Shown here: positions 1-32,000 of the stretch, piece after piece | Numbering within the stretch: position 1 is the stretch's first letter | Layout of the letters: each line of letters starts with the position of its first letter | Position numbers and translations under genes: made by a program | Notes under the pieces: generated by a model | Databases searched by the model: none | What the model saw: the letters and a program-made list of their open reading frames with translations, nothing else | Told to the model about the DNA's origin: nothing | Source: an archaeon | GTDB lineage: Archaea > Iainarchaeota > Iainarchaeia > Iainarchaeales > 1-14-0-10-31-34 | Direction: 5' to 3' | Length of the DNA: 32,000 nt | NCBI GenBank assembly: GCA_024277355.1 | Contig: JAJRVL010000009.1 | Span: forward strand, 27,580-59,579

Positions 1-14
1 TCCAATTCATTTTT

Positions 15-728
15 ATGCCTTTAACTGCAAATAAACCTAAAAAACCTTTAATTCATTATTTGGATTTATTTTCAGGAAATTCAGCCAGACTTAAAAGAAT
101 GGCTAAAACCCATAAATGGAAAAATAAAAGATTAAGAGGAATTGAACTCCAAAAACCAAGCAATCTGAAGAAACCAAAAAATTTGAAAGAAGGGAGAAGA
201 ACTTTAGTTTTAGGAAAAAACCTCAAAATTCATTTTAATGAAGTATTAAAAGAATTAAAAAAATATAAAACTCAATCAGTCCAGGAAGTTAATTCAGATT
301 ATCTTTTTGGCGGAATTAAATCTGATTATTCAAAAAAAGGAGGATTAGATTATAGTTATGACTCTGAAGCAAACTTATCTGATAAAATTCACAAAGTTTC
401 TTCAATTCTTAATCAAGTAAAAAGAATTCTTGTTAAAGGAGGACAGCTTTCTTTATCTGATTATGCTATTAACAAAAAATTTTTAGTTGAAATAGCTGAA
501 AGCCATGGCTTTAAGCTTGAAAGAAATCATCCAATTACTAAAAAAAAACAAGCTAAATCAAGAGACTTAAGAAAAAGTTTTAATGAAATGAAGTTAAATA
601 ATCTTGCAAGAAAAAATGTTGAAAATAATCCAATCTTTAAAGGAAAGACTGAAATATTTACTAAGTTTTTAGACAATGAAAAAATAAGAAGACATCCAGT
701 AAGATTAATTTTTAGAAAAGTTGCATAA
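15..728 (+). CDS. hypothetical Lys/Asn-rich protein (237 aa); may start upstream of the window
   Basis: Long ORF. The frame is still open from position 3, so the ATG at 15 may be internal. Only weak methyltransferase-like segments (YLDLFSG, VKGGQLSLSDY), not enough for a functional call. Confidence 0.4.
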   Translation: MPLTANKPKKPLIHYLDLFSGNSARLKRMAKTHKWKNKRLRGIELQKPSNLKKPKNLKEGRRTLVLGKNLKIHFNEVLKELKKYKTQSVQEVNSDYLFGGIKSDYSKKGGLDYSYDSEANLSDKIHKVSSILNQVKRILVKGGQLSLSDYAINKKFLVEIAESHGFKLERNHPITKKKQAKSRDLRKSFNEMKLNNLARKNVENNPIFKGKTEIFTKFLDNEKIRRHPVRLIFRKVA

Positions 729-767
729 AATCTACTGATGTCTAAACTTAAAACAAAAATCTAATTT

Positions 768-775
768 AAAAAAAA
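768..775 (-). terminator. oligo-T tract (T8 on minus strand) ending the rRNA operon 3' trailer
   Basis: A8 on the + strand, about 85 nt beyond the 23S 3' helix. Archaeal RNA polymerase terminates at oligo-T. Confidence 0.4.
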
Positions 776-857
776 TAAGATAGTTGATACAAGATATGAC
801 AGCGCTATCGAAGATAGTGCGTCGTACCCAACAGCCGAAACTGTTGTTGGCATGAAA

Positions 858-3800
858 CCCAAATTAAAGAGTTTGAACTCAAGTTTTTAGTAGCAGTCAA
901 CTTAATATGTCGCCGTAGCTTCATACTTACATTTCTGCCCTATCAATCCAGTGTTCTACTGGTACTCTTGTCCTTATTCCTTATATTCCGCAGAATACAA
1001 GTAGTCAGGAATGATTGACTCTTTTTAGGGACCGCTTCAAGCTTAGATGCTTTCAGCTTTTATCGGTTCCGGCGTGGCTACCCAGCAACTGCCTTGTCAG
1101 ACAACTGGTACACTAGAGGCCAGGACTCCACGTTCCTCTCGTACTTATGGAATCTTCCCCTCAGTCAATCGACATGTCCGATAGATAGGATCCAAACTGG
1201 CTCGCACCGTTCTTAACCCAACTAACGTAAGGCTTTAATGAGTTAACACCTCCACCCTTGGCAGCTTATGCACTGCCAGGATGCCTTGAGACGACGGCGA
1301 GGTCGCAAACCGCGGGGTCGATATGAGCTCTTGCCCGCGACCACTCAATTACCCCCAAGATAAGTTCACTGTTAGACTAGGCCCCCATTAAAAGGGACAC
1401 TAGCGTTCGCTAGACACATCTTTCGATTCGGCTTTACTTGCTGTGCGTAAAACCGTCAAGCATGCTTTTGGTCTTGTCCTCTAAGGAGAATTTCTGACTC
1501 TCCTGAGCATACCTTTGGACACCCCTGATATCTTTTCAGGGGTGTACCGCCCCAGTCCAACTACCCGTCTAAAGCTGTCCTCTTTCGAGTGAGCAATATG
1601 CTTTTTTAAGGATGGTGTTCCATTGTTGTCTCCACAATTCCTGACGAAACTGCTTCGAAGACTACCATCTACACTGGACGTAAAAAACCATATTACAACA
1701 TCAGATTGTAGTAAACCTCTGTGGGGTCTTCTCTTCCCATCGGACATTCGAGGTATATTCACCTCGCAATGAGTTCATTGGGCCCAAATTAGGGACAGTG
1801 GGAATCTCGTTACTTCATTGGTGCAAGCCGGCATTAAACCGGCAAGGTATTACGCTACCGTGAGAGCCTCAGAGTTAGGCCCGCTCTTCACCAGAGCTTA
1901 GCTCCATTGAACTGAAGTTTAACTTACTGGCAGTGAGCAGAAGTCAGCCTCTATACACACCATTGCTGGCTTGCAGAGACCTGTGTTTTTGTTAAACAGT
2001 CGGACTCCCTTTGTCATTGAAACCTGCAATTTACTTAATCGCAGGCACCCCTTATACCGAAGATACAGGGCTATTTTGCCGAATTCCCTTAATTTGGTTT
2101 CCCCAAGACGCCTAGGCCTTTTCAGCCAGGGGCACTTTTCCTAGTTCTTGGTACGGTTACATAAAATCCATTCTGATTTCCTTTTTATGAAACCCAGGCC
2201 TCAATTGAAAATTGCTTCTATTCCTGAATTTAATCTGCTTCTCATCATTACAATTCTCCACAGATTTATTTCAGTTAAATGCACAGACAAGTGCATTCAA
2301 TCTAGCCCAAGCTGTTAGAAATCAGACTATCGTTGCCGTGAGTATTTATGTAGTACAGGAATATGAACCTGTTTCCCTTTCGTCCACGTCGTGTTACGAG
2401 TGGCCTTAGGACCGACTAACCCTTAGCTAATGATTAGCGCTAAGGAACCCTTGCCCTTTCGGCGGAAAGAATTCTCATCTTTCTATTGTTATTACTAGCG
2501 CGAGGATCCATATTCGCGACAGATCCACAAGAAATTTCTCTCTTGCTTCTGCTCTATCGTGACACCTCCCTACTCCATTTGTTTTCTATTGAAAACAAGG
2601 CTATGGTATCGGCAGCTGGTTTTAGCCCAGTGAATTTTCAAGACCTTTATTCTAGGTAGGTGAGCTGTTACGCACTCTTTAAAGGATGGCTGCTTCTAAG
2701 CAAACCTCCCTACTGTATTAGAACAAAGATACTTTTCGTGTTTACACTTAACCAGCATTTTTGGGCCTTAACCACAGTTTAGGTTGTTCCCTTCTTGGAA
2801 CAAGGGCTTACCCCTTGCCCCCTACTCTAACCTTCTACGACGATTATAGATTTGGAGTTTAACGAAAAAGCTGGAAGTTTCCGACCAGTACTTTCTAATT
2901 AGTATCTCGACACCATAATCTATCTCCAGTTAGGCTAGCCTTAGGGCTAATTCGAGAGGAGCCCGCTATGGCCATGTTCGATTGGCATTTAACTCCTACT
3001 CCCAGGTCACCAAAGTAGATAGACTAACACTTGTTGCGGACCTCCACCATTTTGTAAAACGGCTTCATCCTGCCCAGGAGTAACTCACATGGCTTCGGGT
3101 CTTACCGTTGTGACTAAAGCAGTTTAATACTTTCAGCCTGATTCTAAAAGAACTGCGCTGACTCGCTTTCGCTGCGGTTTCAAAGTGAAAACTTCTTAAC
3201 CTTGCCACAAAGGCAACCTCCCCCGCTCGTGATTCAAGACGAACGATATGACACTGATCAAATTCTTTCGTAATTATTTCTCAATAACTTCCTTCAAGAA
3301 TTCTCTTTTCTTTAATGCCATATCTTGCTATAACCAGTTAGTTTCAAGCGCTTTTAACTCCCTGTTAAGGGTACTTTTCAACTTTCCCTCGCGGTACTAG
3401 TATGCTATCGGACTTGAGTAGTATTTAGTGTTAGGAGTTAATGTCTCCCGTATTCACGCGCAAAAACCAATGCACGCTACTCTTAACACGAAAAATTATC
3501 CTTTTGAATTTTTTGTTTACAAGGCTTTCACTCTCTTTGGCGCTGCTTTCCAGCAGACTTCAACTAAATTTAAAGGATATAAATCGCTCTACACCACATC
3601 TCCCTTAAATTACTTTAAGGGATTCAGTTTGCTCTCTTCTGTCTTCGGTCGACCCTAATAACAGAATCATATTCATTTTCTTTTCCTTCAGGTACTAAGA
3701 TGCTTCAATTCCCTGAGTTGCCCTTCCTTTCGGAATAATTCAGAAATCCCTGGCTCAAAGATTGCATTGCATCTCACCAAGGCTTATCGCAGCTTGCCAC

Positions 3801-3866
3801 GTCCTTCATCAGCTCTCAAGCCTAGTTATCCACTAACTGGCGTAATGAACTCTTTAATTTGATAGG
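858..3866 (-). rRNA. 23S ribosomal RNA (about 3.0 kb, ends +-15 nt)
   Basis: The minus strand reads GCTGAAAGCATCTAAGC (1041-1057) and GGACGTGGCAAGCTGCGATAAGCC (3781-3804). Ends were set from the helix-1 pairing of 3848-3861 (AACTCTTTAATTTG) with 860-873 (CAAATTAAAGAGTT). The region is much more GC-rich than the flanks. Confidence 0.9.
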
Positions 3867-3885
3867 TTTGCCAATGCATCAACCG

Positions 3886-3917
3886 TAAACGTTTCGCCGT
3901 TTAAGCACGATGCACGA
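3886..3917 (-). repeat. 32-nt perfect direct repeat, copy A, in the spacer immediately 5' of 23S (transcript sense)
   Basis: TAAACGTTTCGCCGTTTAAGCACGATGCACGA (+ strand) is identical to 4283-4314. Part of it (3901-3915) can pair with the 23S trailer 817-831. Confidence 0.85.
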
Positions 3918-4208
3918 TTTCGCTTGCGCTCAATCCTGCTGCCTTAACAGCAAAAGTTTCTAACGATTGCTTCCCAAAGGAAAAAAACTTCCCAGGTGCA
4001 TTCATCTGTTGTGAAAATAATAAATTGATGAATATAATTTTTGTGATAATTTTTTTTTATGCTTAATACTTTTATTTTATTTTTTTAAATTTTTTTCTTG
4101 TTTATTTTCCAAACTATTTTTTTTATTTTTTGATACAACTTTTTCTAAAAGTTGTTTTTGATCAAACTTTTTTTTGTTTTTGATAAACCTTTTTTCTAAA
4201 AAGGTTTA

Positions 4209-4282
4209 TGGACTCAACGGGATTCGAACCCGTGGCCTCCTCGTTGCAAACGAGGCGCTCTACCAAGCTGAGCTATGAGCCC
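4209..4282 (-). tRNA. tRNA-Ala (anticodon UGC), in the 16S-23S spacer
   Basis: Minus strand: GGGCTCA TA GCTC AGCTTGGTA GAGC G CCTCG TTTGCAA CGAGG ... CACGGGTTCGAATCCCGTT GAGTCC A. Cloverleaf with a 7-bp acceptor stem, a TTCGAAT T-loop and TGC in the anticodon loop. No encoded CCA. Confidence 0.92.
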
Positions 4283-4314
4283 TAAACGTTTCGCCGTTTA
4301 AGCACGATGCACGA
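4283..4314 (-). repeat. 32-nt perfect direct repeat, copy B, abutting the 5' end of tRNA-Ala
   Basis: Identical to 3886-3917. The two copies diverge immediately outside the 32 nt. Confidence 0.85.
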
Positions 4315-4524
4315 CTTTCAGTCGAGCTTGCTCCGCAACAGCTGTCGCGCTCAGCTGGCATGCGTGCAATATCTTTGCTTTTGCTCGATATAGCATCATT
4401 CAGCTTAAATCTTGAGTAAATAATTGCATTAGAGCTTGAAATACAACTTTTATAAAAAAGTTATATGTTTTAAAACTTAGGTCCAATACTTTCCGAAAAA
4501 AATATTGAACCTAAGTTCTTTTTG

Positions 4525-6012
4525 AAGGAGGTGATCCGTCCGCAGGTTCCCCTACGGACACCTTGTTACAACTTAGCCCGCTTTACAGAACCTAGAATAA
4601 CTTCAACCAATAAGTTGAAGTTAATCCAGACTCCATTTAGCTGGCTTGATGGGCGGTGTGTGCAAGGCGCAGGGACTTATTCACCGGAAGATAATGACTT
4701 CCGATTACTGGGGATTCCAGCTTCATGAGGCCAAGTTACAGACCTCAATCCGAACTGAGGTTAAGTTTAAGAGATTGCCTTGCCCTTTCGGGTTCGGAGC
4801 CCATTGTCTTAACCATTGTATGCCGCGTGTTGCCCAGGAGATTCGGGCCATACTGATCTACCGTTGCCCACTCCTTCCTCAAAGTTACCTTCGCAGTCTT
4901 TATAGAGTGCTCCCATTAAAAACGAAATAGCAACTATAAATGTGGGTCTCGCCCGTTGCCTGAGTTGACAGGACGCTTCATAGTACGAGCTGACGATGAC
5001 CATACAACACCTCTCAGCGCGTCAGGAAAGCCCTTCAGACTGTCCATCATTCTGCTGTCGCCCCTGGTAAATTATCTGGCGTTGTATCCAATTAAACCGC
5101 AGCATCCACCCCTTGTAGTGCGCCCCCGCCAATTCCATTAAGTTTCAGCCTTGCGACCGTACTTCCCAGGCGGCAGACTTAACGGCTTCCCTTCGGCACC
5201 CCGACAATCCGTGATTGCTAGGACACCTAGTCTGCATCGTTTACGGCTGGGACTAACCGGGTATCTAATCCGGGTCGATCCCCCAGCTTTCGTCTCTCAC
5301 CGTCAGGTCCGTTCTAGTCAAACGCTTTCGCTACTGGTGGTCCTCCTAAGATCATAACATTTCACCGCTACCTCAGGAATTCCTTTGACTTCTTCCGGCC
5401 TCGAGTCTAAGAGTATTTTTAGCACGCCTACAAGTTGAGCTTGCAGATTTCACCAAAAACTTTTTAGACAGGCTACAGACGCTTTAGGCCCAATATTAGT
5501 GGACACAACTTATGGAGTACGTATTACCGCGGCGGCTGGCACGTATCTTGCCCTCCATTTATTCGCATAACTTTTTGCATTATACAAAAGCAAGCAAAGC
5601 TTGCACTTGAAATCCCCCTATCACGCTTTCGCGCATTGTAGAGAATTCGCAACTGCTGCACCCCGTAGGGCTAGGGACCTTATCTCAGTTCCCTTCTCCG
5701 GGCTCCCTCTCTCAAGGCCCGTATGGATCTTAGGCTTGGTGAGCAGTTACCTCGCCAACAACCTAATCCACCGCAGTCCCGTCTTCAAGCAAACTACAAG
5801 CATGAATGCAGTTCGTTTGAGCAACAAAACCTTCCAGTATTTGTTGCCTATAGAGCATTAGTCCCAGTTTCCCGGGGTTTACTCTTCTTAAAGGTAGGTT
5901 GACTACGTGTTACTGAGCCGTTCGCCACAGTTCATCATAACTTGAACTGTTAGACTTGCATGTTTGAGTCGGATTTCAATAGCAGTGTCCGCCAGCAGGA
6001 TCAGCTGGTATC
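4525..6012 (-). rRNA. 16S ribosomal RNA (about 1488 nt)
   Basis: The minus strand starts GATACCAGCTGATCCTGCTGGCGG (6012 downward). It contains GTGCCAGCCGCCGCGGTAATAC (5521-5542) and ends AAGTTGTAACAAGGTGTCCGTAGGGGAACCTGCGGACGGATCACCTCCTT (to 4525). Confidence 0.95.
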
Positions 6013-6423
6013 ATTTTTTTATATCCTAATATTTTCTGGTCGCATTGATTGAGTTATTATGGAATTGTTTGTAACGCTATTGTTACAAGGAAGTATGATG
6101 TTACATCATACAATAATACAACTTTTTTTAAAATTGTACTTCAATTAACTCTTGCAATTATTTACGCATCAGATTCAAAAAAACTTGAATCCTCATTTTT
6201 TGTCCACCACGGTGGACACTTAAGTCTGTTGCATGAATTTCATTGGATTCAAAAGAATCCTCGTTACGCGCAAAAAGGAGGCGATAAAAAAGTTAAACTG
6301 CAAAAAAATCAATCAGAAATCTAAAGTGATTTTCCTGCCTATATATAAGTGTCAGATGATATTTATAAAGCTTTCTGCATCTTTTCTTTTATGTTTTTTT
6401 TACTTTAATTATTGGTGTATAAA

Positions 6424-7353
6424 ATGAATTTAAATGCATTGCTTTCTTTATCAAGACCATTAGAATGGAGCAAAACTTTTGGGAATATGGTTTTTGCTTA
6501 TTTGATTGCTTTATTTTTATTTGATGGTTTTGTTTCTTTTTTAAATTTTGATTTAGGGTTATTTTTACTTGCATTTTTTTCTGCTGGTCCTTTGTTGTGG
6601 GGAGGCTTGTATGCTTTAAATGATTTTACTGACGCAGAAAATGATAAACTTCATTCAGTAAAAAAATTCAGGTCAATTCCTTCAGGTAAAGTTTCAAGAA
6701 AACAAGCTTTAATTTTTTCTTTAATTTTAATTTTATTTTCTTTTTTAATTGGCTTTTATTTCTTTTTTGTTTTAGGAAATTTTTTGTTTTTGTTTTGTTT
6801 AATCGGCATGTTAGTTAATCAAATTTTATATACAATTAATCCTTTTCATTTTAAATCAAAACCAGTATTGGATTTAATTTCAGGTTCATTGGTTAATCCT
6901 TTTTTTCGTTTTTATTCAGGCTGGATTTTAGTTTTTAGTTCTTTTAATGCCCCAATTTTAATTTTGTTTTTTATTGTTGGATTACAGTTTGCTGCTTTTT
7001 CTTTGTATAGATTAAATGCAAAAGAATTAGAAAAAAAACTTTCTTTTAATTCTTCTATTGTTGTTTTTGGAGAAAAAAAAGTTGTCTGGTTTTCTTATTT
7101 TATTGGAATAATTGCTGTTTTATCTTTTGTGTTAATGACTTTAACTAACAGATTTTTTCCTGAATTAATTTTTTTGGGGACTTTGCCGACTAAATTTTTA
7201 TGGTTAGTTGTAATAAGCATTTTTTTTATGCCGTTGTATTTGCAGGCTTTATTGTTTCCTAAAAAAATGAATATAAAAAAAATGTATTTGTTAATGTATT
7301 TTCATTACATTTTTTTTGTTGCAGGATTTATTTTTTTGTTTTTTATTAATTAA
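6424..7353 (+). CDS. UbiA-family integral-membrane prenyltransferase (divergent paralog)
   Basis: Polytopic hydrophobic protein with a first Asp-rich motif NDFTDAENDKLH (NDxxDxxxD). The second motif is degenerate (KELEKK...VVFGEKK). The track start at 6412 is TTG; the ATG at 6424 (MNLNALLSL) is preferred. Confidence 0.75.
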   Translation: MNLNALLSLSRPLEWSKTFGNMVFAYLIALFLFDGFVSFLNFDLGLFLLAFFSAGPLLWGGLYALNDFTDAENDKLHSVKKFRSIPSGKVSRKQALIFSLILILFSFLIGFYFFFVLGNFLFLFCLIGMLVNQILYTINPFHFKSKPVLDLISGSLVNPFFRFYSGWILVFSSFNAPILILFFIVGLQFAAFSLYRLNAKELEKKLSFNSSIVVFGEKKVVWFSYFIGIIAVLSFVLMTLTNRFFPELIFLGTLPTKFLWLVVISIFFMPLYLQALLFPKKMNIKKMYLLMYFHYIFFVAGFIFLFFIN

Positions 7354-7393
7354 ACTAAAAAATAAAAGAAAAAGGGAAATAAAAATTAACTAT

Positions 7394-7525
7394 TTAAGTG
7401 GTTAATCTTTTCTTTCTATATCTTTTTTTTCTTTGTTCTCTTCGCATCTTCTTTTTTTTCCATTTCCATCTTTCTCTGGCTTTGGTTTTTTTGAATCTGC
7501 TTGAATCTTTGCTTCTTGTACCCAT
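7394..7525 (-). CDS. 43-aa highly basic protein, candidate ribosomal protein eL41-like (below the ORF-track cutoff)
   Basis: Hand translation: MGTRSKDSSRFKKTKARERWKWKKKKMRREQRKKRYRKKRLTT. AGGTGA lies 4 nt upstream of the ATG and is complementary to the 16S 3' tail. The core KWKKKKMRRxxRKKR resembles eukaryotic eL41 ([17 protein letters not shown]), but it is low-complexity, so the call is tentative. Confidence 0.5.
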   Translation of the reverse strand: MGTRSKDSSRFKKTKARERWKWKKKKMRREQRKKRYRKKRLTT

Positions 7526-7771
7526 TAATTCACCTGTATTAAAACGAAATAAAATCTAGTTTTAAAGTAGAATAAAACTTGACTGTAAAAGTCTTTAAAT
7601 AGTTTTGCATGGAATTCTTCCAAAAACTTTAATATTTAAATAGTAAAAGACCATTATTTTATTATGAACAATTCAATTGTTTTGTCTGAAAAGATTCCTG
7701 TTATTTATTCAATCATCAGACTAAACTATTGGTTTATGTTCAAGCAATTTCACTGACTGATTTGTGCTTTA

Positions 7772-7803
7772 TTTTTTTTTATTTTTTTTTTTTTTTTTTT
7801 TTT
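7772..7803. repeat. T9-A-T22 homopolymer tract bracketed by an 8-bp inverted repeat
   Basis: T9 at 7772-7780, A at 7781, T22 at 7782-7803. It is flanked by CTGACTGA (7753-7760) and TCAGTCAG (7811-7818), plus TGC/GCA (7765-7767 / 7804-7806). Confidence 0.8.
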
Positions 7804-8017
7804 GCATTGGTCAGTCAGACTATTTTTGAATTTAAATAATTAATAAAGCATTTTAATTGGAAGTGAAGTATATGAAGGAAAAAAAATGCAATGTAAATAT
7901 GCTTCAATCTGCAAAGATAAAAATTTAACGGTTTATTTATGTAATAATCAGTCTGAAGCATTAAAATACTGTACAACTTATGTAGAAATAAAAGGTTATA
8001 GGAAAATTAAATGAATT

Positions 8018-8545
8018 TTATTTTAATTTAATTTTTTTTGAAGTAATTTTTGGAGCTTTTGGTCGCCATAACCGAGTTCTTCTGTGCGTTAAAAAATAGT
8101 TTGGAGGCTTTTTGTTTTTTAAATAATATAATGAAGCAACCTGAATGTTTTTTACATTAACTCCTCTGTTTAGTAAAGTTTTTTTTGCTAATTCAATTGT
8201 TTTTCCTGAACTAATGCTATTATCTATAATTAAAACTCTTTGGTTTTTAAGAGAACTATTATTGCTTTTAATTACTTTAGGTTTTTGAAATAATTTAAGT
8301 ACTTCAATTACTGCTTTAGGAGTTTTTCCTTGTTTTTTTTTCTTTGAAATTGGCCTGTTAATTGTAATGCTTTCAACTTTAATTCCTAATTCTTTTGAAA
8401 TAACTTCTGCAATAAATTTTCCTTTGCTTTCAATAGCTAAAATTAAATCAGGCTTAAATTTACTTTTCTTAATTTTTTCTGCTAAAGCTTTAGCATATTC
8501 TTTTTTTTTCTCCCAGTTTTCTGGCATAACATAAATTAAACCCAA
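8018..8545 (-). CDS. phosphoribosyltransferase-fold protein (type I PRTase, COG2236-like)
   Basis: PRPP-binding signature VLIIDNSISSGKTI (hydrophobic run, acidic residue, then S/G-K-T). The N-terminal layout PDLILAIESKGKFIAEVISKELGI is typical of small purine PRTases. It carries a Lys-rich insertion (PISKKKKQGKTPKA...). Confidence 0.65.
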   Translation of the reverse strand: MGLIYVMPENWEKKKEYAKALAEKIKKSKFKPDLILAIESKGKFIAEVISKELGIKVESITINRPISKKKKQGKTPKAVIEVLKLFQKPKVIKSNNSSLKNQRVLIIDNSISSGKTIELAKKTLLNRGVNVKNIQVASLYYLKNKKPPNYFLTHRRTRLWRPKAPKITSKKIKLK

Positions 8546-8595
8546 AGTCTTATTTTAGGTTAATGGTTTTAAAAAGCAGTATACTGTCTTTTAAT

Positions 8596-9858
8596 TTATT
8601 TTTTTGTCAGCCATTTCCATAAAGGAATAAAATTTATTTTTTGTTTTTTTATTGTTTTTTTGGTTTCATAATTCCATGTTATTACAAGTAAATTATTGCA
8701 GTTTAATGCTTTGCTTGCTTTAATTAATGATTTTGTTTCTCTTTCTTTTATTTCTTCTTTTGAGTTAATATAACTTGCCTGAATTAATTGCTGTATTTTT
8801 TTTTCTTTTTTTATTATAAAATCAACTTCGTTTTGCTGGTGGTTTTTCCAATAAAAAATTTCCTGTTTGTTTTTTTGTGTTCTTCTTTTTAATTCAACTG
8901 CAATAACATTTTCCATTATTCTGCCTTTATCTTCAGAAAATTTAAATCCAATTGTATTTATTAGTCCTGAATCAATACAATAAATTTTTTTTGGTGCAAC
9001 AAATTGTTTTTTTAATTTAAAGTCAAATCTTTCTAATTCAAAAACTAAAAAAGCGTTTTCTAAAAATTTAGTCCATTTTGATATTGTTGAAACATGTTTT
9101 ACTGAAAGCATTTTTGCTGTTTTACTGTAACTAAATTCTTTGCCTGAATTAGTTATAAGATATTTAGATAGTTTTCTTAATTCTTCAATTTTTTTTATTT
9201 TATGTCTTAATAAAATATCTTTAAATAAAATGTCGTCATAAATTCCTGAAAGAATTTGTTTTCCAAATTTTTGTATTTCAGGAAACCCTCCTGATTCAAG
9301 GTATTCTTCTAAAAAATTTAATATTAGAGCTTTTTCTTTTGTTGTATAAACAGAATTTTCTTTGAATTTTTTAAATTTAAGAAATTCCTTAAAAGAAAAA
9401 GGAAAAAGCATTATGTCAGAGTGCCTGCCGGTTAAATGAGTTGCAAGTTCTCCTGATAATAAATTTGAGTTGCTTCCAGTTAAAATAATTTTTTTTGTTC
9501 TTCTAAGCCTGTTTGCAAACAATTCCCATCCTTTAACATTCTGAATTTCATCTAATATAATAAATTCAATATTTTCATCAAACTTATAAAACTCTTTAAG
9601 GATTTCATCTAAATCTTTTGTTTTAATTCCAAGAAGTCTTTCATCATCAAAATTAATGTAACCAAACTTTTTGTTTTTTGCTAAAAGAAAAGAAAAAACA
9701 GATTTTCCGCATCTTCTTATTCCAAGAACCGCTAAAATATTCGGATACTTTAAAGCTTTTATTCCTGATTCAAGATTTTCTCTTAAAATAATGTTTTCTT
9801 TCTTTTCAATAAAATTTAATTCTTCCCTCTGCTCCTTAATAATGCTTCCATAATCCAT
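8596..9858 (-). CDS. AAA-superfamily ATPase, COG1373 / DUF4143-type (paralog 1)
   Basis: Walker A GIRRCGKS and Walker B IILDEIQNVKGWE, with a long C-terminal DUF4143-like region. It is a paralog of 10066-11355 and shares the C-terminus FIPLWKWL. Confidence 0.75.
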   Translation of the reverse strand: MDYGSIIKEQREELNFIEKKENIILRENLESGIKALKYPNILAVLGIRRCGKSVFSFLLAKNKKFGYINFDDERLLGIKTKDLDEILKEFYKFDENIEFIILDEIQNVKGWELFANRLRRTKKIILTGSNSNLLSGELATHLTGRHSDIMLFPFSFKEFLKFKKFKENSVYTTKEKALILNFLEEYLESGGFPEIQKFGKQILSGIYDDILFKDILLRHKIKKIEELRKLSKYLITNSGKEFSYSKTAKMLSVKHVSTISKWTKFLENAFLVFELERFDFKLKKQFVAPKKIYCIDSGLINTIGFKFSEDKGRIMENVIAVELKRRTQKNKQEIFYWKNHQQNEVDFIIKKEKKIQQLIQASYINSKEEIKERETKSLIKASKALNCNNLLVITWNYETKKTIKKQKINFIPLWKWLTKK

Positions 9859-9965
9859 ACTATTATAATAGCAAGCTTTATTTAAAAAGCTTTCTATTAG
9901 AGTATAAAGCTTTTTTAATGGTTTTTGTTGTGGAATTTAATTAAAAAGCAGTAATTTAAATCAAT

Positions 9966-10023
9966 GTTACTATTTTCAGTAACGTTGTCGTTTTGGCTGT
10001 TTAGTTTTTTTAAAATACAAAAA
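9966..10023. repeat. duplicated intergenic module, copy 1: GTTACT-N6-AGTAAC palindrome plus a 47-nt perfect repeat
   Basis: Palindrome at 9966-9983. 9977-10023 (CAGTAACGTTGTCGTTTTGGCTGTTTAGTTTTTTTAAAATACAAAAA) is identical to 11416-11462. Confidence 0.85.
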
Positions 10024-10065
10024 AGTGTTTTTTTGCTTTTATAAAGGGTTATGTTATAGTATAAT

Positions 10066-11355
10066 TTATTTTGTTATCAGCCATTTCCATAAAGGAATAA
10101 ATGTTATTCCGTGTTCTTTTTTTTCTGTGTTTTTTGTTATTAAAGTAAGTTTTTTGGTTTTCTTTTTTTGTTTTTTTAATTCTTTTAATCCTTTAGTTTC
10201 CCTTTCTTTTATTTTATCAGTGAAAGAAACATTTATTCCCTGAAGAGAATTATCTTCGTTTTTTATTACAAAATCCACTTCGTTTTGGTTTGCCCAATAA
10301 TAAACTTGTTTGTTTTGTCTTTTTAGTTCTAAGAAAACAAGATTTTCAGTTAATTTTCCTTTGTCTTCAGAAAACTTGAATGCAACTGCGTTTCTTAAGC
10401 CATTATCTATTCCATATATTTTTGTTGGTCTTGTTTTTTGTTCTTTTATTGAATAAGAAAAATGATTTAATTCAAAAAACAAGAATGCTTCAAAAAAATG
10501 ACTTAAGTATTCTTTTAGTTGGTCATAAGATAAATCTGTTGCTTCTCTTAATTTTCTTAAGGATGTTTTCCCTGTAATGTTTGTTATTAAATATTTAGCA
10601 AGCTCTTTTGGTTTCTGGCTTTTAATATTAAATCTGTCAACTACATCTTTGAAAATTATGTCTTCAAAATAGTTTGTTAACACTAATCTTTTTTGTTTTT
10701 TTTCTTTAAAAAATATTTCAGGAAACCCGCCTTCATTAATATATTTTTCTAAAGCGTTTTGTATTTTTATTTTATCTTTATTTGAAACAATTCCTTTTTT
10801 TAGTAGTTTTTGTTCTGGTTTTATGCCTGAAAACTGCAGGAATTCCTTAAAACTTAAAGGCATTATTTCAAATGCAACTATTCTCCCTGTAAGCAGTGTT
10901 GAATATTCTTTTTTAAGTAAATGAGAAGAGCTTCCTGAAATAACAAATTTTGCTTCAGTTTTTAAATCATATTTTTTTCTAATCCATCTCTCCCATTTTT
11001 GTTTTTTTTGAACTTCGTCAAAGAAAATAAATGATTTTTTATCTGGATTTATTTTTTCTCTGTACTCTAAATAAATGTCTTCAAGTGAAGTTTCATTTAA
11101 TACTTCGTCTTCAAAATTCACTAAAAGAATGTTTTTTGAATCAACGCCACTTTCAATGAGTTTCTTAATCATTTGATACATTACAGTGCTTTTTCCTGAA
11201 CGCCTTACTCCTGTAATAACTGTTATTTCCTTTAAGTTTACAGTTTTAATTAATTCTTTATATTCAGGTCTTTCAATTCCTGATAATTCTTTCAGTTCTT
11301 CTTTTTTTTTAAACCACCACGGATTCCATTCACTTAAAATATCAATTAAAGTCAT
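10066..11355 (-). CDS. AAA-superfamily ATPase, COG1373 / DUF4143-type (paralog 2)
   Basis: Walker A GVRRSGKST and Walker B IFFDEVQKKQKWE. The track start at 11391 is TTG and would run through the upstream palindrome; the ATG at 11355 (MTLIDILSEWNPWW) is preferred. Confidence 0.75.
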   Translation of the reverse strand: MTLIDILSEWNPWWFKKKEELKELSGIERPEYKELIKTVNLKEITVITGVRRSGKSTVMYQMIKKLIESGVDSKNILLVNFEDEVLNETSLEDIYLEYREKINPDKKSFIFFDEVQKKQKWERWIRKKYDLKTEAKFVISGSSSHLLKKEYSTLLTGRIVAFEIMPLSFKEFLQFSGIKPEQKLLKKGIVSNKDKIKIQNALEKYINEGGFPEIFFKEKKQKRLVLTNYFEDIIFKDVVDRFNIKSQKPKELAKYLITNITGKTSLRKLREATDLSYDQLKEYLSHFFEAFLFFELNHFSYSIKEQKTRPTKIYGIDNGLRNAVAFKFSEDKGKLTENLVFLELKRQNKQVYYWANQNEVDFVIKNEDNSLQGINVSFTDKIKERETKGLKELKKQKKKTKKLTLITKNTEKKEHGITFIPLWKWLITK

Positions 11356-11371
11356 AAAAACACCAATACTT

Positions 11372-11389
11372 GTTACTAAAAATAGTAAC
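11372..11389. promoter_or_regulatory. GTTACT-N6-AGTAAC palindrome 17-34 nt upstream of the ATPase paralog-2 ATG
   Basis: GTTACTAAAAATAGTAAC. The same half-sites recur at 11405-11422 and 9966-9983. It sits where a TATA box for a leaderless or short-leader mRNA would lie. Confidence 0.4.
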
Positions 11390-11404
11390 AAAACCTTAAT
11401 AAAT

Positions 11405-11462
11405 GTTACTAAAAACAGTAACGTTGTCGTTTTGGCTGTTTAGTTTTTTTAAAATACAAAAA
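11405..11462. repeat. duplicated intergenic module, copy 2: palindrome plus a 47-nt perfect repeat
   Basis: Palindrome GTTACTAAAAACAGTAAC at 11405-11422. 11416-11462 is identical to 9977-10023. Confidence 0.85.
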
Positions 11463-11489
11463 CTTTTTTTGAATAATTTTTTTGAACTG

Positions 11490-11858
11490 TTATATGTATG
11501 TTTCTATTATCTCTTTAATTTTGTTTGCTCTGCGCTGGATTTGTTTGGTTGTTGAAATAGAAATATAAACTCCGTAATCTGCTTGGCTTTTATGGGCTAT
11601 TAAAAATTCGTATGCATTCTGGTATTTCTGGAAATCTTCTTCTAAAAACTTTGATAATTCTTTAAAATAAGTAGTGTCTGAATGTGGTTTGTGTTTTGGT
11701 ATTTTATTCAGGAATTTTTGGCATAATGTGTTGTGGTAGTTAATGGCTGCGTTGATAAACAAGTGTGCTGCTGTATGGTAGTTTTCCTGTTTAAATTGGT
11801 CTTCTGCAGCCTGAAATCTTTCATTTGCTAAGTCAAAATGTTGTTTGAATGTGCTCAA
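11490..11858 (-). CDS. HEPN-domain protein (partner of the adjacent nucleotidyltransferase)
   Basis: About 120-aa all-helical protein with HEPN-like layout (ERFQAAEDQF..., LIAHKSQADYG). It overlaps the upstream MNT gene by 26 nt. TTG start per the track. I did not see a canonical R-x4-6-H motif. Confidence 0.6.
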   Translation of the reverse strand: MSTFKQHFDLANERFQAAEDQFKQENYHTAAHLFINAAINYHNTLCQKFLNKIPKHKPHSDTTYFKELSKFLEEDFQKYQNAYEFLIAHKSQADYGVYISISTTKQIQRRANKIKEIIETYI

Positions 11859-12447
11859 TTAATCTCCTTCCTTTTATTATTTTTCCTTTTCTTAAAATGT
11901 TCTGGATAAACAAGTCTTTTTCAGTCCAGCGCAACTTAATTTCTTTTTTGTCCATGATTACAGGTGAAAACCTTATGCCTGTTTTAGTAGTTGCATTAAC
12001 AAATTCTTCAACAATTTTTTCTTCTAATTTACTGCTTTTTTTTTCTAAGCCGATTAAAATATCAAAGTCTGATTGATGCGAAAAATCTTTTCTGATGCGT
12101 GATCCAAAAGCAATCACTATCTTTATTTTAGAGTTTTTCAAGAGTTTCAAGGATTTAAGTGTTTTAAATAATGGTTTCTGGAAATCACTTGTTTTTTTAA
12201 AGATTTTTTTCAGTTCAGGAAGCAAATAAAATTTTTGGTTGATTTTGATTAATTTGTTTCTGCCTTGGTATTCAATTAACACTAATCCTGTTTTTTCCCA
12301 GTCTTTTATAATACCTGAAACAGTTGCTTTTGGTGTTCCTGTCATTCTCCCTAATTCTGAAATCGAAAAATGACCGGATTTATGTATGAACTTTTCCAGC
12401 ATTAAAATCTTTGACTTTGAATTCATTAATTGTTCCATTATCTGCAT
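11833..12447 (-). CDS. minimal nucleotidyltransferase (MNT) with an N-terminal winged-helix domain
   Basis: NTase signature AFGSRIRKDFSHQSDFDILI (GS-x9-11-DxD). N-terminal wHTH-like SISELGRMTGTPKATVSGIIKDWEKTGLV. The track start at 12525 is TTG; the ATG at 12447 (MQIMEQL) is more plausible, but the start is uncertain. Confidence 0.7.
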   Translation of the reverse strand: MQIMEQLMNSKSKILMLEKFIHKSGHFSISELGRMTGTPKATVSGIIKDWEKTGLVLIEYQGRNKLIKINQKFYLLPELKKIFKKTSDFQKPLFKTLKSLKLLKNSKIKIVIAFGSRIRKDFSHQSDFDILIGLEKKSSKLEEKIVEEFVNATTKTGIRFSPVIMDKKEIKLRWTEKDLFIQNILRKGKIIKGRRLIEHIQTTF

Positions 12448-12607
12448 TAAGACACCATTCAATAAACTGAACATATGTTCAGTATATAGAACATATTTTA
12501 AATGAATTGTCTTAATTTGCAGCAATCAGAATTTAATTTACTTTTGCTTTTCTTTAAATAAGTTTTTCTTAAATTAATATATTTAGAAAAGTTTAGCAGA
12601 TGAAATA

Positions 12608-13777
12608 ATGACTTTGTATTCTCATTCCAGAATTGAATCTTTTTTTCAGTGTCCTTTAAAATTTAAGTTTCAGTACATTGAAAAAATTAAAGTTCCTTTT
12701 CATCAAAGCATTGAAGCTTTTATGGGTTCAAGAGTGCATGAAACTTTTGAATATTTATATAAATTAGTTCAGCATACTAAAATTCCTTTACAGCAGGAAT
12801 TAATTGACTTTTATAAAAAAAAATGGAAACAAAACTGGAATAATAATATTGTTATTGTAAAACAAGGTTTAACTAAAGAAAATTATTTTAATTTAGGAAT
12901 TAAATGCATTAAAAATTATTATCAAAAAAATCATCCTTTTAATGATGGTTTAACTATTGGAATTGAAAAAAGAATTTTAATTGATTTAGATGGAACAGGT
13001 AAATATAAAGTTCAGGGTTTTATTGACCGTTTAGTTGAAAAAAAACCAGGTTTCTTTGAAATTCATGACTATAAAACTGTTTCTAATCTGCCTGACCAAA
13101 TAAAAGCAGAAGAAGACAGACAATTAGCTTTGTATGCTATTGGATTAGAACAAGAATTTAATGAAGTAAACGAAGTTGAATTAATCTGGCATTTTGTTGT
13201 TTTTGGAAAAACAGCTAAAAGCAAAAGAACTAAACAACAATTAACTGAATTAAAAAAAGAAACTATTTCCCGCATTAAAGAAATTGAATCCTGTAATAAA
13301 TTTAATTCAAATCCTTCTATTTTATGTAATTGGTGTAAATTTCAATGTATTTGCCCTGAATTTAAGCACCAAAAAGAAACAGAAAATCTTCCAGCAAACA
13401 AATATTTAAATGAAGCAGGAGTTGTTTTAGCAAACAAATTTATTGAATTAAAAAACAAGGAAACAGAAATTAAAACAGAATTGTCTTTAGTTAAAGAAGC
13501 TGTTATTGCTTTTGCAAAAGAAAAAAATTATTCAGTTATTAAAGGAAGCAACGGCAAACTTTCAATAACACAAACTAAATCCTTAAAATTACCAAAAAAA
13601 GACTCTAAGGAATATGAAAAACTTGAATTACTTTTACAAAAAATCAACGCCTTAAATGAAACAAGTTCTTTAGACCAAACAAAAATCAAAGAATTCTTAA
13701 AGAAAAAAGAAAACAAACAAATAGAAAAGCTTTTGGAGGAAAATGAAATGACGACGGTGAGGGTTGGGAAGAAGTAA
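12608..13777 (+). CDS. Cas4/RecB-like PD-(D/E)XK nuclease with a 4-Cys cluster and a Lys/Glu-rich C-terminal extension
   Basis: N-terminal Cys (FFQCPLKF), a nuclease core FIDRL...FEIHDYKT (D...E-x-K type) and a C-terminal CNWCKFQCICPE, which together give the Cas4/AddB Fe-S pattern C...CxxCxxxxxC. The last ~130 aa look like coiled coil. Confidence 0.7.
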   Translation: MTLYSHSRIESFFQCPLKFKFQYIEKIKVPFHQSIEAFMGSRVHETFEYLYKLVQHTKIPLQQELIDFYKKKWKQNWNNNIVIVKQGLTKENYFNLGIKCIKNYYQKNHPFNDGLTIGIEKRILIDLDGTGKYKVQGFIDRLVEKKPGFFEIHDYKTVSNLPDQIKAEEDRQLALYAIGLEQEFNEVNEVELIWHFVVFGKTAKSKRTKQQLTELKKETISRIKEIESCNKFNSNPSILCNWCKFQCICPEFKHQKETENLPANKYLNEAGVVLANKFIELKNKETEIKTELSLVKEAVIAFAKEKNYSVIKGSNGKLSITQTKSLKLPKKDSKEYEKLELLLQKINALNETSSLDQTKIKEFLKKKENKQIEKLLEENEMTTVRVGKK

Positions 13778-13880
13778 AGATAGTTTTATAAATTCCATAA
13801 TATTTGACCAAATACTGTTTAGAATTTATTTGCTACAATTAGAATATCGTTTGGATTTTCTTGAAATTTTTTTTAATGTA

Positions 13881-15851
13881 TTAGTTATTATTTTCTTCAA
13901 CATCATTAAATTTATTCAACAAATTTATTTTTTCAGAACCAATTTTTGTATTTTTTTCAATTAAATCAAGAATCTTTTCTGTTCTTTTTAATAAAAATCC
14001 TTCATAGTTTCTTTTGTTTACAAGAAGACTATACATTTCTTTATCAATTAAGTGAGTATTTAAAAATTCTTCAAAGTTTTTATTAGATTCGAATTCAGGG
14101 AAATATTCATCTGGGTTTTTTTTCTTTATTTCTTGATTTAATTCGCTACTAATAATTGCTATATTAGCAATATTATTTAATAAAAAATCGGCTTTTTCTT
14201 GACCTAATTCTTTTCTAAGGCTTTTTGCAGCATCTGAATTAAATGGGATTATGTGGTGTTTGTTATTTTTTGTATATGCTCCAAAATATTCCATTAAATT
14301 TATTTCAGAATTAACATTAAAATCTACAGGTTTTAAAGAATTTAATAACAAAATAAGAGAAGAATATAAATTATTTTGATTGTTGTATCCTGCATCAATT
14401 AAATATTTTTGATTGTATTCATAGTTTTTGTTAAATATTCCAAAATTTCTATTGTTTTTTATCTGTTCTACAAATGATTCTGATCCTTTATTAAATTCAT
14501 TCATGTCTGTTTCAATTCCTTGTAATTGGGCTCCTGGATATCTATTAAATATTAAAGTATTCCAAAACCATTTGTTAATTGATTCGAAGTAATTATTTTG
14601 ACTAAGTGCAGAATATTTGTTAGAACTTATTACATAAGTTAAAAAAGACAAAATTTTATTATCAGTGTATTTTACATCTAAAGATTTAATATTTAATTCA
14701 TTTGATAAATATTTCAATAATTGCTCAAAAAGTTTTCTAAATTCTAAAAGATTATCTTGAATATATTGTGAATTTAATTCATATATGTGATCTTTTTGAA
14801 GCCCGCTTTTTTTGAGATTATGTCTATTATGGATGATTGAAATTAATCTAAGAGTAGTTGTAGTATCAATATTATAATATGAATCGTTTTCGTAATTTAA
14901 AGAAATTTGAGGATCTAACTTTTCTGATTCTAAATAAGAGCGCCTGTAAAGAATCTTTTGGATTGCATTTTTTAGATTAAATGTTTTTTTATCATTTTTA
15001 TATATAATTGTTTTATATGTTTTTGCAACCATTATATCAAAAATATCAAGTTTTACATTTTGAGTATTTATTCTTTCAAAAATAGTTACTACTTTATCTA
15101 AATTGCTATCTTCAACAATTTGATGAATCTTATAAGACTTTATTATCTCTGTAAATTTTTCTAAGATTTTTTTATTTTCATCAAGAATTCTATTTTTTTT
15201 TTCAATAAAAATAATTGTATCTTCTTTATTTAAGTCTTCAGGAACTTCTTCAGTTATCTTTTTTCGTTCTTTTTCAATAATCTTATCTGGAAATTTATGT
15301 TTTTCATCAAATATTTGAGATAAATCTATAAATCTAAATGGATTAAGTTTATTTGTTTCTCTTAATTTTTTAATAGTTATTTTTTCGTTATTCATTTCAA
15401 TTTTCTGAGTTTCGCTAAGAAAAACATTTGTTTCAATATCGAAATAAATCTTGTAAGGTTTTGATTTTTTATTTTTAGAACGGTATAATTCTTTTCCTTT
15501 TAAAACACCATAAATTGTTGTCAACCTTTGTTGGCCATCTAAAATATAATATAATTCTTTTGAACTGTTATTATTTTCGCTTATTTCTTTATCTCCAACA
15601 TTCCGATAAGCTAAATTTTCTTTAGATTTCCATAACAATAAATTTCCAATAGTATATCCTTTGAAAATACTATCAAATAATAAAGTAAATTTTTCAATAT
15701 TCCAAACAAAATCTCTTTGAAATTCAGGAATAACCCAATGCCCTTCTTCAATTTTATTTAATATTTTTGAAATAGATATTGGAGGATAAAAGTCTTTATC
15801 TAGATTCTTTTCAATTCTACTGTGTTCTTGCATAATTTTTGATTTGTCCAT
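13881..15851 (-). CDS. GmrSD-like type IV restriction enzyme candidate (DUF262 N-terminal + DUF1524/His-Me-finger C-terminal)
   Basis: DUF262 motifs IPEFQRDFVW and YILDGQQRLTTI. C-terminal NNKHHIIPFNS...NNIANIAIISSELNQEI. The track ORF runs to 16028, but that extension overlaps the Zn-ribbon gene. The ATG at 15851 (MDKSKIMQEH) has GAGAGG upstream. Confidence 0.75.
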   Translation of the reverse strand: MDKSKIMQEHSRIEKNLDKDFYPPISISKILNKIEEGHWVIPEFQRDFVWNIEKFTLLFDSIFKGYTIGNLLLWKSKENLAYRNVGDKEISENNNSSKELYYILDGQQRLTTIYGVLKGKELYRSKNKKSKPYKIYFDIETNVFLSETQKIEMNNEKITIKKLRETNKLNPFRFIDLSQIFDEKHKFPDKIIEKERKKITEEVPEDLNKEDTIIFIEKKNRILDENKKILEKFTEIIKSYKIHQIVEDSNLDKVVTIFERINTQNVKLDIFDIMVAKTYKTIIYKNDKKTFNLKNAIQKILYRRSYLESEKLDPQISLNYENDSYYNIDTTTTLRLISIIHNRHNLKKSGLQKDHIYELNSQYIQDNLLEFRKLFEQLLKYLSNELNIKSLDVKYTDNKILSFLTYVISSNKYSALSQNNYFESINKWFWNTLIFNRYPGAQLQGIETDMNEFNKGSESFVEQIKNNRNFGIFNKNYEYNQKYLIDAGYNNQNNLYSSLILLLNSLKPVDFNVNSEINLMEYFGAYTKNNKHHIIPFNSDAAKSLRKELGQEKADFLLNNIANIAIISSELNQEIKKKNPDEYFPEFESNKNFEEFLNTHLIDKEMYSLLVNKRNYEGFLLKRTEKILDLIEKNTKIGSEKINLLNKFNDVEENNN

Positions 15852-15864
15852 TTTATAACGCCTC

Positions 15865-16092
15865 TCAATCCAAATCAGCTGGTTTGAATTTATATCCACA
15901 ATCTTTGCAAGTTCCTTCAACTTTTTCTTTTCTTCTGTCAGTTCTTGAACTAGAAATTCCAGTACTTCCCTGAACTCTATAAGTTTGAGATGATTCAGGA
16001 AACCATAAAACATCATTTTTTGTTCCACATTTTGGGCAATTTAAATCAATTTTCTCTGATTGCTGTCCTCTGGTAAATAATTCATAACTCAT
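15865..16092 (-). CDS. 75-aa zinc-ribbon miniprotein, function unknown
   Basis: CPKCG-x33-CKDCG gives four Cys in two knuckles. The stop is 13 nt before the GmrSD-like ATG, and the start is 22-31 nt after the upstream gene's stop. The track start at 16101 is GTG; an ATG lies at 16092. Confidence 0.55.
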   Translation of the reverse strand: MSYELFTRGQQSEKIDLNCPKCGTKNDVLWFPESSQTYRVQGSTGISSSRTDRRKEKVEGTCKDCGYKFKPADLD

Positions 16093-16123
16093 TTTACTCA
16101 CTTAAATAATATCTATAGAAAGT

Positions 16124-18307
16124 CTAAATAGTTTTTCGCAACTCCTGAGATGTGGGCTGAATGCCGTCAACAAGCTTGTCAAGCTTTTCCTTAATTAAAT
16201 AAAAATCAAAATAACCATTATTTACTCGCAAAGCATATTTGATAATTTTGTAGAATTTATTCCTGTTATTTTTCAATACATCTGGATTCGAACTTAAATA
16301 AGCAGTAAGTTTTAGTAAATTGATTCTATCTATACAAGACACCCATATTTTTGATTTAATTTTAAATGCTTTATTTTTAGTTTTTTTTAATTGTTCTGAA
16401 AGAGATTCTTTAGCTTTATCAAAATCATCTTTGTCAGTCTCATAGGTTAAAAAAACATAATATTTTAATCCGCCGTGCTTCTTTACTTTAAAATTTCTTT
16501 CAAAATTATTCATATATTTTATATCTTTAGATATTTCTGTAGGAAATTTTATTCTCATTTCCTTTTTTTCTTTTATGTAACTACTTAACTTTGTCTTGGT
16601 ATATCTTTTTGCATCCCATAAAACAAATTGTGTAGTTCCCTGCCCTTCAAATGCAAATGCCCCATCCGCAAGTTTTGGACCGCCAAGTTTTTGATTATGT
16701 GGAAACATAAAATTTAATATTGCATAAATACTGTTTTCAAATTCTTCGGGGGTAGGGGGACTGGGAGCTTTTACAATAGTTATGGCGGCTCTGAAAGATT
16801 CATACATTAGATCGGAACTTTTTTCTATTGCTTCTTGAATGAGTGAAATTATTTTATCACTTTTTTTTCCTGCAAGCCAATCAATAAATTGTAATCCTTC
16901 AACATTACTTAATCCAACCATGTTTGAATTGAGCTCTCCTTTTAATTTTATTATTATTAACGGAATTCCTAATAGTTTTAATTTTTCAAATTTTTCTTTT
17001 CCAATACTGTTCTTACTAAAATATAAATAGAAATATTTTCCTCCTTTTTCAATTCTAATTGCAAAATCGTTTTTGTTTAAATTAAGTGCTTTTGCCAAAT
17101 ATTTAGTTGTTTTTATTTTCTCTTTTTTTAGCAAATTAATTGTTTGAAATTCAATCTGTTTTTTATTTGGTTTAATAGAATAAGAAATAGTAAAAGATCT
17201 TCTGGCTGGGTTTCCACATTCACAAATTTTTTGCTTTATAGGTTTAATTACATCACAGGAAGGATTAGAACACCAATATAATTTATTCTGTTTTTTCCTT
17301 AGAAGTTTGACTTTTATCATTTCATTAAGTTTTGTGCCTACTTGAGGAAGATTAAAATAATATGGCTCAACATCTTGACGATAAATCACATTTGTTAATA
17401 TTTCATTAAAATCTAAATTGTCAAATATTATTTGCCCTTTATTAATTATATTCCTAAATTCTTTTGGCAAAGCATATCTTGAACCAAAATAAGTAATTTT
17501 TTTTCCTAATTTTGATTTATTAAACATTAATTTGGCTTGTCCAGAATTCCCAATAGACGTCTTTACTTGGTTTAAGGTATCTAAAGAAAAAGTAACAATG
17601 CCATCTTTTTCCCAATCTAAAGCTTGTTGCAAAGCATTTCCAGTCTTAGATTTAATTATTACTGACTCGCCAGAACCTGGAGCCTTTGTTCTTTTTAGAT
17701 CAATAAGGTAAAATTTTTGGTTTACTTTATTGAAAATATTCTTTATCTTCTCTTTATCTATTTTGATTGGTTCGTGTTTTGGCAACCATATAATATTTTT
17801 CACTTTTAGCCACCATAGAATCAATTCCTTTATTTTGTGGCTTATATTAAAAAATTCAACAATAATGTTTTCTTTATCAAAAACAATACAAAAAAAATTT
17901 TTACTCAAATTTTTATAACTTTTAATTGTTCTTGTAGTTAAACCAGTTCCAGGTTCCACGTATCCAATGATTACAATTATTTTTCTACCATGTTTTTTTG
18001 CATAAATGACGGCAAGTTCTCTTTTACTTTTAAATAATTTTTTATTATAACTCAAAACAATTCTTTTGAACAAATTTTTGATTTTCTTTTCTCCTGTAAG
18101 AATTTTATTACATTGAATAGTTTCAGTGCTATTCCCCTTAGAAATTTCTTTTAAACAATAAGCTGCAATAATGGTTTTTTGATTTATTTTTCCATCTTTT
18201 GAAATTAATTCTAGTTCTGTCTTATAATCTTCTTTAAATTGATCTAGATCATCACCATAAGTTCTCTGCAATCCGATATAAGAAAAGCTGTCAGTTAATT
18301 TCGCCAT
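16124..18307 (-). CDS. 727-aa multidomain protein: unknown N-terminal ~500 aa with an internal Zn ribbon, plus a C-terminal FokI-type PD-(D/E)XK cleavage domain
   Basis: C-terminal EFENSIYAILNFMFPHNQKLGGPKLADGAFAFEGQGTTQFVLWDAKRY aligns with the FokI cleavage domain as I recall it (ILEMKVMEFFMKVYGYRGKHLGGSRKPDGAIYTVGSPIDYGVIVDTKAY). The D-x16-D-x-K spacing is identical (D codons at 16664-16666 and 16613-16615). Zn ribbon CSNPSC-x11-CEC at about 17.21-17.28 kb. Confidence 0.65.
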   Translation of the reverse strand: MAKLTDSFSYIGLQRTYGDDLDQFKEDYKTELELISKDGKINQKTIIAAYCLKEISKGNSTETIQCNKILTGEKKIKNLFKRIVLSYNKKLFKSKRELAVIYAKKHGRKIIVIIGYVEPGTGLTTRTIKSYKNLSKNFFCIVFDKENIIVEFFNISHKIKELILWWLKVKNIIWLPKHEPIKIDKEKIKNIFNKVNQKFYLIDLKRTKAPGSGESVIIKSKTGNALQQALDWEKDGIVTFSLDTLNQVKTSIGNSGQAKLMFNKSKLGKKITYFGSRYALPKEFRNIINKGQIIFDNLDFNEILTNVIYRQDVEPYYFNLPQVGTKLNEMIKVKLLRKKQNKLYWCSNPSCDVIKPIKQKICECGNPARRSFTISYSIKPNKKQIEFQTINLLKKEKIKTTKYLAKALNLNKNDFAIRIEKGGKYFYLYFSKNSIGKEKFEKLKLLGIPLIIIKLKGELNSNMVGLSNVEGLQFIDWLAGKKSDKIISLIQEAIEKSSDLMYESFRAAITIVKAPSPPTPEEFENSIYAILNFMFPHNQKLGGPKLADGAFAFEGQGTTQFVLWDAKRYTKTKLSSYIKEKKEMRIKFPTEISKDIKYMNNFERNFKVKKHGGLKYYVFLTYETDKDDFDKAKESLSEQLKKTKNKAFKIKSKIWVSCIDRINLLKLTAYLSSNPDVLKNNRNKFYKIIKYALRVNNGYFDFYLIKEKLDKLVDGIQPTSQELRKTI

Positions 18308-18352
18308 TATTATCGCACACCATAAATTCTTTATTAAAACAAATAAATAAGT

Positions 18353-19495
18353 TCAATTGACAAATCCTCCTTTAAACGCTTTCTGCATCAAACAATCAAA
18401 TAAAATATTAATTTCTTCTGTTGATTGGCTTTGTTTGTATTTTAAAGTCATAAGAGAATCAAAAAACAATGAAAATTTTTTTTGTAAATCCAAAGGAGGA
18501 GTTACAATCTCAAGGTTCCTTAAAATTGTAAGATTAAGCCCGCTCCTAAAACCATCTCCTGTAATATTTCTTAGTTCGTTATATCTTGTTTTTAAATTGA
18601 CGTGCAAATATTCAGAAGTAATTTTAGAATAATCTGGAGAAATGGATGCAACGGACTGATTACTTGTGGTGTTCACTTTTAGAATTCCTGTAGTGCCCCT
18701 TGTTTTTCCTTGCCCATTTAATGCAATTACCACATCTCCTATTTTATACAATTTAGCATTAGAATTCTTTAAACCTAATTTTGTAATTTTATTAGGAACA
18801 TTAATTATGTAATCTGATTTAATATTTCCTGATTTCATCCAATTTATTGTTCCTTTTTCAAAATATTCTATAAATTTCTTATTAGGGGTTCCCCCCATAT
18901 CAAGTTTAGCAATATCTTTTAATTTTAGTTTAGGCCATTGTTTCTCATTTTTAGCAGGCCCTCCAAATATTTCATGAAAGACATTTTTTAAAATTTTATT
19001 TGTTTCTTCATTTACTTGATTTCTTTTTTCTTTCAGCTTTTCAGCTTGTTCAAGAATAGAAACAATTTGTTTTTGAATGGGCATTGGAGGAACAATTAAT
19101 TTTTTTCTTTTTAGAAACCGATAATGTCTACTATACCCTCCAGATTCAAGAGGCAAATATTTTAGTTGATAATACATAAATTTAGCGTTCAATAAATCCT
19201 TTTTAGGGAGTAAAACTTTAGTGCCATCAGCTCCAACACAGAAGCTGAAATCAGCATATTTAATTCTTTTAGTATGGTCTCCAAATATTACTACAGGATT
19301 GCCATAAGGATATAATTTACTTTTATCATCACAATACCCTGCAATCTGTTTTTCCCCTTGATCTATTATTGGAAATTTTCCTTTTTCTTTAAATTCTGAC
19401 TTTTTGATTTTTATAGCAGATGGAACGCTATCAGTCTCTAAGCAATCTTTGAATTCTTTTTCTTCCCATTTTTTTGACAATTTTTGATTATTCAT
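18353..19495 (-). CDS. hsdS: type I restriction-modification specificity subunit HsdS
   Basis: Two target-recognition halves are separated by a conserved helical spacer (QKQIVSILEQAEKLKEKRNQVNEETNKILKNVFHEIFG), with a matching C-terminal helix (LQKKFSLFFDSL...LFDCLMQKAFKG). The ATG at 19495 (MNNQKLSKKWEEKEF) has GGAGA 6 nt upstream; the track start at 19540 is less likely. Confidence 0.85.
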   Translation of the reverse strand: MNNQKLSKKWEEKEFKDCLETDSVPSAIKIKKSEFKEKGKFPIIDQGEKQIAGYCDDKSKLYPYGNPVVIFGDHTKRIKYADFSFCVGADGTKVLLPKKDLLNAKFMYYQLKYLPLESGGYSRHYRFLKRKKLIVPPMPIQKQIVSILEQAEKLKEKRNQVNEETNKILKNVFHEIFGGPAKNEKQWPKLKLKDIAKLDMGGTPNKKFIEYFEKGTINWMKSGNIKSDYIINVPNKITKLGLKNSNAKLYKIGDVVIALNGQGKTRGTTGILKVNTTSNQSVASISPDYSKITSEYLHVNLKTRYNELRNITGDGFRSGLNLTILRNLEIVTPPLDLQKKFSLFFDSLMTLKYKQSQSTEEINILFDCLMQKAFKGGFVN

Positions 19496-19976
19496 TATTA
19501 TTCTCCTTAAAGTTTTTTTTCTCATATTCCAGAATTGCATCTATTGTGAAAGGCATAGTAGTAGTTCTTTTCCCATATTTAGGGGAAACTGATTCTCTAT
19601 TTATTTGCTGTTGAAATCCAACTATTTGTGACTTGAATAGTTGAGCTTCTTCAAAAGGAAGATTTTTGTCTACAAATTTTTTTAAGTATTCAATGCCCTT
19701 TTCAATTTTCTCTTTTTGACTAAGTTCTTTTCCAATATTTTTTGTTTCTTCTTTCTCACAGTAATGTATATGGAACTGTTTGTGAAGAGAGTGTTCTTTT
19801 GGGTGTTTACTCTCTTCTAGTCTAATAATTGGTTTGTGATTTCTATTTTCCTGAAGTTCATCAAGAAGAATAACAAAATCCTCTTCTCCAGAATTGCTTT
19901 TTTCTATGTTAAATCGTAACTGATATTTTTTAGTAGAGGTGTTTATTACAAATTCTCTTTTATTTTTATTAATCAT
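19488..19976 (-). CDS. hypothetical 162-aa protein embedded between hsdM and hsdS
   Basis: ORF with no motif I recognise (Lys/Glu/His-rich, HKQFHIHYCEKEE). Its last codons overlap the hsdS start (ATGAATAA at 19488-19495). Confidence 0.55.
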   Translation of the reverse strand: MINKNKREFVINTSTKKYQLRFNIEKSNSGEEDFVILLDELQENRNHKPIIRLEESKHPKEHSLHKQFHIHYCEKEETKNIGKELSQKEKIEKGIEYLKKFVDKNLPFEEAQLFKSQIVGFQQQINRESVSPKYGKRTTTMPFTIDAILEYEKKNFKENNNE

Positions 19977-20005
19977 TTTATTATTCCCTTAAATTCTTGA
20001 AAATT

Positions 20006-20665
20006 TCATTTTTGTTCCACGCCTATAAGTTTAATATATATTTCGTTAATGTTGTAATTATCTTTTTTTTGTAATTTAAAAGATATTTGATATGGCCTAA
20101 AATTATCTCCACTAAAAAGTAAATTTAACTCATATTTTCCAGGCAATAATGTTTCAGGTATCCCTATAGGAATTGAATGGTACTTTTCAAAGTGAATTTT
20201 TTTATCCGTATTAACAGCTACTGCCACATCAATGAATTCTTGCTCTCCAATACCAATTGATAGCCTTTCCGCGTTTCGTTGATCAAGTATTAACTCTGGT
20301 CTACTGGCCCACTTTAATGGAAAGCCTTCGTAATCATTTAATACTTCACTTTCCTTAACAATGTTAAATATTTGACATCTACAGTTGATTGCAGGGTTTT
20401 TTCCATTATTTTTAACTTTCATTCTTAGAAATGTTCCTAATGGTTTTATCTCGTTAACAACTGAAGCACTCTTAAGTTTTAAATTTCCAATGGCAATATT
20501 TTCTTTTCTAAATGGAACTTTTTCTTTATACTCGAATTCAAGTTTCGGTTTTTTCCAGAATGGAAGTATAAAATCTTTCAAAAGGGCAATTAATATTGCA
20601 ACAAATGAGATTATTATTGCCCAGATTTCTATTTGAATACCAACTATTAATATTTTTTCAGCCAT
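20006..20665 (-). CDS. hypothetical 219-aa single-pass membrane protein embedded between hsdM and hsdS
   Basis: N-terminal TM helix ILIVGIQIEIWAIIISFVAILIALL followed by a ~185-aa soluble domain with no recognisable motif. The ATG at 20665 directly abuts the hsdM stop TAG (20666-20668). Confidence 0.6.
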   Translation of the reverse strand: MAEKILIVGIQIEIWAIIISFVAILIALLKDFILPFWKKPKLEFEYKEKVPFRKENIAIGNLKLKSASVVNEIKPLGTFLRMKVKNNGKNPAINCRCQIFNIVKESEVLNDYEGFPLKWASRPELILDQRNAERLSIGIGEQEFIDVAVAVNTDKKIHFEKYHSIPIGIPETLLPGKYELNLLFSGDNFRPYQISFKLQKKDNYNINEIYIKLIGVEQK

Positions 20666-22156
20666 CTAAACAAGCCTCTTCAATTCTTCTAATTGATTAG
20701 TTATCTCTTTTTCAAGCTTCAATACTTTTTCAATTATTTTTTTTGGTGGTTCGTATTTTATTTCTTCAAATTTAATTTCTTGATAGCGTGAAATGCTTAG
20801 ATTGTATTCATTTTCTTTTATTTTTTTGAATGGAACTTTAATACTGTTTTCTGAAACTTCTTTTGACTTAAATTTTTTTGTTATGTCTGGAATGTCTCCT
20901 TTCCCATCCTTAAATTGTCTTTTATCGTCTAAACTAAAACCATCATCTTTCATTTCATAAAACCAAACGGAATCTGTTTGGCCTCCTTTAATAAAAATTA
21001 GAACTGCTGTTCCTACTCCAGAATAAGGTTTGAATACCCCTGAAGGCATTGAAATAACTGCTTCTAACTGGCATTTTTCTAATAAAAGTTTTCTGGCTGA
21101 CTTGTGTGCATTACTGCTTCCAAACAACACTCCATTTGGAACAATTATAGCTGCTCTTCCCCCTTGTTCAAGCAAATTATAAAACAATTCAATAAACAAT
21201 AATTCTGTTTTAGTAGTTCCTACTTTGAATATATCATTAATGTCGCTTTTGTCAATTGAACCAGTAAAAGGAGGATTAGCTAACACTACATCAAATTTTT
21301 TGCTTAAATCAAAATTTTTGGATAAAGAGTCAGCGTATTTAATGTTTGGGTTTTCAATTCCATGCAAAATCATATTCATTAAAGCAATTCTAACCATTGT
21401 AGTGTCAACATCAAAACCAAAAAAAGTATTCCGCTTTAAAAAACTCCAAGCTTTCTTGTTAGTGCCAATTTTATCTCCAATCAAATTATGAGGAGTTCCA
21501 TCTTCATCATATTTAATTGAATCCTTTGAAGTATTTTTTTCTAAAATATGATAATAACAATTTATTAGAAAACCAGAAGTTCCACATGCAGGATCGCAAA
21601 CAGTTTCTCCAATTTTAGGATTAACTAACTCAACCATCATTCTAATAATATGTCTTGGAGTTCTAAACTGTCCGTTTTTTCCAGAAGTTTGAATTTCTTT
21701 CAATAAGTATTCATAAATGTCTCCTAAAGTGTCTCCATTAGCAGTTAAAGCAGAATCATATAATTCATCAATAATGCTGACTGCTTCCTGCAACAAAGAA
21801 GGTTTTGGAATAATAAAAACAGCATCCTTCATGTTTTCAGAAAAAAGAGTGTCTCCTCCTCTCCTAATATTTTTAATGAAAGGAAAAACTTTATCTCTTA
21901 CGTGTTGAATCATTTGCTCTGAACTATAATGCTTCCAATTACTCCAAAGGCAATCTTCATTTCCTTCAAACACTGACTCAAATTTTTCTTTCCTTGCAAT
22001 AGCTTGATTTTTGTGCATTTCATCCAAGTCTTCTAATCTCTTCATGAAAATTAAATAAGAAATTTGTTCAATAGCAGTCAAAGGGTTAGCTATTCCTCCA
22101 GCCCAAAATTTATCCCATAACTGGCTAATTTTAGATTTAAGTTCAGCGTTTAACAT
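20666..22156 (-). CDS. hsdM: type I restriction-modification N6-adenine DNA methyltransferase HsdM
   Basis: SAM motif VCDPACGTSGFL and catalytic motif VLANPPFTGS, with an HsdM-type N-terminal helical domain. GGAGGC lies 8 nt upstream of the ATG. Confidence 0.9.
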   Translation of the reverse strand: MLNAELKSKISQLWDKFWAGGIANPLTAIEQISYLIFMKRLEDLDEMHKNQAIARKEKFESVFEGNEDCLWSNWKHYSSEQMIQHVRDKVFPFIKNIRRGGDTLFSENMKDAVFIIPKPSLLQEAVSIIDELYDSALTANGDTLGDIYEYLLKEIQTSGKNGQFRTPRHIIRMMVELVNPKIGETVCDPACGTSGFLINCYYHILEKNTSKDSIKYDEDGTPHNLIGDKIGTNKKAWSFLKRNTFFGFDVDTTMVRIALMNMILHGIENPNIKYADSLSKNFDLSKKFDVVLANPPFTGSIDKSDINDIFKVGTTKTELLFIELFYNLLEQGGRAAIIVPNGVLFGSSNAHKSARKLLLEKCQLEAVISMPSGVFKPYSGVGTAVLIFIKGGQTDSVWFYEMKDDGFSLDDKRQFKDGKGDIPDITKKFKSKEVSENSIKVPFKKIKENEYNLSISRYQEIKFEEIKYEPPKKIIEKVLKLEKEITNQLEELKRLV

Positions 22157-22539
22157 TATTTTTTGCCTCCTTTAATTTTCTTTATATTAGTAGGAACAAG
22201 AACAGAGTCTTTTCTTGTTTTTTTAATGTAAGAATTTCTTGTATTCAAAACAGAATTCATTTGACTTAAAAGGTTTTCAAGAAACAAAGGAGTTAACTTT
22301 TCTCCTACACTAATTTTTTCTCCGTCATCAAACTCAACACTCCAAGAAAAACAATCATTATTTTTGTCGTAAACAAATTTATTTACTCCAGCTTTATTTA
22401 ATGGAATTAATTTAGAAACATTGCTTTCAATTAAATTTTTAATAAAAAGAGAAGTAGTTATTTTTTCTTTTTCACAGTAATGCTTTAATTGAGAAAAAGT
22501 TAAGCGATCAATTTTAGAGCTAACAGTTATGTAATCCAT
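22156..22539 (-). CDS. 127-aa protein with an N-terminal ribbon-helix-helix (CopG-like) fold; candidate regulator of the hsdM block
   Basis: ITVSSKIDRLTFSQLKHYCEKEKITTSLFIKNLIES fits a strand-helix-helix pattern. The stop overlaps the hsdM ATG (TAATG). The C-terminal ~80 aa are unknown. Confidence 0.5.
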   Translation of the reverse strand: MDYITVSSKIDRLTFSQLKHYCEKEKITTSLFIKNLIESNVSKLIPLNKAGVNKFVYDKNNDCFSWSVEFDDGEKISVGEKLTPLFLENLLSQMNSVLNTRNSYIKKTRKDSVLVPTNIKKIKGGKK

Positions 22540-22560
22540 GAAAGAACTTTATAAAAAACA

Positions 22561-22595
22561 ATTTATAAATGAAACCTGTCTATTCAGGTATACCT
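22561..22595 (-). promoter_or_regulatory. candidate promoter/operator: TATA-like ATTTATAAAT plus nested palindromes ACCTG-N6-CAGGT / AGGTATACCT
   Basis: ATTTATAAAT (22561-22570) is centred about 26 nt upstream of the RHH ATG (22539), consistent with a leaderless mRNA. ACCTG (22574-22578) / CAGGT (22585-22589) and the perfect 10-bp palindrome AGGTATACCT (22586-22595) lie just upstream. Confidence 0.4.
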
Positions 22596-22596
22596 C

Positions 22597-25410
22597 TTAT
22601 TTGCTTTTTGTAGTTTCTTTTTCCAAACCATTGCATAAAGCCACAATTTCTTTTAATTCAGAATCATTAAACAATGGCTTTGGAGCCTTTCCAATATTAG
22701 TAAAAGGTTCAGCAAACAAATCAGAATACTCAATATGATCCTTTTTAGCAAAAACCGTTTGAAGAGTTCGCATAAACAACAATTTATTTGAATTCAATTC
22801 AATCTGCTTTTCAACCATAAACTTCCTAAAAGCTTCAGCAACCATTTTTTCAGAATCAGGAAACTCATACAACCCCAAAACATTCTTAATGAATTCAACT
22901 AAAGCACCATTACTTTGACGATAAGCTTTCTGCAAAACTTCTTCAGTAATATACAATTCAGGGCTATTAAGGATTTCCTCAAGCTTAACCAAATCTTTTT
23001 CATCTAATACTTCATTTTTTTTAATTTTCTTAATTGTAGGGTGAGTTTCAGCTAACTCTTTAATTCTCTTTTCAACTAAATCCTTATACTCTTTAACATA
23101 AATTTCTTTTCCTTCAGGACCAAACTCAATTTTTTCTCTTGATTCAGCTTCAACAACATCATCCATGTCAATAACAATTGGTTCTCTTGGATTCTTTCTC
23201 TTTAACTTCATTAATTCAGCAAACGCTTCTTGTAACTTAAAAGCATCAGAAACAGAAACCTTCTCCCAAAAATCTTTTCTTTTAGCTTTATTCAAAAAAG
23301 TTTCTTTATCTTTTACTTTCTTTAAAGTAACAGGCAAACACTGCAAATCAAAACCAATTCTCTCCTGCAATCTTTCCAATTTCTTTTTATCTTTCTCTAA
23401 AACAGCTAACTTTAATTGCTCTGTCTTCAAAATAAAAGAATAAACATCATAATTAACATCAGTCTTAAACTTCATCAAAGGAGAAATTTTCTTCATTAAA
23501 AAATCAAAATGTTTTAATCCAACCTGACTCCAAAAATCTTTATGCAAAGCTTTCTCTATGTTTTCAGTATGCTCTCTAATAGAAATAGAATCCATCGGCA
23601 AAGATTTAATTTCTTTATAAATTTCACTCCTAACTATTTCAACTTCTTCCTTCATTCCGTTCTTTTCAAATAACTCCAACAAATTCAGCTTTAACTTAAA
23701 TATTTTAACTGGCAAAGCCTCACTTGCCTTTGATTCCCTTCCTTCAGGTTCAACTTTAAACCGCTTAAAATTACCCCAAAAATCCAAAATCTTAAAATAC
23801 TCTTTATTCATTTGCTTACATAAAACATTATCGCTACCACAATCAGGAGAACACTTTCTTGTACCACGACCAATCATCTGCCAAAACCTAATCTTAGAAA
23901 AAATTGGTTTAGCAAAAACAAGATTTTGAATAGGCTCAACATCCACGCCAGTAGAAAGCATATCAACAGTAATGGCAATTCTAGGCCACTTCTCATACTC
24001 AAATTCTTTCAATAATTCATCTCTTCTTTCAATCTGATAATCAATAATTTGAGCTAACTTCCCTTTATACTGGGGATAAAGTTTATTGAAAGCCTCCCAA
24101 ATTCTTTTAGCATGAACATGAGTTAAAGCAAAAACAATAGTCTTGCCAGGCAAAGTTCCAGTTTCATCATATTCAGCTTCAGCCATAAACTCTCTAACTA
24201 AAGCTTCATTAGTGCCAACAGGGGCAACCTCTTTTTCAATCTTTGAACCATCCCAATTTAAATCATCCAAAGTCAAACCTTCTTCTAACAAACGCTTTCT
24301 TTCACTTGCAGGAATATCTTCAGAAGTAATACCTTTAACTTGAAAATGAGTTTGAGCATTATAAACTTCAAATGGAATCAAATGTCCTTCTTCAACTGCT
24401 GGCCAATATTCATACAAAAAAGTTGGAACACCAAACTCACACTCAAAAAACCTAAAAGTATCTCTATCAACTAAATCAGCAGGAGTAGCTGTTAAGCCAA
24501 CTTGAATAGAATCAAAATAAGTGAAAATTTCCTTAAACTTATTAAAAATACTTCTATGGGATTCATCAGAAATAATTAAATCAAAATAACCAGGAGAAAT
24601 ACTTTGATAACAAGAAATCAAAGTCTGCAAAGTAGAAACATATAATCGAGCAGACTTATCAATTTCTCCAGAGAAAATAGTTGAGCGAGATTCCTCAGGC
24701 AAAAACTTCTTGAAACCTTTATTTAAAGCTTGATCCCTTAAAGCCCTTCTATCAGTCAAAAACAAAACCTTCTTAATCCAATGAGCCTTCAAAAGAACAT
24801 CAATCAAAGCCACAGAAGTTCGAGTTTTACCAGTGCCAGTGGCCATAACTAACAAAAACTTTTTTTTACCTTGTTCCAATCCTTCAAGAATTCTTTTAAC
24901 TGCTTCAATCTGATAAGGCCTATCAATAATATCTTGCCTAATCTCCATTACAGACAATGGTTTCTTATTTTCATTCAAAAACCTAACTTTCTCTAAATCA
25001 TCTTGAGAATAAAAACCCCTAATCTGCTTTGGAACGCCATCAACTTTATTCCAAAACCAAATTTCAACCCCGTTAGTTAAAAAAATAAAAACAGGTTTTC
25101 TAGTTTGCTTTTCAATGTCATCAGCATAATCTTGAGCTTGTTTTTGACCAACAATAGGATCTCTAGAAAATTTTTTGGCTTCAATAACTGCAAGTGGATT
25201 ATTTTGTTTATCTAAAAGAAGATAATCTGCAAATTGACTTTCTTCTTTATTATTCCAAGTATCTTTATTGATTTTATAATCTTGAACTTTAAAATTAGAT
25301 TGTTTAGTATCAACTTCTTCAATAATCATTGAATTATCAAATTTCCAACCTTGTTCTTTAAGAGCTACATCAATTTTTTCCTTTCTAGTTCTAAACTCGT
25401 TTAAATCCAT
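22597..25410 (-). CDS. hsdR: type I restriction enzyme R subunit HsdR (nuclease + SF2 helicase/translocase)
   Basis: N-terminal PD-(D/E)XK ADYLLLDKQNNPLAVIEAKK. Helicase motif I LVMATGTGKTRT, motif II IISDESHRS, motif III GLTATP, motif VI QMIGRGTR. Long helical C-terminal region. Confidence 0.9.
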   Translation of the reverse strand: MDLNEFRTRKEKIDVALKEQGWKFDNSMIIEEVDTKQSNFKVQDYKINKDTWNNKEESQFADYLLLDKQNNPLAVIEAKKFSRDPIVGQKQAQDYADDIEKQTRKPVFIFLTNGVEIWFWNKVDGVPKQIRGFYSQDDLEKVRFLNENKKPLSVMEIRQDIIDRPYQIEAVKRILEGLEQGKKKFLLVMATGTGKTRTSVALIDVLLKAHWIKKVLFLTDRRALRDQALNKGFKKFLPEESRSTIFSGEIDKSARLYVSTLQTLISCYQSISPGYFDLIISDESHRSIFNKFKEIFTYFDSIQVGLTATPADLVDRDTFRFFECEFGVPTFLYEYWPAVEEGHLIPFEVYNAQTHFQVKGITSEDIPASERKRLLEEGLTLDDLNWDGSKIEKEVAPVGTNEALVREFMAEAEYDETGTLPGKTIVFALTHVHAKRIWEAFNKLYPQYKGKLAQIIDYQIERRDELLKEFEYEKWPRIAITVDMLSTGVDVEPIQNLVFAKPIFSKIRFWQMIGRGTRKCSPDCGSDNVLCKQMNKEYFKILDFWGNFKRFKVEPEGRESKASEALPVKIFKLKLNLLELFEKNGMKEEVEIVRSEIYKEIKSLPMDSISIREHTENIEKALHKDFWSQVGLKHFDFLMKKISPLMKFKTDVNYDVYSFILKTEQLKLAVLEKDKKKLERLQERIGFDLQCLPVTLKKVKDKETFLNKAKRKDFWEKVSVSDAFKLQEAFAELMKLKRKNPREPIVIDMDDVVEAESREKIEFGPEGKEIYVKEYKDLVEKRIKELAETHPTIKKIKKNEVLDEKDLVKLEEILNSPELYITEEVLQKAYRQSNGALVEFIKNVLGLYEFPDSEKMVAEAFRKFMVEKQIELNSNKLLFMRTLQTVFAKKDHIEYSDLFAEPFTNIGKAPKPLFNDSELKEIVALCNGLEKETTKSK

Positions 25411-25497
25411 GCTTTATTTTATGTTAAAACCATTATTTTATTGTTTTGCATACAAAAAATGTATATAGTTTAATGCTTAAACAAATAAAAAATAGTT

Positions 25498-25893
25498 ATG
25501 GATTACCTGAAGAGAAAAAATATTCCTGCAAAAATACAACTTGAAGTTTGGAATAGAGATAACTGGCATTGCCGTTACTGTGACAAACCAATTTTTTATA
25601 CTCTTTCATTAAAAATTCTTGATAAAATAAATCCAAAACATTCTTACTTTCATCCAAACGGTAAAACTGGAGAAATACTGCCTTTATTTATTTATTCTTG
25701 GGCAAGTGTTGACCATGTTAAACCATTCTCAAAACAAGGATCTGACGAAAAAGAGAACTATGTTTCTGCCTGTTGGGAATGCAATATGAAATATGGAAAC
25801 ATGGAAGTTGGACAAGGAAAGCCAGAACCAAAAGGAATAATTGAGAGTAATTGGGATGGGTTTTATGGATTGTATTTTAAATTGAAAAAATAA
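25498..25893 (+). CDS. HNH endonuclease-domain protein (131 aa)
   Basis: CRYCDKPI ... DHVKPFSKQGSDEKENYVSACWECNMKYGN, matching the CxxC...DH..P...N...CxxCN HNH pattern. Confidence 0.75.
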   Translation: MDYLKRKNIPAKIQLEVWNRDNWHCRYCDKPIFYTLSLKILDKINPKHSYFHPNGKTGEILPLFIYSWASVDHVKPFSKQGSDEKENYVSACWECNMKYGNMEVGQGKPEPKGIIESNWDGFYGLYFKLKK

Positions 25894-25925
25894 ATTTATT
25901 GATAATAAAGAAATCTTAAAATATG

Positions 25926-27140
25926 CTAAAAAACATTTTTGAAAATCTTAATATTCTCTCTATTTTTCAATATGATTTTTATTAAAGTTTTCATTTCTAA
26001 CCTTGTTTTTTCCTCTTTTTCTTCATAATGCAAAAACAATCTCTGAGTTTCTTTTTTATTAAAAGGATTGATTTGAGTTTTAGTTTTGCATAAAACCTCT
26101 TTTTTGTTGTATGCGATTATTCTATTGCCTATGATTTCGTCTTTAACATAATATATGGGAATTTCTTTCTTATTTAATTCCAACACAAACATGTTTTTTT
26201 CATTACTCCAATTTACTAAATAATCTTTAGCTCTTTCTATTATTCCATTTTTTACAACGTTTGATGTTAAAATTACTATGTTTTCTTCATTTGCCTCTGT
26301 CTTTAGAAGCCTTTTTAAGTAGTCTAAAAAATCTTTTGCTTTCATTTTGTTTTTATAATCAGATGCTTTGATGTCTTTAATTATGCTTTGAGTCAAATAT
26401 TCTATTTCTCCTCTTGCAATAAAGAACCCATCACTATCTAAACCAACAAGAGTTGGTTCAGAAGGGTCAAAAAATTCAGCATCTATCTTAATTGCTTTTC
26501 CAATTTGCGTGAATTCGCCGTCTGTTTCTTTAACTAAAGAATGAGTGGTTATTTTTGGCAAAATTTCAGATTCTTTAAATCTATAGTTTATAGCTCTAAG
26601 ATTTTTTTCTATGACTAATTCTCTTTTCAAGCTCTTTGACTCTATATCTATATAATTTATTCCTAAATCTGTAATAGTGTAAGTATTTTGAAACATATTT
26701 TTTGAAATGTATCCTTGTCTTCTAAGTTTATCAATCGTTGGCATAATATCTACCTTCTTAATTTTCAAGTTTGGAAATAATTTTTTTAAATCTAGTTGGA
26801 AACCAGTTAATCCTTTACTATTTCTTAAAAATATTTTTAATATTTCTAATTCTACCTCTTTTAGTTCACTTCCTTCTGACTCAACATTCCAACCCATTTT
26901 TTCTTCAATTGCAGTAAGCTTGGAATTCAAATATAGAAACACTATAATCTCTATGAAAAAAATAATCTCAATAATGATTGGAATTTTTTCTTTAAATGTA
27001 GGATCTTCATTGTTTGGGACATAACCAAAGTAATACCCTACTAAAGATAGAATAATGGCGGATAATAATCCAATTGCAAGTTGTAAGATTGAAATAAATC
27101 TTTTATGTCTTAGTTCTCCTGCTTTAATTTTAGTTTCCAT
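25926..27140 (-). CDS. membrane-anchored protein with a winged-helix-like domain and an unknown C-terminal domain
   Basis: Two N-terminal TM helices (FISILQLAIGLLSAIILSLVGYYFG; IPIIIEIIFFIEIIVFLYL). wHTH-like ILKIFLRNSKGLTGFQL...IDKLRRQGYISKN...YTITDLG. The track start at 27149 is TTG; the ATG at 27140 lies 5 nt after the upstream miniprotein's stop. Confidence 0.55.
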   Translation of the reverse strand: METKIKAGELRHKRFISILQLAIGLLSAIILSLVGYYFGYVPNNEDPTFKEKIPIIIEIIFFIEIIVFLYLNSKLTAIEEKMGWNVESEGSELKEVELEILKIFLRNSKGLTGFQLDLKKLFPNLKIKKVDIMPTIDKLRRQGYISKNMFQNTYTITDLGINYIDIESKSLKRELVIEKNLRAINYRFKESEILPKITTHSLVKETDGEFTQIGKAIKIDAEFFDPSEPTLVGLDSDGFFIARGEIEYLTQSIIKDIKASDYKNKMKAKDFLDYLKRLLKTEANEENIVILTSNVVKNGIIERAKDYLVNWSNEKNMFVLELNKKEIPIYYVKDEIIGNRIIAYNKKEVLCKTKTQINPFNKKETQRLFLHYEEKEEKTRLEMKTLIKIILKNRENIKIFKNVF

Positions 27141-27145
27141 ATTTC

Positions 27146-27325
27146 TCAACTATAAAATAAATTAACTGCAAATCCAATTAGCATTATAATTAATCCGTAA
27201 AGACCGTATCCGTTGAAATTTGTTAAAAATATTATCCCTCCTCCGAGAACTAATATAAAACCTAAACTTCTAGAATCAGCTTTTGAAATTCCAAGGAGCC
27301 CCCTGCCTATTCCAAATAAACTCAT
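27146..27325 (-). CDS. 59-aa two-TM membrane miniprotein (below the ORF-track cutoff)
   Basis: Hand translation: MSLFGIGRGLLGISKADSRSLGFILVLGGGIIFLTNFNGYGLYGLIIMLIGFAVNLFYS. Gly-rich hydrophobic segments. It is tightly coupled to the downstream gene. Confidence 0.45.
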   Translation of the reverse strand: MSLFGIGRGLLGISKADSRSLGFILVLGGGIIFLTNFNGYGLYGLIIMLIGFAVNLFYS

Positions 27326-27747
27326 AATTATTACCTATTAACATGTCATTAAATGTTTTTTGTTAAAGAAAATTAGTATTTTTTGTTTATTTTCCATCCC
27401 CGCTTTTCCCCTTAAACTGTTCCAGAAATCCTGGCATTTCTTTGTAGAGCTAGGTTTTGAAAACATTATTCAATTTTTATTTTAGGTTTAAACCTTTATT
27501 TCATTCTTTTGGTTTTTAGAGTCAGATATTTATTTGAAAGACTGTTTTTGTTTTGGTTGAATTCAATTAATATTTACTAAACTTTAAGTGTATTTAAGGA
27601 ATAGTTGGACTAAAGTTTAATTTGAGTTAAGGAATAGTAAGGTTTATATAAATGTTTGCAGAGGGATTGCAGGAAAAAGCATAAGAAGCTTTATACAAAA
27701 ATACAAAACTGTAAAATAAAAACAATAAATGTTTACAAACTAAAAAA

Positions 27748-28188
27748 TTAAAATCCTATTTTATTTTTAATAACCCGCATAACATTTGAATACTTATCAA
27801 AATTTCTATATCCGGCATACAAGAATATTCCTGCAACTATTCCAGTAGTAAGCAGAGGATAGCCTTCTGCAAGTTCTGGTTGAATTAAATGCGCATTTAT
27901 TAGCATTGCAAATGCGCCTAAACCCAAAAGTAAATAGATTCCACCTAAAAATAATTTAACATAACTTTTTATTCTTCCTTTACTAACAAAATCAGCCCAA
28001 ACAAACAATCCTAAAAAACCTATTAAACTCCACATTTCAAGTTCAACATTATTTGTAGTTTGTTTTATTATTTGTGAAATCGCATAAGCTAAAAAAAGAT
28101 ACCAAAAAAATTTAATTGTAAGTACATAAACTTTTTTTTGTCTTCTTACATAATCTTCTCGAGGTTCAGTAATTATATGGACTGGCAT
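27748..28188 (-). CDS. hypothetical integral membrane protein (146 aa, about 4 TM)
   Basis: ORF with four hydrophobic stretches and no recognisable motif. Confidence 0.5.
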   Translation of the reverse strand: MPVHIITEPREDYVRRQKKVYVLTIKFFWYLFLAYAISQIIKQTTNNVELEMWSLIGFLGLFVWADFVSKGRIKSYVKLFLGGIYLLLGLGAFAMLINAHLIQPELAEGYPLLTTGIVAGIFLYAGYRNFDKYSNVMRVIKNKIGF

Positions 28189-28249
28189 AAAACTCCCTTA
28201 AAAACATTATATTTTTGTATACAAACTTTTATTTACAGTTTTCGGTTTT

Positions 28250-28258
28250 AAAAAAAAA
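28250..28258 (-). terminator. oligo-T (T9 on minus strand) 3 nt downstream of tRNA-Glu
   Basis: A9 on the + strand directly after the tRNA 3' end. Confidence 0.55.
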
Positions 28259-28261
28259 GAG

Positions 28262-28336
28262 TGCTCCGACCGGGATTCGAACCCGGGTCTACGGCTTGAA
28301 AGGCCATTATGCTTGGCCGGGCTACACTATCGGAGC
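28262..28336 (-). tRNA. tRNA-Glu (anticodon UUC)
   Basis: Minus strand: GCTCCGA TA GTGT AGCCCGGCCAA GCAT A ATGGC CTTTCAA GCCGT AGAC CCGGG TTCGAAT CCCGG TCGGAGC A. Full cloverleaf with TTC in the anticodon loop. No encoded CCA. Confidence 0.92.
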
Positions 28337-28436
28337 ATCTCAACTGAAAACGATCAACTGGTAGTTGGACATGGAAAAATCCATGACAGCGCCACTTTAT
28401 GTGGTGCACCGTTTCACCCGCACGGAAGCGGGTAAT
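28337..28436. ncRNA. GC-rich structured ~100-nt element of unknown identity flanking tRNA-Glu (strand unresolved)
   Basis: Four consecutive hairpins in an otherwise AT-rich spacer: 28355-28367 (CAACT/AGTTG), 28370-28385 (CATGGA/TCCATG), 28390-28406 (CGCCAC/GTGGTG) and 28417-28432 (CCCGC/GCGGG). It shares a motif with the 23S trailer (see findings). Confidence 0.25.
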
Positions 28437-28563
28437 TAAATAAGCTTTTTAATGCTTTTAGTTGAATTAATATTATAGTTTAATAGCATTAAAAAAATAA
28501 TTTAATCAGTTATTAATTTTAATATACTATTGTTTTTAAATTTAATGAAAAAAGGTGGACAAA

Positions 28564-28731
28564 ATGGCTAGATTTAAAGAAGCAGACGCAAGAATATTTG
28601 CAAATGTATGGATTTGCATGAGATGCAATGCAAAAATAAGAGCAACAACAGGAAAAAAACCAAGTAAATGCAGAAAATGTAATTCAAAAGGATTAAGATT
28701 AAAGAAAAAAGCATTAAAGAAAACTGGATAA
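28564..28731 (+). CDS. rpl40e: ribosomal protein L40e (55 aa; below the ORF-track cutoff)
   Basis: Hand translation: [55 protein letters not shown]. This matches the archaeal L40e pattern MARFxEAxxRIF...ICMRC...CRKCG.KxLRxK. AGGTGGA lies 4 nt upstream of the ATG. Confidence 0.85.
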
Positions 28732-28745
28732 TAAAACTTGGTAAA

Positions 28746-29567
28746 ATGAATTTAACTGAATTCATAAAAATAATTCGGTCAATTGACTGTGTTATTGCAT
28801 CTTTAGGTGTATTTATTGGATTTAGTTTATCTATTCAGGGAATAAGTTTTCCTTTACAATTATTTTATGCAATGTTAACTGTATTTTTTGTTTGTGCAGG
28901 CGGACAAACAATAAATGATTATTTTGATTTTAACATAGATAAAAAAACAAACAAAAACAAACCATTAATTAAAGGAACAATAACAAAAAAACAAGCATTA
29001 ATTTATTCCTTAATTTTGTTTGCAATTGGAATTTTATTTTCTTTTTTAATCAGCCAGTTAGCTGTAATAACCGCAGTATTTTTTGCTTTACTTTTAGTTA
29101 GTTATTCTGCTTTAATGAAAAAAATAAAGTATTTTGGAAATTTTGTTGTATCATTTAGTGTAGCTTTTACAATTTTATTTGGAGCAATAATTTCAATGAA
29201 TTTTTTTCTTCCGTTAATATTATTTTTTTCTGCGTTTTTTGCTAATACTGCAAGAGAAATAATAAAAGATTTAGAAGACTTAAAAACAGAACAAGGAATC
29301 AAAATTACTTTACCTCAATTAATTCCAATTAACATAGTTTTTGTTTTAGTAATTTTATTTTATGTTTTGTCAATTTTAATTGGATTTTATCCTTTAATTA
29401 AAGGAATATTTAATTCAATTTTATATATTGTAATAATGGTTATTGCAGTAATTTTTTTTGGTTTAAGTTCAAAAGAAATGTTAAATAAAAATTATTTTGT
29501 TTCACAAAAATATTCAAAAATAGGAATGCTTGCAGGTTTACTGGCTTTTTTGTTTGGAGTAATTTAA
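28746..29567 (+). CDS. UbiA-family prenyltransferase, digeranylgeranylglyceryl-phosphate synthase-like
   Basis: Polytopic membrane protein with both Asp-rich motifs: NDYFDFNIDK (NDxxDxxxD) and IKDLEDLKTEQGIKITLP (KDxxDxxxDxxxG..TLP). Confidence 0.75.
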   Translation: MNLTEFIKIIRSIDCVIASLGVFIGFSLSIQGISFPLQLFYAMLTVFFVCAGGQTINDYFDFNIDKKTNKNKPLIKGTITKKQALIYSLILFAIGILFSFLISQLAVITAVFFALLLVSYSALMKKIKYFGNFVVSFSVAFTILFGAIISMNFFLPLILFFSAFFANTAREIIKDLEDLKTEQGIKITLPQLIPINIVFVLVILFYVLSILIGFYPLIKGIFNSILYIVIMVIAVIFFGLSSKEMLNKNYFVSQKYSKIGMLAGLLAFLFGVI

Positions 29568-29579
29568 AGGAGAAAAAAA

Positions 29580-30518
29580 ATGAGAGAATTATTGTTAATG
29601 AAAACAATTTCTTTTTTAAAAAACTCTGGTTTTGAAGTAAACACTTTTTTTAATTCAAATTCTTGTTTTGATTTAATAGCAAAAAAAACAGATTTAAAAT
29701 TAGTGCTAAAAGTTTACTCTAATATTGATGGTTTTAGAAAAGAACAGGCAGAAGAACTCCAAAAAATAGCTAATGTATTTAATGCAGTAGTAGTAATTAT
29801 AGGCGAAAAAACTAAAGCATTTACATTAAAAAAAGGAGTTGTATATGAAAGATATTCAATTCCTGCAATGAATTATTTAACTTTTGTTTCAGTTTTTGAT
29901 ACAGCAGTTCCTTCAATTAAATCATTTAAAGGAAAAACAATAGTTGAATTAGAAACAGAAAAACTAAAAGAAAAAAGAGAAGAATTAGAGTTAACTTTAA
30001 ATGAATTAGCAAAAAAAACAGGCATAACAAAAGAATCATTATATCGATTAGAACATGGATTTAATACAAGCATTGAAACAGCAAAAAAACTAGAAAAATT
30101 ACTTAAAGCAGATTTAATTATAGAAAAAAATTTATTGGAAGATTTTATTGCTAAAATGCCTGAAAAAACTTTTGATAAAGAATTTGATGACAGTTCATTA
30201 GAAAAAATTCATTCATTAGGATTAGATTTAATTGAATTCAAGCACGCGCCATTTAAGGCTTTTGGAACAAAAAAAGAATTTTTGTTAATTGACAGAGGAA
30301 AAGAAAAAACAGAAATAAAAAAGAAAGCTTTAGTGTTAGAAAAAACTAAAGCAGTATTTGAAGCGCATGCATTAATTATAACAAAAAAATTTAGTTTAAA
30401 TCAAATTGCTTCAACTTCCATTATAGAAGAACAGGAATTAGATTCTTATTCAAAAATAAATGAATTAATGAAAGAAATAAAAAAAAGAGAAAAACCAAAA
30501 AAACAAAAAGAAAATTAA
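29580..30518 (+). CDS. archaeal COG1395-type transcriptional regulator (central XRE-type HTH)
   Basis: About 310 aa with the HTH LTLNELAKKTGITKESLYRLEHGFNTSIETAKKLEKLL. The size and the N- and C-terminal flanking domains are typical of this archaea-specific family. Confidence 0.65.
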   Translation: MRELLLMKTISFLKNSGFEVNTFFNSNSCFDLIAKKTDLKLVLKVYSNIDGFRKEQAEELQKIANVFNAVVVIIGEKTKAFTLKKGVVYERYSIPAMNYLTFVSVFDTAVPSIKSFKGKTIVELETEKLKEKREELELTLNELAKKTGITKESLYRLEHGFNTSIETAKKLEKLLKADLIIEKNLLEDFIAKMPEKTFDKEFDDSSLEKIHSLGLDLIEFKHAPFKAFGTKKEFLLIDRGKEKTEIKKKALVLEKTKAVFEAHALIITKKFSLNQIASTSIIEEQELDSYSKINELMKEIKKREKPKKQKEN

Positions 30519-30583
30519 CTGTTTTTTCAATTAACTTTTTAAATTGTTAGCAACTAAATTATTATTGATTTAAATGAAATACA

Positions 30584-31414
30584 GTGAATGTCTTCCACTT
30601 CAATTCTAATTCTATTCTGGATAGACATATTTCGTTCATTGGATTCGGCAATATTTCTCAGGCTTTATGCAAGGGACTGCTTTCTATTGAAGTTAACTCA
30701 AAAAACATTTTTGTTTCTGATACTGATTTAAGTAAATTAAATAAAGCAAAAGAATTAAACTTAAATTCAAGTTTAGTTAATTCTGATGCCTTAAAGTTTG
30801 CTGAAATTATTTTTTTGTGTGTTAAACCAAATAAAACTTTAAGTGTATTAAAAGAAATTTCTGAATTTATTACTGAAAAACATTTAATTGTTTCTGTTGC
30901 AGCAGGAATTAATTTAAGTCAATTAAATAAAATTGTTTCCTGTAAAACTGCAAGAATAATGCCAAATATTCCTGTTTCTTTAGGAAAAGGAGTTATTGCT
31001 TGTTCATTTAATGAATTGTTTTCTGAAAAAGACAAAGAAATTATTTTTTCTGTTTTACAGAAACTTGGATTAATTTTTGAAATAAAAGAAAATAAATTTG
31101 ATTTAATTACTGCTGTTTCAGGTGCAGGAACTGCTTTTTGGGCGTTTATTGCAGAAAAAACAATTAATGCAGTTCAACTTCAGGGATTAAATGAAGAACA
31201 AGCAAGAAAACTTGTATTGCATTCAATTAACGGAATGGTTTCTTTTTTATTAAAAGAAAATTTAACTGAAAAAGAATTAATTAAAAAAGTTGCTTCTAAA
31301 GGAGGAGTAACTGAAACTGAATTAACTGTTTTAGAGAATTCTTCTTTGAGTTTAATTATTGAAGAAGCTTTAATTAAAGGAATAAAAAAATCAAGTGATT
31401 TAAATGAAAAGTAA
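30584..31414 (+). CDS. proC: pyrroline-5-carboxylate reductase
   Basis: Rossmann motif ISFIGFGNISQAL, then LCVKPN, ARIMPNIPVSLGKGV, AVSGAGTAFWAFIAE and VASKGGVTE (equivalent to the SPGGTT region). GTG start per the track; the exact start is uncertain. Confidence 0.8.
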   Translation: MNVFHFNSNSILDRHISFIGFGNISQALCKGLLSIEVNSKNIFVSDTDLSKLNKAKELNLNSSLVNSDALKFAEIIFLCVKPNKTLSVLKEISEFITEKHLIVSVAAGINLSQLNKIVSCKTARIMPNIPVSLGKGVIACSFNELFSEKDKEIIFSVLQKLGLIFEIKENKFDLITAVSGAGTAFWAFIAEKTINAVQLQGLNEEQARKLVLHSINGMVSFLLKENLTEKELIKKVASKGGVTETELTVLENSSLSLIIEEALIKGIKKSSDLNEK

Positions 31415-32000
31415 TGCAATTGTTTTAGCTGAAAAATTTGGAGCAAACAATTATGCGCCGTTGCCTGTAGTTTTAGTTAAAGCTAAAGGTTGCTGGACTA
31501 AAGATGAAAACGGAAAAAAATATTTTGATTGTTTAAGTGCTTATTCTGCTTTAAATCAAGGACACAATCATCCAAAAATAATTAATGCAGCAATAAATCA
31601 AATGCAAAAAATTACTTTGACTTCACGGGCATTTCATAATGTTTTGCTTGGAGATTTTTTGAAAGAATTAGTTAAAGTCAGTGGATTAAGTAAAGCTTTA
31701 CCAATGAATTCAGGAGCTGAAGCAGTTGAAACTGCAATTAAAGCAGCAAGAAAATGGGCTTATGAAATTAAAAAAATAAAAAAAATAAAGCAAACATTAT
31801 TGTATGCAAGAATAATTTTCATGGAAGAACTACAACTATTGTTGGTTTTTCTTCTGAAGAACAATACAGAAACGGTTTTGGTCCTTTTTGTGATGGATTT
31901 AAATTAATTGAATTTAATGACATTAAAGCATTAAAAAAAGCAATAAACAAAAATACAGCTGGTTTTTTGATTGAACCAATTCAAGGAGAAGGAGGAATAA
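31404..32000 (+). CDS. ornithine aminotransferase (class III PLP aminotransferase), 3'-truncated by the window and interrupted by a -1 frameshift near 31778-31786
   Basis: N-terminus FGANNYAPLPVVLVKAKGCWTKDENGKKYFDCLSAYSALNQGHNHPKI...LTLTSRAFHN...PMNSGAEAVETAIKAARKWAY resembles OAT. After the A8 run, homology continues only in the -1 frame (NIIVCKNNFHGRTTTIVGFSS...GFGPFCDGF...FLIEPIQGEGGI). The in-frame continuation is junk and stops at 31908. Confidence 0.8.

Follow-up and report, generated by a model that had tools for sequence, protein, structure and literature searches.

A nine-gene restriction block of a small archaeon is probably a mosaic defence island carrying a predicted FokI-type nuclease

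Do nine tightly packed genes, several of them recognisable as restriction enzymes, work as one machine or as separate defences lying side by side? The question arose from a sequence-only reading of a 32,000-nucleotide stretch of archaeal DNA (hereafter the window), which had described nine co-directional genes and proposed that they form either an operon of layered defences or one composite system. The block, from a small DPANN-type groundwater archaeon, is probably a mosaic defence island built in three layers and not a nine-part machine.

The layout was recomputed from coordinates and sequence. All nine open reading frames (ORFs) were found on the minus strand where they had been placed, and every junction described earlier was confirmed: hsdR is followed by p127 after 57 nt, p127 and hsdM share a TAATG overlap, hsdM abuts p219 (0 nt), p219 and p162 are 29 nt apart, p162 overlaps hsdS by 8 nt, and the gaps from hsdS to p727, from p727 to a Zn-ribbon miniprotein gene and from there to a GmrSD-like gene measure 45 nt, 22 or 31 nt and 13 nt, respectively. 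The AT-rich TTTAATAAAG pointed out before ATG 18307 is likewise present, centred ~26 nt upstream. The block is bordered by a divergent HNH gene (25498-25893, plus strand) on one side and a convergent Cas4-like nuclease gene (12608-13777, plus strand) on the other.

The type I restriction subunit hsdR (22597-25410, minus strand; 937 aa) combines an HSDR_N nuclease region with SF2 helicase motifs and ends in an EcoEI_R_C tail (Pfam ResIII 1.6e-39, EcoEI_R_C 8.9e-21, HSDR_N 1.2e-7; PADLOC REase_I 4e-137); against the NCBIfam EcoAI/FtnUII family it scored 275 bits, under the cut-off of 550. The type I gamma-class N6-adenine methyltransferase hsdM (20666-22156, minus strand; 496 aa) matched N6_Mtase (1.6e-67) and HsdM_N (3.3e-16) in Pfam and MTase_I (2e-171) in PADLOC, with its nearest relatives in metagenome-assembled genomes (MAGs) of Woesearchaeota (70% identity) and Nanoarchaeota (69%). 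The specificity subunit hsdS (18353-19495, minus strand; 380 aa) was assigned the third in-frame ATG (19495) as its start, the longest ORF beginning at 19540. Its two Methylase_S stretches (Pfam 6e-29) correspond to two target-recognition domains, and the PADLOC Specificity_I match (1.6e-79) starts at residue 17 of the long ORF. With all three subunits far over the Pfam and PADLOC cut-offs, these sequence matches identify a complete type I restriction-modification (R-M) system, and the earlier type I call is borne out. As the first layer of the proposed island, hsdR, hsdM and hsdS would autonomously cut DNA that does not carry their own m6A mark.

A 127-aa protein associated with type I systems, p127, is encoded between hsdR and hsdM (22156-22539, minus strand). 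Homologues with 22-47% identity follow hsdR directly in eight loci (L002, L004, L113, L122, L123, L125, L126 and L127). This position is kept in seven of the eight close type I loci of the order as well as in L002 and L004, and p127 stays behind hsdR even where the genes run R-p127-S-x-M. Searches of Pfam, PADLOC, NCBIfam and PHROG returned no match, and the Atlas gave archaeal hypothetical clusters only. A profile of nine homologues produced weak matches to ribbon-helix-helix (RHH) proteins over residues 4-44 (DinJ, E 0.047; SvtR, 0.46; AvtR, 0.57). The RHH call made earlier is weakly favoured by profile matches (E 0.05-0.6) but not by Pfam; p127 probably binds DNA as an RHH-type protein and carries a further domain at its C-terminus.

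The 57-nt spacer between hsdR and p127 (22540-22596, minus strand) may, from its sequence, act as an internal promoter and operator. Within it lie a run of six Ts, the palindrome AGGTATACCT, ACCTG-N6-CAGGT, and the TATA-like TTTATAAAT, centred ~26 nt ahead of the p127 ATG. By inspection, the same place in L002, L004, L113, L125, L126 and L127 has a TATA-like box after inverted repeats, the sequences differing between loci; counting of TATA-like motifs was uninformative at 27% G+C. Shine-Dalgarno motifs are present before the internal genes and none precedes hsdR or p127. Because the TATA-like box and inverted repeats lie before p127 and Shine-Dalgarno motifs occur at internal genes only, the arrangement points to two or more transcription units, similar to EcoKI, and one operon for the whole block is doubtful. 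One unit would consist of hsdR and a second, translationally coupled, of p127-hsdM-p219-p162-hsdS, with p127 probably serving as an RHH repressor that acts on the promoter-operator in the spacer.

The conserved association of p127 with type I genes and the promoter-like repeats in front of it are features shared with regulators of R-M operons, its DNA binding being putative. Like RptR and the type II C proteins, it is small, conserved, tied in its case to type I R-M, and located behind a promoter-like region with palindromes. In the text of the RptR paper outside its structure section, RptR is described as the small repressor of an EPEC type I R-M island with embedded DarTG2, and the term ribbon-helix-helix is absent (PMC12255303). 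As described there, RptR is the first gene of its own island, whereas p127 sits between hsdR and hsdM (PMC12255303); p127 further differs from that account of RptR in its RHH-like look, its extra C-terminal domain and its archaeal origin.

Two cargo genes are embedded between hsdM and hsdS. The first, p219 (20006-20665, minus strand; 219 aa), whose ATG abuts the hsdM stop, encodes one N-terminal transmembrane helix (Kyte-Doolittle maximum 2.6 near residue 16) and a domain of ~185 aa; the second, p162 (19488-19976, minus strand; 162 aa), encodes a charged protein and overlaps the hsdS start with its 3' end. Neither showed a family match in Pfam, PADLOC, NCBIfam or PHROGs or a sequence match in the PDB. 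Sixteen homologues of p219 were found at 37-67% identity; NCBI lists two as proteins from archaeal MAGs, one of these being from Nanoarchaeota. None of five contexts (L103-L107) lies inside a type I operon, the neighbours being MmeI-like and EcoO109I R-M genes. A search of 5.8 billion proteins yielded one homologue of p162 (P0040, 52% identity), on a contig resembling a mobile genetic element (MGE) with HNH, Cas4-like, ParB_N and N4/N6 methyltransferase genes and no type I operon (0/1).

The same slot holds other cargo in relatives: Mrr_cat-TPR in L002, Schlafen/AlbA_2-HATPase_c_4 with two ORFs in L004, a 226-aa ORF in L124 and a 446-aa ORF in L125. The 226-aa ORF was considered as a p219 homologue and comparison showed no homology; similarly, the 331-aa ORFs after hsdS in L131 and L122 proved not to be homologous to each other. 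Type I R-M systems frequently contain embedded genes, GmrSD-like proteins are often found in or next to such systems, and 96.7% of embedded genes share the orientation of the system around them, counted over type I R-M, Hma, BREX and DISARM (bioRxiv 10.1101/2024.01.29.577857). The window resembles such guilt-by-embedding systems (Payne et al. 2024) in that p219 and p162 fill the hsdM-hsdS junction, run in the same direction and are translationally coupled, in the variable cargo of the slot, and in a GmrSD-like protein matching HEC-05 and PDC-M55C. It differs in that p219, p162 and p727 fit no PADLOC model and that the GmrSD-like gene and p727 lie behind the operon, not inside it. By analogy, p219 and p162 may be hitch-hiking defence genes; as a second layer, the membrane-anchored p219 and p162 would be candidate defence cargo co-expressed with M and S.

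The block ends with the gene of a 656-aa GmrSD/BrxU-type (type IV-like) enzyme (13881-15851, minus strand), for which we chose the ATG preceded by GAGG, the mechanical ORF reaching GTG 16028. Its N-terminal DUF262 domain carries EFQR43 and DGQQR105 and matched GmrSD_N (PF03235) at 4.5e-29, with 102 bits against a cut-off of 33.2. In PADLOC the protein aligned along its whole length with HEC-05, the BrxU type (9e-27), and also matched PDC-M55C (2e-34). The DUF262 protein of PDB entry 7p9k, which we take to be BrxU, was matched at E 4.6e-11 over residues 27-274 only, a limit that indicates high divergence from BrxU. The C-terminus shows a His-Me-finger-like HHIIP532 followed by the Asn-rich NNIANIAIISSELN at about 558-571; Pfam DUF1524 gave no match there at E 0.01. 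Like BrxU and GmrSD, the protein has a DUF262 domain with DGQQR and a long linker, and towards its C-terminus a His-Me-finger-like (H)HxxP...N motif; the Pfam, PADLOC and 7p9k matches uphold the GmrSD-like identification. It is predicted to cut modified-cytosine DNA that escapes the type I system. Relatives occur in 5 of 195 genomes of the order, none with a Zn-ribbon or p727 neighbour; among the GmrSD genes examined, only that of the window has the miniprotein gene ahead of it.

That miniprotein gene (15865-16092/16101, minus strand; 75-78 aa) encodes a pair of CxxC knuckles, CPKC (residue 22) and CKDC (residue 65). It is a real conserved gene: of 195 other genomes in the order, 13 have homologues, at up to 78% identity and in multiple copies in two genomes, with DNA similarity limited to the ORF. 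The seven loci fetched have varied neighbours and no GmrSD gene, and the Zn ribbon was not found as a conserved partner of p727 relatives or of GmrSD relatives. We regard it as independently mobile and keeping company with restriction genes.

The remaining gene, p727 (16124-18307, minus strand), encodes a 727-aa multi-domain nuclease that had been called FokI-like. An AlphaFold2 (AF2) model from a 16-sequence alignment reached pLDDT 82.4, compared with 33 from the single sequence. In this model, tandem alpha/beta domains resembling TBP, RdgC and the RnlA NRD (~58-290) are followed by a Cys4 Zn ribbon (C346, C351, C362, C364), a D3-like domain with a long linker helix, and a FokI-type PD-(D/E)XK cleavage domain (~506-702) with D548, D565 and K567. 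Residues 506-702 were aligned by VIA-align with FokI 405-579 (Z 12.3, rmsd 3.0 Å over 153 residues); Nt.BspD6I scored Z 12.2, and Foldseek returned FokI (E about 1e-4) and RdgC (6e-5). D548, G549, W564, D565, A566 and K567 are invariant columns of the family, and the D-x16-D-x-K spacing is, we presume, that of FokI D450/D467/K469.

No profile detected this relationship. Pfam, PADLOC, NCBIfam and PHROGs gave no match to p727, nor did the PDB by sequence or profile, and the FokI cleavage domain model PF09254, with matches allowed up to E 1, hit neither p727 nor the 16 family members compared with it. The FokI-like call therefore stands on fold and invariant catalytic residues but not on any HMM. 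The family is rare: an exhaustive HMMER search of 1.8 billion proteins yielded 21 representatives, and a word-index homology search found p727 alone. Comparison by hhalign of alignment A1 with the L092 protein was discarded as circular, that protein very probably being row P0013 of A1. On the evidence of the model, p727 is a FokI-type nuclease by fold from a new family. The third layer of the proposed island would consist of two stand-alone nucleases behind hsdS, p727 and the GmrSD/BrxU-type enzyme. In p727, the TBP/RdgC-like domains and the Zn ribbon are predicted to contact DNA and the FokI-type domain to cleave it, a step that probably needs dimerisation by analogy with FokI. Its most likely target would be modified or otherwise non-self DNA.

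Might p727 nonetheless be paired with the type I system? As a functional pair, p727 would serve as a latent back-up nuclease that the type I complex restrains until a virus inhibits that complex, following the logic of PrrC in EcoprrI, or as an auxiliary cutter recruited by the type I enzyme, with the remaining genes independent of the two. The placement of the family lends this some weight: p727-family genes lie directly behind hsdS in 3 of 13 contexts, namely the window (45 nt), the P0002 contig and L092 (4-nt gap; a distant type I subfamily, 27-28% identical), or in 3 of 6 when at least 3 kb upstream is visible, and L125 has a stand-alone cleavage domain, 51% identical, 2.4 kb from hsdR. 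Three loci from two unrelated type I subfamilies are more than simple island packing predicts, so functional coupling is possible. Furthermore, spacings of 13-57 nt and Shine-Dalgarno-like motifs before p727 and the GmrSD-like gene are compatible with read-through from the type I promoter. A 459-aa ORF upstream of the stand-alone domain in L125, considered as the N-terminus of a split p727, turned out to be a CCA-adding enzyme, and a partial 392-aa ORF of L082 upstream of P0004, helicase/nuclease-like by eye, found no Pfam or PDB support and was not counted.

PrrC, encoded in the EcoprrI type IC locus, offers a precedent for an auxiliary nuclease whose gene is physically linked with a type I operon (PMC3874165, PMC12707154). 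The parallel is nevertheless limited. PrrC is a tRNA anticodon nuclease of the ABC-ATPase type and is reported to be embedded almost exclusively in type I R-M (Payne et al.), whereas p727 is of the PD-(D/E)XK DNA-nuclease type, lies mostly away from type I genes and, here, sits behind the operon and not within it. Near-obligate embedding of the PrrC kind is seen neither for p727 (3 of 13 contexts, behind the operon) nor for p219 (0/5) or p162 (0/1). For nine further family members the visible DNA contains no type I genes, and at least L086, L089 and L129 have 5-10 kb upstream; these remaining contexts are defence or MGE islands near MmeI-like or Mrr genes, a C5 methylase, an integrase or a D5 primase. 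Additionally, ~88 related type I loci contain no p727 relative. Such a pairing is possible but rather unlikely. A bolder version, with the p727 family as a new class of defence nuclease (TBP/RdgC-like DNA sensor, Zn ribbon and FokI-type cutter) wired to type I R-M in small archaea and p127 as an RHH repressor co-regulating the set, is unlikely; equally so are the roles it would give p727, a guard firing upon a type I block or a second cutter targeted via the type I complex.

Alternatively, p727 might be a type IIS-like enzyme protected by a methyltransferase encoded elsewhere, which in the window would be the type I M2S complex. Its cleavage domain and its D3-like/linker helix arrangement, over the C-terminal ~200-300 residues, resemble those of FokI and Nt.BspD6I; the L089 relative has a co-directional C5 methylase gene ~1.3 kb upstream of it, and three relatives adjoin type I methylases. 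However, the N-terminal 400 residues are unlike FokI D1/D2: residues 1-290 match TBP/RnlA-NRD/RdgC/CENP-N-like folds (Z 5.5-7.5), and together with the Zn ribbon they give p727 a different recognition region with no dedicated methyltransferase partner. Most relatives have no adjacent methyltransferase, several of them none in the 1-10 kb visible, which argues against type IIS R-M, and the bipartite methylation site of a type I enzyme would be an unlikely protector for a separate recognition module. We consider the type IIS reading quite improbable.

The block belongs to an island of ~19.7 kb (8596-28188) that adjoins tRNA-Glu (28261-28336) and contains, by Pfam, two AAA_14/DUF4143 ATPases, an HEPN-MNT pair, the Cas4-like nuclease, the nine-gene block and the HNH gene, along with ORFs of 407, 59 and 146 aa. 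In a genome of the same genus (G003), compared across the flanks formed by a 175-aa ORF (8018-8545) on one side and tRNA-Glu/UbiA on the other, the site is almost empty, the flanks being parted by one EamA transporter gene only. A search of the island revealed no integrase and, at the far end, no att repeat derived from tRNA-Glu; given these results, a simple integrated element is unshown. The hsdM, p727, GmrSD-like and Zn-ribbon genes were not found in the eight other genomes of the family. The island is probably a species-specific mosaic of modules.

The sequence-only reading had proposed comparative genomics to see which subsets of the nine genes travel together. Contexts were compared at ~90 type I loci (among them 80 with the closest hsdM relatives and 7 further loci of the same order), 13 for p727, 5 for p219, 1 for p162, 7 for the Zn ribbon and 5 for GmrSD, and within this scope no second locus combines all nine genes. 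Over these loci, the composite system fails the co-occurrence test that the sequence-only reading had set for it. None of the 80 closest hsdM loci has p219, p162, p727 or the Zn ribbon, two showing a weak DUF262 match several kb away, and the seven others keep only hsdR-p127-hsdM/S. That set is the one conserved association, joined loosely by the succession of a type I operon and a p727-family gene (3/13); otherwise the parts travel separately.

A single composite system, in which all nine proteins serve one machine sensing unmodified and modified DNA, is very improbable: nine co-directional genes with gaps of at most 57 nt, four overlaps or abutments, a single divergent promoter region ahead of the block and a convergent gene behind it would suit it, but the set was refound in none of the 80 + 7 type I, 13 p727, 5 GmrSD and 7 Zn-ribbon loci, each part occurs alone elsewhere, type I and GmrSD/BrxU enzymes each work autonomously (PMC12707154, section 34), and an internal promoter is likely before p127. 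Of the layered defence operon first proposed, the layers fit with independent co-directional modules in a species-specific island, but the single operon is doubtful. We infer that, in the mosaic island, restriction of unmodified DNA by the type I enzyme and of modified DNA by the downstream nucleases would complement each other.

The closest familiar counterpart is the immigration control region of E. coli, a variable, horizontally acquired locus with type I R-M beside modification-dependent nucleases, by which foreign DNA is attacked whether modified or not; there, type I genes occur with McrBC and Mrr, and in some strains a GmrSD homologue adjoins hsdSMR (PMC3874165; PMC4437046, section 17, Fig. 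8). The window differs in being archaeal (DPANN-type), with all genes on one strand and very short gaps, in having a p727-family FokI-type protein and not McrBC or Mrr as second nuclease, and in a type I operon with internal cargo and an RHH-like gene. The block is not a new kind of system, because type I R-M, type IV-like nucleases and embedded cargo are documented in bacteria.

What is new are its elements: the p727 FokI-type family, the RHH-like p127 and the strikingly conserved Zn-ribbon miniprotein. For the biology of this poorly studied lineage, the value of the locus lies in testable parts. The p127 protein may be an archaeal counterpart of bacterial R-M island repressors, p219 and p162 are two embedded genes to test as defence candidates, and the p727 family could yield a new modification-dependent or programmable cutter.

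Nine co-directional open reading frames lie on the minus strand of the window between 13881 and 25410, as the sequence-only reading had described, and every junction distance given there was correct when its own choice of start was adopted for three genes (the starts used were ATG 19495 for hsdS, ATG 15851 for the GmrSD-like gene and either GTG 16101 or ATG 16092 for the Zn-ribbon ORF). The block is delimited upstream by a divergent HNH gene (25498-25893, plus strand) and downstream by a convergent gene for a Cas4-like PD-(D/E)XK protein (12608-13777, plus strand), in a 1.13-Mb genome of 11 contigs and ~27% G+C. The best-supported reading of the block is a layered defence island of independently mobile modules.

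In G003, a genome of the same genus, both flanks of the island were found on one contig. At this site (L156, G003:C2:38500-56600), an EamA transporter gene alone lies between tRNA-Glu and a homologue of the 175-aa ORF found at 8018-8545 of the window. In the window, the same two markers are separated by ~19.7 kb (8596-28188), comprising two AAA_14/DUF4143 ATPases, a HEPN-MNT pair, the Cas4-like gene, the nine-gene block, the HNH gene and three ORFs without assigned function. The two ATPases, which have diverged, and the HEPN plus MarR-nucleotidyltransferase (MNT) pair occupy 8596-12525 on the minus strand, upstream of the Cas4-like gene. A search of the island ends revealed neither an integrase nor a tRNA-derived repeat, and none of hsdM, p727, GmrSD or the Zn ribbon was found in the family's eight other genomes. 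One gene further to the left of the site, G003 carries an inserted histidine-biosynthesis operon together with a [FeFe]-hydrogenase-like gene; a histidine operon is seemingly unusual for so small an archaeal genome.

The type I identity of hsdR, hsdM and hsdS proved unambiguous, with the nearest hsdM relatives residing in Woesearchaeota and Nanoarchaeota MAGs, which marks the host as a DPANN-type archaeon. Across 80 loci with the closest hsdM relatives and seven more from the same order, p127 was the sole block gene to accompany hsdR/M/S. It sits directly 3' of hsdR in L002, L004, L113, L122, L123, L125, L126 and L127, and keeps this position even where hsdS precedes hsdM; on the contig of the p727 homologue P0002, a 133-aa gene takes the equivalent place. 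Homologues of p127 are known from nine loci, and its profile gave weak but concordant matches to RHH proteins. The hsdR orthologue of G037, a relative with a complete genome, is broken into two ORFs that overlap and are 384 and 455 aa long (L122, 1971-4489, plus strand), probably representing a frameshifted, inactive restriction subunit with p127, hsdM and hsdS intact alongside.

What lies between hsdM and hsdS varies among related loci. In the two closest type I relatives this slot holds candidate effectors, namely a 579-aa Mrr_cat-TPR fusion (L002, 2417-4156, plus strand) and a 445-aa Schlafen/AlbA_2-HATPase_c_4-wHTH protein followed by ORFs of 94 and 212 aa (L004, 11482-13773, plus strand). 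An unrelated 226-aa ORF fills the slot in L124 and a 446-aa ORF in L125, while inspection of L003, L005 and L122 revealed it to be empty. In the window it is filled by p219 and p162, neither of which has a recognisable family. The p219 protein possesses a single N-terminal transmembrane helix; its homologues number 16, and the two with a named source come from MAGs of archaea, in one case Nanoarchaeota. All five contexts seen for p219 relatives fall outside type I operons, the neighbours being an MmeI-like enzyme with HNH and integrase genes, an EcoO109I R-M pair, or a preceding MoxR-type ATPase. A single homologue of p162 was found, in the metagenome contig L108, alongside ParB_N, N4/N6 methylase, Cas4-like and HNH genes, the last encoding a protein 72% identical to the HNH protein flanking the block. 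At 7526-9208 of L108, the homologues of the block-flanking HNH and Cas4-like genes (72% and 39-50% identity) lie side by side in divergent orientation. This pairing, together with the p162 homologue and the ParB_N and methylase genes, suggests that the window and L108 draw on a common pool of virus- or plasmid-like genes. In L124, too, hsdS is followed on its own strand by a homologue of the Cas4-like gene.

Features of the intergenic regions argue for at least two transcription units, hsdR alone and p127 through hsdS. Neither hsdR nor p127 has a Shine-Dalgarno motif, and the centre of an A/T-rich TATA-like element lies ~26 nt upstream of each ATG; GGAGG/GAGG-type motifs precede hsdM, p219, p162, hsdS and GmrSD. 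The 57-nt hsdR-p127 spacer contains a T6 run, AGGTATACCT and ACCTG-N6-CAGGT, and at the equivalent place in related loci a TATA-like box is preceded by each locus's own inverted repeats (for example, arms of 11 nt in L004 and 9 nt in L002). The putative promoter element TTTAATAAAG previously named before p727 is present, as is GGTG. Known here from sequence alone, the spacer cues resemble the EcoKI two-promoter layout and the RptR-controlled island, as outlined in PMC12707154 (section 20) and PMC12255303, respectively.

The p727 protein matched nothing in any profile library searched or among PDB sequences, and an exhaustive HMMER search of 1.8 billion proteins returned only 21 representatives of its family. 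Alignment of 16 of these revealed invariant columns at D548, G549, W564, D565, A566, K567 and Y569, and the AF2 model built on this alignment (pLDDT 82) superposes on the FokI cleavage domain over residues 506-702 (Z 12.3, rmsd 3.0 A) and on Nt.BspD6I over 438-715 (Z 12.2). In the model, the first 290 residues are similar to TBP-like, RnlA-NRD, RdgC and CENP-N folds; a Cys4 Zn ribbon (C346, C351, C362, C364) lies between these and the C-terminal cleavage region. The superposition and the invariant D548, D565 and K567 thus uphold the earlier label "FokI-like" for the catalytic domain, but assignment of p727 as a FokI-family type IIS enzyme was rejected.

Thirteen genomic contexts of the p727 family were compared. 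The gene lies immediately 3' of hsdS in three, namely the window itself, the contig of P0002 (43% identity, with the same order hsdR-small ORF-hsdM-ORF-hsdS) and L092, where 4 nt separate it from hsdS and the type I subunits are 22-29% identical to those of the window. The remaining contexts, L125 apart, are defence- or MGE-type neighbourhoods, some on short contigs, with neighbours including KAP NTPase, MmeI-like, Mrr and integrase genes; a C5 methylase and protein-primed polymerase; Fic and integrase; D5 primase; and NYN with DUF6602. L125 encodes a FokI-type cleavage domain that stands alone as a 185-aa protein (13524-14081, minus strand) and shares 51% identity with residues 546-725 of p727. 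The 5' end of its gene overlaps the 3' end of a CCA-adding enzyme gene by 8 nt, and a CARF-like HFX_2341_N protein is encoded in the 2.4 kb between it and a type I hsdR. Some p727 homologues come with tightly coupled partners of their own: a 435-aa ORF of no recognised family (L084, 3485-4792, plus strand) that overlaps the stop of the homologue P0003 by 4 nt, and a protein of 200 aa with two Zn ribbons and a nuclease-like C-terminus (L085, 1264-1866, plus strand) just upstream of the homologue P0005.

The GmrSD-like assignment was confirmed, GmrSD_N scoring far above the Pfam gathering threshold. The protein matches PADLOC HEC-05, which is of the BrxU type (bioRxiv 10.1101/2024.01.29.577857), over its full length, as well as the DUF262-protein structure 7p9k, and contains the DGQQR and HHxxP...N motifs; Pfam DUF1524 does not score. 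Relatives occur in 5/195 other genomes of the order, and the flanks examined there lack a Zn-ribbon ORF, p727 and any type I gene. The Zn-ribbon miniprotein (15865-16101, minus strand; 75-78 aa, double CxxC) has homologues in 13/195 other genomes, several copies being present in two. Its amino-acid identity reaches 78% between families of the order, an unexpectedly high value, and its conservation far exceeds that of its neighbours; DNA similarity is confined to the ORF. The neighbours differ among the loci compared (L131-L137), with restriction genes near in several. In L131 the homologue comes after hsdS and a 331-aa ORF, and in L134 and L135 it overlaps the stop codon of an ORF of 128 aa, with a divergent methylase gene beside it in L135. 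The 128-aa ORF appears PUA/EVE-like by eye, without a Pfam match.

In a layered island, the type I enzyme would attack unmethylated DNA, and the GmrSD/BrxU-type enzyme would be expected to attack modified-cytosine DNA that escapes type I restriction. The p727 protein would be a further nuclease acting on its own, and the absence of a methylase partner from most of its contexts favours a type IV-like or otherwise self-limiting mode; p219 and p162 would be cargo lodged in the operon and expressed together with M and S. Because p727-family genes recur immediately 3' of hsdS in type I systems of two unrelated subfamilies, a coupling of p727 to the type I enzyme, either PrrC-like or as an auxiliary nuclease, keeps a low but appreciable probability. 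The earlier proposal is upheld in part, the layered island being favoured and the single composite system not supported; among the type I, p219, p162, p727, GmrSD and Zn-ribbon contexts compared, no second locus unites the nine genes. Precedents for such complementary restriction and for embedding are the E. coli immigration control region, BREX/BrxU, PrrC and "guilt-by-embedding" (PMC3874165, PMC4437046, PMC12707154 and bioRxiv 10.1101/2024.01.29.577857). The overall pattern of the island is already known and several of its components are uncharacterised; these merit testing, the FokI-type p727 family being the most notable.

Follow-up and report, generated by a model that had tools for sequence, protein, structure and literature searches.

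The protein described here, encoded in a 32,000-nucleotide window of archaeal DNA (the whole stretch that was analysed), ends in a FokI-type PD-(D/E)XK cleavage domain of about 200 aa with an intact, family-invariant E...D...D-x-K site, while its N-terminal region of about 300 aa models as the fold shared by RdgC, RexA, IML3 and CHL4; the part between them comprises a Cys4 zinc ribbon, which is conserved, and then an α/β domain. The explanation that we favour, and hold tentatively, is that it may be a stand-alone, single-polypeptide defence nuclease, whose clamp would dimerise on DNA and pair two FokI-type domains. The family is rare, previously undescribed and so far found only in low-GC, apparently archaeal sequence.

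Gene and Domain Architecture

The gene lies in a defence island, and its parts and neighbours are mapped in Table 1. The protein aligns over its full length with 11 relatives of 670–780 aa each. Regarding known families, its sequence matched no model of Pfam, PADLOC, NCBIfam or PHROG, and Pfam returned zero matches at E ≤ 1 for 16 family members; searches of the PDB, by phmmer and by the family profile, gave noise only. The methyltransferase motif (D/N/S)PP(Y/F/W) is absent from the protein. Its AF2 model, built from a 16-sequence alignment, had a pLDDT of 81.9 and a pTM of 0.65, compared with a pLDDT of 33 when AF2 was given the target sequence alone.

Table 1. Positions of the nuclease gene, its parts and its neighbours in the window
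Feature	Position	Strand	Remarks
Whole gene, 727-aa multidomain nuclease	16124..18307	(-)	ATG 18305-18307, TAG 16124-16126; intact ORF
Residues 1-335: helical lead-in, then α/β region modelled as RdgC/RexA/IML3/CHL4-type fold	17303..18307	(-)	Approximate boundaries; AF2 and Foldseek
Residues 336-381: β-hairpin with Cys4 zinc ribbon	17165..17302	(-)	Cys cluster 17216-17272
Residues 382-482: α/β middle domain	16862..17164	(-)	Conserved G-x-P-x3-(I/L)N-x-(K/R)GE; AF2 secondary structure and family consensus
Residues 483-519: long helix joining DNA-binding half to nuclease	16751..16861	(-)	AF2 predicts helix H483-513
Residues 520-727: FokI-type PD-(D/E)XK cleavage domain	16127..16750	(-)	BLASTP, family alignment, hhalign, Foldseek
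Predicted catalytic residues	16607..16738	(-)	E524 16736-16738, D548 16664-16666, D565 16613-16615, K567 16607-16609; codons verified
Type I R-M operon	18353..25410	(-)	Upstream of the unit and separate from it
hsdR	22597-25410	(-)	Type I R-M operon
127-aa ORF		(-)	Within Type I R-M operon
hsdM	20666-22156	(-)	Type I R-M operon
ORFs of 219 and 162 aa		(-)	Within Type I R-M operon
hsdS	18353-19540	(-)	Type I R-M operon
GmrSD_N (DUF262)-type protein, 715 aa	13881..16028	(-)	Downstream of the unit and separate from it

The FokI-Type Nuclease Domain

A FokI-like segment near the C-terminus had been proposed in an earlier note made from the sequence; it is present at residues 523–569, with the LGG-x3-ADGA block and the D548-x16-D565-x-K567 spacing both as described there, and the two Asp codons named in that note are correct. 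The assignment to FokI is upheld by BLASTP, hhalign, Foldseek and the invariance of the site. BLASTP against the FokI cleavage domain gave 11/33 identities with a pairwise E of 0.013; hhalign of the family profile against FokI aligned 114 columns colinearly, with a score of 23.6, and brought the catalytic residues of the two into register. The resemblance is beyond chance: 200 shuffled FokI sequences scored 12.6 on average (sd 2.2, maximum 20.4), so that the real FokI exceeded 200/200, and unrelated control proteins scored 9–21 over at most 22 columns. D548, D565 and K567 align to FokI D450, D467 and K469 in both hhalign and BLASTP. All 16 family members share D548, G549, W564, D565, A566 and K567, and E524 is conserved in at least 90% of them; conservation along the protein peaks in the core at residues 520–660, where pairwise identity averages 43%.

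The divergence from known enzymes is considerable: none of the 16 members matched the Pfam FokI models, and neither phmmer nor the HMMER family-profile search retrieved the FokI chains in the PDB. Structure comparison with the AF2 model did retrieve them (2fok_A at E=1.2e-4, 1fok_A at E=2.6e-4), along with Nt.BspD6I at 3e-3 and HindIII at 0.14; sequence identity in the structural alignments with FokI-like enzymes was about 13%. TM-scores of the predicted model to RdgC and FokI were low (0.2–0.34), those to FokI because the chains are multidomain.

With the group of FokI, Nt.BspD6I and N.BstNBI the protein thus has in common the cleavage-domain fold, as judged by Foldseek on the predicted model, and the D-x16-D-x-K arrangement, as well as the modular layout of FokI-like enzymes, in which a DNA-binding part is followed by a linker helix and a C-terminal nuclease. 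It differs from FokI in having no cognate methyltransferase and no Pfam FokI match, in carrying an inserted zinc ribbon, and in its N-terminal half, which best matches RdgC and not the winged-helix D1–D3 recognition module. One FokI-type domain by itself cleaves one strand of DNA, and a double-strand break takes a pair; two of the present nuclease domains would probably be needed for such a break, as in FokI.

The Predicted N-Terminal RdgC/RexA-Type Fold

The earlier note had found no motif that it could place in the N-terminal part besides the zinc ribbon. This holds for sequence families, none of which match; in the predicted structure, however, an RdgC-like fold can be recognised. Foldseek ranked RdgC first among the PDB matches of the AF2 model (2owl_B, E=8.4e-5, probability 1.00, 329 columns), the part of the target that matches RdgC being deduced from the domain order, as the Foldseek output carried no residue ranges. 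Chains of CENP-N/Chl4 followed at 2e-3 to 0.1, with CENP-N at 2e-3, and a structure search of BFVD returned phage RdgC-like proteins labelled "exonuclease" and "recombination-associated protein" at 3e-4 to 1e-2. TM-scores to RdgC and its fold relatives were modest (0.29–0.34), and a RexA structure was absent from the top 50 Foldseek matches. The pLDDT is mostly 80–90 across residues 1–335; this assignment and that of the nuclease both rest on one AF2 model from 16 sequences. At the sequence level there was no match to Pfam RdgC, and hhalign against E. coli RdgC gave no signal, either with the N-terminal profile (E=0.33 over 15 columns) or with the middle and C-terminal ones.

RexA, RdgC, IML3 and CHL4 share a dimeric fold that binds DNA non-specifically, and the members of the RexA/RdgC fold are obligate dimers; RdgC is recombination-associated and the pore of its ring is thought to encircle DNA, and within the lambda Rex phage-exclusion system RexA is the component that binds DNA (PMC11077077). 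The suggestion of the earlier note that the N-terminal part controls recruitment or dimerisation gains support from the modelled fold, whose members are dimers and bind DNA. The likeness to RdgC and RexA is one of predicted fold, with no sequence similarity, and it stops there: both lack a nuclease, whereas the present protein would fuse the fold to a zinc ribbon, an α/β domain and a nuclease in one chain, and RexA acts with a separate membrane protein, RexB, while the target is a single chain.

Residues 1–335 are the least conserved part of the protein (mean pairwise identity 20–24%). Such fast evolution of the N-terminal half would also suit a Type IV, modification-dependent enzyme, in which this half would recognise a modification of base or backbone in invader DNA, with the FokI-type domain cutting close by, similarly to MspJI, Mrr and the wH-fusion enzymes but with a different reader. 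The protein resembles these reader and PD-(D/E)XK enzymes in being a methylase-free single polypeptide with an N-terminal DNA-binding part, a C-terminal PD-(D/E)XK domain and a location in restriction or defence islands; it differs from them in having no known modification-reader domain. The SRA, PUA/EVE/ASCH, YTH, Mrr_N/wH, SBD and GmrS-type readers were absent from the Pfam, PADLOC and NCBIfam results and from the top 50 Foldseek matches, and the fold that was detected, the RdgC type, is one whose known members bind DNA without specificity (PMC11077077).

Zinc Ribbon and Middle Domain

The zinc ribbon reads C346-x4-C351-x10-C362-x-C364; it had been noticed earlier as CxxxxC-x11-CxC, and the ribbon exists but its spacer is x10. 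A regular expression found the four Cys in 11/12 members covering the region, and in the twelfth (P0011) they are present in the alignment with a longer spacing. As for the α/β domain that follows, a comparison with the nuclease domain led us to reject the idea that it is a degenerate version of the latter (hhalign E=0.26); a weak internal resemblance between residues 245–312 and 414–483 (hhalign E=0.008, 67 columns) was judged not robust.

Family Size and Distribution

An exhaustive HMMER search found 21 matches among 1.84 billion cluster representatives, and it is the source of the relatives discussed here, as a word-indexed homologue search returned the query alone or nothing. No family member turned up in the viral contigs scanned. 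All family loci have about 30% GC; both loci that carry an organism name are archaeal MAGs, and one relative comes from a Woesearchaeota MAG. The family includes degraded fragments and pseudogene-like copies, and rarity together with such fragments is a pattern typical of defence genes.

Genomic Neighbourhoods

Besides the neighbours listed in Table 1, the window encodes two AAA_14-DUF4143 ATPases, a HEPN/nucleotidyltransferase pair, a Cas4-like PD-(D/E)XK protein and an HNH protein. A longer version of the downstream GmrSD-like gene, starting further upstream and including a zinc ribbon, was considered and rejected, as a stop codon closes the frame. The coordinates confirm that the target starts 45 nt after hsdS on the same strand, as had been noticed before, and HsdM remains the sole methyltransferase-domain protein among the 20 window ORFs scanned, a set that leaves out those at 15-728, 30584-31414 and 31404-31907. 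The Type I operon is regarded as an independent neighbour within the same island.

This proximity to hsdS bears on the reading as a Type IIS-like sequence-specific enzyme, against which the host DNA would be guarded either by the Type I HsdMS next door, as proposed in the earlier note, or by a methylase encoded at another place in the genome. The locus of a 43% identical relative (P0002) has the same arrangement with hsdS, a truncated copy (L002) and a related Type I system are 2.4 kb apart, and the Foldseek alignments to full-length FokI cover 400–505 columns, more than the cleavage domain alone (residue ranges not given). Against the proposal, adjacency to Type I R-M is confined, among about 16 independent loci, to the window, P0002 and L002, which are the three closest members. 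Six loci are visible on both sides (L009, L010, L012, L014, L015 and L017), and none has a methyltransferase on either flank; L017 is methyltransferase-free across 10 kb on each side. Elsewhere, the methylases near relatives belong to complete Type I, Type IIG or Dcm systems, those at L004 (Dcm) and L013 (MmeI-type IIG) being of unrelated kinds. Moreover, FokI recognition domains are unmatched in Pfam, and the bipartite site of a Type I system is unlikely to cover all sites of a second enzyme. A Type IIS enzyme guarded by Type I methylation is thus disfavoured, and a Type IIS-like enzyme of any such kind is very unlikely.

The same three loci could instead point to an accessory effector of this Type I family, recruited by HsdMS or HsdR. 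All three members lie within 2.5 kb of related hsd genes, with HsdM 59% identical between the window and L002, and a functional link to Type I is possible in this sub-clade because each of its members adjoins such a system. However, the L002 copy is a C-terminal remnant of 185 aa with three unrelated genes between it and hsdR; the HsdR of the Type I system is complete and brings a nuclease and a motor of its own; and the co-occurrence of homologues with hsdMS, one of the checks that the earlier note had put forward, is limited to the window and its two closest relatives, more distant full-length members having no hsd genes nearby. We consider recruitment by the Type I system highly improbable.

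As for the Type IV reading introduced above, Type IV-type genes adjoin the family at three loci, with GmrSD_N in the window, GmrSD-HNH (in a neighbourhood that also has DUF2779) at L006, and Mrr at L013. The succession of hsdRMS, target and GmrSD in the window recalls the immigration-control region of E. coli, and a cognate methylase is missing across the family. Any defence-island gene, though, would show co-location with Type IV genes. A modification-dependent nuclease, one of the earlier suggestions, fits the missing methylase, while no known fold or family of modified-base readers was detected; it stays a possible but rather improbable explanation.

The remaining neighbourhoods are heterogeneous: at L013 the homologue is accompanied by an integrase as well as by the MmeI-like enzyme and Mrr, and other loci carry a PLD-SNF2 helicase (L001), Dcm with a protein-primed PolB (L004), an integrase with Fic (L005) or a D5 primase (L015). 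An all-against-all BLAST of the family flanks found no conserved neighbour; a small gene of 111–113 aa was examined as a conserved partner and rejected, being confined to one lineage (L003/L010/L011). The homologues, in short, occupy variable defence or mobile islands.

Several homologues thus adjoin integrases, the D5 primase or the protein-primed PolB, and RdgC itself is recombination-associated (PMC11077077), as would be expected if the protein served not defence but recombination, repair or a mobile element, its RdgC-like module guiding the nuclease to replication or recombination intermediates. Yet the distribution is extremely patchy and rare, with fragments and pseudogene-like copies, the window neighbours are overwhelmingly defence genes, and the flank comparison revealed no replication or repair genes in conserved synteny with the family; such a role is unlikely.

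Proposed Mechanism

Among the three alternatives of the earlier note, which besides the Type IIS-like and modification-dependent enzymes included the effector of a new sensor-nuclease fusion, the last is the best fitting. The stand-alone defence nuclease that we favour would work as follows. Before DNA binding the nuclease would probably be kept inactive, as in FokI. Two protomers would then clasp a DNA duplex between their RdgC-like halves, by analogy with RdgC, and the closure would bring two nuclease domains side by side, leading to cleavage. Closure of the dimer is proposed as the step that pairs the nucleases because RdgC-fold proteins are dimers that cradle or encircle DNA, whatever its sequence, and FokI-type domains must pair for a double-strand break. 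Self would not be told from non-self by sequence plus methylation, and more likely by accessibility, by DNA ends or structures, or by modification state.

A more specific version is conceivable, though we give it rather little credence: an archaeal immune nuclease made of a single protein, and of a new class, in which a dimer of the RexA/RdgC fold would be the sensor and close round accessible invader DNA, such as free ends and replication or recombination intermediates, and thereby assemble the active FokI-type dimer, so that discrimination would depend on DNA structure and not on sequence or modification.

Significance

The protein suggests a new architecture for modular restriction and defence nucleases, in which the fold of a ring-forming, non-specific DNA clamp would replace the reader of sequence or modification. 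Its hosts are low-GC archaea, and little of their immune repertoire has been explored; defence-finder pipelines miss the family because it has no Pfam, PADLOC, NCBIfam or PHROGs model. Its cleavage domain is a highly diverged natural FokI-type domain of possible interest for nuclease engineering. Finally, the family offers an experimental way into the question of what proteins of the RdgC/RexA fold sense during phage exclusion; if the structure-sensing reading is true, the unexplained DNA-binding component of lambda Rex would gain a directly nucleolytic relative.

The C-Terminal Nuclease Domain

Regarding its reading frame, the target gene is uninterrupted from ATG to TAG, and it starts exactly 45 nt after hsdS (counted from the hsdS TGA), as the earlier note had it; the positions given there for the two Asp codons are likewise correct, and the C-terminal segment it quoted corresponds to residues 523-569. 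The protein had no match in Pfam, PADLOC, NCBIfam or PHROGs, HMMER searches of PDB sequences returned noise only, and its family is too diverged for membership of any existing sequence model.

The FokI-type assignment of the C-terminus, first proposed from reading the sequence, is well supported by four independent lines: BLASTP, family conservation, hhalign and the predicted structure. BLASTP against the FokI cleavage domain (its numbering reproduces D450, D467 and K469) gave 11/33 identities over the LGG...DGA...D-x-K block, with a pairwise E of 0.013. In the 16-member family alignment six residues never vary (D548, G549, W564, D565, A566, K567) and E524 hardly does, which amounts to a complete predicted E...D...D-x-K site of the PD-(D/E)XK type. 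With hhalign, the family C-terminal profile aligned to FokI over 114 colinear columns, catalytic residues in register, and the alignment ran on across two further strands ('YYLFVTS' in one sequence, 'FLFVSGH' in the other) and then a helix-strand-helix. The score was 23.6; 200 shuffles of FokI averaged 12.6 (sd 2.2) and reached 20.4 at the highest, and five unrelated control proteins scored 9-21, over at most 22 columns. The AlphaFold2 model, built from a 16-sequence alignment, was rated confident (mean pLDDT 81.9, pTM 0.65), and Foldseek against the PDB retrieved FokI (2fok_A, E=1.2e-4; 1fok_A, E=2.6e-4), the FokI-like nickase Nt.BspD6I (3e-3) and HindIII (0.14).

The N-Terminal 500 Residues

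As for the N-terminus, in which the earlier note could place no motif but a zinc ribbon, it has no sequence-family match, but the model resembles the RdgC fold. The best PDB match was E. coli RdgC (2owl_B, E=8.4e-5, probability 1.00, 329 columns), with modest TM-scores of 0.29-0.34 and no residue ranges in the Foldseek output; because the nuclease fills residues 520-727 and RdgC has 303 aa, the RdgC-like part must sit N-terminally, and the predicted secondary-structure layout would place it at about residues 40-335. Further PDB matches were several CENP-N/Chl4 chains (2e-3 to 0.1) and weak ones to RnlA, and the best named matches in a viral structure library were a phage RdgC-like 'Exonuclease' (3e-4) and a 'Recombination-associated protein' (1e-2); hhalign of the family with E. 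coli RdgC gave no sequence signal. RdgC, lambda RexA, IML3 and CHL4 have one fold in common, and such proteins dimerise and bind DNA non-specifically; the RdgC ring has a basic pore thought to let DNA through (PMC11077077).

The zinc ribbon reported earlier is present in 11 of the 12 members spanning the region (the twelfth has a longer spacing); it reads C346-x4-C351-x10-C362-x-C364, one residue shorter than the x11 spacer claimed. The N-terminal half is the less conserved, with a mean pairwise identity of ~20-24%; the nuclease core has 43%. Residues 245-312 (17372-17575) of the N-terminal region and 414-483 (16859-17068) of the middle α/β domain have a weak profile-profile similarity in hhalign (E=0.008, 67 columns); an RdgC-type subdomain might be repeated within the protein, or the two parts might only share composition.

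The Defence Island

The window is archaeal: its 16S-tRNA(Ala)-23S operon (864-6011; tRNA-Ala in the spacer) matches archaeal Rfam models; its GC is ~25% without the rRNA genes. The target lies within a defence island (~8.6-27 kb), with housekeeping genes by the rRNA operon on one side and tRNA-Glu (28261-28336) on the other; UbiA-type prenyltransferase genes are found outside both ends. The island runs from two AAA_14-DUF4143 ATPases through a HEPN/nucleotidyltransferase pair, which is of the HEPN/MNT toxin-antitoxin type, a Cas4-like protein and a GmrSD_N protein to the target, then hsdS, two unknown ORFs, hsdM, a 127-aa ORF, hsdR and an HNH protein. In the GmrSD_N protein a nuclease half of the DUF1524 or HNH type could not be recognised; its PADLOC matches are the candidates HEC-05 and PDC-M55C, and its C-terminus weakly matches Phage_integrase.

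Features of the target, its island and the loci of its homologues
Feature	Position	Strand	Remarks
Two tandem AAA_14-DUF4143 ATPases	within 8596-12525	-	420 and 441 aa
HEPN and HTH-nucleotidyltransferase proteins	within 8596-12525	-	122 and 230 aa; PADLOC PDC-M05A (the latter)
Cas4-like PD-(D/E)XK protein	12608-13777	+	PDDEXK_1/DUF2800; 2.3 kb from target
GmrSD_N (DUF262) protein	13881-16028	-	715 aa
Target	16124-18307	-	727 codons
Two ORFs between hsdM and hsdS	19488-20665	-	219 and 162 aa; no family match
ORF between hsdR and hsdM	22156-22539	-	127 aa; no family match
Small HNH endonuclease	25498-25893	+	131 aa; divergent from hsdR
ORF beside HNH gene, far island edge	25926-27149	-	407 aa; no family match
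Target, Cys4 ribbon	C346-C364		on β-hairpin, C-terminal to RdgC-like region; alignment and model
Target, α/β domain	residues 382-482		conserved motif G-x-P-x3-(I/L)N-x-(K/R)GE
Target, long helix	residues 483-513		predicted secondary structure
Locus P0002			hsdR, 133-aa ORF, hsdM, 228-aa ORF, hsdS, 113-aa ORF, homologue
Locus L001			PLD-SNF2 helicase
Locus L004, upstream of homologue	684-2504 and 7251-9049		Dcm-type C5 methylase, convergent unknown 281-aa ORF; further upstream protein-primed family-B DNA polymerase (PolB) and DUF2779 (4867-6336)
Locus L005			integrase, Fic
Locus L006	879-2318 (DUF2779)		DUF2779, GmrSD-HNH
Locus L013			MmeI-type IIG enzyme, Mrr, homologue, then integrase and resolvase
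Locus L014			DUF6602, NYN
Locus L015			D5 primase-helicase
Locus L017			RadC, CARF/Csa3-like regulator, UvrD-PD-(D/E)XK protein

HsdM is indeed the only methyltransferase among the 20 ORFs scanned in the window, and the target itself lacks a SAM-methylase motif. The want of a methylase and the Type IV-type neighbours would suit a modification-dependent, Type IV enzyme, the main rival explanation; no known reader fold is present, however, and we consider it rather unlikely.

Relatives and Their Neighbours

Only 21 relatives turned up when 1.84 billion cluster representatives were scanned exhaustively with HMMER, and ~16 independent homologue loci were recovered, all with ~30% GC; two of these bear an organism name (one Woesearchaeota MAG and one 'uncultured archaeon'), and viral contigs contributed none. 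A number of the database entries are incomplete or decayed copies. The copy at locus L002 (7572-8129) is a 185-aa C-terminal piece, 51% identical to the target, that starts inside the nuclease domain, without the helix bearing the conserved Glu; it comes after a CCA-adding enzyme gene, whose end it overlaps, 2.4 kb from hsdR, and is probably a decayed remnant.

As for co-occurrence with hsdMS or GmrSD, a check proposed in the earlier note, a Type I system is adjacent only in the window and at the loci of the two nearest relatives (P0002 and L002), and GmrSD-type genes are found in the window and L006. That the target is a Type I accessory subunit is very improbable. The window's 127-aa ORF is conserved at the equivalent place in L002 (128 aa, 30% identity), where P0002 has a similar-sized 133-aa ORF; it may serve this Type I lineage as an accessory that has gone unrecognised. 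In place of the 219/162-aa inserts the relatives carry other unknowns (228 aa in P0002; in L002 446 aa, between hsdS and hsdM).

Elsewhere the neighbours differ. The upstream genes of L004 suggest a mobile element with a Type II R-M system, and L004 and L006 each have a DUF2779 protein close to the family member, the two being homologues of one another; the proximity of Cas4-like/DUF2779 proteins to the family could mean that they recur together loosely, or just that they reside in the same islands. A non-defence role in recombination or in a mobile element is a fairly remote prospect. No methyltransferase is on record in the six loci with both flanks visible (L009, L010, L012, L014, L015, L017), which speaks against a Type IIS enzyme covered by Type I methylation, an option of the earlier note that we now hold to be improbable. 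An all-against-all comparison of flanking ORFs across the homologue loci found no conserved neighbour, and thus, with the methylase-free loci, the target gene is a self-contained unit travelling in defence and mobile islands.

Proposed Mechanism and Significance

The reading that we favour, tentatively, is an RdgC-like clamp that pairs two FokI-type domains and discriminates by access or structure. Two protomers would shut their RdgC-like halves round duplex DNA, in the manner of RdgC, and closure would pair two nuclease domains, each able to cut one strand only, to give a double-strand break; the nuclease would probably be held inactive until DNA is bound, as FokI is. What confines cutting to foreign DNA would be access or structure (ends, replication or recombination intermediates), an option that we favour because the known members of the RdgC fold bind non-specifically.

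The target falls outside every sequence-defined family. Judging from the model, it would work like a FokI-style modular nuclease; it does not qualify as a Type IIS system, because it has neither a cognate methylase nor a detectable FokI recognition module. Full-text searches brought up no paper that joins RdgC with FokI in a relevant sense or deals with an RdgC-fold nuclease in defence; the nearest case is RexA, a phage-exclusion protein that has the fold and no nuclease (PMC11077077).

In conclusion, the modelled architecture, which is rare and has not been described, points to a nuclease of restriction or defence that acts by itself and carries a new kind of DNA-binding module; the mechanism it suggests is open to testing.

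Follow-up and report, generated by a model that had tools for sequence, protein, structure and literature searches.

Two independent gene families at the hsdM/hsdS junction of an archaeal Type I operon: a candidate membrane accessory and a putative cargo gene

In a Type I restriction-modification (R-M) operon of an AT-rich archaeon, two additional genes, ORF219 and ORF162, occupy the junction between hsdM and hsdS. Our tentative reading is that they are unrelated and were acquired independently, ORF219 as a recurrent membrane-level accessory of Type I systems and ORF162 as embedded cargo. ORF219 belongs to a widespread, unnamed family. Its members are predicted to expose only a brief N-terminal stretch to the outside, to cross the membrane once and to place an Ig/CARDB-like beta-sandwich in the cytoplasm. 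The family appears to recur as an accessory of Type I operons in both DPANN archaea and bacteria, most often with translational coupling to hsdS. Working beside the HsdS-containing complex on the inner side of the membrane, ORF219 might serve as an anchor or adaptor, and such an anchor would position methylase and restriction activity at the entry point of foreign DNA. ORF162 would be a rare gene inserted as cargo between ORF219 and hsdS; the likeliest role for it is that of a small defence or toxin-type effector, embedded in the system and co-transcribed with it.

Results

Two genes embedded in a Type I operon

The window analysed is a stretch of 32,000 nucleotides, with a GC content of about 26-30% outside the rRNA operon, and the hsd operon is set in a defence island. 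Its genes are read from the minus strand in the order hsdR, orf127, hsdM, ORF219, ORF162, hsdS (Table 1). All three subunits are present with the expected Pfam domains: HsdM, an HsdS with two target-recognition domains, and an HsdR combining a nuclease N-domain, an SF2 motor and a C-terminal assembly domain. At this level of domain content, the operon is confirmed as a genuine Type I R-M system. A sequence-only reading of the same DNA had placed both extra genes inside such an operon and translationally linked to it, and coordinates and Pfam matches agree with it down to the junctions. The hsdM stop codon, TAG at 20666-20668, directly abuts the ATG of ORF219; a 29-nt gap, the sole non-overlapping junction between hsdM and hsdS, precedes ORF162; and ORF162 overlaps hsdS in ATGAATAA. 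The Shine-Dalgarno-like site of hsdS, AAGGAGA, lies within the ORF162 coding sequence as had been proposed, 6 nt upstream of the hsdS ATG. A mechanical ORF list runs hsdS to 19540; tblastn alignment to the HsdS proteins of L042, L029 and L028, which align from 19495, supports the latter start.

Table 1. Features of the hsd operon in the window
Feature	Coordinates	Strand	Description	Pfam matches
hsdR	22597..25410	(-)	937 aa, EcoEI-like Type I restriction subunit	HSDR_N, ResIII 1.6e-39, Helicase_C, EcoEI_R_C 8.9e-21
orf127	22156..22539	(-)	small protein directly after hsdR, conserved in the Type I lineage	
hsdM	20666..22156	(-)	496 aa, N6-adenine methyltransferase subunit	N6_Mtase PF02384 1.6e-67, HsdM_N PF12161 3.3e-16
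ORF219	20006..20665	(-)	single-pass membrane protein, then predicted Ig/CARDB-like beta-sandwich	
transmembrane helix of ORF219	20555..20638	(-)	about residues 10-37; juxtamembrane LKDFILP after the helix	
spacer ORF219/ORF162	19977..20005	(-)	29 nt, read from the sequence	
ORF162	19488..19976	(-)	Lys/Glu-rich, predicted soluble, putative embedded cargo	
overlap ATGAATAA	19488..19495	(-)	8 nt; ORF162 stop (GAA TAA) and hsdS ATG at 19495	
hsdS	18353..19495	(-)	380 aa from ATG 19495; two target-recognition domains	Methylase_S PF01420 5.2e-29, two stretches

Homologues of orf127 stand directly after hsdR in L028, L029, L030, L036 and L042, and its N-terminal domain alone is found at this place in L009, L027, L031 and L033. 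This N-terminus looks like a ribbon-helix-helix (RHH) domain, and orf127 may be a controller: weak profile matches were obtained to ParG (E=0.0017) with the L028 homologue and to the RelB antitoxin (E=1.6e-4) with the L029 homologue, while the window protein itself gave no match. A function as dedicated antitoxin of ORF162 was rejected, because orf127 homologues occur in hsd loci without ORF162.

Compared with their homologues, ORF219 and ORF162 diverge by 0.45-0.51 at third codon positions, versus 0.15-0.25 at second positions. Judged by their homologues and codon pattern, both are real genes, more than chance ORFs, and under purifying selection. The expectation that both would prove unclassified was correct. 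Neither matched Pfam, PADLOC, NCBIfam or PHROGs; PADLOC v2, with its HEC and PDC models included, returned no family at E<=1 for either protein or for eight of their relatives; and sequence searches of solved structures returned nothing for ORF219 or for the ORF162 family.

The same reading had taken the two genes for one cassette, a membrane protein plus a small protein. We rejected this, as the two families never co-occur outside the window. L011 has ORF219 only, in the order hsdM-ORF219-hsdS with 4-nt overlaps on both sides (ORF219 67% identical); L042 has ORF162 only, in the order hsdR-orf127-hsdM-ORF162 homologue-hsdS; and L003/L004 carry ORF162, with a small upstream gene (111 aa), in the absence of any hsd gene. 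The ORF219 and ORF162 families are independent of each other. The 29-nt spacer lies where 10 of 10 related loci have an ATGA overlap, which is consistent with insertion of ORF162 at that point.

ORF219 is a predicted membrane-anchored beta-sandwich

In ORF219, a single hydrophobic helix (about residues 10-37) leads into an all-beta domain of ~180 aa. The single N-terminal transmembrane (TM) helix called from the sequence was thus recovered both by hydrophobicity (the Kyte-Doolittle segment 10-28 scores 2.49) and in the AF2 model (pLDDT 86.8), which has a helix at 12-37 and then 11 strands. The juxtamembrane motif LKDFILP is invariant in the family, and 126 of the 133 superfamily members have a TM segment. 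Mean K+R flanking this segment in the 133-member superfamily is 0.49 on the N side versus 3.17 on the C side, a bias that argues for an N-out/C-in topology. In fusion variants, the helix is preceded by an additional signal-peptide domain or the beta domain is followed by additional TM helices, and both types are consistent with cytoplasmic placement of the beta domain. The beta-sandwich is modelled here as Ig/CARDB-like, and predicted to be cytoplasmic and membrane-anchored.

Conservation is extensive, with 30 invariant columns in the family alignment (A1) and a strand-turn-strand motif, R-x-x-V-x-N-x-G-x-x-x-A-x-x-C, present family-wide. R81, N86, C95, W119, D146 and N188 make up a patch that is invariant across the family. 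Foldseek against the PDB gave generic beta-sandwich neighbours only, none at E<=1e-3 and with TM-scores of 0.2-0.33; the best (all E>1e-3) were CARDB (2kl6, 3idu), GH3 FnIII-like domains, ApaG-like proteins and RhoGDI. Such a generic fold, with no PDB match at E<=1e-3, suggests no activity. Ten long superfamily members likewise had no informative Pfam domain, and carry extra TM or extracellular segments instead.

The ORF219 family recurs in Type I operons

ORF219 has 17 close homologues, with E-values down to 1e-88, and a profile search gave 583 remote representatives at E<=1e-3. The question raised by the sequence-only reading, whether homologues recur beside hsd genes, has a positive answer: Type I hsd operons account for 14 of 36 distinct close loci, in a sample chosen on the presence of ORF219 and not on Type I operons, and three of six remote bacterial or metagenomic relatives overlap hsdS or hsdR. 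Among these remote relatives, P0035 (Ignavibacteriales) shows an 11-nt overlap in the arrangement hsdM-KilA-N-X-hsdS, P0044 overlaps the end of a T1RH-type hsdR by 4 nt, and P0058 overlaps the end of hsdS by 8 nt.

The junction with hsdS is conserved in the close relatives. The ORF219 stop overlaps the hsdS start as a 4-nt ATGA (...AAAATGA) in 10 of 10 hsd loci, and this is kept across 39-93% protein identity. A whole clade of the tree has the order hsdR-orf127-(variable genes)-ORF219-hsdS-(variable genes)-hsdM, and small multi-TM genes adjoin ORF219 in related DPANN hsd operons. A different layout, hsdS-DUF6119-SIR2-HerA-ORF219-RhuM-RhuM-hsdR, was found in L005, binned as Chromatiales (54% GC). 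ORF219 divergence roughly tracks that of HsdR and HsdM (Spearman 0.7). Overall, Type I linkage of the family amounts to about six independent arrangements, with two HsdR families, in archaea and bacteria, a number of embeddings too small to make adjacency to hsdS in particular, as opposed to any hsd gene, statistically compelling.

The sequence-only reading had named scattered homologues in non-defence contexts as evidence against a defence link, and this is partly what we found: a sizeable minority of the ORF219 homologues occur on their own in non-defence contexts, others being hsd-linked. In at least ten close loci, the several kb of available context contain no hsd gene (L015, in a purine-biosynthesis operon; L002, beside MoxR; and L008, L016, L038, L019, L039, L001, L006 and L026), and the same is true of two of the six remote relatives, so the family can function without an adjacent R-M system. 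Another stand-alone homologue, L052, lies beside a Ser/Thr kinase gene. Conversely, the near-identical R-M system of L042 (HsdR 79% and HsdM 83% identical to those of the window) lacks ORF219, which counts against a partnership with the enzyme. Between L031 and L032, ORF219 is 93% identical and HsdR and HsdM merely 65-69%, a mismatch implying that the ORF219 gene moves between systems. One remote fusion member adjoins an N6_N4 methylase and the conjugation genes TrbC/TrbL.

No sequence homologue of ORF219 was found in IMG/VR or in PLSDB plasmids, and INPHARED phages gave chance-level matches only. On these grounds, we rejected prophage or plasmid origin as the main explanation. Foldseek against viral models matched ORF219 to a protein of Haloarcula hispanica pleomorphic virus 4 (E=6.7e-8, TMq 0.55) and to a 'transmembrane protein' of Rhizobium phage RHEph01, made of a TM segment and a beta-sandwich.

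ORF162 is rare and evolves faster than the flanking hsdM

The description of ORF162 as Lys/Glu/His-rich holds for Lys (14.8%) and Glu (14.2%) and was overstated for His (3.7%), which is clustered at residues 47-71. Only 2 homologues were found among 5.8 billion proteins. One is inside an hsd operon, so that recurrence at hsd genes applies to one relative of two, and the other adjoins a Type II R-M system. Identity to the L042 homologue is 53%, versus 83% for the flanking hsdM, pointing to faster evolution. No antitoxin-like gene adjoins ORF162 in either hsd-embedded locus, the upstream gene being ORF219 in the window and hsdM in L042.

Alignment of ORF162 with its two homologues (A3) revealed a conserved R-x-[DE]-E-S-x-H-P ... 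H-x-H motif. The AF2 model, built on 3 sequences, has a pLDDT of 66.7 and shows six antiparallel strands, then three helices; with this low-confidence model, Foldseek found no fold match in the PDB, nothing scoring below E=0.29. DUF7718 (PF24839) was the top Pfam match of the homologues P0019 (21.0 bits, E 3e-4) and P0168 (20.0 bits, E 6e-4), over residues 10-67, the N-terminal sheet, and below the 25-bit gathering threshold; ORF162 of the window had no DUF7718 match. The sole plasmid match of the family was at chance level (P0168, E=8), and phages gave none for ORF162.

Discussion

We infer a physical partnership between ORF219 and HsdS, and any role in defence likewise. For ORF162, whose model is of low confidence, cargo or effector is the most likely role as judged from genomic context. 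A stronger form of the partnership, in which the ORF219 family is a dedicated fourth Type I component, a membrane anchor binding the HsdS complex, possibly with the multi-TM proteins, and restricting at the point of DNA entry, and in which ORF162 is a TumE-like latent toxin silenced by M2S in the manner of PrrC, seems to us unlikely.

It is possible, if on balance doubtful, that ORF219 is an autonomous membrane-level defence gene, acting in entry or superinfection exclusion at the inner face, and that it is embedded in hsd operons for co-regulation or co-transfer only, in the absence of Hsd contact. Free-standing copies in many contexts, the apparent mobility seen with L031/L032, the fusion member beside methylase and conjugation genes and the TM plus beta-sandwich matches in viruses would all fit, and there is a precedent in guilt-by-embedding (bioRxiv 10.1101/2024.01.29.577857). 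However, the ~10 residues predicted outside the cell cannot mask a surface receptor, sequence homologues are lacking in IMG/VR, INPHARED phages and PLSDB plasmids, no PADLOC model matches, and about half of the judged loci are Type I-linked, far above the figure given by Payne et al. for most autonomous systems. A housekeeping membrane protein and an ORFan, inserted as unrelated hitchhikers at operon junctions that tolerate insertion, the R-M locus being mobile and the genome compact, would explain the homologues in the purine-biosynthesis operon and beside housekeeping genes (L002, L052), the dispensability of each gene for the R-M system, seen in L042 and L011, and the faster evolution of ORF162. 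We nevertheless find this quite improbable, given that Type I linkage recurs in at least six independent arrangements across two HsdR families and both prokaryotic domains, that the ATGA coupling is conserved, and that both ORFs are under purifying selection.

The sequence-only reading had suggested a guard or abortive infection module, or alternatively an accessory of the M2S complex such as a membrane tether, with both genes likely co-expressed stoichiometrically with the methylase and specificity subunits. In the guard model, ORF162, ORF219 or both would be latent toxic effectors held by M2S or R2M2S and freed upon viral inhibition of restriction, as is PrrC in EcoprrI, whose gene has a similar operon-internal position (PMC3874165). 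The lack of an adjoining antitoxin-like gene, the conserved motif of ORF162, the sub-threshold DUF7718 matches of its homologues and the resemblance of its predicted sheet and helices to the description of the translation-targeting toxin TumE/DUF6516 (PMC10584680) are in keeping with this. Yet searches with both proteins turned up no PrrC, RloC, ABC-ATPase or HEPN match and no toxin model of any kind, Pfam DUF6516 gave no match at E<=10, confidence in the ORF162 model is low and it finds no fold match, the TumE resemblance is tentative, and one TM helix joined to an Ig-like domain is not known as a killing module. We give this scenario little credence, and retain, tentatively, a membrane-level accessory with separately acquired cargo.

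Extra genes embedded in Type I operons are already known (PrrC, RloC, TgvAB, guilt-by-embedding). In the literature, we found no named family and no description of a conserved membrane-anchored protein travelling with hsdS in DPANN archaea and several bacterial phyla. To our knowledge, few defence systems have been recognised in DPANN archaea beyond R-M and CRISPR. If ORF219 is a partner of the enzyme, Type I systems gain a defined membrane address, and ORF219 offers a handle on the place in the cell where incoming DNA encounters restriction. Were it autonomous instead, archaea and bacteria would have a new candidate defence family, whose 583 profile matches have no annotation. The hsdM/hsdS junction, occupied among close relatives by one of the two genes or by both, also provides a clean natural experiment on the entry of cargo into R-M operons.

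Comparison with known systems

Most genes embedded in Type I R-M systems are defence genes on the same strand (Payne et al., bioRxiv 10.1101/2024.01.29.577857). Like ORF219 and ORF162, PrrC, embedded in the EcoprrI (prrABD) Type IC locus (PMC3874165), and RloC are encoded by non-Hsd genes on the same strand within an hsd operon, with presumed co-expression. They are, however, soluble anticodon nucleases of the ABC-ATPase type, whereas ORF219 is predicted to be a membrane-anchored beta-sandwich, also occurring outside R-M loci, and ORF162 is small and has no ATPase domain. No PrrC or RloC domain was matched in either protein in Pfam, PADLOC or NCBIfam at E<=0.1-1, and sizes and predicted folds are incompatible.

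TgvAB of V. cholerae VPI-2 is another Type I-embedded defence cargo (PMC11411939). As with TgvAB, the Campylobacter rlo genes and the PADLOC HEC/PDC candidates, function-unassigned genes here interrupt hsdR/hsdS/hsdM on the same strand, and ORF219-related loci share the hsdR-x-hsdS-x-hsdM layout with variable inserts. Unlike freely swapping cargo, ORF219 is the constant element amid these inserts, fixed 5' of hsdS. Its predicted all-beta sandwich may resemble CARDB and other Ig-like (E-set) domains. CARDB domains are typically extracellular, whereas the ORF219 domain, which has no Pfam CARDB match, is predicted to be cytoplasmic and membrane-anchored.

TumE (DUF6516), of the TumE-TumA toxin-antitoxin system, was described as a seven-stranded sheet with two helices and no PDB match (PMC10584680). 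ORF162 may be similar, its low-confidence model showing an antiparallel sheet followed by helices, but is ~50 aa longer than a typical TumE, and its hsd loci have no upstream antitoxin gene. The DUF6516 profile (PF20126) did not match ORF162, P0019 or P0168 at a maximum E of 10, a search in which HMMER filters may hide very weak matches.

An association of EcoKI with the membrane has reportedly been observed. Zorya (ZorAB) and Kiwa (KwaA) are membrane-associated defence systems acting where DNA enters. Their membrane components are multi-pass proteins or motors, whereas ORF219 is single-pass with an Ig-like domain and has no homology to them; what it would have in common with them is the concept of a membrane component linking the cell envelope to a machine that targets nucleic acids in the cytoplasm.

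Results

Two genes between hsdM and hsdS, each found without the other

The window carries a complete Type I, EcoEI-like R-M system (by Pfam), with genes for a 219-aa and a 162-aa protein, ORF219 and ORF162, between hsdM and hsdS. The sequence-only reading had described these junctions, and its description matches the sequence: the ORF219 ATG directly abuts the hsdM stop TAG, 29 nt separate ORF219 from ORF162, and the hsdS start overlaps the ORF162 stop (ATGAATAA), with AAGGAGA 6 nt upstream of the hsdS ATG. Its portrayal of ORF162 as Lys/Glu/His-rich overstated His, which makes up only 3.7% of residues, though these are clustered. That both proteins are unclassified was borne out, since neither has a match in Pfam, PADLOC, NCBIfam or PHROGs. 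Judged by sequence, both are real genes; in both, divergence from homologues has a third-codon-position bias, as in hsdM. A search of 5.8 billion proteins gave 17 close ORF219 homologues, and the family has 30 invariant columns, including NCRCQ, GFPLKWASRPE, GERL, ExEFxD and SGDNF. Just two proteins, P0019 and P0168, are homologous to ORF162 (52-54% identity).

The two genes had been proposed to form one cassette, and this did not hold. At the locus closest for ORF219 (L011, 67% identity), the order is hsdM-ORF219-hsdS with 4-nt overlaps, and ORF162 is absent. The closest relative of the whole operon (L042; HsdR 79%, HsdM 83%, orf127 68% identity) reads hsdR-orf127-hsdM-ORF162 homologue-hsdS and lacks ORF219. 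Because each carries one of the genes, the hsdM-hsdS junction is a slot that can hold one of them or the two together. In the window, the place of the usual ORF219-hsdS overlap is taken by ORF162. No hsd gene is present at the locus of the third ORF162 family member (L003/L004), whose neighbours are an HNH nuclease, a four-TM protein, a Type II R-M pair, ParB and Cas4-like nucleases. A 131-aa HNH nuclease adjoining hsdR in the window shares 72% identity with that of an HNH gene (8807-9211) on L003, the same contig as this free-standing ORF162 homologue, which suggests a pool of mobile defence genes common to both.

Homologues of orf127, the small gene after hsdR, lie directly downstream of hsdR throughout this Type I lineage (L028 7257-7664; L029 3143-3517; L042 6128-6523); just its N-terminal domain of about 60 aa is present in L009, L031 and L033. 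Since the homologues weakly match ribbon-helix-helix proteins (ParG, RelB), orf127 may be an operon controller.

Recurrence of ORF219 at Type I loci

Scans of genome and metagenome collections, sampling by presence of ORF219, yielded 39 loci; with the window counted, 36 are distinct. Sources included Nanoarchaeota, Woesearchaeota and other DPANN metagenome bins. Whether homologues recur at hsd genes had been left as a question by the sequence-only reading. They do: 14 of the 36 distinct loci have the ORF219 homologue inside a Type I locus. In the family tree, one entire clade shares the order hsdR-orf127-like-(variable genes)-ORF219-hsdS-(variable genes)-hsdM, with an ATGA overlap between ORF219 stop and hsdS start in 10/10 cases. 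A second hsd-linked group, of order M-ORF219-S, comprises the window and L011; free-standing members surround it in the tree. The L005 contig, binned as Chromatiales and of 54% GC, has the order hsdS-DUF6119-SIR2-HerA-ORF219-RhuM-RhuM-hsdR, a Type I locus densely loaded with embedded defence genes (1861-14190).

Pairwise identity in ORF219 correlates with that in HsdR and HsdM (Spearman about 0.7), with exceptions. The homologues of L031 (6829-7455) and L032 (7950-8576) are 93% identical, versus 65% for HsdR, 69% for HsdM and 30% for HsdS, a disparity pointing to recent exchange of ORF219 between diverged Type I operons. On a contig binned as Omnitrophota (L010, 7926-8186), the match is limited to an 86-aa fragment that aligns with ORF219 residues 94-123, probably a decayed copy. 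The variable genes of the sister DPANN operons mostly encode small proteins for which 2-5 TM helices are predicted; these genes lie directly beside ORF219 or between hsdS and hsdM, frequently with 4-nt overlaps with ORF219 or hsdS/hsdM. Such a concentration of membrane-protein genes in Type I operons is unusual.

A profile of the family alignment (A1) matched 583 cluster representatives at E<=1e-3 and 105 at E<=1e-10 among 1.84 billion, and genomic context was looked up for six of these remote relatives. P0035 (Ignavibacteriales) belongs to hsdM-KilA-N-X-hsdS-NTase-Fic-hsdR, with an 11-nt overlap at hsdS and a T1RH-type HsdR; P0044 shares 4 nt with the end of a T1RH-type hsdR, and P0058 shares 8 nt with that of an hsdS. 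P0037 comes after an N6_N4 methylase, with TrbC/TrbL genes alongside, and no R-M gene was found near P0034 and P0062. Because P0035, P0044 and P0058 also sit at hsd genes, the linkage extends to two HsdR families and to several operon orders, in archaea as well as bacteria.

Predicted structures

The AlphaFold2 model of ORF219 from A1 is confident (pLDDT 86.8, pTM 0.78) and has a helix at 12-37 followed by an all-beta sandwich. An N-terminal hydrophobic segment is present in 126/133 superfamily members. Mean K+R is 0.49 on its N flank and 3.17 on its C flank, so by the positive-inside rule the domain is predicted to be cytoplasmic. Fusion variants agree with this placement: in some the helix is preceded by a signal peptide and an additional domain, and in others the domain is followed by additional TM helices. 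Residues P40, R81, N86, G88, A92, C95, L117, W119, D146, N188 and P191 are invariant across the superfamily. The RxxVxNxGxxxAxxC motif and the Foldseek neighbours of the model (CARDB, GH3 FnIII-like domains, ApaG-like proteins, RhoGDI; all E>1e-3) point to an Ig/CARDB-like fold, and neither suggests an enzymatic family. Of the viral models, that of an uncharacterised Haloarcula hispanica pleomorphic virus 4 protein matches best (E 6.7e-8), ahead of several phage 'transmembrane' or uncharacterised proteins; no sequence homologue was found in IMG/VR, phage or plasmid collections.

The ORF162 model, from three sequences, is weak (pLDDT 66.7), with six antiparallel strands then three helices; it gave no PDB fold match, and the sequence matched no solved structure. 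P0019 and P0168 independently have DUF7718 as their top Pfam match, in the region of the N-terminal sheet; the E-values, 3e-4 and 6e-4, fall narrowly short of the threshold. The window protein itself has no such match. The TumE/DUF6516 toxin, which targets translation, is described as a seven-stranded sheet with two helices (PMC10584680). The conserved ORF162 motif R-x-[DE]-E-S-x-H-P...H-x-H and the sheet-plus-helices layout resemble that published description; ORF162 does not match the DUF6516 profile, and a TumE-like identity is a lead.

The surrounding island

The hsd operon belongs to a defence island at about 8.6-27 kb that also includes a TM-plus-winged-helix protein and, of the genes listed below, those between 8596 and 25893. 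The rRNA operon, about 2.5 kb from its start, has 38-45% GC versus 23-30% elsewhere in the window, and identifies the host as an AT-rich archaeon. Because a 78-aa ORF overlaps the annotated GTG start of the GmrSD-family gene, the real start may lie further downstream. The 727-aa protein has no family match in any of the libraries. It has a CxxC...CxC zinc-ribbon-like stretch and an 'LWDAKRY' motif that recalls PD-(D/E)XK nucleases, and may be a further enzyme of the restriction type.

Coordinates of genes in the window and of small membrane-protein genes in sister operons
Feature	Position	Strand	Remark
rRNA operon 16S-tRNA(Ala)-23S	864-6011	-	archaeal, complete
23S	864-3857	-	
tRNA-Ala	4209-4282	-	
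16S	4526-6011	-	
AAA_14/DUF4143 ATPases	8596-9858; 10066-11391	-	two tandem paralogues, island edge
Small partner ORF	11490-11858		partner of MarR-nucleotidyltransferase
MarR-nucleotidyltransferase	11833-12525		after ATPase pair
PD-(D/E)XK/DUF2800 nuclease	12608-13777		
GmrSD-family (DUF262) protein	13881-16028	-	PADLOC HEC-05 (BrxU-like) match; directly downstream of hsd operon
78-aa ORF	15865-16101	-	two CxxC pairs
727-aa protein	16124-18307	-	between hsdS and GmrSD
hsdS	18353-19495	-	hsd operon
ORF162	19488-19976	-	hsd operon
ORF219	20006-20665	-	hsd operon
hsdM	20666-22156	-	hsd operon
orf127	22156-22539	-	hsd operon
hsdR	22597-25410	-	hsd operon
HNH nuclease	25498-25893	+	
Small TM-protein genes	L009 6929-7732; L028 7648-7953, 9769-10592; L032 10106-10531; L033 338-1017, 2818-3854; L036 3335-3955		predicted TM helices

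Discussion

We tentatively prefer a reading in which ORF219 would be a membrane-level accessory acting with the HsdS-containing complex, and ORF162 embedded cargo. The linkage has its exceptions. At least ten close ORF219 loci with several kb of context have no hsd gene: the homologue lies within a purine-biosynthesis operon in L015, adjoins a MoxR ATPase in L002, and adjoins DUF1828 and an AAA_15 ATPase in L016; it is 2 kb from a DNA methylase in L038 and 3.6 kb from a Type IIG enzyme in L001. The R-M system can do without ORF219, as L042 shows. Independent embedding events of the ORF219 family number only about six, so adjacency to hsdS specifically is suggestive and not statistically firm. 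ORF219 could be an autonomous defence gene of the entry-exclusion type, which we hold to be somewhat unlikely.

That both genes are unrelated hitchhikers seems improbable. A PrrC-like guard or abortive-infection role, as the sequence-only reading had proposed for the pair, we give a similarly low chance; it is most plausible for ORF162. An accessory role for ORF219, with ORF162 as cargo, is the reading we would provisionally retain.

Literature searches found no description of a membrane-anchored beta-sandwich family at hsdS. That defence genes can be embedded in Type I operons is itself established, by PrrC (PMC3874165), by TgvAB (PMC11411939) and by a guilt-by-embedding survey of such operons (bioRxiv 10.1101/2024.01.29.577857). 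New beside these are an unnamed, widespread family of membrane-anchored proteins with a predicted beta-sandwich, which in one archaeal Type I lineage almost always accompanies hsdS and which recurs in bacterial ones, and a junction where close relatives swap cargo.
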